A stretch of DNA of 64,000 nt from positions 128,359 to 192,358 of the forward strand of contig JAIYAU010000025.1 in NCBI GenBank assembly GCA_027488865.1, read 5' to 3'. Shown piece by piece: positions 1 through 64,000 of this stretch. Below the pieces are notes generated by a model, which did not search any database, had not been told where the DNA came from, and was given only the letters and a program-made list of their open reading frames with translations. Source of the stretch: Cytophagaceae bacterium (lineage in GTDB: Bacteria > Bacteroidota > Bacteroidia > Cytophagales > UBA9547). The first letter of the stretch is position 1. Every line of letters starts with the position of its first letter. A program made the translations under genes and the position numbers.

Positions 1-473
1 TAATTATCATAAATAATCCGAATTTGTTTTATTAGTTCCATGCCATCATAGCTGATATCATCAAGTCTGCCTATAAATGGTGAAACATAGGTAGCCCCAG
101 CTTTGGCCGCCAAAAGCGCCTGACCTGCTGAAAACACCAAAGTGCAATTGGTTCTAATTCCCCTTTCGGAGAAGTATTTAATGGCCTTTACGCCATCTTT
201 AATCATAGGTACTTTCACTACAATTTTTTCATCTATTGCCGCCAATATTTCACCTTCTTGGATCATTCCTGCAAAATCTGTGGCTATCACTTCAGCACTT
301 ACATCTCCATCTACTATGTCACAAATGTCTTTATAATGTTTTAAAACTGCGTCTTGCCCCTTAATACCCTCTTTTGCCATAAGTGAAGGATTGGTAGTAA
401 CACCATCTAAAACTCCTAAATCAAATGCTTCTTTGATTTCGGCTAAGTTTGCTGTATCGATGAAAAATTTCAT
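1..473 (-). CDS. tal: fructose-6-phosphate aldolase / type 3B transaldolase, N-terminal ~157 codons (gene runs off window start)
   Basis: Reverse complement from ATG at 473-471 reads [39 protein letters not shown]...IVVKVPM...[30 protein letters not shown], the Fsa/TalC family pattern. It is absent from the ORF track because there is no stop in the window. Confidence 0.9.
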
Positions 474-677
474 ACTATTCTTTAATTTGTTAAAATATCA
501 TTAAGTGGTGAATGTGGACCAAGCCAATTAAGTTACAATATTAAGCATACAATCAATATGAAAAAAATAAAAACGATTTTAGACTCATTCACCTTTAATG
601 GTTGATTGATTAATTGGTAACCACAATTAATATTGACCAATTTAAATTGAATTTCGTATGTTTAAAATAAAAAGAAT

Positions 678-1586
678 ATGAAAACCTATGATTTTACGGA
701 AATTGATTTTAGGATAGAGCAACTAGCTCATATTCAACCACCTTTAAACGTTCTTACTTGCACACCTGACTATTTTGAGGTAAAAGACATCAAAAACGTT
801 CACATGAAAGGCAATGTAGGTAAAGTAGAGGTTTCAAAGGCTAATAGTCAATGGAATTTCATCAAAAACATCTATCTGCAGTTAGAAACCGAAGGAAAAT
901 TGCAATCCTATCATGAACTTCCTGGATTGAAATTAGCAGAGGACATGGTATTTGCAGCAAATCCCGCAGCAGCTTGGGTTTCTAATGAAGGTGTAAAACA
1001 ACTTGTTTTGAGTAACATGGTGCATCCTTCAAGGCAACTTGAAGTACCCGCTTTTAAAGAATTCTTTTTAAATCTAGGTTACCAAATCATTGCCTTACCT
1101 TCTGATTTACATTTTGAAGGCAATGGAGATTTAATTGCCCATCCTAACAAACGACTTCTATATGGTGGTTATGGTAAACGAACGCATAAAGCTGCACATG
1201 AACATATTGCAAAAAGTTTGCAAACACCAGTTGTATTGCTGCAATTAATAGACGATAGATTTTATCATTTAGATACATGTTTCCATCCCATTGATACCGA
1301 TACTGTTTTGGTTTGTCCTGAGGCATTTAGTCTAGAAAGTTTTAATAGTATTAAGAAATTATTTAAAAATGTAATTAGAATTTCCGCGCAAGAAAATGCT
1401 TCCTTCTTTGCTTTAAACTGTAATACAATCGTAAATGGAAGTGATAAAATTTGTATAATACATTATGGTAGTACAACGGTTTACAACCATCTTATTGAAC
1501 ATGGATTCCAAATACATGAGGTAGATACATCGGAATTTATGAAGTCTGGCGGAAGTGTGTTTTGTATGAAACTGATGTACTATTAG
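678..1586 (+). CDS. amidinotransferase / DDAH / arginine-deiminase-fold (guanidino-modifying) enzyme
   Basis: 302 aa with an HLDTCF motif and a C-terminal SGGSVFCM (GGGxxC catalytic Cys region) typical of this superfamily. Confidence 0.75.
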   Translation: MKTYDFTEIDFRIEQLAHIQPPLNVLTCTPDYFEVKDIKNVHMKGNVGKVEVSKANSQWNFIKNIYLQLETEGKLQSYHELPGLKLAEDMVFAANPAAAWVSNEGVKQLVLSNMVHPSRQLEVPAFKEFFLNLGYQIIALPSDLHFEGNGDLIAHPNKRLLYGGYGKRTHKAAHEHIAKSLQTPVVLLQLIDDRFYHLDTCFHPIDTDTVLVCPEAFSLESFNSIKKLFKNVIRISAQENASFFALNCNTIVNGSDKICIIHYGSTTVYNHLIEHGFQIHEVDTSEFMKSGGSVFCMKLMYY

Positions 1587-1786
1587 AAAAAATTAAAGGG
1601 TTAATCTATTTACTAAGAAACATTATGATTAATATTTCTTTAAAAATTGGTTAAGAAAAGGAATTTAGGTTAATATTATTTTTTATTGCCAATTTAAACT
1701 AAAAATGGGCGGCATTAATTAGCTTAAATGAATTGTTGAATTTCTGTTTTTTAAAGTTTAAGCTAATTTCTTTAATTTCCATCTTG

Positions 1787-1817
1787 TTTGTTATATCAAA
1801 TCGTTAAACTAAATTTG
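1787..1817 (+). promoter_or_regulatory. Bacteroidota-type promoter TTTG-N19-TAAATTTG
   Basis: Exact match to the -33 TTTG / -7 TAnnTTTG consensus with a 19-nt spacer, 29 nt upstream of ATG 1846. Confidence 0.5.
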
Positions 1818-1845
1818 TAATGAACTGGAAATTAGACTTAACTAC

Positions 1846-2790
1846 ATGCGTTATCTAGACCCCAAAAATGATTTAACTTTTAAAAAGATATTTGGAGAAC
1901 ATCCACATCTTGCTATCAGCTTGTTAAATTCACTTTTGCCCATCAATGATGATGAACTTATCGAATCTATTGAATATTTATCTCCTCAACTAACACCCAT
2001 CATTCCTATTTTTAAAGATTCTGTTGTAGATGTGCGCTGCAAAGACAAGAAAGGGCGTCAGTTTGTGGTAGAAATGCAAATGCTTTGGACAGATGGCTTT
2101 AAACAACGAGTTCTATTTAACTCTTCTAAAGCTTATGTGCAACAAATGAAAGTAAAACAAACTTACGATTTGTTACAGCCGGTATATGCTTTAAGTTTTG
2201 TAAACGAGGTATTTGAAAAAGAAACTAGTGAATTCTATCATCACTATTCTATGGTTTGCAATCATGATACCCAACTAAAAATTGAAGGTCTTGAGCTAAT
2301 TTTTATTGAATTGCCAAAGTTTGAACCAAAAAATTTGGTAGAAAAAAGATTAAATATTCTTTGGCTTAGGTTTTTAAAAGAAATGGATGGACAAAGAGAA
2401 CTAGCAGAAATACCTGCTGATTTTGCTAATTGCCCGGAAATCAATGAAGCTTTTCATTATCTAGAAGAAAGTTCCTTTAATGAAGAAGAACTCAATTATT
2501 ACAATCGCTATTGGGATAACGTAAATAGAGAAATCACCATTAAACAAGGTGGCTTTACAGAAGGAGAAAGATATGGGCTTCAATTGGCTCAAATTGAAAT
2601 TGATGAAGCTAAAGCAAGAGAAAAAGAAGCTATTGCAAAAGAAATGGTGGCAAAAGCAAGAGAAGAAGAAGCTTTAGCAAAAGAACAGGAAGCTAAACTC
2701 CAAAACCAAAAAGCGATTGAGTTGTTACTTTCCTTGGGGATGGATAAACAAAGTATTGCTGAAAAATTAGGATTAAATCCAAATAACTAA
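1846..2790 (+). CDS. Rpn-family recombination-promoting nuclease / PD-(D/E)XK putative transposase
   Basis: The N-terminus MRYLDPKNDLTFKKIFGEHPHL...VVDVRCKD...FVVEMQ is the characteristic PDDEXK_1/Rpn signature. The C-terminal part is a coiled-coil AKAREKEAIAKE repeat. Confidence 0.85.
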   Translation: MRYLDPKNDLTFKKIFGEHPHLAISLLNSLLPINDDELIESIEYLSPQLTPIIPIFKDSVVDVRCKDKKGRQFVVEMQMLWTDGFKQRVLFNSSKAYVQQMKVKQTYDLLQPVYALSFVNEVFEKETSEFYHHYSMVCNHDTQLKIEGLELIFIELPKFEPKNLVEKRLNILWLRFLKEMDGQRELAEIPADFANCPEINEAFHYLEESSFNEEELNYYNRYWDNVNREITIKQGGFTEGERYGLQLAQIEIDEAKAREKEAIAKEMVAKAREEEALAKEQEAKLQNQKAIELLLSLGMDKQSIAEKLGLNPNN

Positions 2791-2840
2791 TTTTGCGATT
2801 TAACCTAAAGTATACACCGATCCCTACTGTGTATTAAATA

Positions 2841-3371
2841 CTAGGTCGTGTTGTAAAAGTCGAGGTTGCCTAAACTAGTACCTTGCTTGGAATACGCAAT
2901 ATTTACATTTCGTGGCAAGAGAGGCATAGTTGGTTTTATAACTACTGAGGCTCTACGTCTTCTTCTGCCCTTGCTGGGCAAAACAGGCCTCATCTGGTGT
3001 ATTTCTTGCAAAATGGCCTCCCAACTAGCATATTTTGACGTTAAGGGCAATGGCAACGGAATATGAATACCCTTTAAGAAGTATTGTGTGGCTAACAAAT
3101 GCACGTTTAACTTCTTTTTGTTTTTGGCAATGGCAGTGTATGCTGCCTTGATTTCAGGTATTAACATGGCTCGGTTGGCATAGTACACTGCATCGCGGAA
3201 CTTACCGCGGCTTTTCTGCTGCTTGGGTGTATTGGATACTGGACCTGAGTACTTTAGATAGTACACGATGTGCCCACCATGTTGCCGACGAAACACCCAG
3301 TTACCAAATGTGCCCACCACTCCTTTTAAGAATCCCGCCTTAATAAGATACCCTAATCGATCACGTTCCAT
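2841..3371 (-). CDS. hypothetical basic protein (176 aa from internal ATG)
   Basis: The track ORF 2841..3758 starts at a TTG. Its first 129 aa are F/C/W-rich and not protein-like, while protein-like sequence starts at MERDRLGYLIKAGFLKG (ATG 3371-3369). It has Lys/Arg-rich stretches (RRRRR). No family recognised. Confidence 0.35.
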   Translation of the reverse strand: MERDRLGYLIKAGFLKGVVGTFGNWVFRRQHGGHIVYYLKYSGPVSNTPKQQKSRGKFRDAVYYANRAMLIPEIKAAYTAIAKNKKKLNVHLLATQYFLKGIHIPLPLPLTSKYASWEAILQEIHQMRPVLPSKGRRRRRASVVIKPTMPLLPRNVNIAYSKQGTSLGNLDFYNTT

Positions 3372-3877
3372 ACCACAAAGATAATTTGGCACAGTGCAAC
3401 TAGCGTGCACGGTAGTAAAAAGTTTAAGGTTAGTTGAAATAAAAAGGTAACATACTCGAAGGATGCTAGGAAGATGACCGTAGGATAGGCTTAAAAGGAG
3501 GGTTTCCCCTATGGCCCCACTGGTGCGCAAGTTTACTTCGTACCCAAAACATAGAAGCAACTCTGTTCTTATACCTGCAAAAAAGTACATAAACCTCAAT
3601 CCAAAAAACATACCCCAAAATTCTTTATTCCAACAACCGCGGAAAAAGAATCCGTTGCAGTTGCTTTTAGAGCCAAGCCCAACAAATCTATTACAGTTGT
3701 TTTTAAGTACCTGAAAAAAGGAGAAAATACTCCACACCCTTTCTTTCTCTACAATCAAATCCTAAAAATCTATAGCTTGTCCAACGTCAAAACCTTCATT
3801 CCTTATAATAAACCATCCATCAACTCATCCACAACGCTTATTTCTCACACTCAAACGTTCTTTGCCTCACTTCATTT

Positions 3878-4087
3878 CTTCATTCCTCCTAACGAAATAT
3901 CCATTTCTTAATCCAAGATGTTCATTTCTCGTAACAAGATGTTCATTCCTCGTGGTGAAACTGCCATCGCGTCAGTCACTTCGTTCATTTCTTAACAAAG
4001 ATCGTTCATTTCTTTACATGAGATGCTCATTTCTTAATCCAAAACCACTATCCCGTCATTCATTTCGTTCCTTTCTTTATTCAACTC
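3878..4087 (+). repeat. degenerate 21-bp tandem/phased array, ~10 units, core GTTCATTTC
   Basis: Cores sit at 3878, 3899, 3920, 3941, (3962 weak), 3983, 4004, 4025, (4046 weak) and 4067, exactly 21 bp apart. The unit consensus by eye is GTTCATTTCTTAAnnAAGAT. Confidence 0.8.
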
Positions 4088-4230
4088 CGCTGCTGTGTCA
4101 GAATAATGGATTTTGGCTTTGAAGATTCTTGAGCGTCTTGTATTTTTACTTAATAATCTTGTCAATCACAAATACTTAACGATAGGGGTAAAATTTTTCC
4201 CACACATATTAAAACAAACAATAACAAAAT

Positions 4231-4344
4231 ATGGAAGATATTTTAAATGAAAACAATGAAAGTTTAAACTTGATGAACAAGGACTTATTTACAAAAATCT
4301 GGACTTCTCCAAGGTATCGTCTTGTATGCAAGACAATAGATTAA
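4231..4344 (+). pseudogene. 37-codon ORF, probably a 5' remnant of a larger gene
   Basis: MEDILNENNESLNLMNKDLFTKIWTSPRYRLVCKTID* looks like the cytoplasmic N-terminus of a membrane protein cut short. Its 3' end overlaps a motif repeated at other cassette junctions. Confidence 0.25.
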
Positions 4345-4481
4345 TATTTTTAAAAAAAACCTAGAAATAAAACTAATCATCTCAAAGTATAGACCGCCTT
4401 CCAGCAATGAGAGTGCATTTGTTTGTTGGTAAATTGACAGTTTAGTCCCAATTCTTAAACCTACTTACCGTTAGTAAGCTT

Positions 4482-5204
4482 ATGGCAGATACTGCTAAAA
4501 ATATAAAGGAACTTCTAGATAATGGTTTTACAACTATTGAAAGAATCTATTCGACAGGCGAAGTGGAGCAAATTTTAGCAACTATTGACCAGGTAGACCA
4601 GACTTATCCAACTTTTAGGAAATCGGTTGACCTTTTTGCTATTCGTCAATTTTTAAAAGAAGTGCCGGAAACCATAAAATATATTTTCAATGACAACTTA
4701 AAAATGGTTATTCGACATATTTTTGGTGACCACTATTTTGCCGTAAAGAGCATTTACTTTGACAAACCAGAAAATTCAAATTGGTATGTAGCTTATCATC
4801 AAGATTTGACAATTTCAGTAGACAAAAAAATTGACCTTGACGGTTTTGGACCTTGGACAGTCAAGCAAAATCAGTTTGCAGTTCAACCACCTTTAGCCAT
4901 TTTAAATAACATTTTCACCGTTCGCATTCACCTTGACGAGACAAATGAAAATAACGGTGCGTTGAAAGTTATAGCAGGATCACATTTAAAAAATATTTAC
5001 AGACCTCAAGCTATTGACTGGACGAATGAAACAGAAACGATTTGCAATGTTGGCATAGGTGGAATTATGATAATGAAACCTCTTTTATTGCATAGTTCAA
5101 GTAGGACAACCAATAACCAAAAAAGAAGAGTAATACACATTGAATTTTCGGACCAAGAACTACCAAAAGAATTACAATGGGTAGAAAGAATAAATTTTTG
5201 TTAA
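4482..5204 (+). CDS. phytanoyl-CoA dioxygenase (PhyH) family Fe(II)/2-oxoglutarate oxygenase
   Basis: 240 aa with YHQDLT (HxD), NGALKVIAGSH and a C-terminal RRVIHIEF, typical PhyH motifs. Confidence 0.8.
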   Translation: MADTAKNIKELLDNGFTTIERIYSTGEVEQILATIDQVDQTYPTFRKSVDLFAIRQFLKEVPETIKYIFNDNLKMVIRHIFGDHYFAVKSIYFDKPENSNWYVAYHQDLTISVDKKIDLDGFGPWTVKQNQFAVQPPLAILNNIFTVRIHLDETNENNGALKVIAGSHLKNIYRPQAIDWTNETETICNVGIGGIMIMKPLLLHSSSRTTNNQKRRVIHIEFSDQELPKELQWVERINFC

Positions 5205-5274
5205 AAAGCCAAATACACCAAACAATATATTAGCAAAGCGTGAGTTTCTTGTTTATCAAATTATCATATTAACC

Positions 5275-5333
5275 ATTCCTTGTAAGTACTATTTTAATTA
5301 TTTTGCGAGGCGTTTATTAGTATTTCATATACC
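5275..5333 (+). promoter_or_regulatory. dispersed leader/promoter-like repeat, copy A
   Basis: attccttgtaagtactattttaattattttgcgaggcgtttattagtatttcatatacc. It is alignable to copies B-F and ends 38 nt before ATG 5371. Confidence 0.6.
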
Positions 5334-5370
5334 AATATTAGAAGCAAGGAATTCGAGAAGTTTAACCAAA

Positions 5371-6285
5371 ATGACAGAACATCCTCACATATTGTTTTGC
5401 GAAAACCCAATCGATTTTAACAAAATTGATGAAGATTTTGAGGACCAATTCATTTCTGCAAAAGAAAACGGTTTTGAGACACTATTATTCAACTTTGAAG
5501 ATTTAACAAGTGCCAACAGGTTTTTAAGTTCAACAAAAAGAATAAAACCCAGTGACAAATTATTGAATGTAATTTATAGAGGCTGGATGTTGACACCAGA
5601 ACAGTATTCAATTTTATACAATGACCTTTTATCAAAAAACTACAAACTCATTAACACAGTTGAGGAGTATCAAAATTGTCATTATTTGCCTGAAAGCCTA
5701 AAATTCATTAGCAGCAGAACACCAAAAACAGTATTTGAAAAATTTGACAATGAAACTAGTATTGACAAGCTTCTCGAAGAATCAAAAATATTCGGACAGA
5801 AATCTGTAATTGTGAAAGATTATGTAAAGTCCGAAAAGCATGATTGGGAAACTGCCTGTTTCGTTGCTGATGCTTCAAAAATTGATAATTTCAAAAAGAC
5901 AATTAAAAAGCTTATAGAACTACGTGGCAAATATTTGAATGAAGGGATTGTAGTTAGAGAATTTATAGAACTAAACTACTTAACTATTCATTCAAAAAGC
6001 GGAATGCCTTTAACTGAAGAATATCGTTTATTTTTTTGCAATAAAAAACTTGTAGGTATTTACGACTATTGGGAAGAAGGTGAATACAAACGTAATAAAC
6101 CTGATACAACCGAATTTGAAGAAATTGCCAAACAAATTGAAAGCAATTTTTTCAGTATGGATATTGCACGACAAAAAAACGGAGAATTAATAATTATTGA
6201 ACTTGGAGACGGACAAGTTGCAGGACTTCCTGATAAAACAAACAGAAATGAATTTTATAAACAAATACGAAATTGCTGTTGTTAG
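5371..6285 (+). CDS. ATP-grasp domain protein
   Basis: 304 aa. The C-terminal part (VIVKDYVKSEK ... GIVVREFIEL ... RLFF ... ELIIIELGDGQVAGLP) matches the ATP-grasp fold nucleotide/Mg site pattern. Confidence 0.65.
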   Translation: MTEHPHILFCENPIDFNKIDEDFEDQFISAKENGFETLLFNFEDLTSANRFLSSTKRIKPSDKLLNVIYRGWMLTPEQYSILYNDLLSKNYKLINTVEEYQNCHYLPESLKFISSRTPKTVFEKFDNETSIDKLLEESKIFGQKSVIVKDYVKSEKHDWETACFVADASKIDNFKKTIKKLIELRGKYLNEGIVVREFIELNYLTIHSKSGMPLTEEYRLFFCNKKLVGIYDYWEEGEYKRNKPDTTEFEEIAKQIESNFFSMDIARQKNGELIIIELGDGQVAGLPDKTNRNEFYKQIRNCCC

Positions 6286-6395
6286 CTCCCAAGCTTAATA
6301 AGACACTTAAAATTATTTAATATTGAATCTTTAACCAGTTGCGTTTATATCGTCTATTGGCGTGTTAGGTTCAACTGTTTGACACGACACAGACA

Positions 6396-6932
6396 ATGAA
6401 AAAAGAAAATCTTTACAAGGAAATATCGGACGCAGTTCAAATTCTTTTAAAAATGGCTTGTGAATTTTCTTTCAATAATATTTCGGACAATTGTAAGTTT
6501 ATCATTTCGGAAATTAAACATAGCGACAAAAACTTCTTTGAGCAAAACAAAATTCGCAAAATAGACAATGACAAAAAGATACCAAAACCTCTTACTGACA
6601 CCATTGTTGAACTAGAGACGATGTACGCAAATCTTTATGACGTAAATTTATATGTTTATAAAGCAGATAGCCATTCAACTATTATTGAAATACAATATTT
6701 CCCACGTTCATCACACGACTTAGAATATCAAAAAATATCTGCAACTCAAGAGACAATGCTTCATTGCAAAGTAGCTGTTCCAGCTTATGCATCTGACAAC
6801 AAAGAAAAGTTTGACATTAACTGGCAACTCGGGACTTTAAATCATAAATGGAAAATGTTTTGGTGGCAACGGAAGACAAAAAACATCTTGAATGTTGTGG
6901 AGTTAAATTATAGACAGACACTTATGCAATAG
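6396..6932 (+). CDS. hypothetical protein (178 aa)
   Basis: Clean ATG ORF with protein-like composition. No family recognised. Confidence 0.55.
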   Translation: MKKENLYKEISDAVQILLKMACEFSFNNISDNCKFIISEIKHSDKNFFEQNKIRKIDNDKKIPKPLTDTIVELETMYANLYDVNLYVYKADSHSTIIEIQYFPRSSHDLEYQKISATQETMLHCKVAVPAYASDNKEKFDINWQLGTLNHKWKMFWWQRKTKNILNVVELNYRQTLMQ

Positions 6933-7098
6933 AAAAATCGACAACAATGAAAATACTTTAGCGACAGACCTAAGCGAAACAAAACGTGACGAGCAGAATG
7001 GAAAATACAGCAGCACCTAACAACTAAGGTTTCGTCTTGTTTGCAAAACAAGAGATGAAACCCTATGATACTTTAACTTTACCATCAACTAAAAAATA

Positions 7099-7186
7099 TT
7101 TATAGACTTTTTATTTACTCATTTTAACCCTTCCTTACTAATCCTTTTTTAACTATTTTGCGAGTAGTTTTTTAGTAATTACAGAC
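7099..7186 (+). promoter_or_regulatory. dispersed leader/promoter-like repeat, copy B (extended form)
   Basis: ttatagactttttatttactcattttaacccttccttactaatccttttttaactattttgcgagtagttttttagtaattacagac. It ends 20 nt before ATG 7207. Confidence 0.6.
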
Positions 7187-7206
7187 TGCAATTGTTAAAA
7201 TTTAGA

Positions 7207-7803
7207 ATGAAAAAATCAGCTATTTACTTCGGATTAATTTTACTGATTACTAGTTGTAATTCTAGAAAAACAGCGTTAATAGTTGATGAAGTCAAATCTT
7301 TTAAAACAAATGTCAAATACTTCACTCCCGATAAATTTGAATTGGAAAAAATTCCTTATCCAAAAATAGATTCACTATTATTTCTATCCCACTTTTCATC
7401 AATTCCAGAACTAACAGAATATTCTGACCACACTTCGTCTGTCTATGTTTATTCCAAGAACAAATTTTCAAATGGAATTATTGGTATAACCTTCATGGCT
7501 CAAGACGATATGTTTACTAAAAAATATATCATGGTTTTGCTTAATAAAGATTATAAAATAGTAGATGCTTATTTAATAGCCTATTCAAATATGGACGAAG
7601 AGTGGTACGAAGTAACTGAAACCAGAATTACAAATGAAAATTTATTTAAAACAAACAAAGTTTCCTGTGAAATATTGTCGCATGTGGATACGATTAATTA
7701 TTGTAAATGTGATTCATCTAATATTTTGTTGAAACTGGAACCAAAGGGAGCATTAGTAAATTTTAAAGAAGATAAATATCAATATACAAGGGTTAATAAA
7801 TAA
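7207..7803 (+). CDS. hypothetical lipoprotein
   Basis: MKKSAIYFGLILLITSCNS is a signal peptide plus lipobox Cys. The track start at 7192 is a TTG extension. Confidence 0.65.
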   Translation: MKKSAIYFGLILLITSCNSRKTALIVDEVKSFKTNVKYFTPDKFELEKIPYPKIDSLLFLSHFSSIPELTEYSDHTSSVYVYSKNKFSNGIIGITFMAQDDMFTKKYIMVLLNKDYKIVDAYLIAYSNMDEEWYEVTETRITNENLFKTNKVSCEILSHVDTINYCKCDSSNILLKLEPKGALVNFKEDKYQYTRVNK

Positions 7804-7899
7804 AAAAGTTAAACTAAACATCCGTGTTTCGAAATGAAGGATGTTGGGGCACAAGCCTAACGAAAAAATCATATTAATCACAATGTTAAGGATTTAACA

Positions 7900-8445
7900 A
7901 TGGAAATAGGACAAAAATTTAATCAGTTGACTTTTGAGGAGTATTTCTACTATGTTGACAACTACAAAAAATATACAGACTTCAACACCCTTGGACTATA
8001 TCGTTCAATTGTGGAGAATGTAAAATTAAGTTTGAAAGAAAAAATTGATGTAAGGGAATATTGTCACCTAACGTTTAAAAAAACGTTCGACTTTTTACAG
8101 CTAAAAGATCCCAAGGTGTTTTTTGAGATTTCAACTTTGGGTCAAGAGCTTACCAATGGTGACATAGTCAAGATATGGGACGACATCAAAATTAATCAGC
8201 AAAAAATATTAAAAGACAAGAAAATTAGGCATAGAAATTTTGGGATATATTCAAAACACAATTGCGGTTATGAGAATTGTGTTTGGAACGGACTAATGAT
8301 TAAGCAAGGTTCTTGGTTAGCTGATGGAAATATGCATTTCACAGACGACAAAAATAAATACCAACAGAAACTAAATTCAGAAGGTAGAAAATCAGACAGG
8401 AAGAAGGAAAGACAAATAATAAGCAGAGAACTTGATAATAATTAA
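7900..8445 (+). CDS. hypothetical protein (181 aa)
   Basis: ATG ORF with a basic C-terminal tail. No family recognised. Confidence 0.5.
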   Translation: MEIGQKFNQLTFEEYFYYVDNYKKYTDFNTLGLYRSIVENVKLSLKEKIDVREYCHLTFKKTFDFLQLKDPKVFFEISTLGQELTNGDIVKIWDDIKINQQKILKDKKIRHRNFGIYSKHNCGYENCVWNGLMIKQGSWLADGNMHFTDDKNKYQQKLNSEGRKSDRKKERQIISRELDNN

Positions 8446-8660
8446 AGGTAGTCGAGTGGTTCAATCTTTATACCTCCGTGGCCGGTTGTATATAAGACAT
8501 TAATGTTTCGGATTGTATGCCAAATGTTATTTAGACTGAAGAGATAGCCAAACACATTGCTAAAACACCTTAGTTTATAGAGATAAAACAAGAAATTACT
8601 CATATAGTAAATACTTTACCAGATGAAGTTTTGGGACTTGCAAGAAGTTTTAGAAATTCA

Positions 8661-8748
8661 TTATAGACTTCTTCAACTATAATTTTTCCCTTCCTCGCTA
8701 AAACTATTTTAACTATTTTGCATAAGGTTTATTAGTTTTTTTACAAAC
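8661..8748 (+). promoter_or_regulatory. dispersed leader/promoter-like repeat, copy C (extended form)
   Basis: ttatagacttcttcaactataatttttcccttcctcgctaaaactattttaactattttgcataaggtttattagtttttttacaaac. It ends 19 nt before ATG 8768. Confidence 0.6.
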
Positions 8749-8767
8749 CCCCAACACCAACCAATAA

Positions 8768-9337
8768 ATGATAGACATTTTACGCAATCATATAACGAGC
8801 AGACTTGGAAATGATCTTGACAATTTGGACAAAGTGATTTCAACTTTTAAACACATTTCAACCAAACGCAACGAGCAACTTTTACAACAAGGCGAAACTT
8901 GCAAATATGTTTACTTCGTTGCCAAAGGTTGTTTACAGGTCTACGTGTATGACCAAGATTTTAACGAAACTACCAGAGACATCGTGATTGAAGACAATTG
9001 GTGTTCAGAACTCTTGAGTTTTGGAAGTGGCAACCCAGCAACAGAAAATATCAGGGCTGTAGAGCCTTGTGAGCTATTTGCCATCGACAGACAATCATTT
9101 CAAACCATGATGGAAACGGTTCCACAGTTTGACAAAGTGTATAAACAAATCCTTGAAGCCTCTTACGCCAATTCTGTTTATCGTATCAACACATTTGTTT
9201 CATTAACAGCACTTGATAGAATAAAATGGTTGATGGAATACCGCCCTACCTTAATGAACAGACTTTCTAGCAAACTCATCGCTTCTTATTTGGGCATCAA
9301 CAAAGATGTTTTTAGTAGATTAAAAGCCAAATTGTAA
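8768..9337 (+). CDS. Crp/Fnr family transcriptional regulator
   Basis: 189 aa. A cNMP-binding beta-roll pattern (LLQQGETCKYVYFVAKGCLQVY) is followed by a C-terminal HTH (IASYLGINKDVFSRLK). Confidence 0.85.
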   Translation: MIDILRNHITSRLGNDLDNLDKVISTFKHISTKRNEQLLQQGETCKYVYFVAKGCLQVYVYDQDFNETTRDIVIEDNWCSELLSFGSGNPATENIRAVEPCELFAIDRQSFQTMMETVPQFDKVYKQILEASYANSVYRINTFVSLTALDRIKWLMEYRPTLMNRLSSKLIASYLGINKDVFSRLKAKL

Positions 9338-9415
9338 AACATCGACTTTTGTCATCGTTTAAGGAAATTAGAATGTTGAATTTTGTTTTATTATTCACAA
9401 CTAATATTTCAAAAT

Positions 9416-9769
9416 ATGACAGAGTATTTATTATTATTTCGAAATGCGAGTGCCGACGGTGGCTACTTGACAACTACCCAGGATATGGCTGAAGATATGC
9501 CCAAGTGGCAATCTTGGATAGGCCATATTGCTATGCAAGGCAAACTAGTACATACCGCGCCTGTTCGTTATGACGCTGCCGTTGTAAATAATCATGGCAT
9601 AACCATGGGACCACATAAAGAAGCCGATACAGTTATGGTTTCGGGTTTTTTAATCTGCAAGTCCGACAGTTTGGAAGATGTGCAAGCATGGAGCAAGACC
9701 TGCCCAATTCTTAAATATCCCAACAGTTCTGTAGAAATCAGACCACTTATTCCTTTTCCAACCAATTAA
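9416..9769 (+). CDS. YciI-like (DGPF/YCII domain) protein
   Basis: MTEYLLLFRNAS...MPKWQSWIGHI...VSGFLICKSDSLEDVQAWSKTCPIL...VEIRPL fits the YciI family pattern. The track start at 9383 is a TTG extension. Confidence 0.75.
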   Translation: MTEYLLLFRNASADGGYLTTTQDMAEDMPKWQSWIGHIAMQGKLVHTAPVRYDAAVVNNHGITMGPHKEADTVMVSGFLICKSDSLEDVQAWSKTCPILKYPNSSVEIRPLIPFPTN

Positions 9770-9779
9770 TTTTACGACA

Positions 9780-10193
9780 ATGGACAAAATTTTAAACTTA
9801 GGAAAATATATTTTCCCACTTTCGTTTTTACTGTATGTTGGTTTACACCTTGGCAAACCAGAAGTTGGCGCGGCATTTGTGCCAGATTTTATTCCCTTCC
9901 CCTACTTTTGGAATTATTTCACTTTGGTTTGTATTCTACTATTTATTGTAAGTGCGGTTATTGGCAAATACGATAAATTGGCTTACACACTCATGGCTTT
10001 GTATGTCATCTTAATGGCTGTGTTGGTGCATTTGCCACGCGCCATGGGACACGAACTAACTTCTACCATGATGGCCGATTTGGGAAGAGAAAAAGAATTA
10101 GAAATGGTAAATTTTTTTCGTAACATAATGGTAACAGGAGCTTTGCTAGCTTTTGCTAAATTTGTAGCTAAGGACAAAAGCATAATTAACTAA
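9780..10193 (+). CDS. small 4-TM membrane protein (DoxX-like)
   Basis: 137 aa with four hydrophobic segments. Its position after a YciI gene is common for DoxX-type proteins. The family call is tentative. Confidence 0.55.
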   Translation: MDKILNLGKYIFPLSFLLYVGLHLGKPEVGAAFVPDFIPFPYFWNYFTLVCILLFIVSAVIGKYDKLAYTLMALYVILMAVLVHLPRAMGHELTSTMMADLGREKELEMVNFFRNIMVTGALLAFAKFVAKDKSIIN

Positions 10194-10211
10194 AACCCAA
10201 ATCAAAACAAA

Positions 10212-10598
10212 ATGGAAAAATTAAGCACAGCGACCAACGCTTTAAACTGGTTTGAAATTCCTGTAACGGATGTTGCAAGAGCAAAAAAATTCTATGAAAC
10301 TGCATTTGATATTGAAATGCAAGAATTGGATATGATGGGTATACAAATGGTGATGTTCCCATCAGAAAGTCCAAAATCGAGCGGCGCTTTGGTAAAAGGT
10401 CCAAATCACAAACCAAGTACCGAAGGTTCAATCATTTATTTAAACGGAAACCCAAATCTGCAAATAGTGCTTGACAAAATTGAAAGCGCAGGTGGAAAAA
10501 TAACCTTGCCAAAAACTAATATTGGTGGAGATAACGGATACATGGCCTTTTTCATTGACACCGAAGGCAATCTTGTTGGACTTCATTCTGGACAATAA
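10212..10598 (+). CDS. VOC (glyoxalase/bleomycin-resistance fold) family protein
   Basis: NWFEIPVTDVARAKKFYETAFDIEM ... GYMAFFIDTEGNLVGLHS is the typical VOC pattern. Confidence 0.85.
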   Translation: MEKLSTATNALNWFEIPVTDVARAKKFYETAFDIEMQELDMMGIQMVMFPSESPKSSGALVKGPNHKPSTEGSIIYLNGNPNLQIVLDKIESAGGKITLPKTNIGGDNGYMAFFIDTEGNLVGLHSGQ

Positions 10599-10621
10599 GT
10601 AATAATTTTTTATTCAAACTG

Positions 10622-10658
10622 AAGTGGGACTTTCGACGGTTCCACTTTTTCTGTTTTT
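10622..10658 (+). terminator. rho-independent terminator candidate
   Basis: The aagtgg(gac)...(gt)tccactt hairpin is followed by tttctgtttttat, 24 nt after the stop of 10212..10598. Confidence 0.5.
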
Positions 10659-10787
10659 ATGAAAGTCAAAGAGAGTAAAGGTTTAAAACTGCTTCAACTT
10701 AAAAGGATAGATTATGGGGTTCTAAAGTAAATCTAACACTAGTTTTTTATTCCAAATTTTGTATTTTTAAAAATTAATAGTGGTAAA

Positions 10788-10850
10788 TGGTTTAAATCCA
10801 AAACTTAGCCCACAGTTTAAACCGTGGGCTGGATTTAAACCATGGGCTGG
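10788..10850. repeat. 13-bp inverted repeat pair plus 18-bp tandem duplication
   Basis: TGGTTTAAATCCA (10788-10800) and its exact reverse complement TGGATTTAAACCA (10830-10842). There is an inner hairpin AGCCCAC/GTGGGCT, and a tandem pair gtttaaaccgtgggctgg / atttaaaccatgggctgg (10815-10850). Confidence 0.7.
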
Positions 10851-10876
10851 TTGTGATTTCTAAAAGGATGTATTAA

Positions 10877-11446
10877 ATGGAAAATGAAATAATAAAATAC
10901 CTGTCGAGATACATTCCAGTTACCAAAGAGTTGGAAGAAGCCATCAGTAAAAGTGGATTTATCCAATGCTTTGACAAGGGCACGCTTTTGGTAGAAGAAG
11001 GCAAGTTTACACAAAAATGTTTTTTTATTCTAAAAGGATGTGTAAGAAATTACTACATAAAAGACGGTGAAGAAAAAACGACAGAATTTTATACCGAAGA
11101 GCAAGCCATAATCGCTTCGGCAAATGGCAAAAATATCCCGTCCACCTATTATCTTGAATGTATGGAGCCAACCATTGCTGCAGTGAGCGATCCCGAATTT
11201 GAAGAAGATATGTATCGAAAATTTCCTGAACTAGAATCATTAAGTCGGGTGATGGCTGAAAAGATTTTAACCAAACAAATAGAAACATTTGCCGAATTTA
11301 AAATGGCTTCACCTGAGGAAAGATACTTAAACTTTTTAACGACCAGACCGGATTTAATTCAGCGCGTGCCGCAGCATCAAATAGCCAGTTATTTGGGTAT
11401 AAAACCCGAATCACTAAGTAGGATACGCAAGCGAATAATGAAATAA
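10877..11446 (+). CDS. Crp/Fnr family transcriptional regulator (second paralogue)
   Basis: 189 aa with the same architecture as 8768..9337 (FFILKGCVRNYY ... IASYLGIKPESLSRIRKR). Confidence 0.85.
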   Translation: MENEIIKYLSRYIPVTKELEEAISKSGFIQCFDKGTLLVEEGKFTQKCFFILKGCVRNYYIKDGEEKTTEFYTEEQAIIASANGKNIPSTYYLECMEPTIAAVSDPEFEEDMYRKFPELESLSRVMAEKILTKQIETFAEFKMASPEERYLNFLTTRPDLIQRVPQHQIASYLGIKPESLSRIRKRIMK

Positions 11447-11542
11447 ACTACAATAAGGATCTACATTTTTCATTTCTTAACTTAAGTCAACGAGCAAAAA
11501 ATCTTGGACTTATACTTTTGTAATAAATTATTTTACAACAAA

Positions 11543-12202
11543 ATGTATAAAAAGATGGGCTTAAAATATTATTCACTCGCATTTACGTTTGCATTAATTG
11601 TAGCAAAAGGATTTGGACAAAATCCTGAACAATCAGCAAAGACTTCGCCTAAAGATTCTGTTCGCGATTTCAAATTTTCAATTCACACGACTTGGTTGTC
11701 GTTTGTTAATTTTGAAGAGGAGAAAAAAAATCTTCAGCATTATGAGTTGCACTTTAGGTACAAACTCACCGACAAAGATAAGGTTGGAATAAAACTAGCC
11801 ACTTGGAAACTATTTGCACCAATGGGCATTCCTTTATGGGATCCATTATTTTTGAAGGAAAGCGAATTCTATCCTGGCCGAGTACGTGAAGACGGCCTGG
11901 GCTTGACCTATCAACGAATGCTTTGGAAAGGATTATTTGCTCAAGTTGAAATAATGCCTCAATTAAAAACCTATTTTGATGCGAATAATAAAAAAATTGG
12001 GAATGGTTTTAAATTATACACCTCTTATCACCTAGGTTATCATATTAAATTGTTTAAGAATAGAATGTTCATAGAACCCCAGATTCATTGCCAGTATTGG
12101 CCAATAAATACCAACGTTCCAGAAGGCTTCAAAGCAAAAGAAAATAGATGGAATAACTATTTTCTATTTGAGCCTAACATATATGTAGGTGTTAAATTTT
12201 AA
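11543..12202 (+). CDS. putative small outer-membrane beta-barrel protein
   Basis: Signal peptide MYKKMGLKYYSLAFTFALIVAKGFGQ, alternating aromatic strands and a C-terminal ...IYVGVKF. A perfect TActTTTG box at 11513-11520 supports ATG 11543 over the TTG at 11504. Confidence 0.6.
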   Translation: MYKKMGLKYYSLAFTFALIVAKGFGQNPEQSAKTSPKDSVRDFKFSIHTTWLSFVNFEEEKKNLQHYELHFRYKLTDKDKVGIKLATWKLFAPMGIPLWDPLFLKESEFYPGRVREDGLGLTYQRMLWKGLFAQVEIMPQLKTYFDANNKKIGNGFKLYTSYHLGYHIKLFKNRMFIEPQIHCQYWPINTNVPEGFKAKENRWNNYFLFEPNIYVGVKF

Positions 12203-12224
12203 ATCGGCAGCAACTTTAGAATGT

Positions 12225-12265
12225 ACAAACCAGATTTATTAAATCGTTTACACAATCTGGTTTGT
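12225..12265 (+). terminator. hairpin after 11543..12202
   Basis: 11-bp stem ACAAACCAGAT / ATCTGGTTTGT with a 19-nt loop. The T-tract is weak. Confidence 0.4.
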
Positions 12266-12307
12266 ATTCCTAGTCAAGAATAAACCCATAACTGACTGAT
12301 TTATAAA

Positions 12308-12560
12308 TTTGTGACATTTTTTGACGATACGATTATTTTTGTCACAACTTTGTGACAAATTTTAACGATACGTTTTTTTTTGTCACAACTTTGTGACATT
12401 TTTTGACGACACGTTTTTTTTTGTCACAACTTTGTGGCATTTTTTGACGATACGATTATTTTTGTCACAACTTTGTGGCATTTTTTAACAATACGTTTTT
12501 TTTTGCCACAACTTTGTGGCATTTTTTGACGATACGATTTTTTTTGCCACAACCTTGTGA
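12308..12560 (+). repeat. 41-bp tandem repeat, 6 full units plus a partial 7th, each carrying an 8-bp inverted repeat
   Basis: Units start at 12308, 12349, 12390, 12431, 12472 and 12513. The unit is TTTGTGACA-N23-TGTCACAAC. Units 5-6 carry the paired change TTTGTGGCA ... TGCCACAAC. Confidence 0.9.
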
Positions 12561-12675
12561 AAAATATTCTTAGACCTAAATGCATGACTTTCTCAACTAT
12601 ATTGCAAATAATCTTAACGCTCCAAAGAACTAGAAAAACTCACTTTGCTCAAGCATTTTAAGGATAAAGGTATTT

Positions 12676-12736
12676 TTTTCTTACTAAAAGTATTTTTATT
12701 ATTTTGCAATGGAGTTTGTAAGTTTTTCATAGGCTG
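12676..12736 (+). promoter_or_regulatory. dispersed leader/promoter-like repeat, copy D
   Basis: ttttcttactaaaagtatttttattattttgcaatggagtttgtaagtttttcataggctg. It is almost identical to copy E and ends 30 nt before ATG 12767. Confidence 0.6.
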
Positions 12737-12766
12737 ACAATTTTAAACCAAGCAAAAGAATAAACA

Positions 12767-13225
12767 ATGACAGAATATTATTTTGAAACAAGAGAGTTCG
12801 GGCTTTCTGATAAAGGAATTCATTTATTAAGAAGTGGTTATAACTATGAGACCCACGACTATTCCGACATTGACACGTTGACAGTTGAAAAAGGAAAGGA
12901 GTTAAATAATTGGATTATAATTTTTGTAATAGGACTCTGTTTGGTTACATTTTCAATTTGGTATAGTTTCCGATTATTTAATATAATTTACAATCGTGAA
13001 GTGAATGTTATTTATATCGAGAATTTATTTGTTCCACTAATTCCATTTATGGTTGGACTTTATTGCGTTTATACCTCCACTAGAAATGGCACAGTTTTGA
13101 GACTCAAGACAACAAAGGATAAAAAGGATAAATTTTCATTAAGAGAAATTGAAAAAGAAAATAAACTTGAGGGCTTCAAACAATTATTAAAGGACAAATT
13201 ACATACAAAAGTAAAAATTTATTAA
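12767..13225 (+). CDS. hypothetical 2-TM membrane protein
   Basis: 152 aa with two hydrophobic helices (WIIIFVIGLCLVTFSIWY and FVPLIPFMVGLYCVY) and a Lys-rich tail. Confidence 0.55.
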   Translation: MTEYYFETREFGLSDKGIHLLRSGYNYETHDYSDIDTLTVEKGKELNNWIIIFVIGLCLVTFSIWYSFRLFNIIYNREVNVIYIENLFVPLIPFMVGLYCVYTSTRNGTVLRLKTTKDKKDKFSLREIEKENKLEGFKQLLKDKLHTKVKIY

Positions 13226-13286
13226 TAACGGATCTACCGTTTAATAAGAGCGATTTTTTTAGGGAAAGAGCATTTTAGACAATTAC

Positions 13287-13346
13287 TTCCTTGCTAAAAG
13301 TATTTTTATTATTTTGCAATGGAGTTTGTGAGTTTTTCATAAGCTA
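13287..13346 (+). promoter_or_regulatory. dispersed leader/promoter-like repeat, copy E
   Basis: cttccttgctaaaagtatttttattattttgcaatggagtttgtgagtttttcataagct. It ends 29 nt before ATG 13376. Confidence 0.6.
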
Positions 13347-13375
13347 ATGTATTAACTAAACCATTACAACCCACC

Positions 13376-14272
13376 ATGGTAATATTCTTATTAATAATTG
13401 GCTGCATTATATTGGTGATTCTTGGCCTTGCTTTTTATTCAATAAATTCAAGACGACCAAAATTTTTTAGTGGCAATTTAAAAGCGTTTGAAAAAAGTCT
13501 TTTTAATGAATTAGAAAATAAATTACCACAAGAGGTTGGACAGCTAATTCCTAAACAGCTCTCCTTTTTAAAAAATGGTGTGAGACTTTATTTTCCTAAA
13601 AGTTATACCCTTGAACTTTACGATGACAAAACAAATCCAATATCTAGTGAACATCTCTTTAATCGCAAAGACGAATTTAAATTGGCAACAATTTCATTTA
13701 CTCACAACGAAATAAAATATAAAGCGGACTTTCAAACTTATTCAGGAAGAGTTTGGGGTATGACAGTAAGACCAAGCCCAAGGAAATTTTTAGGAACAAA
13801 GATTAAAACATTTGACAAGTTTAAATTAACCAACGACCCGACAGAGCAACTTGATTTAGAAATTGTGACCGAATATTTTGCAGACAATGAGGTTTTTCAT
13901 GGTACACTTCAAGACCTAAAACAGAAATATGGTCTGACACAAATAAAGAAGCCTTTGCCAGACAGACAGAGGGAACTATTTATTAGGCAATGTGAAACAA
14001 AACTCCCTATAGATTACATTTCATTGTGTGAACAGACAAATGGTTTTAATATTAAGGAAGTATGCATTGGTGGACTTGGTTCTTGGCAATCAGTTCCTCT
14101 TGATGATGATAATTATTTAATGCTTGCTGAAAAAAGTAGCGGTTGTTTGTCAATAAAGCAATCAAAACGATCTACCAAACTCAAATACCATTCTTATGAA
14201 GACGAGACAGACACTAGAGATTTAGGGGACAACTTCCTTAAAGCCTTAGACACTTTTCTAAAAATCGAGTAA
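13376..14272 (+). CDS. membrane-anchored protein with C-terminal SMI1/KNR4 (SUKH)-like region
   Basis: N-terminal TM MVIFLLIIGCIILVILGLAFY. The C-terminal LPIDYISLCEQTNGFNI...YLMLAEKSSGCL...LGDNFLKALDTFL resembles the SUKH-1 pattern (LPxDYxxxxxxxNG). Confidence 0.5.
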   Translation: MVIFLLIIGCIILVILGLAFYSINSRRPKFFSGNLKAFEKSLFNELENKLPQEVGQLIPKQLSFLKNGVRLYFPKSYTLELYDDKTNPISSEHLFNRKDEFKLATISFTHNEIKYKADFQTYSGRVWGMTVRPSPRKFLGTKIKTFDKFKLTNDPTEQLDLEIVTEYFADNEVFHGTLQDLKQKYGLTQIKKPLPDRQRELFIRQCETKLPIDYISLCEQTNGFNIKEVCIGGLGSWQSVPLDDDNYLMLAEKSSGCLSIKQSKRSTKLKYHSYEDETDTRDLGDNFLKALDTFLKIE

Positions 14273-14381
14273 TGTGGTCATTAACAACTAAAGTTTCGAT
14301 TAATTAAAAGCCAAAAATGGAACGAATCTAAAAATTTAACAGAATATATTAAATTTGACTACCTTAAAAATCAACAATAAT

Positions 14382-14789
14382 ATGGGAAAACAAATTTTTA
14401 TCAATTTAGCAGTAAAGGATCTGCAAAAATCAATGGACTTTTATACTGCTTTGGGCTTTACAAACAATCCTCAATTTTCAGATGACGAAGGAAAGTGCAT
14501 GGTTTGGAGTGAAAGTATTTTTGTAATGTTGCTTACACATGAAAAGTTTAAAATGTTTGCCACAAAACCAATAGCAGACACCAAATCAACTTTAGCTGGA
14601 CTTTTTTCTTTATCGATGGACAGCATAGATGAAGTAAACCATATGATTGAAAATGGACTAAAAGCAGGCGGAATAGAACCCTCAGAAATGAAAGATTATG
14701 GTTTTATGCAACAACGAACCATTGAAGATTTTGACGGGCATACTTGGGAAATTTTTTATATGGATGTTTCTAAATTTCCAAACGAATAA
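14382..14789 (+). CDS. VOC/glyoxalase-fold family protein
   Basis: MGKQIFINLAVKDLQKSMDFYTALGF...DFDGHTWEIFYMD. A perfect TAAATTTG box at 14350-14357 supports ATG 14382 rather than the TTG at 14355. Confidence 0.8.
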   Translation: MGKQIFINLAVKDLQKSMDFYTALGFTNNPQFSDDEGKCMVWSESIFVMLLTHEKFKMFATKPIADTKSTLAGLFSLSMDSIDEVNHMIENGLKAGGIEPSEMKDYGFMQQRTIEDFDGHTWEIFYMDVSKFPNE

Positions 14790-14821
14790 ACCAGCACTTA
14801 AACTCGATGTAATTAAAGCCC

Positions 14822-15250
14822 ATGGCACAAATTAATCCACACATCAACTTTAATGGCAATGCTGAAGAAGCATTTACATTCTATAAATCCGTATTTGGCG
14901 GAGAGTTTACAAAGATTATGCGCTTCAAGGATTTATCCAGTCCTGAATTCCCGGTATCAGATCATGAGGCAAATAAAATTATGCACATTGCATTACCCAT
15001 TGGAAATAATATTTTAATGGCGAATGATGTTCCTGAAATTTTGGGTGCAACCAACGAAAACGAAAACAGAAGCAAAATTTCAATAAGTGCTGAAACTAAA
15101 GAAGAAGCTGATAAAATATTTATTGGACTTTCTGCTGGCGGAACAGTAGAAATGCCCATCATGGACAGTCCTTGGGGTTCTTACTTTGGGATGTTTAGAG
15201 ACAAATATGGCATTGAATGGATGATTGAATATGATGGGAATTTGAAATAA
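14822..15250 (+). CDS. VOC family protein, PhnB/YjdN-like
   Basis: INPHINFNGNAEEAFTFYKSVFGGEF...HIALPIGNNILMAND...WGSYFGMFRDKYGIEWMI is the classic PhnB-like pattern. Confidence 0.85.
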   Translation: MAQINPHINFNGNAEEAFTFYKSVFGGEFTKIMRFKDLSSPEFPVSDHEANKIMHIALPIGNNILMANDVPEILGATNENENRSKISISAETKEEADKIFIGLSAGGTVEMPIMDSPWGSYFGMFRDKYGIEWMIEYDGNLK

Positions 15251-15314
15251 TAATTAATCTATTTCATTTGCTTAAAAGCTATTATTAGGAAAGTTGAAAT
15301 ACTAGAACTAAGAA

Positions 15315-15812
15315 ATGATAAAATTTACTGCAGTAATCAAAAAGTTTGGGAGCAAAGGAGAAAAAACGGGTTGGACCTACATCGACATTCCAGCCCATCT
15401 TTCAGCAGAGTTAAAACCACAGTATAAAAAAGCATATCGTGTAAGAGGCAAGATTGAAGACCATGACTTTCGTTGGGTAAGTTTGGTACCAATGGGTGAG
15501 GGCGACTACATATTGGCCTTAAATGCCAAAATGAGAAAGGGTATTAAAAAGAAAGAAGGAGCTATGGTGACAGTGCTACTTGAAGAAGATGATGAAGAAA
15601 AAGAGTTAAATGAAACACTTATGGACTGCCTCGAAGACGCTCCATTGGCTCAACAAAAGTTCCTAGCCATGCCAAGGTCACACCAAATGTACTATTCCAA
15701 TTGGATAGAGTCCTGTAAGACCGACAAAACTAAAGCCAAGCGTATCATGTTAGTCATCCAAGCGATGGAGCAAAATATGTCATTTGCCGAAATGCTAAGT
15801 ATACCAAAATAA
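15315..15812 (+). CDS. DUF1905 + YdeI/OmpD-associated family protein
   Basis: GWTYIDIPAHLSAELK...YRVRGKIEDHDFRWVSLVPMGEGDYILALNAKMRK (DUF1905), followed by a YdeI-like C-terminus. Confidence 0.75.
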   Translation: MIKFTAVIKKFGSKGEKTGWTYIDIPAHLSAELKPQYKKAYRVRGKIEDHDFRWVSLVPMGEGDYILALNAKMRKGIKKKEGAMVTVLLEEDDEEKELNETLMDCLEDAPLAQQKFLAMPRSHQMYYSNWIESCKTDKTKAKRIMLVIQAMEQNMSFAEMLSIPK

Positions 15813-15836
15813 GGCCTTCTACAATATGTCTAAAGC

Positions 15837-15881
15837 TTTGTAATTAACTGATAGTTAATTACAAATAATTTACTATTTTTG
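15837..15881 (+). promoter_or_regulatory. perfect 13-bp palindrome followed by a TAttTTTG -7 box
   Basis: TTTGTAATTAACT-gat-AGTTAATTACAAA (15837-15865), then TATTTTTG at 15874-15881, 35 nt before ATG 15916. Confidence 0.5.
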
Positions 15882-15915
15882 TTAGACACAAAATTTGACT
15901 AAACAGCTACAGGAA

Positions 15916-18807
15916 ATGAAGACCATCGTTTTAGTGTTCTTGACATTGATAATCTATTATTCTGATGCTCAAATTAGTACAGGAATAAATAATGAAAATC
16001 CTAATTCCAAAGCAGCATTGGACATCAAAGGTAGTTTTACCACGCCACAAGGCCTACTTATTCCTAGATATTCAACCGATCAAAGTCTAATTTTTAACTT
16101 ATCAGGCAATAACGCCGTGGGCCTTACCTATTATGATACCACTGCAGGCATTTTTAGATATTACCAAGGAAATGGCATATGGTCTACTTATGGAGGTATT
16201 GGATCTGGGTCAAACAACTGGTCGCTTACTGGAAATTCGTTTACTGCAGCGGATACAGCGGGGTCTGGAATTAAGTTTTTAGGTACTACAAATCTTACTC
16301 CATTGATTTTCATGACCAATGGTATACAACGAATGAGGATTGGACGAAATGGAAACTTGGGTATAGGTATGAATCCAAATTCTGGGATACCTGTCTCAAT
16401 AAAATCTACTGGTATTGGACAAATACTACAAATAGAGTCAAGTGCGGCGCAAGAACCACTTTTTGAATTTAGAGAAACTTCCAATAATTATGCGCGGTTG
16501 GTACTTAACAACGGTGGTACCAACGCAATTCAGCTTTCGGCAGGGCCCGATTTTTCCACCTATTTTAAAGGAACGTATGTTGGTATAAACAATTCATCTC
16601 CTACAGCTCGGTTTAATGTTACAGGATGGAGTAGATTCGATACCTTGGCTGGATCGGGTATTGCCTCAGTAATGGTAAATGCCAATGGAGATTTATATCG
16701 AGGTTCATCGGGTTTAGCCTGGAGTATAATTGGCAATTCGGGGACCAACAATACCAATTTTTTGGGCACAACAGATAACGTCGATTTGAGGTTTCGTACA
16801 AATAACTTGACTCGCATGGTGATAGATTCAGCAACTGGCAATATAGGTATTGGTACATCCACTCCAAACGGTGCACTTGATATCATGAGAGAAGGTATTC
16901 TTCCTGCTTTTTTGATAGCTACAAGCCATAGCGGTACTAATAATGCTAATGGCACCTCTATCATCATGAGAAGATCTGCTGGAACTACTGCCTCTGGGGC
17001 AGCCTTAGTTGGTACAGATGATCTTATAGGGCAAATAGCAGCTCAAGGATATACGAGTGGAAATGTCTTTGCAAATGCAGCAGGCATTCTTCTAGAAGTA
17101 GATTCCATTTCGTCGGTTACTAGCATGCCTGGCAGGATACGATTTACCACCACCCCAGTTGGTACAATTACGCCTATAGAAAGAATGAGAATTTCTAACA
17201 ATGGAAGGGTTGGTATTGGTACTACAGCCCCACTAGCAACTTTACATATTCAGTCACCAAGTGTGATTACCTCCAACACCCAATTTGGTAATTTACACGT
17301 TTCGTCTTCAAACTCCCAAACTTCTAATCTCGGCGGGTCTATTACGCTGGGAGGCTATAACGACATCGCAGCTACCAGTTTAAGCGTTTTTGGATCTATT
17401 GAAGGCCGTAAAACTACCGCCACTTCTGGTCAAAGCTCAGGTTATTTGATATTCAAAACCAATACATTAGGTATATTGTCAGAACAAATGCGTATTGCAA
17501 ATAATGGTAATATAGGGATTGGTACTGCTGTTACTGCGACCAAAAAGGTAAGTATCGATATTCCTTCAACAAATACCACAGAAGCGGACGCATTATCCAT
17601 TAATACAGCTTATAGTGGCATTGGCTCTAAAAGGGGTCTTTACATCAATCTTACTTCTGATGGAAGTGGTAACCATTATGGAATATATAATGATGTGGAT
17701 GGTTTGGCGGGAGATATAAGTCCTTTGTATGGAACTTACAATTCATTTACTCCTAATGGAACCGGAACTGCATATGGAAGTTACACAACTATTTCGAACG
17801 TTGGTACTGGTTTAAGATATGGTGCATATTATGAACTTACTAGTGGGGCTGCTAATGTTAGTCCTATCTACAGTACATATTCAAGGCTTAATGTAACTGG
17901 TACAAACACACATTATGCCTATTATGGTGAATTTCTTGGAGCTGGCACGGGCCTAAAGTATGGAATTTATATGGATGGGGACTCGATGAATTACTTTAAT
18001 GGTCGTGTAGGTATCGGAACAACCGCCCCTGCGGGAAAGCTTCATGTAGAAGAACGAGATGGAACTATCTTTACCTCTAATAATTTCGGTGATGGTGGCC
18101 CAGGTCTAGTAATTAATAATACTTCACCTACCGACGATGAAACCACGTTTTTGGAATTTAGGGCCAATAACACTCGAATAGGATCTATCCACATGAGATA
18201 TGTTAGTGGCGTTAATACTTCTGCTATGAATGTTGGTACCTATAATAATAACGCTCTGGTAATGGTAACAAATTCTTTTGAAAGAATGAGAATAACCCAA
18301 GCCGGTCTTGTAGGGATTGGAATGACCCCAGTATATCAACTTCAATTGTCGACCAACAGTGCAGCCAAACCAACTTCTGGTACATGGACCGTAGCCTCTG
18401 ATGCAAGGTTAAAAAAGGACATTGCTCCATTCAAGTCTGGTCTTACCGATGTTCTGTCAATTAATCCTGTTTGGTTTACTTACACTGGTAAAGCTGGTAT
18501 GCCAAAAGAAACAGGAGTTGGTGTAATTGCCCAAGAACTGCAAAAAGTAGCTCCTTATATGGTTGGCACTTGGAAACACAAAGAAGACAATTTGGAAACA
18601 GAATATTTAGCAGTCGACAATGGGGCAATGACTTACATGCTTGTGAATGCTACCAAAGAGTTACATGAAAAGCTAGAAATGGTAACCACCCAAAACTTGC
18701 TTCTGAAAAATGAAGTCGAAAATTTAAAGCGATTAAATCTACAATTTGCCTCTGAAATAGAAAAAATAAAGTCAGTTCTTGGATTAGGAATCGAGGCAAA
18801 AAAATAA
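15916..18807 (+). CDS. secreted tail-fibre-like repeat protein with C-terminal peptidase S74 (intramolecular chaperone) domain
   Basis: Signal peptide MKTIVLVFLTLIIYYSDAQ. A motif xRMRIxxxGNVGIGTxxP recurs at least 6 times. The C-terminal SDARLKKDIAPF...GVIAQELQKVAPYMV matches the S74 Ser-Lys autoprocessing motif SDxRxK, followed by a final coiled coil. Confidence 0.85.
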   Translation: MKTIVLVFLTLIIYYSDAQISTGINNENPNSKAALDIKGSFTTPQGLLIPRYSTDQSLIFNLSGNNAVGLTYYDTTAGIFRYYQGNGIWSTYGGIGSGSNNWSLTGNSFTAADTAGSGIKFLGTTNLTPLIFMTNGIQRMRIGRNGNLGIGMNPNSGIPVSIKSTGIGQILQIESSAAQEPLFEFRETSNNYARLVLNNGGTNAIQLSAGPDFSTYFKGTYVGINNSSPTARFNVTGWSRFDTLAGSGIASVMVNANGDLYRGSSGLAWSIIGNSGTNNTNFLGTTDNVDLRFRTNNLTRMVIDSATGNIGIGTSTPNGALDIMREGILPAFLIATSHSGTNNANGTSIIMRRSAGTTASGAALVGTDDLIGQIAAQGYTSGNVFANAAGILLEVDSISSVTSMPGRIRFTTTPVGTITPIERMRISNNGRVGIGTTAPLATLHIQSPSVITSNTQFGNLHVSSSNSQTSNLGGSITLGGYNDIAATSLSVFGSIEGRKTTATSGQSSGYLIFKTNTLGILSEQMRIANNGNIGIGTAVTATKKVSIDIPSTNTTEADALSINTAYSGIGSKRGLYINLTSDGSGNHYGIYNDVDGLAGDISPLYGTYNSFTPNGTGTAYGSYTTISNVGTGLRYGAYYELTSGAANVSPIYSTYSRLNVTGTNTHYAYYGEFLGAGTGLKYGIYMDGDSMNYFNGRVGIGTTAPAGKLHVEERDGTIFTSNNFGDGGPGLVINNTSPTDDETTFLEFRANNTRIGSIHMRYVSGVNTSAMNVGTYNNNALVMVTNSFERMRITQAGLVGIGMTPVYQLQLSTNSAAKPTSGTWTVASDARLKKDIAPFKSGLTDVLSINPVWFTYTGKAGMPKETGVGVIAQELQKVAPYMVGTWKHKEDNLETEYLAVDNGAMTYMLVNATKELHEKLEMVTTQNLLLKNEVENLKRLNLQFASEIEKIKSVLGLGIEAKK

Positions 18808-19112
18808 TTTTAATAGTTTAATTATTTCTCCTACAACTTCTTCCAGTAAAAATTTAATTATTTATTTTAAAATTACCCAAAAAGTTGACATCCCTCAAAA
18901 ATAAACAAGTAGACCTGAGGTAAATGAGGCAAAAAATAAGCGATTATGATGTTTATTTGAAATCAAAACTTAAAAAATGGCAACTTAAAAATTGGTGCGT
19001 GCGGAAGGACAAACTAAAATCATCATCCATAACAATACAATTTTAAATTGTTTCTAATAACAAGAATTACATTAATTTATATTAACAACCTCTCATTATA
19101 AACTCATAAAAA

Positions 19113-19143
19113 ACAGAGGCTGATCAAACTGACCAGCCTCTGT
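19113..19143 (-). terminator. rho-independent terminator after the GH3 gene
   Basis: 10-bp stem ACAGAGGCTG / CAGCCTCTGT. On the minus strand it is followed by TTTTTATGAG. Confidence 0.6.
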
Positions 19144-19182
19144 TCAAATTAATAAATATAACAAAACCAATATTTGAAAATA

Positions 19183-21498
19183 TTATTCAGTGTAAGCAAA
19201 TTTGGCAACTTTGTCCCCAATCATTAGCTCAAATTCACCTGCTTCTGTTACAGTTTTCAATTCAGCATTTACAAATGCCAAATCGTCTTTGTTAATAACA
19301 AATTCAACCAATTTTGACTGACCAGCTGCTATAAAAACCTTCTCGAATTTTCTTAACCTTTTAACATTTGGAGTAATAGAAGCAAATAAATCTTTAGAAT
19401 ATAATTCAACAGCTATTTTTCCATCAACTTTTCCAGTATTTTTTACTTCTACCGATACTTTAATCGAACCAGTCTTGGTTAATGTGCTTGAAGATAATTT
19501 CAAATCACCGTAGGCAAAAGTAGTATAACTCAACCCATGGCCAAATGGATATTGTGGTTTGTATCCGTTGTAAGTTATTCTACCTGGAGATAATTCCTGA
19601 ATTTCATCCAGTAATTTATGGTCATACGTCATAATATCACCTGTGAATCTTGGATATGTATAAGGAAGTTTGCCATCCGGATTGTAGTTTCCATAAAGAA
19701 CATCCGCGATTGCTTCAGCACCTTTGCTACCCGGCCAGTAAGCTTGTAATATGGCAGACGCTTTTGGCTCAATCGCATTTATAACACGTGGTCTACCTTC
19801 TGTAAGGACGATAATTACTTGTTTACCAGTTGCAAATGCCGCATTTGCCAAATCTATTTGATTTTGTGGCAAGGTAAGGTCGTCAATCACACCGGGCTGT
19901 TCTGCATAGGCATCCTCACCCAAACATAAGATGATTACATCCACAGTTTTGGCCATTTCTGTCAATACATCCACTTTGTAATTTTTCTTTTTATCAAAAC
20001 CTTCCGCCGACATAGTTACTACTTTATCTGCGCCAACAAGATTTTCAATAGCCTTACGAATTGTTATGTTAGATTGAGGATAGTACTTTGTAACATCTCC
20101 TTGCCAAGTATAAGACCAACAACCGTTTAATGATGTAAGATTTTCACCCCCAGGACCTGCTACTAATACTTTTTTCGTTTTACTTAAAGGTAAAGCATTA
20201 GCAATATCAGTTTCCACAAACTTTTCATTTTTTAATAAAGTAATAGATTCGTGTGCTAAATCTAAAGCTACAGATTTGTATTCTGCTAAACCAAAGTTTT
20301 TAGTGGCAGTAGGTTCAGGATAAGCATTATCAAATAAACCAGTGTTAAATTTCAATTTAAGAATTCTTCCACAAGCTTCGTCAATTCTGGCCATGGGCAC
20401 CTGACCTTCCTTCACCAAGGCTACAAGATGATCGAAAAAAGTAAAGTCATGCGGCACCATGCTCATGTCAATACCAGCCATTACTGCCATTTTCACAGCC
20501 TCTTTAGGAGTTGAAGCTACTTTGTGGCGTTCGTGTAATCTAATAATATCTTCCCAATCAGATACTGCAACACCTTTAAAACCAAGTTCTTTTCTTAAAA
20601 TATCTGTAAGTAGATATTTGCTTGCATGTACAGGAATTCCATTAATTTCACTTGAATTAACCATCACAGTAGACGCTCCAGCATCAACAGCTGCTTTAAA
20701 AGGAGGTAAAAAATATTCTCTTAAAGTAATATCAGGTATAAGTGCTGGTGTACGGTCTTTACCACTTTGAGGGAAAGAATATCCGATATAATGTTTCATA
20801 CAAGAAGCAACGGCAGTTGGATTTTTCAAGCCATCTTCTTCATAAGTTTTTACCACACCTGATCCAAACACCTTTGCCATGTACACATCCTCTCCAAAAG
20901 TTTCTGGAAATCTTGACCAAAGTGGTTGACGACCCACATCTAAAACTGGATTAAAATTCCAACGAATACCTGAAGCACGTGTCTCTTTAGCTGTTATTTT
21001 TGCTGCTTTATTTACCAAAGTGGGATTGCGAGTAGCTGCTAAGCCAATATTTTGTGGAAATAAAGTGGATTCCAAAGTAAATGTAGTTCCATGAATAGCA
21101 TCAATACCATATAAAACTGGAATTTTGTTGGGTGTTTCTTTGGTGGCTACATCTTGAATTTGTTTTAAAATAGAATGCCAAGTTTCAACAGAATATGCAT
21201 GATTTATAGCGTTTAATATTGAACCAACTTTATAATCTACTACTGCTTTGCGTAAAGCAACGATGTCAACAGAACCATCTTGGTTGCCATAGCCATCTTT
21301 TAAAACAAGATTAAGGTTTACCTGAGTCATTTGACCAACTTTTTCTTCAATGGTCATTTTAGCAAGCAAAGCCTCTACCTTTTTATCAGTTTCATCCTTA
21401 GTTTGTTGGTCTTTTTGAGGGTCTAATGCCATAACTAATGAGGTATTTGCAAGTATACCCAGTATTATTAAGGCTTTTTTAATATTAAGTTTGTTCAT
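19183..21498 (-). CDS. bglX: glycoside hydrolase family 3 beta-glucosidase-like enzyme
   Basis: 771 aa with a signal peptide. GFKGVAVSDWEDI carries the GH3 nucleophile motif SDW. It has the GH3 N and C domains plus a Fn3-like tail. Confidence 0.9.
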   Translation of the reverse strand: MNKLNIKKALIILGILANTSLVMALDPQKDQQTKDETDKKVEALLAKMTIEEKVGQMTQVNLNLVLKDGYGNQDGSVDIVALRKAVVDYKVGSILNAINHAYSVETWHSILKQIQDVATKETPNKIPVLYGIDAIHGTTFTLESTLFPQNIGLAATRNPTLVNKAAKITAKETRASGIRWNFNPVLDVGRQPLWSRFPETFGEDVYMAKVFGSGVVKTYEEDGLKNPTAVASCMKHYIGYSFPQSGKDRTPALIPDITLREYFLPPFKAAVDAGASTVMVNSSEINGIPVHASKYLLTDILRKELGFKGVAVSDWEDIIRLHERHKVASTPKEAVKMAVMAGIDMSMVPHDFTFFDHLVALVKEGQVPMARIDEACGRILKLKFNTGLFDNAYPEPTATKNFGLAEYKSVALDLAHESITLLKNEKFVETDIANALPLSKTKKVLVAGPGGENLTSLNGCWSYTWQGDVTKYYPQSNITIRKAIENLVGADKVVTMSAEGFDKKKNYKVDVLTEMAKTVDVIILCLGEDAYAEQPGVIDDLTLPQNQIDLANAAFATGKQVIIVLTEGRPRVINAIEPKASAILQAYWPGSKGAEAIADVLYGNYNPDGKLPYTYPRFTGDIMTYDHKLLDEIQELSPGRITYNGYKPQYPFGHGLSYTTFAYGDLKLSSSTLTKTGSIKVSVEVKNTGKVDGKIAVELYSKDLFASITPNVKRLRKFEKVFIAAGQSKLVEFVINKDDLAFVNAELKTVTEAGEFELMIGDKVAKFAYTE

Positions 21499-21554
21499 TT
21501 TGTATAATTATAGGTGAAATGTAAAATTTTAGTGACAATTACTTATAATAAAAA

Positions 21555-21589
21555 AGTACGCACCCATTGTAACTAGTTGAATGCGTACT
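21555..21589 (-). terminator. hairpin between the 196-aa gene and the GH3 gene (possible attenuator/terminator)
   Basis: AGTACGCA / TGCGTACT stem with a 19-nt loop. On the minus strand it is followed by TTTTTATTAT. Confidence 0.35.
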
Positions 21590-21600
21590 TTGTAATAAAA

Positions 21601-22191
21601 CTATTTTTTGTCGGCAGGTACTTTATCTGCGGTTAATAATTTAAACTCATCGATAAGGATAACTCCTGAAAATGGTTTTGAATGATTACCTGGATTCACA
21701 AAGAACAAAAATTCTTTAATTTCTTCAGGATCAACTTTATCGGTACTTGGCCAACTTTGTTTGAACTTATCAGCAGAGAATACAAAATAAACATCTTGCC
21801 ATTCTGTACCTGGTTCTATAGTTTTAATGATAGAGTTTGCGTTGGTAATTCTATCATCAACATCTTTCAAATCAAGTCTTAATTTTGTAGAAGTTGGTCC
21901 TTCTAGTTTAAGTCTTACTTTAACAGTGTTCAGTTTTGTAAAATCAATAGTTTCTGCAGCATGATCTCTACCAAATGTATTATAGCCGTTATCTACCTTT
22001 GGATCACCAGCATTAGTTATGGTAACTTTTAACGCACCTTCAACTTGTTCAACTTTGTAGGCGGCACTTTTCCACCAACTCCAAATACCCGGTTTTTCAA
22101 AATCATCTACTAACTTTTCAGTTTGTGAATACACTGTAGTAAATGCCATAGTAGCAAGCGCGAAGCAGATTGATGTTAATCTTTTTTTCAT
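21601..22191 (-). CDS. secreted single-domain protein of an unrecognised, putatively carbohydrate-binding (beta-sandwich-like) family
   Basis: Signal peptide MKKRLTSICFALATMAFTTVYSQ. It shares the motif LRLDLKDVDD...SWPS...V...FFVNPG...F.G...ID with both halves of 22253..23404. Confidence 0.65.
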   Translation of the reverse strand: MKKRLTSICFALATMAFTTVYSQTEKLVDDFEKPGIWSWWKSAAYKVEQVEGALKVTITNAGDPKVDNGYNTFGRDHAAETIDFTKLNTVKVRLKLEGPTSTKLRLDLKDVDDRITNANSIIKTIEPGTEWQDVYFVFSADKFKQSWPSTDKVDPEEIKEFLFFVNPGNHSKPFSGVILIDEFKLLTADKVPADKK

Positions 22192-22252
22192 TAGATGTAA
22201 AATTTAAAATTAAAGTTGTTATTATAAATGCAAATAGTCTGCCAAACTTATA

Positions 22253-23404
22253 TTATTTGTTGTCGTTGGCGTCACCCGTATACACTGCCTCAATATCGTC
22301 TATATAAATGGTTCCCTTAAAAGGTGCTTTACCAGCATTTACAAATATTACAAACTCAACGATACGTTGGCCATCCACCTCGTGCATATCAGGATATGAT
22401 TGTAAGAATCTGCCGCGATAAGAGAAGGTATATTCTTTAAAAGCTCCATCAGGACTTGGCATGATTCTGTTAGTAGCGGGACGAGAGTTGCAAGTAAACC
22501 CATCTACATCCTTTATATCAATTCTTAATTCAGGAACCTCTTCTGTGCCTTCTATTCTAGCTTTTAACTTAAGTTTATAGGCATTGTTAAAATTGATAGA
22601 TTTAAATCCACGTCCAAATGCTTCATAACCAGGGCCTGCACCATTACATTCAATTTTAAGCGATCCTTCTTCCGTTTTTGATAATTTATAAAATTTATCA
22701 GTGCCCCACCAAGGTGTAATATTGGAAGCAAAATCGTCAATCAAACCACCGTCCTTACCTGGAGGAAGTTGAATTTTTTCTGTTTCTTTAACCGAATCAC
22801 CAGGAACTACTTGAATCTGTTTTATTTTTAAACTTCCTGTATAAGGTGTGCCTCCTGGATTTACAAAAAACATCACCTTTGTAATAGCACCAGCATTTAC
22901 CTCATGAGCAGAAGGCCACGATTGTACAAAGGCACCTTTTAATGGGAAATAATAATCTCTCACTTTTCCGTCGTTGGCGATTCTATTGGTTGGTCTTTTA
23001 GCATTGGTTTGATATCCATCCACATCATCGAGTTGCAAACACATGGTTGGCATTTCATCACCATCTGCTACCGCTTGTACTTTAATAGCCAAATCTTTAG
23101 AGAAATCTAGTCCAGGAAGACCTTGACCAATTGGTGTGTATTTTGGACCAACATTTTTGAACCTAACATTATACCCCCCGTCAACTTGCTCAATAGATAT
23201 TTCTTCACCCGCATTGGAACCTGTCCACCAAACAGGACCATCCATTAAATTACCATTGGAATAACTTAATGCTGGTATACCTACCTCAACGGTAGTGTCA
23301 GCAGCTGCCGAGGTGTCGTCAAAAGTCGGGGTTTCTACACTAGCACAATCTTTGAGTACTAATAAAATCCCTAAACATGATATTTTTAATAAATTAATCA
23401 TCAT
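22253..23404 (-). CDS. secreted/lipoprotein with two tandem copies of the same domain
   Basis: 383 aa. Halves at ~45-200 and ~215-380 each contain GP.Y...G....DF....K...LDDVDG/IDIKDVDG ... QSWP/QSYP ... FFVNPG/IFVNAG ... G.L/IYID. Confidence 0.65.
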   Translation of the reverse strand: MMINLLKISCLGILLVLKDCASVETPTFDDTSAAADTTVEVGIPALSYSNGNLMDGPVWWTGSNAGEEISIEQVDGGYNVRFKNVGPKYTPIGQGLPGLDFSKDLAIKVQAVADGDEMPTMCLQLDDVDGYQTNAKRPTNRIANDGKVRDYYFPLKGAFVQSWPSAHEVNAGAITKVMFFVNPGGTPYTGSLKIKQIQVVPGDSVKETEKIQLPPGKDGGLIDDFASNITPWWGTDKFYKLSKTEEGSLKIECNGAGPGYEAFGRGFKSINFNNAYKLKLKARIEGTEEVPELRIDIKDVDGFTCNSRPATNRIMPSPDGAFKEYTFSYRGRFLQSYPDMHEVDGQRIVEFVIFVNAGKAPFKGTIYIDDIEAVYTGDANDNK

Positions 23405-23422
23405 CTACTAATTTGTTTATTA

Positions 23423-24769
23423 CTAATATTTTGAAGGATCGAAAGGCCCGCCTAAGGTAATTGTAGGGTAATCGAAAATCATTTTACTGAATGTTCTTGG
23501 AGATCCGGCAATTAGTGCCATTTGAACCCTACAAATGCGTGTTGGTTCTTTAATTTTATTCCCTGATCCACCAGAACCAGCCACTATAGAACTGTTTAAG
23601 TCAGAGAACCTAAAACTGTAGAGCTTCCATCCTTTGGTATCTGGTTTGATGCTTACTTCCCAAGAATCATCTGATGCTGGATCGTGTCTATTTCTTAAAG
23701 TGTACCCAAACCTTCCAAATTGACTTACGGTAACTTCAGTTTCTTGCACACGTGCATTACAAAACTCTTGTAATGGGCCACTTCTTTGATAAATACGCAA
23801 GGTATCTCGCTGTGCTTGTGTAATCGTTCCATTAAGAGCGGAAACTGGTTTTAGTTTGTCATTACTGGCATCAGCTTCATGTAATTGAAAACTTACCAAA
23901 GAATTCATCGTGGTATCATCACCATACAAATAAATATTGAGCCAGATATCAGAAGGGTCTGTCCAAGTGGTTAAGAATCCATTGCCTCTGCCGTAATATC
24001 TATGTTGTACAGCTCCTGCGAAATAAAACGTTTCGTCACATTTTCCTTTACCTACCGAATCAGGCACACCAGACATTCTAAAACATCTGTTACCTTCTAC
24101 CATTTTATCAATATTTGAATTTTTTAAAGTCACAACGGCTGACTTTCCAATATAAAGTGCAGATAAGCTTTTATAAGCTTCTGGTAAAGCAGCGGAGTTA
24201 GTTGAAGATTCTAAAAATTGAAACTGCGCTGGAAATTGAAGTGGTCTATTTGCACCTACAGTATCTTCAAAATCTCCAGTATTAATCAAATTTACTCCAT
24301 CAGCAATAGAATTAAAATTTCTAGGTCTTAAGATAGTGAATGTATCTCTTACTACATAACTGGTACCAAGAAACGACAATTCTGCAAAACATCTTTCATT
24401 TCTTTTAAAGAAAAATAGACCGTTATGACCACCTCTCCACAAAGTATTGATGTCATCAATAGAACTAGATAAGCCTGAAAATTCTTTATAAGCACCAGAT
24501 TTCTCACCAGTTATCACCAATTTCCAAGAAACAGGCTGATTAAATAAAGCGTTAAAACTAATTTTACTGGTAGTCGAAGTAAAATCAAGTGAATTGGCTT
24601 TGGCACCATTAATTTCCACGGTAAATGAATCTGCCTTGAAACCTGGTCCAGCCACCTGATATTTTGGTCCAACGTAATCAGGATACTTTTTACAAGCCAT
24701 CATCACTAGAAACATAACGAACGTTCCAGCTAATAATATTTGATAGAATTTACTTAAATTGGTTTTCAT
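23423..24769 (-). CDS. hypothetical lipoprotein (448 aa)
   Basis: Signal peptide plus lipobox ...FLVMMACKK. No family recognised. It is tightly spaced within the operon. Confidence 0.65.
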   Translation of the reverse strand: MKTNLSKFYQILLAGTFVMFLVMMACKKYPDYVGPKYQVAGPGFKADSFTVEINGAKANSLDFTSTTSKISFNALFNQPVSWKLVITGEKSGAYKEFSGLSSSIDDINTLWRGGHNGLFFFKRNERCFAELSFLGTSYVVRDTFTILRPRNFNSIADGVNLINTGDFEDTVGANRPLQFPAQFQFLESSTNSAALPEAYKSLSALYIGKSAVVTLKNSNIDKMVEGNRCFRMSGVPDSVGKGKCDETFYFAGAVQHRYYGRGNGFLTTWTDPSDIWLNIYLYGDDTTMNSLVSFQLHEADASNDKLKPVSALNGTITQAQRDTLRIYQRSGPLQEFCNARVQETEVTVSQFGRFGYTLRNRHDPASDDSWEVSIKPDTKGWKLYSFRFSDLNSSIVAGSGGSGNKIKEPTRICRVQMALIAGSPRTFSKMIFDYPTITLGGPFDPSKY

Positions 24770-24791
24770 TTAGCTAATTTTAAGTTGTTCA

Positions 24792-26501
24792 CTAAAATTT
24801 CAATGTGTAAACAAAGTAGATTTGAGTAAGACCTAGGTCTCTTTTGCTATCTAGTTTATCTTTCAATTTTGTATGTAACACCTGCACATTAAAAACGTTT
24901 GTTTGGTTAAAATTATATTTTAATCCTCCTGATACTATGCTTTGTTGTTGTTCAACAATAAGAAGATCAAGCCCTCCATTCGTTTCATTATTAAAAGCAT
25001 CTCTTTGTAAATAAACCTCATTTCCTTTTACATTAAAGCTTTTGTAACCAGCTAGTAAGAAGAATTTTTTATAGACTTCAGCTTCAAGACCAGCATCAAT
25101 TAACAAACTTTTAAGATCTATTTCGTTAGCACCAGATCTTTTGGTGGTTTCTCTTTTCACCCCTCCAGTGAGTGCCAAAGATTTTTCCCATCCTGCTAAT
25201 TTGTTAATATTAAAACGAGCACCACCAGTCAAAACTGTATATTTTCTTTTTTCTGTTTGATTATTACCATCATTTACCAATTCCCCTAATGATTCAAATT
25301 TTGCATCGCTCTTAATTATACCTTTTTTATCTTCATAGGCCGCTCCAAAATTAAACCCAACTCTGTTTGGAGAAGCAGCACCATAAGGATTTACGTTGTT
25401 GTAAACTACATTATAACGTTGCAAATAAGGCACAATTGAACGGTTGTTTAATCCGCCATATTCTTGTGTAAAGCGATCAAATAATAATTGATCTCTTGGG
25501 TTAACTGTTCCTAAATAATTAGGAAATAAATCTGGAGTTCCAATATCGTAGATTCTTTGGGTTTGAGCACCTGGACTTAAGAAGTAATAGCCCACTCTTT
25601 TGTAACCAGCAAATATTTTTAGATTTAAATCTTTTATCTTAGCAAATGCGGTAACATCAAAGAAATTATCATCACGTTTTACAGAATCTTTTTCATTATA
25701 CTGAACCTTGTACGCTGACATTCCCACTTCGCCATTTAAACCAAAAGTAACCTTTTCTAAATCAACATTTACTTTAAAATCAGTCGTAAAAACGTGATTG
25801 GAATATTTATTTTGATTTTGTAGTGTGGTGGAAGCTATATCAGAGAAACCTGTATAGTTTAAACCTATTTCAAAATACTTGCTTTGTACTACTCCTACTT
25901 TAGCACCATACAAAAATCGGTCTGGAGAAGTAAAGTAGTTTGATTGTCTGGTGCGCGCACCAAATGTTCTCAAGGTTAATTTTTCAATACCTTTGGTGAA
26001 ATTAAAAGCAGAAGCCGCATTTAATCCTTGAAGACGCCATTTATTTTCGTTATAAAAGTTTTCGTAGTTTACAATGTCCCTTCTAGTTTTAAAAATATCT
26101 GATTCATAATCACGATAAATTTCATCACTATTATAAACAGTATATTTTGTAAGTCCGACGTCAATATCACCAATTTCATATTTCACAACCTTGCCCAAGA
26201 TACCCTCCAAACGCATTTGGCGAAACTCAAAGGCAGCACCATTGCCAAAGAAACCACCAAATTCATTTCTTAAACGTAGGACCACACTCGCCTTAAATTC
26301 ATCATTTGGTTGAGCATTGATGCCCAAATCAAACAAGGTGTATCCTCTTGTATTTTTACCAATTTTGGAAGAATCAATATCTTTAAATTGAGTATTGTCC
26401 ACCACTGCCCTACCCAATCCAGAAAAGGTAACTATCTGGCTGTGTGCATAAAACCCGCAAAGATTTATTAATGTGATTAAGGTAATTAATTTTCTGTTCA
26501 T
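24792..26501 (-). CDS. putative outer-membrane beta-barrel (porin-like), 569 aa
   Basis: Signal peptide ...CGFYAHSQ, first strand VTFSGLGRAVV, alternating aromatic/Gly-rich strands throughout, and a C-terminal ...YFVYTLKF. Confidence 0.65.
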   Translation of the reverse strand: MNRKLITLITLINLCGFYAHSQIVTFSGLGRAVVDNTQFKDIDSSKIGKNTRGYTLFDLGINAQPNDEFKASVVLRLRNEFGGFFGNGAAFEFRQMRLEGILGKVVKYEIGDIDVGLTKYTVYNSDEIYRDYESDIFKTRRDIVNYENFYNENKWRLQGLNAASAFNFTKGIEKLTLRTFGARTRQSNYFTSPDRFLYGAKVGVVQSKYFEIGLNYTGFSDIASTTLQNQNKYSNHVFTTDFKVNVDLEKVTFGLNGEVGMSAYKVQYNEKDSVKRDDNFFDVTAFAKIKDLNLKIFAGYKRVGYYFLSPGAQTQRIYDIGTPDLFPNYLGTVNPRDQLLFDRFTQEYGGLNNRSIVPYLQRYNVVYNNVNPYGAASPNRVGFNFGAAYEDKKGIIKSDAKFESLGELVNDGNNQTEKRKYTVLTGGARFNINKLAGWEKSLALTGGVKRETTKRSGANEIDLKSLLIDAGLEAEVYKKFFLLAGYKSFNVKGNEVYLQRDAFNNETNGGLDLLIVEQQQSIVSGGLKYNFNQTNVFNVQVLHTKLKDKLDSKRDLGLTQIYFVYTLKF

Positions 26502-26557
26502 TCGTTCAAGCTTTAATAAGTTCTAGAAATTTTTAAAATTATGTTTCTGAATATTTT

Positions 26558-28942
26558 TTAAAAGAAAATCTTAAGTTCTGTTTCAATTTCGTGACCTTTA
26601 AATCTATCTCGCACGAAATTCTTATCTATATGGTCGTACCAACGGCTACGAATATTTAAACTGCTACGTTTATTAAATTGATAGTCAATTCCCAAGCCAG
26701 CACCACGACCAGTTTGGTTCATCGGTTTACCATTGGCATCATAAATTGGTTTGCTTTTTTCTTTCCCATCTACGGTAATAAGATTGCCATTTGCATCGGC
26801 CAATTCTGTTCTCATGTTACCAAGTGCGCGCTCAAATCCTACAAAGCCAATCACCGTTACCTTAGGATGTATATTATAAAATGCCATAAACTCTTCATAG
26901 AATTGCCTTAAAAATGCTTGATCGCTAAATACAGGAATTGGCGTTACTTTGTCTTGTACCGAATTATAATTGATATAATTTGATAAAATCATTTCTTTAC
27001 CCAATACAGAAAACTTATACTTCAAGGTAAGATCCATGGTGCTAAAAGCTTTTTTATAGTTGACGTCAGTATCGGTAATCTGAATATTTTCATAAGTTCG
27101 TCTATAAATATTCATTACACGACTGTAAGGACCTAAATAACGCTCAAAATAACCAAAACGAGACCTAGAGATCTGATTTACCCTATGTTGAAATGTGATT
27201 CCATTGGCAAAAGTACCACCCGAATTTGGAGAATTATCTCTTCCAAAACCTGATCTGTCATCATTGTATAAATTTGTAATTTCTTGTGCATTGGCATAAT
27301 CTATGGAAACTTTCAATCGCTTCACATTAAAACCAGTCATTATATTTACACCTTGTCTATTATTAGCATACTGGTTTATTTCAGTCACCATTCCCTGGAA
27401 ATAGTTGATTATGTTGGCATTACCCTGAGTTGGGGAAGCTCTAAAGTTTTCAATACTGGTATTTTGCACAACACTGGTATTATTGACCAATTGTGTACCG
27501 ATATGATATAAAGAAACTTTTAAAGGAATACGTAATACCTTTCTATCTAGCTCCATTTCTAAGAATAGCGCTGGATCCCAACTTCTTTTATAACGATATG
27601 TTTTGGCCGCATCATCATTAGCCAACCATGGTTTTGATAAATAATGCAGAACAGCATTTTGTGTTTTATCAGGTGTGCCTTGGTTATATTCAGGACTCAA
27701 AAAGGAACCCATTCCAAACTCAGCAAAAATCTTGAAATTGTCAAAATTTAACCTAGCATCAGTGGTTAAAATCAATTGACTCATTCTGTTCTTTTCAATT
27801 TTGAAACTAGAATCACCATCAATTTTTAACTGTTGTAGGTTAGCTTCAAGATACGTAGATTGATCTTGGCTTGCAGGCCTGTAGCCATATTGATTAAACC
27901 AGTTGAAGCCAAACTTATGCGTCTTGATGTTTTTACCAACCTTACCAGCGAACATATTTTGCGCGGGTTGACTTGCGAAAGCTGCTGCACCAGTTCCTAT
28001 TCCTGTTCCTGAAACAAAACCTCCAGAGTTTTGATTTTTACCATATATTATGGCTGCTGAAAAATTACTTGGAAGACCTGTTGCCTCAATGATAAACCCT
28101 TGCGTACCTTGGTTTCCCCAACGCTGGTCACGAGGAATATCTCCCTGAGAATAATAAGAATTATACCTTGCATAATCTGAACCTTCTGGCTCCCAAGGAT
28201 ATCTCTCAAACAAATCATCACGGTTTTGATACTGCCAAAGTGTAAAAGGACTTAACTTAAACCAGTTAACACCACCACCAGCAGTTAATTTAAACGATCC
28301 TATTTTGGTATGTGTACTTCCGGTAAATTGAAATATTCGATAAACAGTAGCAGCTCTACCATTGCTATCTGAATTGATTGAGTTGTAAATGGAATTTAAT
28401 TGTCTACCTACACGATGGTCAAAATAATACTCCATCTGGAACCAGGTTTTAAGTGAAGGATTTCCTTCTATTCTTATTAAGGCCAGTGGTTCTTGGTAGC
28501 CATCGGACAAACTTAGGTTTACAGGTAAAGTTGGCCATTCTTTCAAAACATCATTTGGATTTTGACTTCCTGGTCTAATACTTGGATAATATTCATACAT
28601 ATTTCTGTAAAAGCCCCACATACGAGCATATCCAGAAAATCTAAGTTCTATAGGCTTTTTCTTATTTTTAACATCAACTGTGGTTTTGTTAGCAGAAGTT
28701 GAATTATTTTCTCTAGCAATATCACTTGCTCTTTTGGTAGCTCTTTTAAAAGATATAATGTTTTTAAAACTTATACCAGATTTTTCAATCGGGGCAATTG
28801 TAGCCGAATCAACAGTCACTGTATTTTTTTTGGAATCGCTAACTTGTTGGGTACTGTCACCAGGTGTTGGATTATCTGCCAATATACACCCGCCAAAAGC
28901 TACGATTAATAGCGGAATTTTGAAATGAAAGCTTAATTTCAT
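26558..28942 (-). CDS. putative large outer-membrane beta-barrel, ~794 aa
   Basis: Start taken at MKLSFHFKIPLLIVAFGGC (ATG 28942; the track TTG at 28987 was rejected). A Ser/Thr/Lys-rich linker is followed by LRFSGYARMWGFY and barrel-like strands, with a C-terminal ...ETELKIFF. I saw no TonB box or plug motif. Confidence 0.65.
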   Translation of the reverse strand: MKLSFHFKIPLLIVAFGGCILADNPTPGDSTQQVSDSKKNTVTVDSATIAPIEKSGISFKNIISFKRATKRASDIARENNSTSANKTTVDVKNKKKPIELRFSGYARMWGFYRNMYEYYPSIRPGSQNPNDVLKEWPTLPVNLSLSDGYQEPLALIRIEGNPSLKTWFQMEYYFDHRVGRQLNSIYNSINSDSNGRAATVYRIFQFTGSTHTKIGSFKLTAGGGVNWFKLSPFTLWQYQNRDDLFERYPWEPEGSDYARYNSYYSQGDIPRDQRWGNQGTQGFIIEATGLPSNFSAAIIYGKNQNSGGFVSGTGIGTGAAAFASQPAQNMFAGKVGKNIKTHKFGFNWFNQYGYRPASQDQSTYLEANLQQLKIDGDSSFKIEKNRMSQLILTTDARLNFDNFKIFAEFGMGSFLSPEYNQGTPDKTQNAVLHYLSKPWLANDDAAKTYRYKRSWDPALFLEMELDRKVLRIPLKVSLYHIGTQLVNNTSVVQNTSIENFRASPTQGNANIINYFQGMVTEINQYANNRQGVNIMTGFNVKRLKVSIDYANAQEITNLYNDDRSGFGRDNSPNSGGTFANGITFQHRVNQISRSRFGYFERYLGPYSRVMNIYRRTYENIQITDTDVNYKKAFSTMDLTLKYKFSVLGKEMILSNYINYNSVQDKVTPIPVFSDQAFLRQFYEEFMAFYNIHPKVTVIGFVGFERALGNMRTELADANGNLITVDGKEKSKPIYDANGKPMNQTGRGAGLGIDYQFNKRSSLNIRSRWYDHIDKNFVRDRFKGHEIETELKIFF

Positions 28943-29490
28943 GAATATGTAAGTTTTGATTAATTCCTTATATAAAAGTTTTAACAACTTATTGGTCTAA
29001 CATCCACGAAGGATATCAAACTTAAGTACAAAATAATCTAAAATAAATTTAATTAGCAACTTAATTAACGGTAATTTTTGTGATTAAAAATTTAATTGGG
29101 CACATTCATCACATTTTTTTACAATAGAAAAAATTAACATTTATAACTTAAAAAACAATAAAATTGCAAGTTTTTAAATGTAATTTAAGGTTTCTAAAAC
29201 TATAAAAAAGTAGAGATATTATTTTTGAATCACATAAAATAATTTAAACAAAAAATCCTAAATACTTCTATAAACTTAAATTTTTATAATTATTGGAATA
29301 ACAAATTAAACATTATTAAGTTAAAAGTTACCGCATTAGTTAAAAAGCTCTAAAAAGTATTAATAATTACTTCGTTTTACGTTAACAACATCTTTATGTT
29401 CAAAATATTTAGCAAAGATTACAATTTCTTCGAAAAAGGAAGGTTAAATAATTAGTGAATTATTTATATCTACTTCAAACTAATATTAGT

Positions 29491-29498
29491 TAAATTTG
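29491..29498 (+). promoter_or_regulatory. -7 box TAAATTTG upstream of ftsK
   Basis: Exact TAnnTTTG, 12 nt before ATG 29510. Confidence 0.35.
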
Positions 29499-29509
29499 CA
29501 CCCTACATT

Positions 29510-32050
29510 ATGGCACAAAATACCTACAAGAAAAATACTTCTAAAGAAACAGAGAAACAATCTAAAAAGGTTGAATCATTACCAGATGAAGATGGAGAGC
29601 ACAAGGGCATATGGAAAGATCGGAGGTTGCATTTAGCCTTAGGGTTAAGTATGTTAGGGTTTGCAATAATCATGACATTCGCATCGTTATCTTATATAAT
29701 TACTGGTAAGGAGGATCAAAGTGTAGTTGAATCTTTGTTTAAATCAGGAATTATAGCCTCAGGGCTAGAAGTTCAAAACATTTTGGGTATTTTGGGAGCA
29801 GTGCTAGCTCATTATTTCATTTATAAGTGGTTTGGAGTGGCATTCTTCCTATTTATTCCCTTAGTTTTCTCATTGGGATTCTCTATAGTATTTGGCAAAC
29901 ATTTATTACCAGTTAAATCCTCCTTAACATTCATTTTATTTTTTACATTTTGGCTAAGTCTCACTTTAGGATATTTGGTACTTTCCACTGGTCAAGAAAA
30001 AACACTTGGTTTCTTAAGTGGTGGGCTAGGTTATGAATTGTCATTAGTTTTTCATGGAATAATTGGCTGGGGAACATTTCTTTTCCTTATTCTTTCTTTA
30101 TTAATATTTGTTATATTCTTTTTTGATATTAAGGATTTTGGATTTGCGCCTCAACGCCACAAACAATATGAGTCTCTTGAAGTGGTAGAAGAACATGGCT
30201 CCAACTTGCAAGAAATAGAGGAAATTGAAGAACCTCTCACGGAAAATGAATTATTAGGGATTACAGTTAAAAAACTAGCTGATGTTTCAATTGATACAAT
30301 TGAAGACCTGCCACTTGAGGAGGAGCCTTTATGGAATATAAAAAATGATTTACCAAAAGATAAATTTAAAACCAAAGATTCGGCGTTTGATTTAACACTA
30401 AATTTGGATGAATCAGAATTGGCAATAAACCAGACCTCTCCTTTGGTGGAAGAGAATACTTCTACTCTTGTTAAAAATCCATTGGATATAAAACTAAAAA
30501 GTAAAGAAGATGAACGTGTTGCAGCAGCATTAGATGATTTAGGGGACTACGACCCTACCTTAGAATTGTCAAACTACATCTATCCACCTCTTGATTTACT
30601 CAATGAACCTCCCCCAAATAAAGTACAAGTAACCAGAGAGGAACTTGAAGCCAACAAGGATAAAATCGTAGAAACGCTTTCACACTATAGCATTGGGATT
30701 ACAAAAATAAGTGCTACTATTGGTCCGACCGTAACGCTATATGAAATAGTGCCTGACCCTGGGGTAAGAATTGCCAAAATAAAAAATCTGGAAGACGATA
30801 TTGCCTTGAGCTTGTCAGCCTTAGGGATACGTATTATAGCCCCCATGCCTGGGAAAGGTACCATCGGAATTGAGGTACCAAACAAGAATAAAGAAATGGT
30901 TTCCATTAAATCAGTGCTGGCGTCGGAGGCTTTTCAAAAAACGGATAAAATATTACCCATTGCCCTTGGCAAAACTATTTCAAATGATGTTTTTATTGGA
31001 GATTTAGCAGCCATGCCTCATTTACTCATGGCAGGAGCGACTGGTCAGGGTAAATCGGTAGGATTAAACGCCCTAATTGCTTCACTCATTTACAAAATGC
31101 ATCCTGCACAGCTTAAATTTGTGATGGTAGATCCCAAAAAAGTGGAACTGTCTCTATTTAATAAACTAGAACGGCATTTCATGGCTAAATTGCCCAATAA
31201 TGATGAGGCAATTATTACAGATACAAAAAAAGTTATCTACACACTTAACTCTTTGTGTATTGAAATGGATAATCGCTATGACTTGCTTAAAAAGGCAGGA
31301 TGTAGAAATTTACGGGAATATAACGCCAAATTTATTGATAGGAAGTTACTCCCTACCGATGGTCATAAATTTTTACCTTATATTGTGTTGATAATAGATG
31401 AGTTGGCTGATTTAATGATGACAGCTGGCAAAGAAGTGGAAACACCTATAGCCAGGCTTGCACAATTAGCAAGGGCTATTGGGATACACCTTGTAGTAGC
31501 AACGCAGCGCCCTTCAGTAAACGTAATTACAGGTATTATAAAAGCAAATTTCCCTGCGAGGTTATCGTTTAAAGTTACTTCTAAAATTGATTCAAGAACA
31601 ATTTTAGATGCAGGTGGTGCAGACCAATTAATAGGCAAGGGTGATATGTTATTATCGCAGGGATCTGATATGATACGTATTCAATGTGCGTTTGTTGACA
31701 CCCCTGAAGTGGAAAAAATTTGTGATTTTATTGGTGAACAAAGAGGTTATCCATCAGCTTACTATTTACCGGAATATCTAGGTGATGAGGCAGATAGTGG
31801 AGGTGAATCTTTTAATTTTTCAGATAGAGACCCTATGTTTGAAGAAGCCGCACGTCTAATAGTGACGCACCAACAAGGAAGTACTTCATTGATTCAAAGA
31901 AAGCTAAGTCTTGGATATAACCGAGCGGGTAGACTCATTGACCAACTTGAGGCAGCTGGAATCGTTGGGCCTTTTGAAGGAAGTAAAGCGCGAGAAGTGT
32001 ATATTAAGGATGAAATGAGCTTAGAAGAATTATTAAAAAGTTATAAATAA
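29510..32050 (+). CDS. ftsK: DNA translocase FtsK/SpoIIIE
   Basis: N-terminal TM helices, an acidic linker, a motor domain with Walker A GATGQGKS and VLIIDELADL, and a C-terminal winged-helix gamma domain (LIQRKLSLGYNRAGRLIDQLE). Confidence 0.95.
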   Translation: MAQNTYKKNTSKETEKQSKKVESLPDEDGEHKGIWKDRRLHLALGLSMLGFAIIMTFASLSYIITGKEDQSVVESLFKSGIIASGLEVQNILGILGAVLAHYFIYKWFGVAFFLFIPLVFSLGFSIVFGKHLLPVKSSLTFILFFTFWLSLTLGYLVLSTGQEKTLGFLSGGLGYELSLVFHGIIGWGTFLFLILSLLIFVIFFFDIKDFGFAPQRHKQYESLEVVEEHGSNLQEIEEIEEPLTENELLGITVKKLADVSIDTIEDLPLEEEPLWNIKNDLPKDKFKTKDSAFDLTLNLDESELAINQTSPLVEENTSTLVKNPLDIKLKSKEDERVAAALDDLGDYDPTLELSNYIYPPLDLLNEPPPNKVQVTREELEANKDKIVETLSHYSIGITKISATIGPTVTLYEIVPDPGVRIAKIKNLEDDIALSLSALGIRIIAPMPGKGTIGIEVPNKNKEMVSIKSVLASEAFQKTDKILPIALGKTISNDVFIGDLAAMPHLLMAGATGQGKSVGLNALIASLIYKMHPAQLKFVMVDPKKVELSLFNKLERHFMAKLPNNDEAIITDTKKVIYTLNSLCIEMDNRYDLLKKAGCRNLREYNAKFIDRKLLPTDGHKFLPYIVLIIDELADLMMTAGKEVETPIARLAQLARAIGIHLVVATQRPSVNVITGIIKANFPARLSFKVTSKIDSRTILDAGGADQLIGKGDMLLSQGSDMIRIQCAFVDTPEVEKICDFIGEQRGYPSAYYLPEYLGDEADSGGESFNFSDRDPMFEEAARLIVTHQQGSTSLIQRKLSLGYNRAGRLIDQLEAAGIVGPFEGSKAREVYIKDEMSLEELLKSYK

Positions 32051-32172
32051 TTATTTACCTACTACACAATCATACATTATTTTTAAAAAAATTGCTTTAG
32101 ATTTGCAGCTTTGTGAAGAAAAAATATTTGGTACAAACTTTGCTTGCGTTGGTGAATACATCTCAATTAAAA

Positions 32173-32829
32173 ATGAAAAAATCTTTAATAATATATAGCG
32201 TTGGTTTCCTATGTGCAATCAACTGTTTTGCACAACAAGATCCTAAAGCTTCTAAGATTTTAGATGATATGGGTAAAAAATATCAAACAGTTAAATCATT
32301 TAAGGCTGAATTTACCTATACCCTAGAAAGCCCCGCAAAAAATGGTGTAAAAGAAAATTTTAAAGGTGGAATAACTGTAAAAGGAAACAAATTCTATCTC
32401 GACCTTGGCAGTCAAGAAGTAATAAATAATGGAACGCACCAATGGACCATTATGAAAGATGGAAAAAATATTGAGGTTACTAAGTCAGACTATACCCCGG
32501 ATGAGGACGATATAACTCCTACAAAAATATATACTGTTTATAAAAAAGGCTTCAAATACACAGTAAACACTGAAGCGAATGATAATAAAGTAGCTAATGA
32601 TGTTATTGACTTGATTCCTGAAGACAAAAGCAAGCCAGTGTTTAAAATAAGAATTGTAATTGCAAAAAAAGATAATTCCATTAAAAGTTGGAAAATTTTT
32701 GAAAAAAATGGTAATCGATATACTTATGTAGTTTCTAAATTTACGCCAAACGTACCCGTGGAAGATAAACTATTTGTATACGATCCTAAGAAATTCAAAG
32801 ATGCTGAATTTGTGGATCTTACAGAGTAG
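32173..32829 (+). CDS. lolA: LolA-like outer-membrane lipoprotein carrier protein
   Basis: Signal peptide MKKSLIIYSVGFLCAINCFAQ. KILDDMGKKYQTVKSFKAEFTY...VKGNKFYLDL is the LolA pattern, and the gene follows ftsK as is usual in Bacteroidota. The TAGATTTG box at 32098-32105 lies upstream of both the track GTG start (32113) and ATG 32173, so it does not separate them. ATG 32173 is preferred because the signal peptide starts there. Confidence 0.8.
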   Translation: MKKSLIIYSVGFLCAINCFAQQDPKASKILDDMGKKYQTVKSFKAEFTYTLESPAKNGVKENFKGGITVKGNKFYLDLGSQEVINNGTHQWTIMKDGKNIEVTKSDYTPDEDDITPTKIYTVYKKGFKYTVNTEANDNKVANDVIDLIPEDKSKPVFKIRIVIAKKDNSIKSWKIFEKNGNRYTYVVSKFTPNVPVEDKLFVYDPKKFKDAEFVDLTE

Positions 32830-32894
32830 ATATTACTTCTATAATCAACTCCAATGTACCTAAAAATCCCAATTAGGTACATTTTTATTTAACT

Positions 32895-33713
32895 ATGGAA
32901 AAATCTGCTTTAATAAAAGAAATTCGTTCTAAAGGTTCTTATCTCTGTGTGGGTTTGGATACTGATTTGACTAAGATTCCACACCATCTATTAAAAGAAA
33001 AGGATCCTATATTTGAATTTAATAAACAGATTATTGATGCTACTGAAAAATATTGTGTTGCATATAAACCTAATACGGCGTTTTATGAGGCATTAGGCAC
33101 AAAAGGATGGGATGCACTTGAAAAAACGCTAGATTATATTCCTAGAAATTGTTTCACTATTGCTGATGCTAAACGGGGTGATATAGGTAATACGTCTGGG
33201 CTTTATGCGAAGGCTTTTTTTGAAACCATGAATTTTGATGCTGTTACCGTAGCGCCTTATATGGGGCAAGATTCCGTAGTTCCATTTCTATGTTATCCAA
33301 ACAAATGGGTTATTCTTTTAGCGCTTACTTCCAACGCTGGTAGTAATGATTTTCAGGAAATTAACTTAGCTGATGGTGATAAAATTTATGAGCGGGTTAT
33401 TAAAATAAGTTCCACTTGGGCTGGTAGTGAACAGATGATGTATGTGGTGGGTGCCACCAAGGCAGAAATGTTACTAAAAATAAGGGAATTGATCCCCAAA
33501 CATTTTTTATTAGTGCCTGGCGTAGGAACACAAGGCGGAAGCCTAGCTGAGGTATCTAAGTATGGACTTAATGATGAAGTAGGACTGCTAGTAAACTCAA
33601 GTAGAGGCATCATTTATGCCTCAAGCGAACAAGATTTTTATAAAAGTGCAGCTATAGAGGCAAGCAAAATTGCTAGTGAAATGAAAATTTATTTAGATAA
33701 TTGTATAAATTAG
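32895..33713 (+). CDS. pyrF: orotidine-5'-phosphate decarboxylase (type 2)
   Basis: LCVGLDTD...YKPNTAFYE...[11 protein letters not shown]...VPGVGTQGG. Confidence 0.9.
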
Positions 33714-33717
33714 GAGG

Positions 33718-35319
33718 CTATTGCAAAGGTAGTTCAACACAAAAAGTAGTCCCCTCTCCTACCTGACTTTCGCAGTAAACTTTACCCCTAAATCTTTCTG
33801 TGTATTCTTTTACAATAGACAATCCCAAACCTGTTGTGGACTCGCCACCAGTAGGCTTATTTGATAATCTTTTAAATTTTTGAAATAAAAGCCCCATTTC
33901 TTCCGGTTTGATGCCTGGCCCTTGATCAGAAATTTTAATTAATAAAACTTTATCTAAAACCTCATACCCCACCTGAACTTTTTTCCCGGTAGGTGAAAAT
34001 TTAATGGCGTTAGAAAGCAAATTATCAATGATTTGTACAAAAACAAGTTTATCAGTTTTAAATAGGTAAGAGTCAGTTTTTTGCGAAAAAATAATACTAA
34101 TTTTCTTTTTGTTGGCAGCACTTTGGTAAATCGATACGGTATCTTTTAGAAGTTGCACTAAATCATAATCGCCAATTTCCAGTTCAAAGGTTCCAAGTTC
34201 TATTCTAGTAAGATCCAATAAATCACTTATCAGTGTTCTCATTTTTACAGAAGACTGTTCAATATAGCTAAGGTATTCGAGTACAATGGGACTCAAATCT
34301 TTTTCCTTTTTTACCAATCCCACCAAGGTAATAATGGCCATAATGGGATTTTTCAAATCATGGGCGGCCATTCCCAAAAATTTGTTTTTATCTTCATCTA
34401 AATTTGCAAGTTTATCATTAGCAGCCTTCAGTTTTTCATTGGCCTGATTTAACTCAACCTCTATTTTCTTTTGATCTGAAATATCATAACAAATACTTCT
34501 TGACCTTACAAAATCGCCTTTTGTATTACGAATAACACTGGTTGTGATGGAGATAGGCATAAAAGTACCATCGCTTTTTAACAACCTAACTGTACTTTCC
34601 TTTAAATACCCTTGATCTTTTAATTTTGTCAATAATTTACTTAGATATTCTCTGTCTGCAGGAACTACAAACTCGCTAAAACTTTTACCAATTACATCTT
34701 CCTTTTTATAGCCTAGCCACTTAAGTTCAGTTTCGTTTATTTTAACTATTATTCCTTCGGCATTTACCGAATGATAGCCACATGGAGCATTATTATATAA
34801 ATCATTGGCTTCTTCTAAAGCAAAATCAAGTTCAATCCGCTGTAATCTTAAAGCCACCTGTAGCGCACATTCTTTGGCAATCATTTCCAGGGCAAATTTT
34901 TGATCTGCTGTAAGTTTTCTAGGTTTGTGATCCATGATGCAAATGGTGCCTATGCTCACTCCTTCTGGTGATTTTAAAGGCACCCCAGCATAATATTGTA
35001 CATGAGGCTCATTGGTGACTAACGGATTGGAAGAGTATATTGTATCTTCAGTTAAATTTTGAATTTCATAAAAATCGTTTTTCTCAATGGTAGCTTTGCA
35101 AAATGTATCTGCCAAATCCATGGTGTTCACTTCAAGACCCATTTTGGATTTGAACCAATATCTAGATTGATCTACAAAACCTATCAAGGAAATGGGCACA
35201 CCACATACATTTGATGCCAATTGTGTTAAATTATCGAATTGTTCTTCAGGTGCTGTACCTAGTATATCGTATTGCTTATTAGCCTTATAAACACTTTCTT
35301 CAAGGATGTCAATGCTCAT
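33718..35319 (-). CDS. GAF-PAS sensor histidine kinase
   Basis: N-terminal GAF domain, a PAS domain, a coiled coil, the H-box MAAHDLKNP, and an HATPase region (NAIKFS ... DQGPGI ... GLGLSIV). Confidence 0.9.
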   Translation of the reverse strand: MSIDILEESVYKANKQYDILGTAPEEQFDNLTQLASNVCGVPISLIGFVDQSRYWFKSKMGLEVNTMDLADTFCKATIEKNDFYEIQNLTEDTIYSSNPLVTNEPHVQYYAGVPLKSPEGVSIGTICIMDHKPRKLTADQKFALEMIAKECALQVALRLQRIELDFALEEANDLYNNAPCGYHSVNAEGIIVKINETELKWLGYKKEDVIGKSFSEFVVPADREYLSKLLTKLKDQGYLKESTVRLLKSDGTFMPISITTSVIRNTKGDFVRSRSICYDISDQKKIEVELNQANEKLKAANDKLANLDEDKNKFLGMAAHDLKNPIMAIITLVGLVKKEKDLSPIVLEYLSYIEQSSVKMRTLISDLLDLTRIELGTFELEIGDYDLVQLLKDTVSIYQSAANKKKISIIFSQKTDSYLFKTDKLVFVQIIDNLLSNAIKFSPTGKKVQVGYEVLDKVLLIKISDQGPGIKPEEMGLLFQKFKRLSNKPTGGESTTGLGLSIVKEYTERFRGKVYCESQVGEGTTFCVELPLQ

Positions 35320-35516
35320 GTTGATATTAAAAGGTAATAAGAGTGTATCTTTTATTAAAGTAAATATACAAAAAAGTGATAAAAAATAAGATTTAAGTGA
35401 TAATTAAATGTTCAAACTCGAAAAAATTATTATCTCTGAAAAATCATAAATTTTATTCATTTCCAATCCCTTAGCTAAAGTACATTTCTATATTGCGGAA
35501 TTTGGGTTTAATTACT

Positions 35517-35524
35517 TATTTTTG
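35517..35524 (+). promoter_or_regulatory. -7 box TATTTTTG upstream of pheT
   Basis: Exact TAnnTTTG 42 nt before ATG 35567, with a TTG 21 nt upstream. Confidence 0.35.
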
Positions 35525-35566
35525 CCACTTTGGTGGTTAAGCCTAGTAGGTCAAAAAAAAACAAAC

Positions 35567-37984
35567 ATGAGAATCTCTTATAATTGGCTAAAGCAATTTA
35601 TTAATATAGAAGAAAGTCCTGAAGAGCTGGGCAAAATACTTACCGACGCGGGACTAGAAGTGGAGGCAATCGAAAAACATGAAAGTGTAAAAGGAGGTTT
35701 AGAAAATGTAATTATAGCACAAGTAATCACTTGTGTGCCACATCCTAATGCTGACAAATTAAGATTAACAACTGTTGACACGGGCAATGGCGTGGTACTT
35801 CCGGTGGTTTGTGGAGCTCCCAACGTAGCAGCGGGACAAAAGGTAATTCTTGCTAAAGTTGGCGCAATATTGTACCCAGTTGGCCAAACGGAACCACTCA
35901 AAATTAGCAAAGCAAAAATAAGAGGAGAAGTAAGTGAAGGAATGTTATGCGCTGAGGACGAACTAGGTCTTGGCCAATCACACGATGGTATTTTGGTGTT
36001 AGATACTGATTTACCCATTGGTACGCCAGCCGCCGCTTATTTTAATTTAACTACTGATTACGTTTTTGAAATAGGTCTTACGCCTAATCGTGCAGATGCA
36101 GCCTCACATCTTGGTGTAGCGAGAGATCTAAAAGCATTGCTAAAAAAGCCTATTTGTTTACCGGAACTTGATCATTTTAAGGCAGGTGATAACAAAAATT
36201 TAGTTAAAATTTCTGTTGAAAATAGCATAGCTTGTCCTCGATATACAGGTCTTGTTATAAAAAATGTGGTGGTGAAAGATTCACCAGAATGGTTAAAAAC
36301 AAAACTTTTAGCAATTGGCGTTAATCCAATAAACAACGTGGTAGACGTGACGAATTATGTTCTTCACGAACTTGGTCAACCACTTCATGCTTTTGACCTT
36401 CAGAAAATTGAGGGTAATCAAATTATTATAAAAAATGCCAAGGATGGAGATAAATTTATTACACTAGATGGTACAGAACGTACGCTTAAAGGAACTGACC
36501 TTATCATAAGCAACACTACCGAACCAATGTGTTTAGCAGGTGTTATGGGAGGCAAAACGAGTGGTGTATCAACTCTTACCACCAATATTTTCCTAGAAAG
36601 TGCCTATTTTTCACCAGAAACTGTACGTAAATCCGCGCAAAATCATGGACTTAAAACTGATTCCTCGTTTAGGTTCGAACGTGGCACTGACCCAAACATG
36701 CCACTTTTTGCACTTAAAAGAGCAGCTTTGCTCATACTGGAATTGGCAGGGGGAGAAATTGCTTCAGAGGTGCAAGATGTTTATCCTCATAAAATAAAAG
36801 ATTTTGAGTATGAAGTTTCTTGTGGGCGCATAAGAAGGTTGTTAGGTATTAAGGTTTCTGATGACGAAATTAGCACCATTCTTCAAGATTTAGGTATCAA
36901 AATTAACAACAAAGAACAGGATATTTTACAATTATCCGTGCCACCATTTAAAGTAGATGTGCAAAGAGAAGCAGATATAGCTGAGGAAATACTTCGCATT
37001 GTTGGTTTATCAAAAGTGGAACTTAATCCTTATTTGGGTGCCAATTATCTTGCAGATTTTCCCGAAAAGGATAAAGATAAACTCACGGCTTTGTTAGCTA
37101 ATGTACTGGCAGACAACGGCTATAACGAGATAATAACAAACTCTATCACCAAGCCTGCTTACGCTGAAAAAATAAAATCTTTGGATGTTTCTCAAAATGT
37201 GGACATTTTAAATAAATTAAGTGAAGACCTGGCGGTAATGCGGCAAACCATGTTGTTTTCGGGTTTGGAAGCTATTCTTTACAATGTTAATAGAAAACAA
37301 AAAGATCTCAAATTTTTTGAATTTGGCAAAACCTATCACAAAACGGGTGATAAGTATCTAGAAAAAAACCACTTGGTGTTATTTGCTATTGGTAATACTA
37401 CAAACGAAAGTTGGATTGAAAAACCAGCGCCAATTGAATTTCACGATTTGATGAAAATGGTGCAAATGGTGATTCAAAAAATAAAAATAAAAGACGTAAA
37501 ACTTGAGCCAATATCAGATGAGGTGTGGATTGAAGGATTGGCGATTGTTAAAAATAACAAGGAACTAGGGAGAATTGGCAAAGTGCAAAATGCCCTTTTA
37601 AAATTTGCCGATCTAAAACATGCCGTTTATTACGCAGATTTAGATATTGATTTGTTAATAAAACAATCCGAAACAAAGCTTCAATACGAGGAAATTTCAA
37701 AATTCCCAGAAGTACGTCGAGATTTATCATTGGTGATTGACAAAAAAGTGACTTTTGCTGAAATCGAGGAAATTGCTAAAAAAGCTGAAAAACAGTTGCT
37801 CAAGTCTACAAATATTTTCGATGTTTATGAAGGGGACAAGTTGGAAGCAGGGAAAAAATCTTATTCAGTTAGTTTTACCTTTCAACCCACAGAAAAAACC
37901 CTCACTGACGAAGAAGTGGATAAAATTATGCAAAAATTGATTCAGTCTTATGAATCAATTACTGGTGCGGTAATAAGAAAATAA
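35567..37984 (+). CDS. pheT: phenylalanine--tRNA ligase beta subunit
   Basis: MRISYNWLKQFI... with the tRNA-binding domain, B3/4, B5 and a FDX-ACB C-terminus. The track TTG at 35522 is an extension. Confidence 0.95.
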   Translation: MRISYNWLKQFINIEESPEELGKILTDAGLEVEAIEKHESVKGGLENVIIAQVITCVPHPNADKLRLTTVDTGNGVVLPVVCGAPNVAAGQKVILAKVGAILYPVGQTEPLKISKAKIRGEVSEGMLCAEDELGLGQSHDGILVLDTDLPIGTPAAAYFNLTTDYVFEIGLTPNRADAASHLGVARDLKALLKKPICLPELDHFKAGDNKNLVKISVENSIACPRYTGLVIKNVVVKDSPEWLKTKLLAIGVNPINNVVDVTNYVLHELGQPLHAFDLQKIEGNQIIIKNAKDGDKFITLDGTERTLKGTDLIISNTTEPMCLAGVMGGKTSGVSTLTTNIFLESAYFSPETVRKSAQNHGLKTDSSFRFERGTDPNMPLFALKRAALLILELAGGEIASEVQDVYPHKIKDFEYEVSCGRIRRLLGIKVSDDEISTILQDLGIKINNKEQDILQLSVPPFKVDVQREADIAEEILRIVGLSKVELNPYLGANYLADFPEKDKDKLTALLANVLADNGYNEIITNSITKPAYAEKIKSLDVSQNVDILNKLSEDLAVMRQTMLFSGLEAILYNVNRKQKDLKFFEFGKTYHKTGDKYLEKNHLVLFAIGNTTNESWIEKPAPIEFHDLMKMVQMVIQKIKIKDVKLEPISDEVWIEGLAIVKNNKELGRIGKVQNALLKFADLKHAVYYADLDIDLLIKQSETKLQYEEISKFPEVRRDLSLVIDKKVTFAEIEEIAKKAEKQLLKSTNIFDVYEGDKLEAGKKSYSVSFTFQPTEKTLTDEEVDKIMQKLIQSYESITGAVIRK

Positions 37985-38028
37985 TTGGTTCAAAATTTGC
38001 TTAGGGTTAAATCTACTTATTGTTCAAT

Positions 38029-38754
38029 ATGAGACCTTTAACACTAATTATTATCTTATTGGTTCAATTGTTATTTGCGCAAGATGGTAAAAACAATTGT
38101 ACCAAAGCCTACTTTAAAAACGGAAAAATATCAACCACTTCTTGTTATTTTGCGGATAAATATGGTGGACAGGCATTGGCCTACAACCAAAAGGGAGAAA
38201 TTATTGGCGAGTGGCATGTGAGTCGCATGCACCAATTGTCCTCCGTACATTTTACTTACCATGCTAACGGAGGTGTATATAAAGCAGAATATAGTTCACA
38301 CCCAGATGCTGGCATACAATGGTATAGAAGCACGACCACGTACAATGAAGCAGGCGTAAAGGTTGATTTTTGGCAAATGAGCCACGATGACCTTGTTACA
38401 TTTTACGACCCGAATAAAATAGACTTACCACCTTCTAATCCTCCACCTTCTTACAACAATTACACATCTGAACTATGGATTGATAACCGCAGCAACAGAA
38501 ATTTAATCGTAAGATGGAAACCTAAAAGTGCATCAAATTTTGAAGAAATTATGATAAAAAAATCTGAGCGAAAAAAAGTAACAGAACAAAAAAATACGCG
38601 TTTTTTGCCTCCTGCAAATCTCTATGACATTGAAATATCAAAAACAAATAGAAAATCGGCTCAACTCGCACTGGATTCTAACTACTTTGTACAAGAGGAC
38701 AAAAAAAATCCTAAAACCAAGGTCTATTTATACTCTACCAAAAATGTGCAATAA
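38029..38754 (+). CDS. hypothetical secreted protein
   Basis: Signal peptide MRPLTLIIILLVQLLFAQ. The N-terminal part has YwqK/MORN-like YFKNGKIS...NQKGEIIGEW. Confidence 0.55.
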   Translation: MRPLTLIIILLVQLLFAQDGKNNCTKAYFKNGKISTTSCYFADKYGGQALAYNQKGEIIGEWHVSRMHQLSSVHFTYHANGGVYKAEYSSHPDAGIQWYRSTTTYNEAGVKVDFWQMSHDDLVTFYDPNKIDLPPSNPPPSYNNYTSELWIDNRSNRNLIVRWKPKSASNFEEIMIKKSERKKVTEQKNTRFLPPANLYDIEISKTNRKSAQLALDSNYFVQEDKKNPKTKVYLYSTKNVQ

Positions 38755-38891
38755 GCTTTATATTCAAAGTTACCTATCAAGTTTGTATAAATCAGTTGAT
38801 TTCTAGCTTGATAATTTTTTATAAAGAGCGCAAATAGGAATTCATTTAAAAATAAATCAGGTTGGAGGTTCATTTAAATATAATTGGTAAC

Positions 38892-38932
38892 AAAAAAAAA
38901 GCCATTCGTTTTTAAAGAATGGCTTTTTTTTC
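38892..38932. terminator. bidirectional rho-independent terminator between convergent genes
   Basis: aaaaaaaaAGCCATTCgtttttaaaGAATGGCTtttttttt: a 9-bp stem flanked by A-run and T-run. Confidence 0.65.
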
Positions 38933-38949
38933 AAAATGGCAATCAAATT

Positions 38950-39372
38950 TTATTCAGCACCATTTATAAGTATTTTTATTAAATCTACAATCTGCCAGAT
39001 CCAAGAAGCTAAAGCTGGTAAACCTAACAAGATAAAACCAGGAAAAACCATTAGAGTCTGCCATAATGCTTTTTTGTTTTTCTTAAGATACCAGTTGTGA
39101 AATGCAAATGGTAACAATAAAACAGAAACCAGTCCTAAGATAATAGCAATAAGTTTTTTATCATCGCCCTTTGTTGCCTTTACTTTGGCCAACTCATCAA
39201 TATTTTTGTTAAAATCAGCAGTATTTATATGCTCAGTGCTTGTAATTTCCTTTTGTGAACTACTCTCCTCTACAATAGTAGCGGATTTTGAGTTTTCAAC
39301 AGGGAAAGAAGCATAAGATACTGTACCTAACAAGGTAAAACAAACGGTTAATCCAAAAATTAATTTTTTCAT
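38950..39372 (-). CDS. TM2-domain-like small membrane protein
   Basis: Signal peptide, then two closely spaced TM helices with the FHNWYLKK motif typical of TM2 domains. Confidence 0.5.
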   Translation of the reverse strand: MKKLIFGLTVCFTLLGTVSYASFPVENSKSATIVEESSSQKEITSTEHINTADFNKNIDELAKVKATKGDDKKLIAIILGLVSVLLLPFAFHNWYLKKNKKALWQTLMVFPGFILLGLPALASWIWQIVDLIKILINGAE

Positions 39373-39448
39373 GTTATTTATGATTTATATTTGAGGCAAT
39401 ATTAATAATTAATTACAAAATATAAACCATTTTTAGAAAAAAAATATC

Positions 39449-40300
39449 ATGTATCGTTTCATTTTAACCTTTATATGTTTGCAAATTCATTTAACTGCAT
39501 GGACACAAAATTTAGAATTTATTGGCACTTTAAAAACTACAGATAAAATAATCCTAAGCTATAAACTTAACATAAATATTGACAGTTCTGGTAAAATCTC
39601 AGGGGAATCAATTACTGACTTTTTGGGCAAGAATAGTACAAAAAGCAAAGTTTCTGGTACTTTTAATAAACAACTTTACACCGTTTCTTTTAAAGAAATT
39701 GAAAATATTAAAACCAAATCAAAGGCTAATCCTCAAAACTTTTGTTATGTCCAGGGGAATGAGCTTAAGATATTGACCATTAAAGGGAATCAATTCTTGC
39801 AGGGTAAGTTTAGTGGTTATTTTCCAAATGGCAAACTTTGCGCTTCTGGAAAACTCAATATGGTTAGCACTAGTGTTTTTGAAAAAATTGGTGTTAAAAG
39901 ATCTAAATTAGATTCTTTAAATTTGTCAGACTCCATTAAAAATCCGTCAAAACCAAATAAATTAATACTTAGGTCTGGTGACCAACTTGATTATAAATGG
40001 AACTCCCACACCATAGTGATTTATATATGGGACGGAAAAAATGAAGATAAAGATAAAATTGATATCTACATCAACGATATTCAATATTACTCTAAACTCG
40101 AAATTAGTAATAAAAAAAAGAAGTTAGAACATTTATTTTCAGAGGATTATGTTAAAATCAAAATAATCGCTTACGACGAAGGAATTTCTCCACCTAACAC
40201 AATAAACATACTGCTACAGGATGATGACCAGCTACATACATTAACCTCTGTCTTGAAAAAGGGAGAACAAATAAATATAAACCTTTCGAAAAATAAATAA
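39449..40300 (+). CDS. hypothetical secreted protein (283 aa)
   Basis: Signal peptide MYRFILTFICLQIHLTAWTQ. No family recognised. Confidence 0.55.
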   Translation: MYRFILTFICLQIHLTAWTQNLEFIGTLKTTDKIILSYKLNINIDSSGKISGESITDFLGKNSTKSKVSGTFNKQLYTVSFKEIENIKTKSKANPQNFCYVQGNELKILTIKGNQFLQGKFSGYFPNGKLCASGKLNMVSTSVFEKIGVKRSKLDSLNLSDSIKNPSKPNKLILRSGDQLDYKWNSHTIVIYIWDGKNEDKDKIDIYINDIQYYSKLEISNKKKKLEHLFSEDYVKIKIIAYDEGISPPNTINILLQDDDQLHTLTSVLKKGEQININLSKNK

Positions 40301-40392
40301 TTTTTTAAAGTAAGCTATCTATAAAGTATGTTTACAACATAAGTCATCAAAATGGAGCAATAAAATTATATTTACTTTGATTTTCATACTTC

Positions 40393-40450
40393 TTCCTTGT
40401 AAATAGATTTTTTAACTATTTTGCGGGGAGTTAGTAAGTTTTTTACAGAC
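40393..40450 (+). promoter_or_regulatory. dispersed leader/promoter-like repeat, copy F
   Basis: ttccttgtaaatagattttttaactattttgcggggagttagtaagttttttacagac, 138 nt before ATG 40588. Confidence 0.55.
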
Positions 40451-40587
40451 CGACCCTGATTAAGAGTCATAAAATTTAGAAGCCCTCAATATCAAAGAAT
40501 AATAAACCAAACAAAAAAATAGCTTTAAAATTAAAATAAATTGTTGGTTGGATTTTGAAGTAATAATACTCTCAAATATAGTTAATT

Positions 40588-41823
40588 ATGAAAAAGCAAT
40601 TTAATTATAAATCAAACCTATTGTTAATATTATCTATAACCTTATTGGTGAGGATAATAACAGTCTTTTTAATAGGAAAAATTCCTTGCATGGATTTTTC
40701 TTATTGGAATGAGGCTAATAATATTTTAAATGGTTCCTCTAAACAACCCATTTACCTGGTCCCATCCTATGGTTTTTTACTTTATTTCCTTAATAAAGTT
40801 TTGGGTAGTTTATTTCTTGCCTCGTCCATCTGTTATGTTTTGTTTTCATTTTGCATAGCATTGTTAATGTATTTAATCGCAAAAGTAATGTTCAATGAAA
40901 GAACCGCGACCATAACTTTGCTTTTAATAACATTCATGCCGAATTTAACGGTAGCAGTTGCTGGATATTCACACACTTCCACTGTAAGTTTGGCCTTTAT
41001 TCTATCAGCTTTGTATGTATTGATTTTAGGTAACTTTTCAAAAATGAAGCTAACCTCATGTATTATTTACTTTACAGTCTCATCCGCACTGGCAATTTTT
41101 ATAAGGCCTGAAAGTATAATTATTATTATTAGTATACTATTATTAACCATTCTAAACAAAGACCTTAAACTGATTAATCGTTTAAAAATAATTTTGATTT
41201 CCTCAGTTCTATTGTTTACAGCAATTAAAGGACACCAAATTTGGATAAAACACAATACCAATTCCCAATATGCTGGTACATTTTCTGATAATAAATACAC
41301 CTATTTAACATTCATGCATACTTTATCTTTAAAAAATGGAACAGGAATTGTCGACTCAATAGCATTAGATTTAAGTATAAAATCTTTTGGAAGTCCAGAA
41401 TCAAACAGATGGTCAACGATAAAAGCAATTAGTAAAAATCCTAAAATTTTTGTTTCGAATATATTATATAATATAAAGGAATTATTAGACTCATGTGCTC
41501 ACCCACTTTTCTACCCATTTTACCTATATTTTTTCATAGGAATTGGAATTTTTTCAATCTGGAATAAGAAAAATAGATATCTTCAACTATTACCCCTTAT
41601 TTTGCTGTTTTCATCAATCATTCCCGTTCTAGTTTTTCATGTTGAAATAAGGTATTTGGTAAATTTTTTAGTATCCATTATACTAATATCCAGTTATGGC
41701 CTAGCTGAAATGAATGATCTCGGCAAAACTAAAATAACACTTGCGTTATTGATATTCGCCAATTTTATAATTTATGCCGTGTATTTGATAAATAATAGCA
41801 AACTAGAGAGCTTGTGTGGCTAA
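40588..41823 (+). CDS. polytopic membrane protein, GT-C/ArnT(GT39/83)-like glycosyltransferase candidate
   Basis: 411 aa with ~11 hydrophobic segments. The overall layout resembles 4-amino-4-deoxy-L-arabinose / PMT-type transferases. The call rests on topology only. Confidence 0.45.
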   Translation: MKKQFNYKSNLLLILSITLLVRIITVFLIGKIPCMDFSYWNEANNILNGSSKQPIYLVPSYGFLLYFLNKVLGSLFLASSICYVLFSFCIALLMYLIAKVMFNERTATITLLLITFMPNLTVAVAGYSHTSTVSLAFILSALYVLILGNFSKMKLTSCIIYFTVSSALAIFIRPESIIIIISILLLTILNKDLKLINRLKIILISSVLLFTAIKGHQIWIKHNTNSQYAGTFSDNKYTYLTFMHTLSLKNGTGIVDSIALDLSIKSFGSPESNRWSTIKAISKNPKIFVSNILYNIKELLDSCAHPLFYPFYLYFFIGIGIFSIWNKKNRYLQLLPLILLFSSIIPVLVFHVEIRYLVNFLVSIILISSYGLAEMNDLGKTKITLALLIFANFIIYAVYLINNSKLESLCG

Positions 41824-41953
41824 ATCTGAAAGGCTTTTAGTAAAAAATAAATCCTAATGATTGTTTCAATTAAATACTTCAAGATGAAAATATTAACTTC
41901 TATCCGTCATCAATTTATCGTACTGAACTTAAATGGAATTTATAAAAAATATA

Positions 41954-42940
41954 CTAAAAACTATACCACACCCCCCCTATCAGTCTTCCAGCATTCCCAA
42001 TTACTGGCCCATTTAATTTCTCGTATACAGGGAGTTGCCAAAGTGCTTGCAAGGTTATAGACTTAAAAATAATGTCGACTCCAAAATTTCCAAAATAAGA
42101 TTTTCCACCTGTAGTGTGGACGATTTTATCCTGTACTATATCTTTTTGGGATTGTTCAAGGTAAATTCCTGATTTTGGAATTATACGCCATTTTTCATTA
42201 ATCTCAAAAACGTAAAAAAGATTGGTGTTTAAATTAATACTGTTCCCAAACAATACATCATTTTTATTTTTTGTATTTAATTTATAGTTAGTGCTCACAT
42301 CAAGTCCACTAGATGCATAAGTAAGTGTATAATTGAGTCTAAAAATAAAATCAACCGACCCTGTACCTAATTGTATATCAGGCATGAGTGTTTGATTATT
42401 GATTCGTTTGTTAAAGGAACCTGACGGTAACTTTACTGCTAATCCTGGTTTTATATAATGTTTAAATTTTGTGTTTTCTATAGTTTTGATGTAGTCTGCA
42501 GCTAAAATAACGTCTCCTATACCCTTTACAATTATTGTGCTGTCGGTTACTGGACGAGTCATGCTAAAAACGTTTTTGTAATAAACCTCATTTTTGCTAA
42601 AAGGACATAAAATTGTAATATTCCATTTGTTTTTAAGATTTATATTAGCCCTAAACTCTGTGGTTAGGTATCGTTCATAATCATATTTACTCTTTTCTAC
42701 CAAAATACCATCAGGTTCATGCGATATCCTTGCATTGTCTAAACTTTTAGAATCGACAAAAAATTGATGATTTTCGTCTAGATGTTTATATCCGTTAAAA
42801 ACTCTGTATCTAGTAAATATCCCAATATACGACTTGTTACTTCTGTTGGCGTATTCAAAAATATTACATACATCACATGCTAAGGCTGTTGTGCCAATAA
42901 GGGTAAAAACCAACAGAATTATCAAATTTCTATACTTCAT
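41954..42940 (-). CDS. putative outer-membrane beta-barrel with N-terminal CxxC
   Basis: Signal peptide ...GTTALA followed by CDVCN, then beta-strand periodicity and a C-terminal ...GGVWYSF. Its ATG overlaps the upstream stop (ATGA at 42940-42937). Confidence 0.6.
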   Translation of the reverse strand: MKYRNLIILLVFTLIGTTALACDVCNIFEYANRSNKSYIGIFTRYRVFNGYKHLDENHQFFVDSKSLDNARISHEPDGILVEKSKYDYERYLTTEFRANINLKNKWNITILCPFSKNEVYYKNVFSMTRPVTDSTIIVKGIGDVILAADYIKTIENTKFKHYIKPGLAVKLPSGSFNKRINNQTLMPDIQLGTGSVDFIFRLNYTLTYASSGLDVSTNYKLNTKNKNDVLFGNSINLNTNLFYVFEINEKWRIIPKSGIYLEQSQKDIVQDKIVHTTGGKSYFGNFGVDIIFKSITLQALWQLPVYEKLNGPVIGNAGRLIGGVWYSF

Positions 42941-43959
42941 TGGTTATTTCTGACAAAGGTAGTGTCGTTTAAAGTTTGCAAAAACAGCTTTATACTAGCT
43001 TTTTCTTCCTCAGTTATTGAAAAGGATGCTTGAAGAAAGGGCGACAAGGTAGCCGAACTAATAATTCCATTTTGATAATGATCTAAAACCTCATCTATAG
43101 TAGCTAATCGTCCATCGTGCATGTAGGGTGCGGTGAAGCTCAAATTTCTAAGTGTCGGGGTTTTATATTTACCTATATCATTTTGGGACAATGAAATCCG
43201 TGCTCTTCCAAGTTTAGGGTCGTCCATATTTCCATCTAAATCTGGAAATTGATTGTCCAACCCGTTATTATGATATTGAAGATCTGTAAATAAAACACCA
43301 CTGTGGCATTGTTGACATTTTTGTTTAAATACCTTTTCACCTTGTAGCTCCTCATTTGACAGCACAAGTTGTTTAATGAGGTATTGATCGTATTTAGAAT
43401 CTCCTGAAACAAGGGTTCGTTCAAATTGCGCTAGCGCGGTGGTAATGTACTGCGTGATAATTGTATCCTTGCCAAATGCCTTATAAAACAGTGCATTATA
43501 ATCTGGCAAAGCTTTTAATTTAGCAGGCAATTTAGCCAAATCCATGTTCATTTCATTATGTGCTGTGATAGGGCCAAGGGATTGCAATTCCAAACTTTTT
43601 GCTCCACCATCCCAAAAAAAATCAGTTTGCCAAGCCAAATTAAATAGTGGCATAGCATTTCTCACACCGGCTAGTTGATTAACACCTAAGCTCACGGGAG
43701 ATTGATCTGAAAATGATTTACTTGGTTTATGGCATGAAGCACAAGAAACAGCATCATTGCTAGAAAGCGCAGGATCAAAAAATAGTTTTTTCCCTAAGTC
43801 AATTTGATTTTTATTAGGAATATTATCTTTAAGTGCCTGTGGATAAGGAAAATAAGATGGAACCTCCACCAATATAGGGGAAGGCTCCACATTATTTTTA
43901 TTTGTATCACAGGCTATTAATACCCATGACAACAATAGTATACCAATTTTCTTTTGCAA
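42937..43959 (-). CDS. mbnH: di-haem cytochrome c peroxidase / MauG-like enzyme (MbnH-type)
   Basis: Lipobox LIAC. Two CxxCH motifs (CASCH, CQQCH) and TPTLRNLSFTAPYMHDGRLATIDEVLDHY. It has a TTG start 9 nt after the upstream stop. Confidence 0.8.
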   Translation of the reverse strand: MQKKIGILLLSWVLIACDTNKNNVEPSPILVEVPSYFPYPQALKDNIPNKNQIDLGKKLFFDPALSSNDAVSCASCHKPSKSFSDQSPVSLGVNQLAGVRNAMPLFNLAWQTDFFWDGGAKSLELQSLGPITAHNEMNMDLAKLPAKLKALPDYNALFYKAFGKDTIITQYITTALAQFERTLVSGDSKYDQYLIKQLVLSNEELQGEKVFKQKCQQCHSGVLFTDLQYHNNGLDNQFPDLDGNMDDPKLGRARISLSQNDIGKYKTPTLRNLSFTAPYMHDGRLATIDEVLDHYQNGIISSATLSPFLQASFSITEEEKASIKLFLQTLNDTTFVRNNQ

Positions 43960-43967
43960 TGGGGTGC

Positions 43968-44753
43968 CTATTCGTTAGTAACGTCTTTCAGCTTAATCAT
44001 ATCTACATAATTATTTGCGGCATCAGTAGCACCTGCACCACCCATTACATTCTTGTAATCCTTAAGCGCCAAAGTTTTAGGAGCAACAAATATTTCATTT
44101 ATGTCCGCCCAAAAAGCTACAGTTGATTCCTTTTGTTTTTTCAAAACTACAGTTTTTGATAGATCAAACTTAACAGATTTAAAGTTTGCGTTATTACCCA
44201 CGTGTAATAACAATGGCTGGGTGCTTGTACTATCTTTTGCTCTAACAGTACCTTCAAGAACGGTAAACTTGTATCCAGAACTCCAAGTCCAAAGCATGCC
44301 ATAATTAGGATCTAACCAACCTGATTGATTTCCGTTGGAATTTTGAAAATTATCAATTCCTATTGCAAATAGAATTTGGTCATATTCGTTGGCTGGAATG
44401 CCTTTGATATGAAAATTATTAGCATGTTCTACTCGACCGTGTTCTGCATTGGCTAAATCAAAAAGATAATAGCTATTAGGTACATCGAAATAGGTGCCTG
44501 ATGATTTTCTCCTAAGTTTCACATTACTGATATAAAACTTAAATGAAGAGACGTTCGTAATAGAGTCTCCGTTATCAAGGGCATATTTAGCGCCATTCAA
44601 TTTTAACGCTTGCTCCTTAAAACCAGCCTTAAAACCTAGTGTCAGTGTTCCTGTAGTATCTTCTGGAGTAATAGTAATTGTTTCCTTTTCTTTTTTACAA
44701 GAAAATAGGGATATGGATATGACAGTAACTGCCAAAATAATAATATTTTTCAT
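43968..44753 (-). CDS. mbnP: MbnP-family (copper-binding partner of MbnH) lipoprotein
   Basis: 261 aa, lipobox LFSCKK, with FKFYISNVKL...YYLFD...GMLWTWSSGYKFTVLEG. It sits directly upstream of the di-haem enzyme, the canonical MbnP-MbnH pairing. Confidence 0.6.
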   Translation of the reverse strand: MKNIIILAVTVISISLFSCKKEKETITITPEDTTGTLTLGFKAGFKEQALKLNGAKYALDNGDSITNVSSFKFYISNVKLRRKSSGTYFDVPNSYYLFDLANAEHGRVEHANNFHIKGIPANEYDQILFAIGIDNFQNSNGNQSGWLDPNYGMLWTWSSGYKFTVLEGTVRAKDSTSTQPLLLHVGNNANFKSVKFDLSKTVVLKKQKESTVAFWADINEIFVAPKTLALKDYKNVMGGAGATDAANNYVDMIKLKDVTNE

Positions 44754-44839
44754 TTTGTGTAAATTTTTAAAATGTATAATTAATCTAGGACTATAAAAGC
44801 TGTTAGATTAAAATAAAAAGTTGTAAATTCTGATAATTG

Positions 44840-45220
44840 CTAAGCAGCAAGTGGAGGTCTAAATACCTCTATTTTTTGAGAATGGATAAAAGAAAATTGG
44901 TATTGTGTAAGATGCTCAATTTCGAATAAAACTAATAAATCCTTAGATACTAATAAATCATGTTGCTCGCCAACATATTCTATTCCAATCTGTTGAATTA
45001 CCTCTTTATCTGTTTGATTTTTACTAATGGCTTTTATCACTTTGTTTAAGTGACATTTTCCAGCACATTTTAGTTTAGGCTTGTCTTTATTAACACATAG
45101 ATTATTAGCAAAATAATCCCTGTTGAGATCAAAACATAATTTATACATTGCAATACTACTTATGTTTACCACCATAAGCATTATTAACACTAAACTCGAT
45201 ATGTTTCTTAAATTTTTCAA
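44840..45220 (-). CDS. small membrane-anchored Cys-rich protein
   Basis: 126 aa with a TTG start, an N-terminal TM helix, and CVNKDKPKLKCAGKCHL (C-X9-C-X3-CH). Confidence 0.5.
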   Translation of the reverse strand: MKNLRNISSLVLIMLMVVNISSIAMYKLCFDLNRDYFANNLCVNKDKPKLKCAGKCHLNKVIKAISKNQTDKEVIQQIGIEYVGEQHDLLVSKDLLVLFEIEHLTQYQFSFIHSQKIEVFRPPLAA

Positions 45221-45261
45221 TTGATGGCAAAACTAGCCTAGAAAATTAATAAAACAAAATA

Positions 45262-46359
45262 TTAATTTATAAACGGATCAGAAAAACGTTTATCATTAAT
45301 AAATGTAGAATCGGTTAACATTTTCAAAAACAGGATGATATCTGCTTTTTCCTTATTGGTTAATTTAAGAGATTTGCCATTTTTTTCGTTGCTTGCTCCT
45401 ATTATTAAAGGATCTAGTGTTGGACTGGTTTGTATATGTTCATTGTAGTGATCTAATACTTGTTCTAAAGTAGAAAATCGCCCATCGTGCATATAAGGAG
45501 CAGTTATGGCGATATTTCTAAGAGAAGGAGTTTTAAATTTTCCTTTATCAAATGGATTTCCCGTAACTGCCATAAGGCCAATATCTGGCTCAGTATCCAA
45601 TCCATTATTATGAAATCCTCTTAATGAAGTCAAATATCCACCATGGCAATCTCCACAATTCCCACCTCTAAGTCCCTCTTCAGGATTGGGATGGGTTAAA
45701 AAGAGATTTAAACCATTCAATTCATCTTCAGTGGGGGTATACTTATTTTTTAAATAAAGATCGTATTTAGAATTAGAGGTAATTAAGGCCCTTTCAAACT
45801 GTGCTATTGCTTTAGCCAAATTTTTTGAATTAATTATTGAATCTCCAAAAACAACATAAAATGCTTTAGGATAATAGGTTGTGTTTTGTAATTTACCCAC
45901 TGCAGCTTCCAAAGACTGATGTAATTCTATCGGATCTGAAATTGGCAAAAGTGCTTGTTCTTCTAGAGAGGAGGATCTTCCATCCCAAAAGAATTTATCC
46001 TGCCAAAACAAATTGGCCAAGGCCATACTTTGTTTGGTTCCTGCTATTCCATCTATCCCTACACTAAATTGATTGGGATCTGCAAAGCCAAATTTCTGTT
46101 TGTGACACGACCCACAAGACATGGTATTGTCAGCAGATAACTTCTTTTCATAAAAAAGCCTTCTTCCAAGCGCCACCCCAGAATCTGTGAGTGGGTTGTC
46201 TGCTGGTATTTTATAGCTACCAAAATAAAATGGAACATTAAGTTGGTAAGTATTATTTACAACTGCATTTTGAACTTTAGGATTCTCTTTATTTTTATTA
46301 CAGGCAATCAATACAATTGTAAAAAAAATCAAAATCCATTGGCGAGTTGTAAATTTCAT
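45262..46359 (-). CDS. di-haem cytochrome c peroxidase paralogue
   Basis: Lipobox LIAC, CGSCH and CGDCH motifs, and TPSLRNIAITAPYMHDGRFSTLEQVLDHY. Confidence 0.85.
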   Translation of the reverse strand: MKFTTRQWILIFFTIVLIACNKNKENPKVQNAVVNNTYQLNVPFYFGSYKIPADNPLTDSGVALGRRLFYEKKLSADNTMSCGSCHKQKFGFADPNQFSVGIDGIAGTKQSMALANLFWQDKFFWDGRSSSLEEQALLPISDPIELHQSLEAAVGKLQNTTYYPKAFYVVFGDSIINSKNLAKAIAQFERALITSNSKYDLYLKNKYTPTEDELNGLNLFLTHPNPEEGLRGGNCGDCHGGYLTSLRGFHNNGLDTEPDIGLMAVTGNPFDKGKFKTPSLRNIAITAPYMHDGRFSTLEQVLDHYNEHIQTSPTLDPLIIGASNEKNGKSLKLTNKEKADIILFLKMLTDSTFINDKRFSDPFIN

Positions 46360-46405
46360 TTAATAATTAATCTGTTTTATTTAAACTATAAATAAAAAAA
46401 ACTGT

Positions 46406-47818
46406 TTACCAAATTTTTCTATTAATGTCGAATCCCTCCAAATAATCTGCCACTTTCCTTACAAACATGCCTCCTAAAGCACCATCTACCACGCGATGGT
46501 CATAAGAGTGAGATAAAAACATCATGTGACGAATCCCTATGGCATCGCCATATTGGGTTTCTACTACGGCTGGCTTTTTCTGAACAGTTCCAAAGGCCAT
46601 AATAGCTATCTGTGGTTGTACGATTATTGGTGTGCCCATCACGTTGCCAAACGAACCCACATTAGACATAGTGTATGTACCATCAGCCAATTCATCTGCA
46701 GTTATTTTGTTTTCTCTGGCACGTTTTGCAAGGTCATTTACCTTTTTAGTGATACCTACAATACTTAATTGGTCTACATTTTTTATAACAGGAACTATTA
46801 AATTTCCTGTTGGCAAAGCTACTGCTAAACCGATGTTTATATATTTTTTTACAATAATTTTATCACCTTCCACTGTTGCATTTATGAGGGGATAATCTTT
46901 GATAGCCCTTGCGATGGCTTCAATGAAGAGAGGGGTCAAGGTAAGTGCATCACCTTCTTTGTTCATAAACTCGTGTTTCACTTTATTTCTCCAATACACA
47001 AGGTTGGTAACATCCGCTTCCACAAATGATGTAACATGGGCAGATATTTGCTGAGATTCAAGCATTCTTTGTGCTATCATTTTACGCATTCTGTCCATTT
47101 CAATTATCTCAGTTTCACCACCAAATGAAATGGCTGGTTTAACTGGCTCTATGTAAGTATCATTTGAAGTTACTGGAGTTATAATTTCATTAATTTCTGG
47201 CTTGTTTGTTTCAAGATTTGCCAAATATGTGTCATCTATAATAGTAGTTGTACTTACTACCTCATCCACAAGTGATACAGGAGTTTGAACAACCATGTTA
47301 TTATTGCTACGAATTCTTATATAATGTAGCATGTCTGATTTAGTCAAACGGCCGTCTAATCCAGTGCCTGGTATCAGCTCTAACTCTTGAAGGGGGATTC
47401 CTTCTTGTTTGGCCATATTTAAAACTAATGGAGAATAAAAACGGCCTACCACGGGGCTAGTAAGCAGCTGCGTGAATTTTTGTTGAATATCTTCTTGTTG
47501 AATTATTGGAGTTTCCACAACAATTGGTTTGTTAATTTCTGGCTCTGAAAATACAGTTGGCTTAACCGGCTCATCCACATTGGTAGATATAATTGCGATG
47601 GTGTGACCGATTTGCACAATATCTCCTTCTTTGGCAATAATTTTGGTAATTGTGCCGGCATGTGTTGAGGGAATTTCAGTATCTACCTTGTCCGTAGCAA
47701 CTTCTAGAATAGATTCATCCACCTTAATCACATCACCCACATTTTTAAGCCAACGGATGATGGTACCTTCCATTACACTTTCGCCCATTTTGGGCATTAC
47801 CATTTCGATGATCGCCAT
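46406..47818 (-). CDS. 2-oxoacid dehydrogenase E2 (dihydrolipoyl acyltransferase)
   Basis: Lipoyl domain (EVATDKVDTEIPS), a peripheral-subunit-binding domain, and a catalytic domain with SHSYDHRVVDG. Confidence 0.9.
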   Translation of the reverse strand: MAIIEMVMPKMGESVMEGTIIRWLKNVGDVIKVDESILEVATDKVDTEIPSTHAGTITKIIAKEGDIVQIGHTIAIISTNVDEPVKPTVFSEPEINKPIVVETPIIQQEDIQQKFTQLLTSPVVGRFYSPLVLNMAKQEGIPLQELELIPGTGLDGRLTKSDMLHYIRIRSNNNMVVQTPVSLVDEVVSTTTIIDDTYLANLETNKPEINEIITPVTSNDTYIEPVKPAISFGGETEIIEMDRMRKMIAQRMLESQQISAHVTSFVEADVTNLVYWRNKVKHEFMNKEGDALTLTPLFIEAIARAIKDYPLINATVEGDKIIVKKYINIGLAVALPTGNLIVPVIKNVDQLSIVGITKKVNDLAKRARENKITADELADGTYTMSNVGSFGNVMGTPIIVQPQIAIMAFGTVQKKPAVVETQYGDAIGIRHMMFLSHSYDHRVVDGALGGMFVRKVADYLEGFDINRKIW

Positions 47819-48008
47819 TGTAGAATTGAATTAATTGTAGCAATTTTAAGCTTAAATAACGAATATTTAAAATGAATCGGAAGATTTTGGGATTGAAAAA
47901 TAAAATAATCTTTACCAAATATTATAAACATCTGATAAATTGATACTTACAATAATGTCAGGACTTTATTCCCTAATCCAATATTAAGTTTTCATTATTT
48001 ACAAAAGA

Positions 48009-48037
48009 CCTGTTAGGTTTAAATAAATCCTGACAGG
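48009..48037 (-). terminator. hairpin downstream of the LRR gene
   Basis: CCTGTTAGG / CCTGACAGG (8 of 9 bp) with T-rich flanks on both strands. Confidence 0.4.
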
Positions 48038-48058
48038 CATTTTTATTTGCAGGGAGGG

Positions 48059-49570
48059 TTAATAGTATGTAATTGCACAATTTGGATGCGTCTTTTTATA
48101 ACCTGCAGCTTCACCTTTTGAAATATTTGTATGGTACATTTTGAACTCGGAAATGTAAGAATACTTTTTTACTGGGTCTAAAGACGAAATTTCTGTACCC
48201 GCTATATTTAGTTCTCTTACCACATTAAAATTTTTAATTGGCGACAAGTCTTTTACTAGCGTGTGTGACAATGACAACTTGGTAATATATCCCATTTTAG
48301 AAATAGGCTCAAGGGTGGTAATTGGGTTAAAATCAATGTATAAAAAGGCGATTTTATAATTATTACTAATGGGTGCCAAGTTAGTTATCTTATTGTTAAA
48401 TATATCCAACCTCACTAAGTCAATCATATTGCGGAGAGGGTCCAAGCTTTCTACTTGGTTTTTACCAAATCTTAAATCTGTTATTTTGATTAAATCCTTT
48501 ACGGCGTTAACATTAGTAATCTCATTTAAGCTACAATTAAATTTTTCCATATTTACAAGCCCCTTCACAGAATCAATAGTCTTTAATAAATTTTCAACAC
48601 ATTCAAAATCTGTAAGTTTAACCAAATTTTGCACTGCATCTATATTGGTAAGTTCGTTTGAATTAACATATAACTTTCTTAAACTTTTTAAATTTTTTAT
48701 TGGCTCCAGATCTCTAACTTTGGTTTTATTAATATTTAGTTCACCCATAAACTTGAGGTTAGCAATTGGCGCCAAGGAAGAAACCGCAGTGTTGGAAAGA
48801 TCAAGTTTTCGTAGTTCAGTAATCTTTTCTAGTGGTGAAATATCCGAAATATTGGTTCCTGCCAAATTAAGCTCAAATATATAGGGTAGGTTTTTAAGGT
48901 CATTTTCTGAAGGTAACTCAGCCATGTTATTCTTTTTGATAAAGATTTCTTTCCACTGCGGCGTAAGGGTGACCCACCAAGCCGTATATTCGGGCAAAGG
49001 CAAAAATTGATTTTCACCTTGTTTACTTATCGAATAAATCTGAGGATTTTTTATTTGGTTTAATTCTTTATCAAACCTGACAAAAAATGTTAATTGAACT
49101 GTTCGTTCTTTTACAATTGTATCAATTTTAATTAGTGAATCAACTTGTTGATAACGATAGGTTTTATTGACAATACTTTTAAGAACTGTAATTTTAAAAT
49201 CATAAGTATTTCTCATGAAGTTAAGCTCTGGCTTACTTACTGTGGTTATGTCACACTTTATCACCGTATTTTTTATTTCTTCACGATATTTTTTAATATA
49301 GTCTTTAATAGGTAGATATCCCGTTCCTATACTGTCCATATCATTAAATGTGGGGACATCTATAGTATAAAAATCTGGCAAAAGTGTTACCATTCCCGAC
49401 TTTTTTAATGCTGGTGCAGCGGCGGAGTCCGATAATAAGTTAAGGCAGTTGGTGTAATTTTTAAGGATTCTAGTGGCCTCAATCTTGGCACTATTAGTAA
49501 GATCTTGAGCACTTAATACCAAGAAACAACTAAAAGATAGTATAAAAAATATTTTGCTTATATTGTTCAT
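48059..49570 (-). CDS. secreted leucine-rich-repeat (internalin-like) protein
   Basis: Signal peptide. The C-terminal ~300 aa are ~22-residue LRRs (L..L..L.L..N.I.DI.PL). Confidence 0.85.
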   Translation of the reverse strand: MNNISKIFFILSFSCFLVLSAQDLTNSAKIEATRILKNYTNCLNLLSDSAAAPALKKSGMVTLLPDFYTIDVPTFNDMDSIGTGYLPIKDYIKKYREEIKNTVIKCDITTVSKPELNFMRNTYDFKITVLKSIVNKTYRYQQVDSLIKIDTIVKERTVQLTFFVRFDKELNQIKNPQIYSISKQGENQFLPLPEYTAWWVTLTPQWKEIFIKKNNMAELPSENDLKNLPYIFELNLAGTNISDISPLEKITELRKLDLSNTAVSSLAPIANLKFMGELNINKTKVRDLEPIKNLKSLRKLYVNSNELTNIDAVQNLVKLTDFECVENLLKTIDSVKGLVNMEKFNCSLNEITNVNAVKDLIKITDLRFGKNQVESLDPLRNMIDLVRLDIFNNKITNLAPISNNYKIAFLYIDFNPITTLEPISKMGYITKLSLSHTLVKDLSPIKNFNVVRELNIAGTEISSLDPVKKYSYISEFKMYHTNISKGEAAGYKKTHPNCAITYY

Positions 49571-49590
49571 ATAAATACGATTAACGACAA

Positions 49591-49614
49591 AAGCCTTCTT
49601 AAAAAAGAAGGCTT
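49591..49614 (-). terminator. hairpin between the DUF1987 gene and the LRR gene
   Basis: AAGCCTTCTT-aaaa-AAGAAGGCTT, a perfect 10-bp stem with a weak T-tract on the minus strand. Confidence 0.4.
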
Positions 49615-49638
49615 AAAATATAATATTATAAGAACAGA

Positions 49639-50013
49639 CTAATAAGTTCTAAATTCAAAAGGCACTTCAACCAGCTCAGAAAATTCTTCACCAGCTTCTT
49701 GCATGTCTTCGTCATCATCTCTATGGAACCATAGAATTCTAACTTCCATACCTGCCTCTTTGCAGTTTTCTAATTTAGTTAATACATCCAATATCAACTT
49801 AGAAGATGCTGTATTAAAATACTCTAACTTAAATTCGAAATCAACGCTTTTAATTCCTGAAGTTTTTAAACCCTCAAGCCAATTGAGAACAGGCTTGTAA
49901 AATTCGGCTGAATCTTCTGGCAATGACCTTCCTGATATTTCATATATACCAGAATCTGCATTTAACATTATTTTAGGTGTATCTTCAGTACCTTCTAAAA
50001 ATATTTTGTCCAT
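49639..50013 (-). CDS. DUF1987 (SiaC-like) partner-switch protein
   Basis: MDKIFLEGTEDTPKIMLNADSGIYEISGRSLPEDSAEFYKPVLNWL is the DUF1987 N-terminal signature. Confidence 0.8.
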   Translation of the reverse strand: MDKIFLEGTEDTPKIMLNADSGIYEISGRSLPEDSAEFYKPVLNWLEGLKTSGIKSVDFEFKLEYFNTASSKLILDVLTKLENCKEAGMEVRILWFHRDDDEDMQEAGEEFSELVEVPFEFRTY

Positions 50014-50045
50014 GAGTGAAAAAGAGTTTTATGTGTTGAGTATTA

Positions 50046-50618
50046 TTACAGCAAGGCCTTTTCTCTAGAAATTTTTGTTTTCAAGGAGAAGAACGTGTAG
50101 TTGTCATCAATTGGTTCAAAGGAGAATTCCAGTTTTTGACCTGATTTTCTGGCCATATCCACAAAACCCAATCCAGCACCACCTTTATCGGAAATACTTC
50201 CTGTAGTAATAATTTCTTTGTAAAGTGCCTTAAGACCATCTTTATCCAAACTGTTAATTTTCTCTAGTTTAGATTCCAAATTAGGCACAAATTCATTCGA
50301 CATGGGATTGCCAGAAATAATGATATACTCATTAAACTCTAACCCTATCATGAATACGGCACCAGTGCGCAAATCACTAAATGAAAACTGTGTATCTTCT
50401 GTATGTTTACAAATGTTTTGGAGACATTCTACCATCACATTAAAAACTTTTCTTTTGATACTTTCCTCTTCACCAAAAGATTCCAGATTTCTTTCTGCCA
50501 TAGAAAGTACCGATTTGGTAATTTCTTGGGTAAACTCACCTTCATAAACTAAAATGATTTTTCTTTCAATCATTAGTTTGTGAAGGTCGAAAATGTAACG
50601 CATGTCTTGCTTGCTCAT
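50046..50618 (-). CDS. SiaB-like protein kinase (GHKL/anti-sigma-kinase fold)
   Basis: 190 aa. ILVYEGEFTQEITKSVL... with a C-terminal GGAGLGFVDMARKSG ATP-lid-like motif. It lies between the PP2C and DUF1987 genes, as in sia loci. Confidence 0.7.
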   Translation of the reverse strand: MSKQDMRYIFDLHKLMIERKIILVYEGEFTQEITKSVLSMAERNLESFGEEESIKRKVFNVMVECLQNICKHTEDTQFSFSDLRTGAVFMIGLEFNEYIIISGNPMSNEFVPNLESKLEKINSLDKDGLKALYKEIITTGSISDKGGAGLGFVDMARKSGQKLEFSFEPIDDNYTFFSLKTKISREKALL

Positions 50619-50684
50619 ACAGTAAAAATTAAAGGCTACACTATGGTACTTACTATGTTTTATTAAAATTAAAAAACCTATTTA

Positions 50685-53600
50685 CTAAAATTTAATACCT
50701 ATTAAAAGTACGTCATCAGTTTGTTTTGTACCAAACTTCCAATCTTCAAATAATTTGTCAAAATTGGCATTCATTTGATCCATTGGTGTGTTTGGATTTT
50801 CATTTATTAGATTACGTATTCTAGCGGGAGAAAGTTTTCTATTTTCTGGCCCGCCAAATTGATCAGGGTATCCATCAGAACAGAAATATATTGAGTCTCC
50901 TAAGTTCAATTTCACTTTATGCGTAACGAAGTTAGTTTGATTCCTATAAATACCTCCCCCTATCGGGAATTTGTCACCTTTAAACTCAAGAAATTCACCC
51001 CCTTTAATAGCAAATAACGGCCTATGCGCACCTGAATATTCCACCTCATTTGTTTCGGTATTTATCTTCACAAAGGCTATATCCATGCCATCTTTGGTTT
51101 CAGAACCTTCCACATCTTGGCGCAAGGTTTGTGTTACACCTCGATCTAGCGCATCCAATATTTCACCAGTGGTTTTATATTTTCCACTATTAACAACATC
51201 ATTCAGGATAAAATAACCTATCAAAGACAATAGCGCACCTGGCACTCCATGACCCGTACAATCTACTGCGGCAATATAAATAAATTTATCAATTTTCATA
51301 AACCAAGGAAAATCACCACTCACCACATCTTTCGCTTTATAGAGAATAAAGGATTGTGGCAAATATTTATTTATGACTGAATTATCAGGCAATATTGCCT
51401 TTTGAATTCTTTGAGCATAGTTGATACTTTCGGTAATTTTTTTGTTTTTCGTTTGTATTTCTACTTCCGCTTGTTTACGTTCTGTTATATCACTTGATAC
51501 CAATAAAATAGACTCTAAAGTACTATTTTCACCAAATTCAGGAATCGCATTTACAGACATTACTTTGAGACCTTCCGCCGTTGGAAAATTCATTTCTCGG
51601 TTTATTTTCTCCTGTTCGTTTATTACTGTTTGAATAATATTTTCCCAATCTTTGACCACCCCTTGGTTAAGCTCTGTTTCTTGTAGGAACTTTTGGTTAA
51701 AATCACTATGAGGTTTGCCAGTAAGTTTTTCAATAACCGGGTTTACATAATAAAACTTACCTTTTGTATTAATTCTGCAAATAAGATCTGGCGAATTTTC
51801 AGAAAGTGACTGCATTTGACTTCGCATACGACTCTCTTTTTCCGCCAGCTTGCGCACGGTTATATCCCTTGAATTGATTACTATGCCACCAATTGATTCG
51901 TCTTTAATAAGATTTTTGGCAGTGGCTTCCATCCATATTTCTTCCCCGTTTTTCTTACGATATATGTATTCTAGAGTAGCGGTATTAGATACATGCGCTG
52001 CAACTCCTTCAAGCATTTTAGCAAAATCATCTTGATAATCGATGTTAACTTTATCCTCAAAATCCTTCCACATGAGATCTTCTTGCTCGTAACCTGCTAT
52101 GCTATGAATAGATGGACTTACATAAGAGATGTATCCCTTATCATCACAGATGTAAATCACTTCTTGAGAATTTTCTAGTAGTACGTGAATTTTCTTTTGT
52201 GACTTACTTACTTCGTTAATTTGCTCTTCTAGTTTTAGATTAGTTCTTTTGAGTTCTTCCTGTGTTGCTTGCATTTCCTCAGCATTTTGCTGCAACATCA
52301 TCGATTGTTCTTTTAACTCACCAGACATTTTTTGTGATGCATCTAACAGTTTTCTTGTTCGGTCGTTTACTTGAACGTTAAAAATAGAGCGTGCGATTAT
52401 TTCACTAATCTCTCTAATCAACAAGATTTGTTGTTGGCTAAATTTATAGATTGAAGCAAATTCTATAGCACCATATACATTTTCGTTGGTAATCAACGGC
52501 ATAATCAAGATAGATTGTGGACGCTTATCTCCTAACAACCCTGACTTAATAGAAACGTAATCTTTAGGAATTTCAGTACGGTGTATTAAATCTCGTTCAA
52601 TAACAGCTTGACCCACTAGACCTTCGCCAATTTTAAAACTTTTGCTTAAGTACTTTTTTCTATTGTAAGCAAAGGCATTTTGAAGTTGTAGAAACTTTTG
52701 ACCTGATTTATCATCTTCCTCTATGATATAAAAAGCACCTTGAACGGCATCAACTTTTTTACATAAATATTGGATTAATTTATCCCCAAGTTCTTCTAAG
52801 TTGTTGTATGTGTTTAAAATAGTGCTTACATCGGCTATGGATGAAACAATTAAATTTTGTTCTTCATCTTTAGCTGCAGCTACTTTTAGGCTACGCCTCA
52901 TTTCTAACAGTGCTTGGCCAAGTGTATCGCTTTGGCTCAAAGGCACAAAATCCGCATCAAGCTCTCCTTTACCTATATTGTTGGCAAACAACGTGGTTTT
53001 CTTTAGTCCTGAAATGAGCTTTCTGATGGCCTCCTGAATATCGCCGATTTCATCATCCATCTTTTTCATAGAAAATTCTGGCAACTCCCCTCTACTCATT
53101 TGCACTAAAAAATCTTTGATTTGTTTAATTGATCCCACTACCGAACGAGACATATAAACTGAAACAAATATGCCAGAAAGTATCAATATGAAACCCAATA
53201 CAATAACACAAACCCTTATGTATTCGGATCGCTTGAGAAGTTCCTGCTCCAGATGCCTTTTAGTTTGATTGATGGTGTTGGAACTGGTTTTAAGTTTTTC
53301 AATTAATTCGGTGTAGTTTTGAGCATATTCGCTGTAGTAGCTAATTGCTAATGAGGCGCGACCAGATGAATCCAAAAGGTTTAAGTCTCCTTTATCCTTA
53401 ATTTTTTTAGTAATCTTTTCAAAATCTGCTAATGACGAATTAATATTTTCACGTATTTCATCGTTAGTTAACTGATTTTGAAGAGTAAGAAGATTATTTT
53501 TAACTAAGGTAAATTCAACATCATTAATCTTAGCAAGATTAGATGCAGCATTTACGTCACTGGAATTGGTAAAAAGCTTGGTGAGATTTTTTTCTGATTT

Positions 53601-53780
53601 GAACAAAAGTTCATTAAAATCATTAATTCCTTCTAAAGACGGATCAATAACGGTGTGTATTTCAGACAAAGTTTGTCTGTTTTTATTAAGTGCAACAATA
53701 CTTAAGGTGGCGATGGTAACGAAGAACACAATTATAACCGCAAACCCTAGAAAAATCTTTTGTGCTATCCCAAATTTCAT
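50685..53780 (-). CDS. membrane sensor: 4-helix-bundle-like periplasmic region, HAMP, GAF, three PAS, PP2C/SpoIIE phosphatase (SiaA-like)
   Basis: Two TM segments flank a ~165-aa helical domain. HAMP is followed by GAF, a coiled coil, PAS repeats and a C-terminal SpoIIE pattern (GDFPWF ... DCTGHGVPGA ... SDGYPDQFGG ... DDVLLIGIKF). Confidence 0.9.
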   Translation of the reverse strand: MKFGIAQKIFLGFAVIIVFFVTIATLSIVALNKNRQTLSEIHTVIDPSLEGINDFNELLFKSEKNLTKLFTNSSDVNAASNLAKINDVEFTLVKNNLLTLQNQLTNDEIRENINSSLADFEKITKKIKDKGDLNLLDSSGRASLAISYYSEYAQNYTELIEKLKTSSNTINQTKRHLEQELLKRSEYIRVCVIVLGFILILSGIFVSVYMSRSVVGSIKQIKDFLVQMSRGELPEFSMKKMDDEIGDIQEAIRKLISGLKKTTLFANNIGKGELDADFVPLSQSDTLGQALLEMRRSLKVAAAKDEEQNLIVSSIADVSTILNTYNNLEELGDKLIQYLCKKVDAVQGAFYIIEEDDKSGQKFLQLQNAFAYNRKKYLSKSFKIGEGLVGQAVIERDLIHRTEIPKDYVSIKSGLLGDKRPQSILIMPLITNENVYGAIEFASIYKFSQQQILLIREISEIIARSIFNVQVNDRTRKLLDASQKMSGELKEQSMMLQQNAEEMQATQEELKRTNLKLEEQINEVSKSQKKIHVLLENSQEVIYICDDKGYISYVSPSIHSIAGYEQEDLMWKDFEDKVNIDYQDDFAKMLEGVAAHVSNTATLEYIYRKKNGEEIWMEATAKNLIKDESIGGIVINSRDITVRKLAEKESRMRSQMQSLSENSPDLICRINTKGKFYYVNPVIEKLTGKPHSDFNQKFLQETELNQGVVKDWENIIQTVINEQEKINREMNFPTAEGLKVMSVNAIPEFGENSTLESILLVSSDITERKQAEVEIQTKNKKITESINYAQRIQKAILPDNSVINKYLPQSFILYKAKDVVSGDFPWFMKIDKFIYIAAVDCTGHGVPGALLSLIGYFILNDVVNSGKYKTTGEILDALDRGVTQTLRQDVEGSETKDGMDIAFVKINTETNEVEYSGAHRPLFAIKGGEFLEFKGDKFPIGGGIYRNQTNFVTHKVKLNLGDSIYFCSDGYPDQFGGPENRKLSPARIRNLINENPNTPMDQMNANFDKLFEDWKFGTKQTDDVLLIGIKF

Positions 53781-53826
53781 AAAATTTTACTTTAAAAATT
53801 GTGATTACTATTTTTTGCTAATATGT

Positions 53827-54600
53827 TTAACTTAAAATGGCTTCAAGAACCACCTTGGTGCTTGTTACTATTTCTTCTATTTCTTTATCACTATATTCTT
53901 TAAAACTAGCTAATTCGGCGATAGCTACCGTTTGTTCATTTACAAATAATGGAACAATGATCAAATTAGAAGGAGATAACTCGCCCAACCCAGAAAGAAC
54001 CTTCATGTAACCAGCAGGTACTTCTTTAAGATATACAAATTGTCCCGTTTTAGCTACCTGTCCTGCTATTCCCTCGCCTACATGAATGGTGTCATGTGTA
54101 TTTTCAGTAATTACAAAGGCATAATGTACATTTAATCGCAATATGTTCTCTTCTTTAAGATATGTGACTGCTTGTGCAAACTCATATTTCGTACATAACA
54201 ATGACAGTATTTTCTCACTTCTTCTTAAGGCATCAGTTTCCTTTTCTTTTAGGGACCAGATATCCTCTTTAAACTTTTCCTGTTGCGCTAAATTAAACTG
54301 ATCCGCTTCCTCAGCTATATTGTTGATAGATTGGTTTACCGTTTCAGGTGTTGATTCCACCGTAATATATTTAATCACCTCGTTCTTATAGGTGATAAAA
54401 TAGGCAACTAGAAGTATTCCTAATACATTAGAAGCAATGATTATTGATTGAAATAAATTCCAATTTTTAATTCCAAATGGAAGCGCATTCACTTTAATGA
54501 TTCCATTAGAAGGTTCAATAAGCAATGTTATTAATGCCGAAAATGTGGCAAAAATCACAAAACTGATATTGAGGATATTAATAACTTTTTTATTTTTCAT
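53827..54600 (-). CDS. membrane-anchored GAF-domain protein
   Basis: Two N-terminal TM helices and a C-terminal GAF-like region (IHVGEGIAGQVAKTGQFVYL ... IIVPLFVNEQTVAIAELAS). Confidence 0.7.
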   Translation of the reverse strand: MKNKKVINILNISFVIFATFSALITLLIEPSNGIIKVNALPFGIKNWNLFQSIIIASNVLGILLVAYFITYKNEVIKYITVESTPETVNQSINNIAEEADQFNLAQQEKFKEDIWSLKEKETDALRRSEKILSLLCTKYEFAQAVTYLKEENILRLNVHYAFVITENTHDTIHVGEGIAGQVAKTGQFVYLKEVPAGYMKVLSGLGELSPSNLIIVPLFVNEQTVAIAELASFKEYSDKEIEEIVTSTKVVLEAILS

Positions 54601-54623
54601 TGGTGTTCAAATTTTCGTTTCAA

Positions 54624-55208
54624 TTAATCACAAAATGAATTTAAAAACTGTATTATTTCACTTGTTTTAAGTATTTGATCAATGGTAGTTATTTCTAAAG
54701 CTGCCTCAGGCATGGTAGTAATTGTACATTCTTTAGGATCTTGTACGATGGTATAACCTCCTCGATTTTTCAAACGTTTCATACCAATTGCTCCATCTTT
54801 ATTTGCTCCAGATAGTAGTATTCCTATTATCTTTTGTTTGTATACATAAGAGGCCGTATCAATAGTAATATCAATAGCTGGTCTTGAGTTATTTACCATT
54901 TCTTCTGTCGAAAGAGAAAAATAATTACCCAATTCGACACACAAGTGATAATTTGCTGGTGCCAGATAAACCATCCCTTTTTTAATAGCCTCTTTATCAG
55001 CAGGCTCAATAATTGGTTTTTTTGATTTAATCGACAACGCTTCCACAAATCCGTTTCGCACATGTTTAAGCCTATGCAAAGCCATGATGATAGGCAAATC
55101 AAATTTAGGGTTAATTTCACTCAATATTTTTGAAATCACCTGAAACGAACCAGCCGAACCACCTATTACTACCGCTTTATAAATCTCTTTATTGTCTATA
55201 ATGGCCAT
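54624..55208 (-). CDS. cheB: CheB-type protein-glutamate methylesterase, catalytic domain only (no receiver)
   Basis: VVIGGSAGSFQ...PIIMALHR...GANKDGAIG matches the CheB Ser/His/Asp catalytic-domain motifs. At 194 aa there is no room for a REC domain. Confidence 0.8.
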   Translation of the reverse strand: MAIIDNKEIYKAVVIGGSAGSFQVISKILSEINPKFDLPIIMALHRLKHVRNGFVEALSIKSKKPIIEPADKEAIKKGMVYLAPANYHLCVELGNYFSLSTEEMVNNSRPAIDITIDTASYVYKQKIIGILLSGANKDGAIGMKRLKNRGGYTIVQDPKECTITTMPEAALEITTIDQILKTSEIIQFLNSFCD

Positions 55209-55224
55209 CTTGATAAATGAGCTA

Positions 55225-56055
55225 TTACTCTCTTACTCTTTTATAAATTTTTTCTTCATTGTTAACAGTAATAAACTTGTTGGCGATATCACACCAAACT
55301 AGTGTTTCTTTACTTCCAATAATAAGATAGCCATAATTAAATAAACTAGTATGAAACACCTTAAAAACTTCATTTTGCAAAGTTTGATTAAAATAAATCA
55401 TCACATTTCTGCAAAGAATAATGTCAAACTTTGAAAACCAACCAGTTTTAACCAAGTCGTGTTCTCTGAACGTAACGTTTCTAAGTAAATTTTGCTCCAT
55501 TATTACGTTTTGTCCGTCTATTTTATAGTAGTCTGAAAGTTTACCTTTACCTTCAAAACGCACATAATTTTTATCATTTACCTCTTGTGTATTTTTAAGA
55601 AGATATTTGCCTTCTTTGGCTTTTTTAATAATCACATGATCAATATCAGTGGCAAAGATTTTTACTTTGTCCAACCATCCATTTTCTTCAAGAAGCACAC
55701 ACATAGAAAAAACCTCTTCTCCAGACGAGCAGCCTGCATGCCAAATTTTAACCTCATTCTGCATTTGAAAAAGGTTAGGAAAGATTTGATCTCTTAAGAC
55801 CCTCCATAAGGACGGATCACGAAACATTTCAGTAACGTTTACTGTAATTTCGGATAGTAATGTTTTAGAAAATTCAGGCTCTTTAGTAAGTTTTTGGATG
55901 ATTTGATCAGCATTCGTAAACTTATAAAGTTCCATTATTCTAATAATCCTTCTTTTGAATGACGAAAGTGCGTAGTTTGTGAAATCATAAGAAAACTCAT
56001 CTTTAATAAAAGTGGCGAGTTTTTTGATTTCTGCTAACTCAATATCTTCAACCAT
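55225..56055 (-). CDS. cheR: CheR-type protein-glutamate O-methyltransferase
   Basis: FKRRIIRIM...TEMFRDPSLW...IWHAGCSSGEEVFS...FDIILCRNVMIYF. Confidence 0.85.
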   Translation of the reverse strand: MVEDIELAEIKKLATFIKDEFSYDFTNYALSSFKRRIIRIMELYKFTNADQIIQKLTKEPEFSKTLLSEITVNVTEMFRDPSLWRVLRDQIFPNLFQMQNEVKIWHAGCSSGEEVFSMCVLLEENGWLDKVKIFATDIDHVIIKKAKEGKYLLKNTQEVNDKNYVRFEGKGKLSDYYKIDGQNVIMEQNLLRNVTFREHDLVKTGWFSKFDIILCRNVMIYFNQTLQNEVFKVFHTSLFNYGYLIIGSKETLVWCDIANKFITVNNEEKIYKRVRE

Positions 56056-56254
56056 GCGAACGTATAATTATATAAGTGGGTATCTTTAATCAAAAATCAC
56101 CGATTCAAAAATTAAACTTTATTGAATTAAAAAAAACATTCAACAAAGCCACCGGCCAACCTAAACGAGTATACTGAAATTCACAACAACAAGTTTTAAT
56201 ATTTACTAAAAAAATATAACTAAAAATTAAAATTTAGACACAAATCCTCCAATT

Positions 56255-59200
56255 CTAGTTACCAAACTTAGGCATAGATTCAAGCATTACAAATGCGCCC
56301 CAATAAATGGCCTCAGGATGTTGTTCTTTAACTTTTGTTTTTGCGTAATTAAACGATTGGTTTTTGTTGGCTGAGACTAACCAGCTTTCATAAAAATATT
56401 TCATAAATTTTTGAGTAACTTCATCATTTACCTTAAACAATGTCATCACTACTGCTTTTGCGCCAGCAATAAAAAGAGAGCGTTGTAACCCGTATACTCC
56501 CTCTCCATTAACCACTTCGCCCCTTCCTGTTTCACATGCACTCAACACTACTAGCTCTGTGCCGTCTAGCTTGAGTGTGGCGGCCTCCATTGCTGTGAGT
56601 ATTCCTTTTTGGGCATTCACATTTAAACCAGCATCAAACAGATCTCCAGATCCCTTAAGCATAAGGCCAGAATTAAGAAGTGGATTTGCCATAAAATTAT
56701 TGTCATCTTCTGGTGTATTTTCTTTAAAAAAACCATGAGTGGCAATATGGAAAACTTTTGGACTATTCATTTTAACCAAGGTGTCTTCCGTAACTGATTT
56801 GCCCACTAGCAGTTGTATATTAAGACTTGATTTTAAAATAACAGAAATTTCATTTATTTCTTGTTCGGCACCTGGTAAAGAAGGCACAGATCTATTGGCT
56901 GCCTGTTCATTGATTACATAAAATTCAGGATTGCCACAAATTATATAATTGTCATTTTGTGGTTGAGACTTTCCATTCGTCTTTTTTATCAATGGTGGCT
57001 GGTTAAGAATATCTTTACTATTGGAGATAAATCTAAACTTATATTGATCAAAAAGACATTTATTGGTAGGAGTGGTAAAAGTTTCAGGGTTCATTTGGCT
57101 ATAAACGCCATCTGGAGAGAAATAAATAGTCTTAATTCCCTTGAGCTGATTATCAATGGGCTGCCAAAAATTCTTATAAGTAAGATTGTCATTCAACTTT
57201 TTAATGATTGCATTTCTGTAATATTTAAAATAACGCTTTTCTAAATGAGATGCATTGGGAATGATAACACACAAAGGATTTGATCGTGTTTGTTGGGTTA
57301 CTACCAAAGCTGCATAAAGTGCAGAATCGAGAAATTTATGGTTAAAGTATCTAAAATGTACCATTTCTACTACAGCTTCATCCGGGGTAAGTACATCTCG
57401 AATATTTTGCCAATCAATTTTCCTTTTATTGGCTTCTGTGTCAAATAGCTGTGAACGAGTATTTATTGACTTTTCTAATTGGTCAATTTGATTCTCTAAT
57501 AGTGGCAAATCAATGCCTTGTTCTGCCAATTGTGTTTTACTCAGAGCGTAAGCAGTATTCATTACCTCTTTCTTTTCAACCCAACTATCATATAAACTAA
57601 TTAATAGGGTATCGCCACTTGTAAAAATCTTTTGTCTTACCTTGGTGTCTGATGCCAATAAAATGGCCTTAGTAGAAATGACGTTATTAAATACCTTGCT
57701 AATTTCACTTGGTTTTTCTGTGATAAATTGGCTACATATTAAAAAATTAAAAAACTCAAACTCATCTTTTATGGAATTCCAGTAGTTACCCTTTTGACCA
57801 AAACTCATACTTGGAAATAACTTATCCACAATTTTTAGATAAGTAGGAATGATCTCTTCCATAACATCTAAAGAATTGTTGTATTGTTTTAACATAAATA
57901 ATGAGCGTGCTTCGTGTCCTTTGCTTTTGTTGTACAAAGGATGGTTAATTGAAAAAATTGATTTATACTGGTCTGACGACTCTTTAAAGTATTTTAGTGC
58001 GTTTTTATAATCTTTTGATCCATAATACATTTTACCACTCAAGAAGGCAAGTTCGGCGCTTACGGATGACTCCCCTTTCACATTTTGATAATAGGCAACA
58101 GCCTTACTTAAAAGATTTTTTGCTTCTACAAAATTTTCAACGGTTATTAAAAACTCTGCATTTCTAATAAGGACATTAATATAAATTGGGTTATTTTCAC
58201 CAAGGCTTGTTCGAGCTAGTTTAATGGCGTTGTCATACAAAGCCATCACTTCTTTCACATCAAACTTTGAAGATCTCACCTTAATTTTTGCCTTCAAAAG
58301 TAGGATATCAATATTATTGAAATTGTTAGTTCCATATACCGTATTTTGGATAGTTGTAGCCACATTAATATCGTCTAGCGCTTTCTTATAGTCAGCAATG
58401 GCCTCGTAGTATTGTGCGGCCATAATTTTAGCACGTGCATAGGTTACGCCTTTTTCACCAAATCCTTTTGCTGAAATTTCTAATGCAGTGGTAACGTACT
58501 TGTCGGCTTGAGGGTAATTACCTTTAATGATATCTAATTGAGCCATTAAATGAAACAACTCAAGAGCAATTGATGAATATGGTACCTTAGTTTTTACTAT
58601 TTGGTAGGCGTTTTGAAGCTGTTTTTGTGCTTTTAAAAAATTCCCACTTTGTAAATAAATCGCACCCAACGCAATATTATTTTCTACCTCCAATTCTAGA
58701 TTTTTGTGCGTTAAACGCGCTTTGCTGAAACTTACCATTTCAGATTTTAATTTATTTTCTTTATCATACTGCCCAGTAATACCATAAATCTCACGCAGAA
58801 GTAACGTGCATTTTAACTTTTCAGGGTCTTGATTGGAAAGATTTTTTTGTTCCAACTCATAGGTAGCTAAAATCTCGTTTGCTTGAGAAATTTTGCCCTT
58901 TAGCAATAAATAATATGCTGATTTTAGGTTGTAATAAATTTTTAGTCCATTTTCATTCGGGTGAATATTAGTAGCTAAATTGGCATGTATAACTGCAGAA
59001 TCCAACAAGCCTACCTTGAAATAATAATCCGCTAAAAACGACTGCAAAAATGCCATTTCAAAACTTACAGGATGTAATTGTAACAATTGGTTTGGCAAAT
59101 CTTTTTCAACTACTTGTCTAAGTGAATCGGCAATACCCACGTATTTTAAAACTAAAACTCCCTTATAAGCTGCCCATTTATCCAAGTAAGGGGAGTTACT

Positions 59201-60418
59201 GGCTAAAAAAGGATTTTGACTATGAATAATATCATTAATAAATCCAACAGCTTTTATTGGGTTTAGTTGCTCTTGACTCCATTTAGCCCCCATTGCCAAT
59301 GCTGATAATCTTGAAGGGTGATTTTTGGGCAAATGACCATATTCTTTAAGAAATGCTTCTAAGTCATAAATACCTTGGCTTGGGTCCTCCCAATAGAATT
59401 GTTTAACTGCTAGAGCCAAATTATAATAGGGCTGAAAAGGCTCAAAAAGTCCAGAATTGCTATTGGCCAAAATTTGTAATTTCCTTAAAAGCGCATCGGT
59501 TTGGACAGGTTGATTATTATAAATGTGGCAAACAATGTTTTGGAATAAAATTTCGATTTTTGTTGGATTTTTATCAAAACTACTGCAAGCTGCAAATGCC
59601 TCAGTATAAGCATTTATCGCTTTGTCGATGTTACTTTCGTTTTGAAACATCTGTCCTTCTTGTTTACAAACTCTTGCATAATGGGTTGAAGGGCGCCCTA
59701 AGTTTTCCTTAATGAGTTTTTTTGATTTTGAAATATTGATGGCTGCGTTGTCATCATCTCCTTGTCCTAAATAAATTTCATTTTTAAGTATTAATAACTC
59801 TGCAAAAACCGAAGTTTTAAATAATAGATCATTTTTATTAATGGCACTTAACTTAAATTCGGCATTAGAGGTTTTAGTGGAGATTAAAGAATTAAAATAA
59901 TTTTCTAGGGGCAAAACCATTTCTAATGCTTGATTGAGCCAACCAGTTTTGGCCTTTATGGTTGCGAGTTGTAATTGTAACAAATTGTTTTCCAGCTCGG
60001 TATTACTTTTATCTTGAGCCTTACCGTTATAAATAAGGGCTTCATTAAAATTACCGATGTACAAATAATAATCTGCTAGTGCATGATAAATATCAAATCT
60101 TTCGGTGACTGGAAAGACAGTCCCTAACAAGTTTACAAATGCCTGTTCAATGGCTTTAGCTTTTTCAAAATCTGCATTATCGTAATGAGCCTTAGCTAAT
60201 AGGCAATAAGTTTTAAAATAAAACCTATTTGGAGTAGAGGCATTTTTCTTATTGTTTATAGCAACAGTAGCTGATGCTATTACTTCATCAATATCACCTT
60301 CGTTATATTTGTAAAACAAGTATCCATATTTAGACTCTAGTCGTTCCGCAGTAGCAGGAGAGCCAAGAAAAAAACATACACTTAAAAATATGGCAAAAAT
60401 ATAAGTTTTAAGATTCAT
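56255..60418 (-). CDS. secreted TPR-repeat protein with C-terminal CHAT (caspase-like) protease domain
   Basis: Signal peptide, ~900 aa of TPR-like repeats, and a CHAT core with FHIATHGFF (His) and LVVLSACETGRGE (Cys). Confidence 0.9.
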   Translation of the reverse strand: MNLKTYIFAIFLSVCFFLGSPATAERLESKYGYLFYKYNEGDIDEVIASATVAINNKKNASTPNRFYFKTYCLLAKAHYDNADFEKAKAIEQAFVNLLGTVFPVTERFDIYHALADYYLYIGNFNEALIYNGKAQDKSNTELENNLLQLQLATIKAKTGWLNQALEMVLPLENYFNSLISTKTSNAEFKLSAINKNDLLFKTSVFAELLILKNEIYLGQGDDDNAAINISKSKKLIKENLGRPSTHYARVCKQEGQMFQNESNIDKAINAYTEAFAACSSFDKNPTKIEILFQNIVCHIYNNQPVQTDALLRKLQILANSNSGLFEPFQPYYNLALAVKQFYWEDPSQGIYDLEAFLKEYGHLPKNHPSRLSALAMGAKWSQEQLNPIKAVGFINDIIHSQNPFLASNSPYLDKWAAYKGVLVLKYVGIADSLRQVVEKDLPNQLLQLHPVSFEMAFLQSFLADYYFKVGLLDSAVIHANLATNIHPNENGLKIYYNLKSAYYLLLKGKISQANEILATYELEQKNLSNQDPEKLKCTLLLREIYGITGQYDKENKLKSEMVSFSKARLTHKNLELEVENNIALGAIYLQSGNFLKAQKQLQNAYQIVKTKVPYSSIALELFHLMAQLDIIKGNYPQADKYVTTALEISAKGFGEKGVTYARAKIMAAQYYEAIADYKKALDDINVATTIQNTVYGTNNFNNIDILLLKAKIKVRSSKFDVKEVMALYDNAIKLARTSLGENNPIYINVLIRNAEFLITVENFVEAKNLLSKAVAYYQNVKGESSVSAELAFLSGKMYYGSKDYKNALKYFKESSDQYKSIFSINHPLYNKSKGHEARSLFMLKQYNNSLDVMEEIIPTYLKIVDKLFPSMSFGQKGNYWNSIKDEFEFFNFLICSQFITEKPSEISKVFNNVISTKAILLASDTKVRQKIFTSGDTLLISLYDSWVEKKEVMNTAYALSKTQLAEQGIDLPLLENQIDQLEKSINTRSQLFDTEANKRKIDWQNIRDVLTPDEAVVEMVHFRYFNHKFLDSALYAALVVTQQTRSNPLCVIIPNASHLEKRYFKYYRNAIIKKLNDNLTYKNFWQPIDNQLKGIKTIYFSPDGVYSQMNPETFTTPTNKCLFDQYKFRFISNSKDILNQPPLIKKTNGKSQPQNDNYIICGNPEFYVINEQAANRSVPSLPGAEQEINEISVILKSSLNIQLLVGKSVTEDTLVKMNSPKVFHIATHGFFKENTPEDDNNFMANPLLNSGLMLKGSGDLFDAGLNVNAQKGILTAMEAATLKLDGTELVVLSACETGRGEVVNGEGVYGLQRSLFIAGAKAVVMTLFKVNDEVTQKFMKYFYESWLVSANKNQSFNYAKTKVKEQHPEAIYWGAFVMLESMPKFGN

Positions 60419-60489
60419 CGATGAAAACAGATAATCTGTTAGGGTTTTATACTAAGAGCTACAAATGAACTTTCAGTGTTAATATAATA

Positions 60490-60530
60490 ATAAAAAAATC
60501 ATGATTCTTATGGTTTAAAGAACCATGATT
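60490..60530 (-). terminator. rho-independent terminator after osmC
   Basis: AATCATGATTCTT / AAGAACCATGATT (12 of 13 bp). On the minus strand it is followed by TTTTTTTATTATT. Confidence 0.6.
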
Positions 60531-60557
60531 ATTAAGCACTTTAACTTAATTAAAAAA

Positions 60558-60968
60558 TCAAGCTAATGATGCTTCTACTGATATTTTGGTATTTAAAAGT
60601 TTGGAAATAGGGCAATTGGCCTCTGCATCTGCCACTAGTTCGTCAAATTTAGCTTGATCAAGACCTGGCACAACTGCTTGCACAGTAATATGAGAAGAGG
60701 TAATTACACCATTGTCCAAAGTAATAACACAAGAAGAATCAATTGAAGTTGGTACAAATCCAGCTCCACCTATGTTAAAACTAAGTTTCATTGAGAAACA
60801 TCCTGCATGTGCGGCAGCTACTAGTTCTTCAGGATTAGTTCCGATGCCTTCTTCAAAACGTGAATTAAATGAATATTGTGTTTTGTTTAAGACAGTACTT
60901 TGTGTAGATAATACACCGTGGCCTTCTTTGCCAGAACCTATCCAATTTGCAGTTGCGTTCCTTTTCAT
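60558..60968 (-). CDS. osmC: OsmC family peroxiredoxin
   Basis: NPEELVAAAHAGCFSM ... AEANCPISK: the two conserved Cys motifs of OsmC. Confidence 0.9.
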   Translation of the reverse strand: MKRNATANWIGSGKEGHGVLSTQSTVLNKTQYSFNSRFEEGIGTNPEELVAAAHAGCFSMKLSFNIGGAGFVPTSIDSSCVITLDNGVITSSHITVQAVVPGLDQAKFDELVADAEANCPISKLLNTKISVEASLA

Positions 60969-61184
60969 GTTTTAAAAATTTACTATTCTAAAAAGATTTA
61001 TTTTGTATTTTGTCAAAAATAGACAACCTAGTTGGCACAAGCAAACAAAATAAATGAAATATTTTAACACAAGTTTTGCCGCACAATATAAAAAAATACC
61101 CAAACTCCGAGTTATTTCATTAGGCCCACTTTCTTTGAAGCCAATTTATACTTAAACTCTTCAATCAAAAATACAAAAATTAAA

Positions 61185-61222
61185 CCTAATAGGGAGTTCC
61201 TTGATGGACAAACCCTATTAGG
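61185..61222 (-). terminator. rho-independent terminator after the VWA gene
   Basis: CCTAATAGGG / CCCTATTAGG, a 10-bp stem with T-runs on both sides. Confidence 0.6.
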
Positions 61223-61236
61223 CTTTTTCAATTATC

Positions 61237-62991
61237 TTATCTGCGGGTTGAATTTAAATCATTCAACAAACTTGCTGTTTTTACCAATTTAATAAACTTT
61301 GTCCTATAACCTTCATTGTCAGCTCCTACAGCACTTTTGGCTAACTCTATCACACCTTCATAAGAAAGATCGCCTTTGTATTTGGAATCGCGTAGTAACA
61401 TACCAAATGAAGCCACAGCCGCTGAAAATTTAAAATTTTCGGAAGAAGAAGATAAACTTACTTGCTTGTCCAACAATGGATGTACAATTAACTTACTTAT
61501 TGTATCTTGTGGTGACTTGTATCTGAACTTGACGGTCAAAATTTCATTAGAAACTTTGTTAGTATTTTTAGCCACAGTTTGTTGATATTTAAGCGCATCA
61601 ACTGATCCACTTACGTCTTCTTTGCTATCTGCAGGGATAATTTCATAAAGTGCTGTAACTGTATGTCCGGCCCCCAACTCACCTGCATCTTTTTTATCAT
61701 CATTAAAATCCTCTTTTTTGAGCATTCTGTTTTCGTATCCCACTAAACGGTAAGCCTTTACTTTGGCAGGGTTAAACTCAACTTGTATTTTAACATCCTT
61801 TGCTATGGTATTCAAGGTGCCGTCAATATCAGTAACAAATACTTTCTTAGCTTCATTGATGTTATCGATGTAAAAATAATTACCATTGCCATTGTCTGCA
61901 ATACTTTCCATTTTAGAATCTTTATAGTTACCCATTCCAAAGCCAAGAACAGAAATAAAAATGTCATCTTTTCTTTTGTCTTCGATTAAACGGGTCATTT
62001 CTGCATCTGATGAAGCACCGATGTTAAAGTCGCCGTCGGTGGCCAAAATTACCCTGTTGTGACCATTCTTAATTAGATTTTCCTTGGCAATCTTATAAGC
62101 AAGCTCGATTCCTTCACCGCCTGCGGTAGAGCCACCAGCTTGTAGATTATCCAAAGCATCAAGAATTTTGTTTTTTTCGCTACCAGAAGTAGCAGGAAGC
62201 ACCAAACCAGCCGCACCAGCATAAACCACCATGGCAATTTTATCTTGGGGTCTTAATTTTTTTACTAACAAACCAAATGATTGTTTAAGTAATGGTAGCT
62301 TGTTTTTATCTTCCATAGAGCCAGATACATCAATTAAGAAAACCAAGTTAATAGGAGCCATTTCTACAAAGTCATGTTTAACTCCTTGCAAACCAATATG
62401 AATAAGTTTTCTATTTTTATTCCAGGGACATTCGGATATTTCTGTATTGATAGAAAAAGGATGTTTTCCTGTGGGTTGAGGATATTGATAATCAAAGTAA
62501 TTGATAAATTCTTCAATTCTTACAGCATCTATTGGCGGCAAGGTGTTATTATCCAAATATCGCCTACAGTTGGTATAGCTTGCATTATCTACATCAATGC
62601 TGAAAGTAGACAATGGATTATTATTAACAGCTAAATAATCATTTTCTTTAATGATATTATATCCTTCTGTATTATAATCCTTTACGATTACCTCCTCATC
62701 ATTTGAGTTATTAAAAGTGGAGGAAATAGATTTTTTGCTTTCAGGTCCATTTTGGATTTGACTAGGATATTGTTGTTCTCCCATAGACTCATCCTTTTTA
62801 TATTTAGATAATCCGCTTGGAGAATTTACTTCCTCAGGAGCTACTTGATCGGTAACCTCATTTGATTCAGATTTGGTCTCATAACCAAAAGTATAGGTGT
62901 TACAAGTCTTACATCCTTTTTTGCAAGAAAACATTGTAAACGAAAGGACCAACAATAAACCAACCAATAAGGTTGAAAATAGATTTTTCAT
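61237..62991 (-). CDS. von Willebrand factor A domain lipoprotein (YfbK-like, VWA + DUF3520-type C-terminus)
   Basis: Lipobox FSCKK and a MIDAS motif in VFLIDVSGSMEDKNKL. Confidence 0.85.
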   Translation of the reverse strand: MKNLFSTLLVGLLLVLSFTMFSCKKGCKTCNTYTFGYETKSESNEVTDQVAPEEVNSPSGLSKYKKDESMGEQQYPSQIQNGPESKKSISSTFNNSNDEEVIVKDYNTEGYNIIKENDYLAVNNNPLSTFSIDVDNASYTNCRRYLDNNTLPPIDAVRIEEFINYFDYQYPQPTGKHPFSINTEISECPWNKNRKLIHIGLQGVKHDFVEMAPINLVFLIDVSGSMEDKNKLPLLKQSFGLLVKKLRPQDKIAMVVYAGAAGLVLPATSGSEKNKILDALDNLQAGGSTAGGEGIELAYKIAKENLIKNGHNRVILATDGDFNIGASSDAEMTRLIEDKRKDDIFISVLGFGMGNYKDSKMESIADNGNGNYFYIDNINEAKKVFVTDIDGTLNTIAKDVKIQVEFNPAKVKAYRLVGYENRMLKKEDFNDDKKDAGELGAGHTVTALYEIIPADSKEDVSGSVDALKYQQTVAKNTNKVSNEILTVKFRYKSPQDTISKLIVHPLLDKQVSLSSSSENFKFSAAVASFGMLLRDSKYKGDLSYEGVIELAKSAVGADNEGYRTKFIKLVKTASLLNDLNSTRR

Positions 62992-63156
62992 AAGAAAGAG
63001 ATTTAGTGTGAAAAGAAATTAAAGTTCAATTTCCTTTAAGATGTAAGCGTCTAAAAAATTCCATAAAAAATTAAAAATATTTTCAATCTTTTAAATCCAA
63101 TGAATGAAATTATTAATCATTTCGCAATTTTATTCGGTTAAATATCAAATAAAATG

Positions 63157-63164
63157 TAATTTTG
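63157..63164 (+). promoter_or_regulatory. -7 box TAATTTTG upstream of the 7TM-DISM gene
   Basis: Exact TAnnTTTG, 29 nt before ATG 63194. Confidence 0.35.
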
Positions 63165-63193
63165 CAAGAAAGTATATCATTATTTACTGCTTC

Positions 63194-64000
63194 ATGCGTT
63201 ACACCTATTTATATGTTTTTCTGGGAGTATTGTGCCTTAGCCTCAATACCTTTGCACGCCAAAAGAATATCTTGGAAGTAGAAGATTATCAAAATGATTT
63301 TTTTATTACCAATGACCACATAGAAGTATATGAAGATTTTGAGAAAAGGCTTTCACTAAGCGATGTGCTTTTGCCCGAAAATCAAAAATATTTTAAAACA
63401 CAAAACACCAGTGACAACTTCCCCTACCTGCTTACCAATCAGGCAGTTTATTGGATCAAGGTTACGGTTAAACTCAAAAAACCAACCACAAAACGCTGGG
63501 TATTAGAAAACCAAGATTTACATATAGATCAATTTGAATTTTATAAAATAGATGGTGGCCACTACATAAAACAGGATGCAGGATATGCACTTAATTTTGG
63601 CGTACGCGATTATGAGCATAAGAATTTTGTATTTGATTTACCACTTGACACATTTCCGCAAACATTTTATATAAAAGCTAGCGCCAAAAACAAGTATGTC
63701 TTAAAATTAAAGATAAGAACAGGTAGTTTTTTCACTTCATATGCTCTTAAGGAATACTTTGCTCTAGGTATTTTTTATGGCATCATCCTTATCATGGCAG
63801 CTTATAATTTATTTGTATATTTTTCGGTAAAAGAGAAGGTATATTTATACTACGTAGCGTATGCGCTTAGTTGTTGTTTGATTGCACTTTCTGAGGATGG
63901 CCTCGGTTTTCAATTTATTTGGCCTCAGTTTTATCAACTGAATCACCTTTTGGCCATGTTTTCGCCGTTACTTTTGCTATTAAGCTTTTCGTTATATTCC
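63194..64000 (+). CDS. 7TM-DISM sensor protein, N-terminal part (7TMR-DISMED2 extracellular domain plus first TM helices); runs off window end
   Basis: The frame is open from ATG 63194 to the window end. It reads MRYTYLYVFLGVLCLSLNTFA..., AVYWIKVTV...WVLENQDLHIDQFEFY (DISMED2 pattern), then FALGIFYGIILIMAAYNLFVYF TM helices. Confidence 0.8.
   Translation, partial: MRYTYLYVFLGVLCLSLNTFARQKNILEVEDYQNDFFITNDHIEVYEDFEKRLSLSDVLLPENQKYFKTQNTSDNFPYLLTNQAVYWIKVTVKLKKPTTKRWVLENQDLHIDQFEFYKIDGGHYIKQDAGYALNFGVRDYEHKNFVFDLPLDTFPQTFYIKASAKNKYVLKLKIRTGSFFTSYALKEYFALGIFYGIILIMAAYNLFVYFSVKEKVYLYYVAYALSCCLIALSEDGLGFQFIWPQFYQLNHLLAMFSPLLLLLSFSLYS

Follow-up and report, generated by a model that had tools for sequence, protein, structure and literature searches.

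A conserved Cytophagales operon suggests CheR/CheB-type adaptation of a sensor phosphatase with a SiaB/SiaC switch

Results

The window (the whole 64-kb stretch of DNA analysed) carries six adjacent genes for two chemotaxis-type modification enzymes, a small GAF protein, a sensor phosphatase and a SiaB/SiaC pair. The open reading frame listing placed all the genes described here, from the CHAT gene through siaC, on the minus strand, where the other features given below also lie. In the direction of transcription, cheR (55225..56055, 276 aa) is followed after 16 nt by cheB (54624..55208, 194 aa), after another 23 nt by the gene for the small membrane GAF protein (53827..54600, 257 aa), after 46 nt by that for a SiaA-like sensor phosphatase (50685..53780, 1031 aa), after 66 nt by a DUF6272 gene for a SiaB-family kinase (50046..50618, 190 aa), and after 32 nt by siaC, which encodes a DUF1987 phosphoprotein (49639..50013, 124 aa). 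An intrinsic-terminator-like hairpin 3' of siaC (49591..49614) appears to close the operon. It has a 10-bp stem followed by a U-rich tail and a folding energy of -13.4 kcal/mol (z = -3.5), which none of 200 shuffled sequences equalled. A single transcription unit is supported because the gaps are tight and a terminator follows siaC. Together with the constancy of order and strand in 73 loci, this suggests that cheR, cheB (lacking REC), gaf, the siaA-like sensor gene, siaB and siaC probably form one operon, as an earlier note on this DNA had proposed for the genes from CheR to DUF1987.

Upstream of cheR lies an AT-rich gap of 199 bp (56056..56254), presumed to be the promoter region. In most relatives cheR must have its own promoter, because the upstream gene differs or faces the other strand there. 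A search of the gap for a terminator-like site found none. The exact Bacteroidetes -7 motif TAnnTTTG was absent from every operon gap, including this one, leaving the cheR promoter unplaced; a sigma-70 promoter scan gave 52 sites against 57 expected from shuffles, and thus no signal, and an Rfam search of 47500..64000 found nothing.

The gene on the far side of the gap (56255..60418) encodes a TPR-CHAT protein of 1387 aa with Pfam TPR_12 and CHAT domains (CHAT E = 2.8e-53). The caspase-like motifs HIATHG and LSACETG, which we take to be the His/Cys catalytic dyad, are visible in its translation, and its N-terminus, MNLKTYIFAIFLSVCFFLGSPATA/E, resembles a Sec signal peptide by eye and by hydropathy. 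Export had been called unusual for CHAT proteins, but 16 of 18 homologues in this subfamily have signal-like N-termini. The protein had also been linked to the system, as a possible processor or sensor of an envelope ligand; it is a lineage-specific neighbour, which apart from the window adjoins cheR in one relative only (L099/L100, 71% identity). Judged from gene order, the TPR-CHAT gene is outside the cassette. We dropped a defence-system reading of CHAT or of the cassette, as PADLOC returned no match for the eight proteins submitted.

The cheR product is a stand-alone protein-glutamate O-methyltransferase with Pfam CheR_N and CheR matches above cut-off, and it aligns with PDB 5FTW at E = 5e-33. 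It retains the FRD, CSSGEE, ATDID and CRNVMIYF motifs, and its SAM-binding and catalytic motifs are conserved among 66 orthologues. The cheB product consists of the methylesterase/deamidase catalytic domain only: CheB_methylest (residues 13-188) is its sole Pfam match above cut-off, no Pfam match to Response_reg was found, and the orthologues are 186-197 aa long. It aligns with PDB 3SFT and 1CHD, its S18, H45 and D138 falling on the GxSxGG, H and DG motifs of the solved CheB domains. The two proteins thus have the features of their families, namely the two-domain fold and SAM motifs of CheR and the Ser-His-Asp triad of CheB, and these catalytic motifs are conserved across 66-70 orthologues. 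Degenerate active sites, which would have spoken against a methylation module, were looked for, and the residues proved intact. From their sequences, both enzymes in the window look active.

In the small GAF protein, a variable acidic linker joins two hydrophobic (TM) segments near the N-terminus to a GAF domain (Pfam GAF_2) at the C-terminus. This domain is paralogous to the GAF domain of the sensor (28% identity), and in 59 of 67 loci one open reading frame of this kind separates the cheB gene from the sensor gene. The sensor itself is ordered as TM, helical periplasmic domain, TM, HAMP-like segment, GAF, signalling coil, two PAS domains and PP2C (SpoIIE). Pfam matched GAF_2, both PAS domains and SpoIIE, and hydrophobic segments lie at about residues 8-31 and 188-210. 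The MCP-like N-terminus described earlier is a weak point: a four-helix bundle is suggested by matches at E = 0.18 to 0.28 and a low-confidence all-helical model, and HAMP was detected below threshold only (E = 0.007), with Pfam HAMP matches present in orthologues. Among orthologues the input domain varies (dCache, helical or a bare TM hairpin), and the core is constant. The PP2C domain of the sensor retains its metal motifs, DCTGHG, DGMD and TDDV. Over the C-terminal 267 residues (765-1031) the E-value for NCBIfam SiaA is 7.5e-51; the full-length sensor reaches 173 bits where the cut-off is 700, and the GAF domain, the coil and two PAS domains set its architecture apart from that of SiaA. Single-sequence AlphaFold modelling performed poorly (pLDDT 58 and 41), and its models served only to judge helix content.

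The last two genes, which the earlier note had not recognised as a SiaB-SiaC pair, belong to those families. The DUF6272 product matches Pfam DUF6272, NCBIfam SiaB_fam_kinase (175.8 bits, cut-off 85) and chain A of PDB 6KKO (E = 1e-13). SiaC matches Pfam SiaC (133.6 bits) and chain C of the same structure (E = 4e-17), and it scores 88.9 bits against the NCBIfam equivalog, under the cut-off of 150. Its T68 is invariant among 74 orthologues; in Pseudomonas aeruginosa SiaC, T68 is the phosphorylated residue (PMC8457831). No gene for a SiaD diguanylate cyclase or other GGDEF protein was found in the operon or the 64-kb window. What follows siaC is the terminator and then, as a separate transcription unit, a gene for a secreted internalin-like LRR protein (48059..49570, Pfam LRR_4). 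In about 70 of 73 related loci a TerB-ABC transporter lies 3' of SiaC; it is absent from the window, where the LRR gene occupies its slot. We rejected the LRR protein as a target of SiaC, as it has a signal peptide, is encoded beyond the terminator and is kept solely in the closest relative (L100).

Phylogenetic profiling of the CheR-CheB-GAF-PP2C block, suggested earlier as a check, recovered the six genes in the same order and strand in all 73 related Cytophagales loci with enough flank, from many genera. Cultured relatives with the cassette include Marivirga, Fulvivirga and Chryseolinea, and cheR is its first gene in every locus. These results point to a signalling cassette that is probably order-wide in Cytophagales, of which we found no description in the literature. 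The earlier claim that MCP, CheA and CheW are missing was also supported. MCPsignal, CheW and CheA families were absent from the operon and from the 50 window ORFs scanned (four ORFs of 126-196 aa were left out), no such gene lies upstream in the syntenic relative L099, and the called genes of relatives contained no CheA or CheW. A search of the window and of 1.5 Mb of related loci with a background consensus for the MCP hairpin gave no similar peptide. The sequences scanned show none of the marks of a canonical Che pathway: the MCP signalling hairpin, CheA with CheW, and the CheB receiver.

We next consider what CheR and CheB might modify. Two candidates had been put forward, the PP2C sensor, through either its MCP-like N-terminus or its coiled coils, and the small GAF protein. 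The latter we rejected as a substrate, since its linker is unconserved and has no conserved acidic helix with Glu pairs (EE). The sensor coil (residues 476-545, 52146..52355), which lies between the GAF and PAS domains, equals the PP2C core in conservation across 75 orthologues. The model, poor elsewhere, shows this coil as a single long helix, the sole stretch where pLDDT exceeds 70. A search of the sensor for a heptad Glu methylation consensus found such pairs there: the core motif (residues 497-527, 52200..52292), QQNAEEMQATQEELKRTN...NEVSKS, contains E501/E502 and E508/E509, seven residues apart. Its consensus is RQNAEEMxATQEELxR(S/T)N, with E501, E502, M503, T506, E508, E509, L510 and N514 invariant in 75 sequences and A505 retained in 74 of them. 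In most orthologues a further pair, E522/E523, falls into register with these heptads; in the window residue 522 is N. The invariant pairs are followed by x-x-(A/R)-(S/T), resembling the MCP pattern EExxA(S/T), and of the MCP methylation consensus the motif matches the C-terminal half alone. The motif was the only match to an MCP-like double-site pattern in the six-frame translation of the 64 kb. A C-terminal CheR-tethering pentapeptide, the other feature sought, occurred on neither the sensor nor the GAF protein.

A 76-aa query across the coil (sensor residues 470-545) found 103 cluster representatives, and the core RQNxEE[ML]xATQEE[ML] recurs in paralogous receptors with only 35-40% overall identity. 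GAF-coil receptors that lack an output domain and carry a related core lie directly upstream of cheR in 28 loci; such a receptor also sits between two cheR genes in L093 and L098. L091 encodes a GAF-coil hybrid kinase, again with a related core, and after it CheR and a REC-less CheB. The invariance of the motif across the 80 genome loci is partly circular, because these loci were chosen by the motif itself. Cassette order was also kept in loci found independently of it, via CheR and via CheB; the CheB metagenome scan yielded only 8 loci. Two CheB-seeded loci have a partly degenerate core (L087, AEIMEATAEEL; L090, AREMAMTQEQL). We sought covariation of a degenerate coil with decayed CheR/CheB and found none, the enzymes of L087 and L090 being intact. 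The coil may instead be a structural linker of GAF and PAS domains, because it also occurs in GAF-coil-PAS proteins with no CheR/CheB within 10 kb (5 of 7 looked up), proteins that often carry it several times. Overall, the GAF-PAS helix of the sensor is the best-supported candidate substrate for CheR and CheB.

Discussion

From the observed gene content, intact catalytic motifs, synteny and motif conservation, we consider it somewhat better than an even chance (roughly 0.55) that the operon is a methylation-adapted sensor phosphatase cassette with a SiaB/SiaC switch; beyond these observations, we infer where methylation takes place, in which direction regulation runs and what SiaC targets. 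The membrane sensor would read an envelope or periplasmic cue via its lineage-variable input domain and pass the signal through HAMP and GAF to the long signalling helix, the two PAS domains and the PP2C phosphatase. The phosphatase would dephosphorylate Thr68 of SiaC, the SiaB-family kinase would rephosphorylate it, and SiaC without phosphate would bind and regulate a target, probably the neighbouring TerB-ABC transporter in most species and, in this genome, a target encoded elsewhere. CheR would methylate E501/E502 and E508/E509 of the GAF-PAS helix, and a constitutively active REC-less CheB would demethylate them. After a stimulus, such methylation might bring the phosphatase back to its earlier output, so that the system adapts with no need for CheA, CheW or an MCP. 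Conformation would govern how readily the two enzymes reach the helix, and this, rather than phosphorylation of CheB, would provide the feedback; the small membrane GAF protein may be a conserved accessory partner of the sensor GAF domain.

CheR and CheB might modify a different member, such as the GAF protein, SiaC or SiaB, or elsewhere the TerB-ABC transporter or an output-less receptor, with the sensor helix being structural. We regard this as unlikely. In its favour, the coil is found in many proteins that do not adjoin CheR/CheB, it is partly degenerate in L087 and L090, and PhoP is an example of a non-receptor protein that CheR can methylate (PMC8546571). Against this, the window and L100 keep CheR and CheB with neither ABC transporter nor upstream receptor, and therefore a substrate must be among the GAF protein, the sensor, SiaB and SiaC; of these the GAF protein has no conserved acidic helix, and heptad-spaced EE pairs occur in the sensor only. 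The action on the helix could also be one-time rather than reversible, CheB deamidating Gln or CheR methylating as constitutive maturation, with no adaptation. RsbM, a standing negative regulator with no cognate esterase (PMC4574943), is a precedent, and L090 has Q at one site (EQ), as do MCP sites that need deamidation. We think this improbable: CheR and CheB are strictly conserved together, each with an intact active site, which argues for opposing, ongoing activities.

Fainter still is the prospect that the secreted TPR-CHAT protein is a functional input, co-transcribed with cheR, that processes or senses an envelope ligand read by the sensor. The gene is co-directional, its 199-bp gap has no terminator-like site, its position is kept in the relative at 71% identity (L099/L100), and CHAT genes lie about 3 kb upstream in Marivirga loci. 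However, about 70 other cassettes lack it 5' of cheR, among them L004 with a CheR at 80% identity; an output-less receptor fills that slot in 28 loci, and signal-bearing TPR-CHAT proteins are common among these bacteria. We give least credence to the idea that the substrates of CheR and CheB are ordinary MCPs encoded elsewhere in the genome, the two enzymes being only co-located with Sia-like genes. Some Bacteroidetes do encode chemoreceptors (PMC7390727), but adjacency, order and strand are conserved in 73/73 loci with enough flank from many genera, CheB lacks the receiver domain that would link it to CheA, the 1.5 Mb of flanks contain no MCP-like hairpin, and the 50 window ORFs scanned include no MCP, CheA or CheW.

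The sensor-helix reading can be extended, more tentatively, to a CheA/CheW-independent, chemosensory-like network across Cytophagales, in which a new class of methyl-accepting receptors would share a single CheR and REC-less CheB and converge on a PP2C/SiaB/SiaC switch gating a TerB-ABC transporter. The receptors would comprise sensor, HAMP, GAF and a coil with the RQNxEE[ML]xATQEE[ML] consensus, some being output-less, and adaptation would possibly arise purely from conformation-selective methylation.

Adaptation by CheR and CheB is the textbook form of bacterial sensory memory and is viewed as a property of MCP-CheA-CheW arrays. The strictly conserved cassette, in an order of gliding, non-flagellated bacteria, joins both enzymes to a sensor phosphatase and a Thr-phosphorylation switch, which suggests that a pathway other than chemotaxis has come to use sensory adaptation by methylation. 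If so, reversible Glu methylation would be a portable adaptation module for other receptor types, the sole B. cereus RsbM precedent would be extended from one-way repression to a full writer/eraser pair, and SiaABC-type switches would gain a new layer of input and perhaps, in the ABC transporter, a new output as well. The candidate site is narrowed to four residues, E501, E502, E508 and E509.

Canonical CheR/CheB adaptation acts on MCPs, for example Tar and Tsr of E. coli. The cassette shares the two enzyme families with intact active sites, and candidate Glu pairs that are 7 residues apart, precede small or hydroxyl residues and lie on a dimeric signalling helix past HAMP. It differs in having no MCP signalling domain, CheA, CheW, CheB receiver or C-terminal tethering pentapeptide, and in its output of Ser/Thr dephosphorylation. 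Alternative-function chemosensory pathways such as Wsp (PMC3447774, as background) likewise combine CheR/CheB-type adaptation with a non-motility output, but they retain an MCP, CheW and a CheA-type kinase, none of which the cassette has. The uncharacterised CheB-CheR-PAS-histidine-kinase fusions, which occur in the same bacteria (e.g. L003, 4480-7926), also place MCP-less CheB and CheR by an acidic heptad coil, with NEELxx[ST] heptads, and by PAS; these proteins unite enzymes and sensor in one chain, have a histidine kinase as output and contain no GAF or Sia module.

The output half resembles SiaABCD of P. aeruginosa (PMC8457831, PMC7647112) in its PP2C with membrane/HAMP input, its SiaB-family kinase, its SiaC with the same Thr68 and its A-B-C gene order. 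Unlike that system, the cassette has no SiaD, most relatives have the TerB-ABC transporter as neighbour (absent here), the sensor adds GAF, coil and two PAS domains to SiaA, genes for CheR, CheB and the GAF protein precede it, and sensor and SiaC score under the NCBIfam equivalog cut-offs.

The coupling of methylation to a Ser/Thr partner switch had been thought uncharacterised, but RsbK/RsbM/RsbY of B. cereus precedes it: RsbM, a CheR-type enzyme, methylates the signalling helix that follows the RsbK GAF domain (PMC4574943). In both systems the methyltransferase gene adjoins that of a non-MCP sensor, an adjacency conserved here, and the sensor has a helical extracytoplasmic domain, HAMP (sub-threshold here), GAF and signalling helix. 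Helix methylation in B. cereus controls a PP2C that drives the partner switch, as we propose for the cassette. RsbK, however, is a hybrid histidine kinase with an inhibitory REC that phosphorylates a separate REC-PP2C, RsbY, whereas here sensor and PP2C form one protein; L091 has a version of the kinase type, with CheR and CheB. The switch is RsbW/RsbV-sigma-B there and SiaB/SiaC (DUF6272/DUF1987) here, RsbM is an orphan with no esterase and the cassette always has a dedicated REC-less CheB, and the cassette has an additional membrane GAF protein. RsbM is thus, by analogy, the closest characterised precedent, and the cassette wiring would be a fresh variant of it rather than categorically new.

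Organization and conservation of the cassette

The genes lie in a genome of 33% G+C, within a run of co-directional minus-strand genes, and the closest relatives of the region are uncultured Cytophagales. A TPR-CHAT protein (60418..56255, 1387 aa; Pfam TPR_12 and CHAT) is followed on the same strand by CheR (56055..55225, 276 aa; CheR_N and CheR), a CheB that matches CheB_methylest only (55208..54624, 194 aa), a small GAF protein (54600..53827, 257 aa; GAF_2), the sensor (53780..50685, 1031 aa; GAF_2, two PAS and SpoIIE/PP2C), a DUF6272 protein (50618..50046, 190 aa), SiaC (50013..49639, 124 aa; Pfam SiaC, DUF1987) and an LRR protein (49570..48059, 503 aa; LRR_4). The intergenic gaps, in order from CHAT to LRR, are 199, 16, 23, 46, 66, 32 and 68 nt. 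The ORF table and gap lengths agree with the coordinates, sizes and gaps of the earlier note, whose observation was therefore right. A hairpin with a 10-bp stem and a U-rich tail (49614..49591; -13.4 kcal/mol, z = -3.5) lies immediately past the siaC stop codon, and a second is located between the OsmC gene and CHAT; a scan of the gap between CHAT and cheR found no terminator-type hairpin.

Related loci were reached by three routes. CheR homologues of approximately 60% identity came from Marivirga, Catalinimonas, Persicobacter and many MAGs, and look-ups of two of their loci revealed an identical gene order, with CheR, CheB, GAF, sensor-PP2C, DUF6272 and SiaC. In addition, species-representative genomes were scanned with the GAF-PAS linker of the sensor, which gave at least 507 matches, and 80 loci were kept, all annotated as Cytophagales or plain Bacteroidota except for one MAG labelled Bifidobacteriaceae. 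As judged by tblastn with the window proteins, the order and strand of the six genes from cheR to siaC were kept in 73 of 73 distinct loci with enough upstream contig; in the nine loci without cheR, a contig end truncates every one. In 59 of 67 loci, cheB is separated from the sensor gene by a single ORF of about 250-290 aa. Carriers of the cassette include the cultured Marivirga tractuosa, Fulvivirga and Chryseolinea, and the complete genomes AP025329, CP159478 and CP032382.

Adjacency of CHAT and cheR is confined to the window and its syntenic relative (L099/L100), where CHAT is 71% identical and the upstream vWA-OsmC and downstream LRR genes are also retained. In a locus with a CheR 80% identical to that of the window (L004), opposite-strand genes occupy the position upstream of cheR instead of CHAT. 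The cassette is thus conserved while its flanks are not, and CHAT and LRR are lineage-specific neighbors. Export of the CHAT protein, which had been considered unusual, is ordinary in this subfamily, since 16 of 18 homologues have signal-peptide-like N-termini.

CheR, CheB and the Sia-type partner switch

Alignment of CheB with catalytic domains of known structure (3SFT, 1CHD and 1A2O) placed S18, H45 and D138 at the GxSxGG, H and DG motifs, respectively. CheR could be aligned with 5FTW and 1AF7 and retains FRD, CSSGEE, ATDID and CRNVMIYF. These catalytic and motif positions are at least 90% conserved among 66-70 orthologues, and from their sequences both enzymes look active.

The genes downstream of the sensor are a Sia-type partner switch. 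The DUF6272 protein matches Pseudomonas aeruginosa SiaB (6KKO_A, E = 1e-13) and scores above the NCBIfam SiaB-family cut-off, for the DUF1987 protein the match is SiaC (6KKO_C, E = 4e-17), and NCBIfam SiaA is matched by the C-terminal 267 residues of the sensor (E = 7.5e-51), with the PP2C metal-binding motifs present. In P. aeruginosa, SiaC Thr68 is phosphorylated by SiaB and dephosphorylated by SiaA (PMC8457831); this threonine is invariant in 74 SiaC orthologues. The SiaD cyclase is absent. A TerB/ABC_tran/ABC2_membrane fusion of about 1030 aa, in which a TerB-like N-terminal domain precedes an ABC ATPase and an ABC-2 permease, lies directly 3' of siaC in about 70 loci (for example, L001 17188-20274), and a role for this TerB-ABC transporter as SiaC target in place of the cyclase is plausible. 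Its gene was not found anywhere in the window, and one other locus (L017) is missing it too.

No Pfam match to the MCPsignal, CheW or CheA families was found in 50 ORFs of the window, all but four small ones, and a loose search with an MCP hairpin consensus gave no match in the window or in 1.5 Mb of related loci. In L099, the genes preceding the vWA-OsmC-CHAT block encode a 7TMR-DISM protein, PriA and two proteins that belong to no Pfam family; none of them is a Che gene. Chemoreceptors do occur in some Bacteroidetes (PMC7390727).

A candidate methyl-accepting helix in the sensor

The input domain of the sensor is variable: it is of the dCache type in most species (about 270 aa), helical in the window and L004 (about 155 aa), and a bare TM hairpin in a third group. 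From the HAMP-like segment onward the sensor is constant. In an alignment of 75 sequences, residues 461-540 reached a conservation of 0.85-0.93, the level of the PP2C core, and the consensus of this GAF-PAS linker is LLxESQxMSxELxExQEVLRQNAEEMxATQEELxR(S/T)NxxLE(E/D)QIEEVNRTQKRMQLLLEN. The pairs E501/E502 and E508/E509, spaced seven residues apart, are invariant in this alignment; E522/E523 follow in the same register in most sequences, with N522 in the window. Every Glu pair is followed by h-x-(A/R)-(S/T). MCP methylation sites follow the pattern EExxA(S/T), which the sequence context of the sensor pairs recalls. Across all six reading frames of the window, the combined two-site pattern has a single match. 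In a single-sequence AlphaFold model, poor overall, residues 473-527 form a single helix, and nowhere else does the pLDDT exceed 70. The 80 loci were chosen by the linker motif itself; the same core is present in loci found independently of it (L001, L003 and L085/L086), and it is partly degenerate in L087 (AEIMEATAEEL) and L090 (AREMAMTQEQL), where CheR and CheB are intact.

The small GAF protein, also proposed earlier as a methylation substrate, did not hold up in that role, as comparison of its orthologues revealed no Glu-pair helix that is conserved. Two TM segments, an acidic linker of variable sequence and a GAF domain 28% identical to that of the sensor make up this protein. Because it is so consistently present between cheB and the sensor, we interpret it as an accessory protein that partners the GAF domain of the sensor.

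Occurrence of the coil outside the cassette

Exhaustive comparison of the 76-aa linker against 1.84 billion cluster representatives yielded 103 matches, approximately half of them PP2C sensors. The remainder are GAF-coil-PAS(n) proteins with QEEEMRQNMEELxATQEEM, often in several copies. Association of the coil with CheR/CheB is frequent and not universal. In 28 cassette loci, a receptor of 520-800 aa is encoded just 5' of cheR on the same strand; it lacks an output domain and is built from a helical domain, TM, HAMP, GAF and coil. These receptors adjoining cheR (L026 3766-5769, L042 3379-5721 and 26 more) have a helical or Cache sensor and the coil MRAQEEEMRQNMEELQATQEEM. In L093 and L098 the order is CheR, receptor, CheR, CheB, GAF, PP2C, SiaB, SiaC, ABC, with a receptor of this layout between the two cheR genes at 10001-12376 and 10001-12379, respectively.

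L091 (1327-6162) encodes a 1138-aa GAF-coil hybrid histidine kinase and, after it, a 273-aa CheR and a 187-aa CheB that is REC-less; by eye, the translated kinase has an N-terminal helical CHASE3-like region, a GAF-like stretch, an acidic coil, a kinase core and receiver-like C-terminal stretches. The Catalinimonas locus L003 (4480-7926) encodes an 1148-aa CheB-CheR-PAS-HisKA_2-HATPase fusion with about six NEELxx[ST] heptads after its CheR domain; the cassette begins about 2 kb farther downstream. No CheR or CheB was found within 10 kb of five other coil proteins. L092 (10001-19255) holds a 1647-aa GAF-multi-PAS protein with repeated coils, then a GAF histidine kinase, a REC protein and an RsbY-like REC-GAF-PP2C protein, with no CheR or CheB nearby. 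The window itself encodes a cytoplasmic GAF-PAS-HisKA-HATPase kinase (33718-35319, minus strand), in whose GAF-PAS linker a pattern search of the window translation found no EE-heptad match. The distribution of the coil fits scattered substrates, in the manner of MCP genes, and equally a structural linker.

Other gene groups in the window

A GH3 glycosidase (19183-21498) neighbors four large co-directional ORFs (383, 448, 569 and 809 aa; 22253-28987, minus strand) for which Pfam gave no family at E <= 1e-3. The sole Pfam match of a 970-aa protein (15895-18807, plus strand) is a C-terminal Peptidase_S74, an intramolecular chaperone of endosialidase and tail-fibre proteins. Two di-haem CCP/MauG-type peroxidases (42937-46359, minus strand) stand on either side of MbnP (43968-44753), an MbnP/MbnH-like pair of the kind found in copper-acquisition loci. 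In a run of small co-directional genes at 8768-15250 (plus strand), families recur, with two cNMP-binding regulators, one YCII protein and three glyoxalase/bleomycin-resistance-fold proteins.

Proposed mechanism and relation to known systems

The components of the cassette and their conservation are observed directly; from them we infer methylation of the sensor, its site on the linker helix and its sign. From the input domain, a signal would travel via HAMP and GAF to the methylatable helix and on through PAS-PAS to PP2C, which would dephosphorylate SiaC-P in opposition to SiaB. Free SiaC would act on its target, probably the TerB-ABC transporter where present. The methylation level of the helix would be set by CheR and a constitutively active CheB; because this CheB has no receiver domain, feedback would have to operate via conformation-dependent substrate access, which suffices in principle for MCPs.

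In Bacillus cereus RsbK/RsbM/RsbY, a CheR-type enzyme methylates the sensor signaling helix after GAF and thereby controls a PP2C partner switch (PMC4574943). By our comparison, this is the closest characterized case. In contrast to it, the cassette has its PP2C fused to the sensor, a dedicated esterase, SiaB/SiaC as the switch and an extra GAF protein; the L091 kinase-CheR-CheB set is similar to RsbK/RsbM, with an added esterase. The cassette does not belong to the canonical Che pathway, because it lacks three of the features that define it, and it is a SiaABCD system only in part, since SiaD is missing and the scores of its sensor and SiaC fall under the equivalog cut-offs. A literature search found no description of the cassette.
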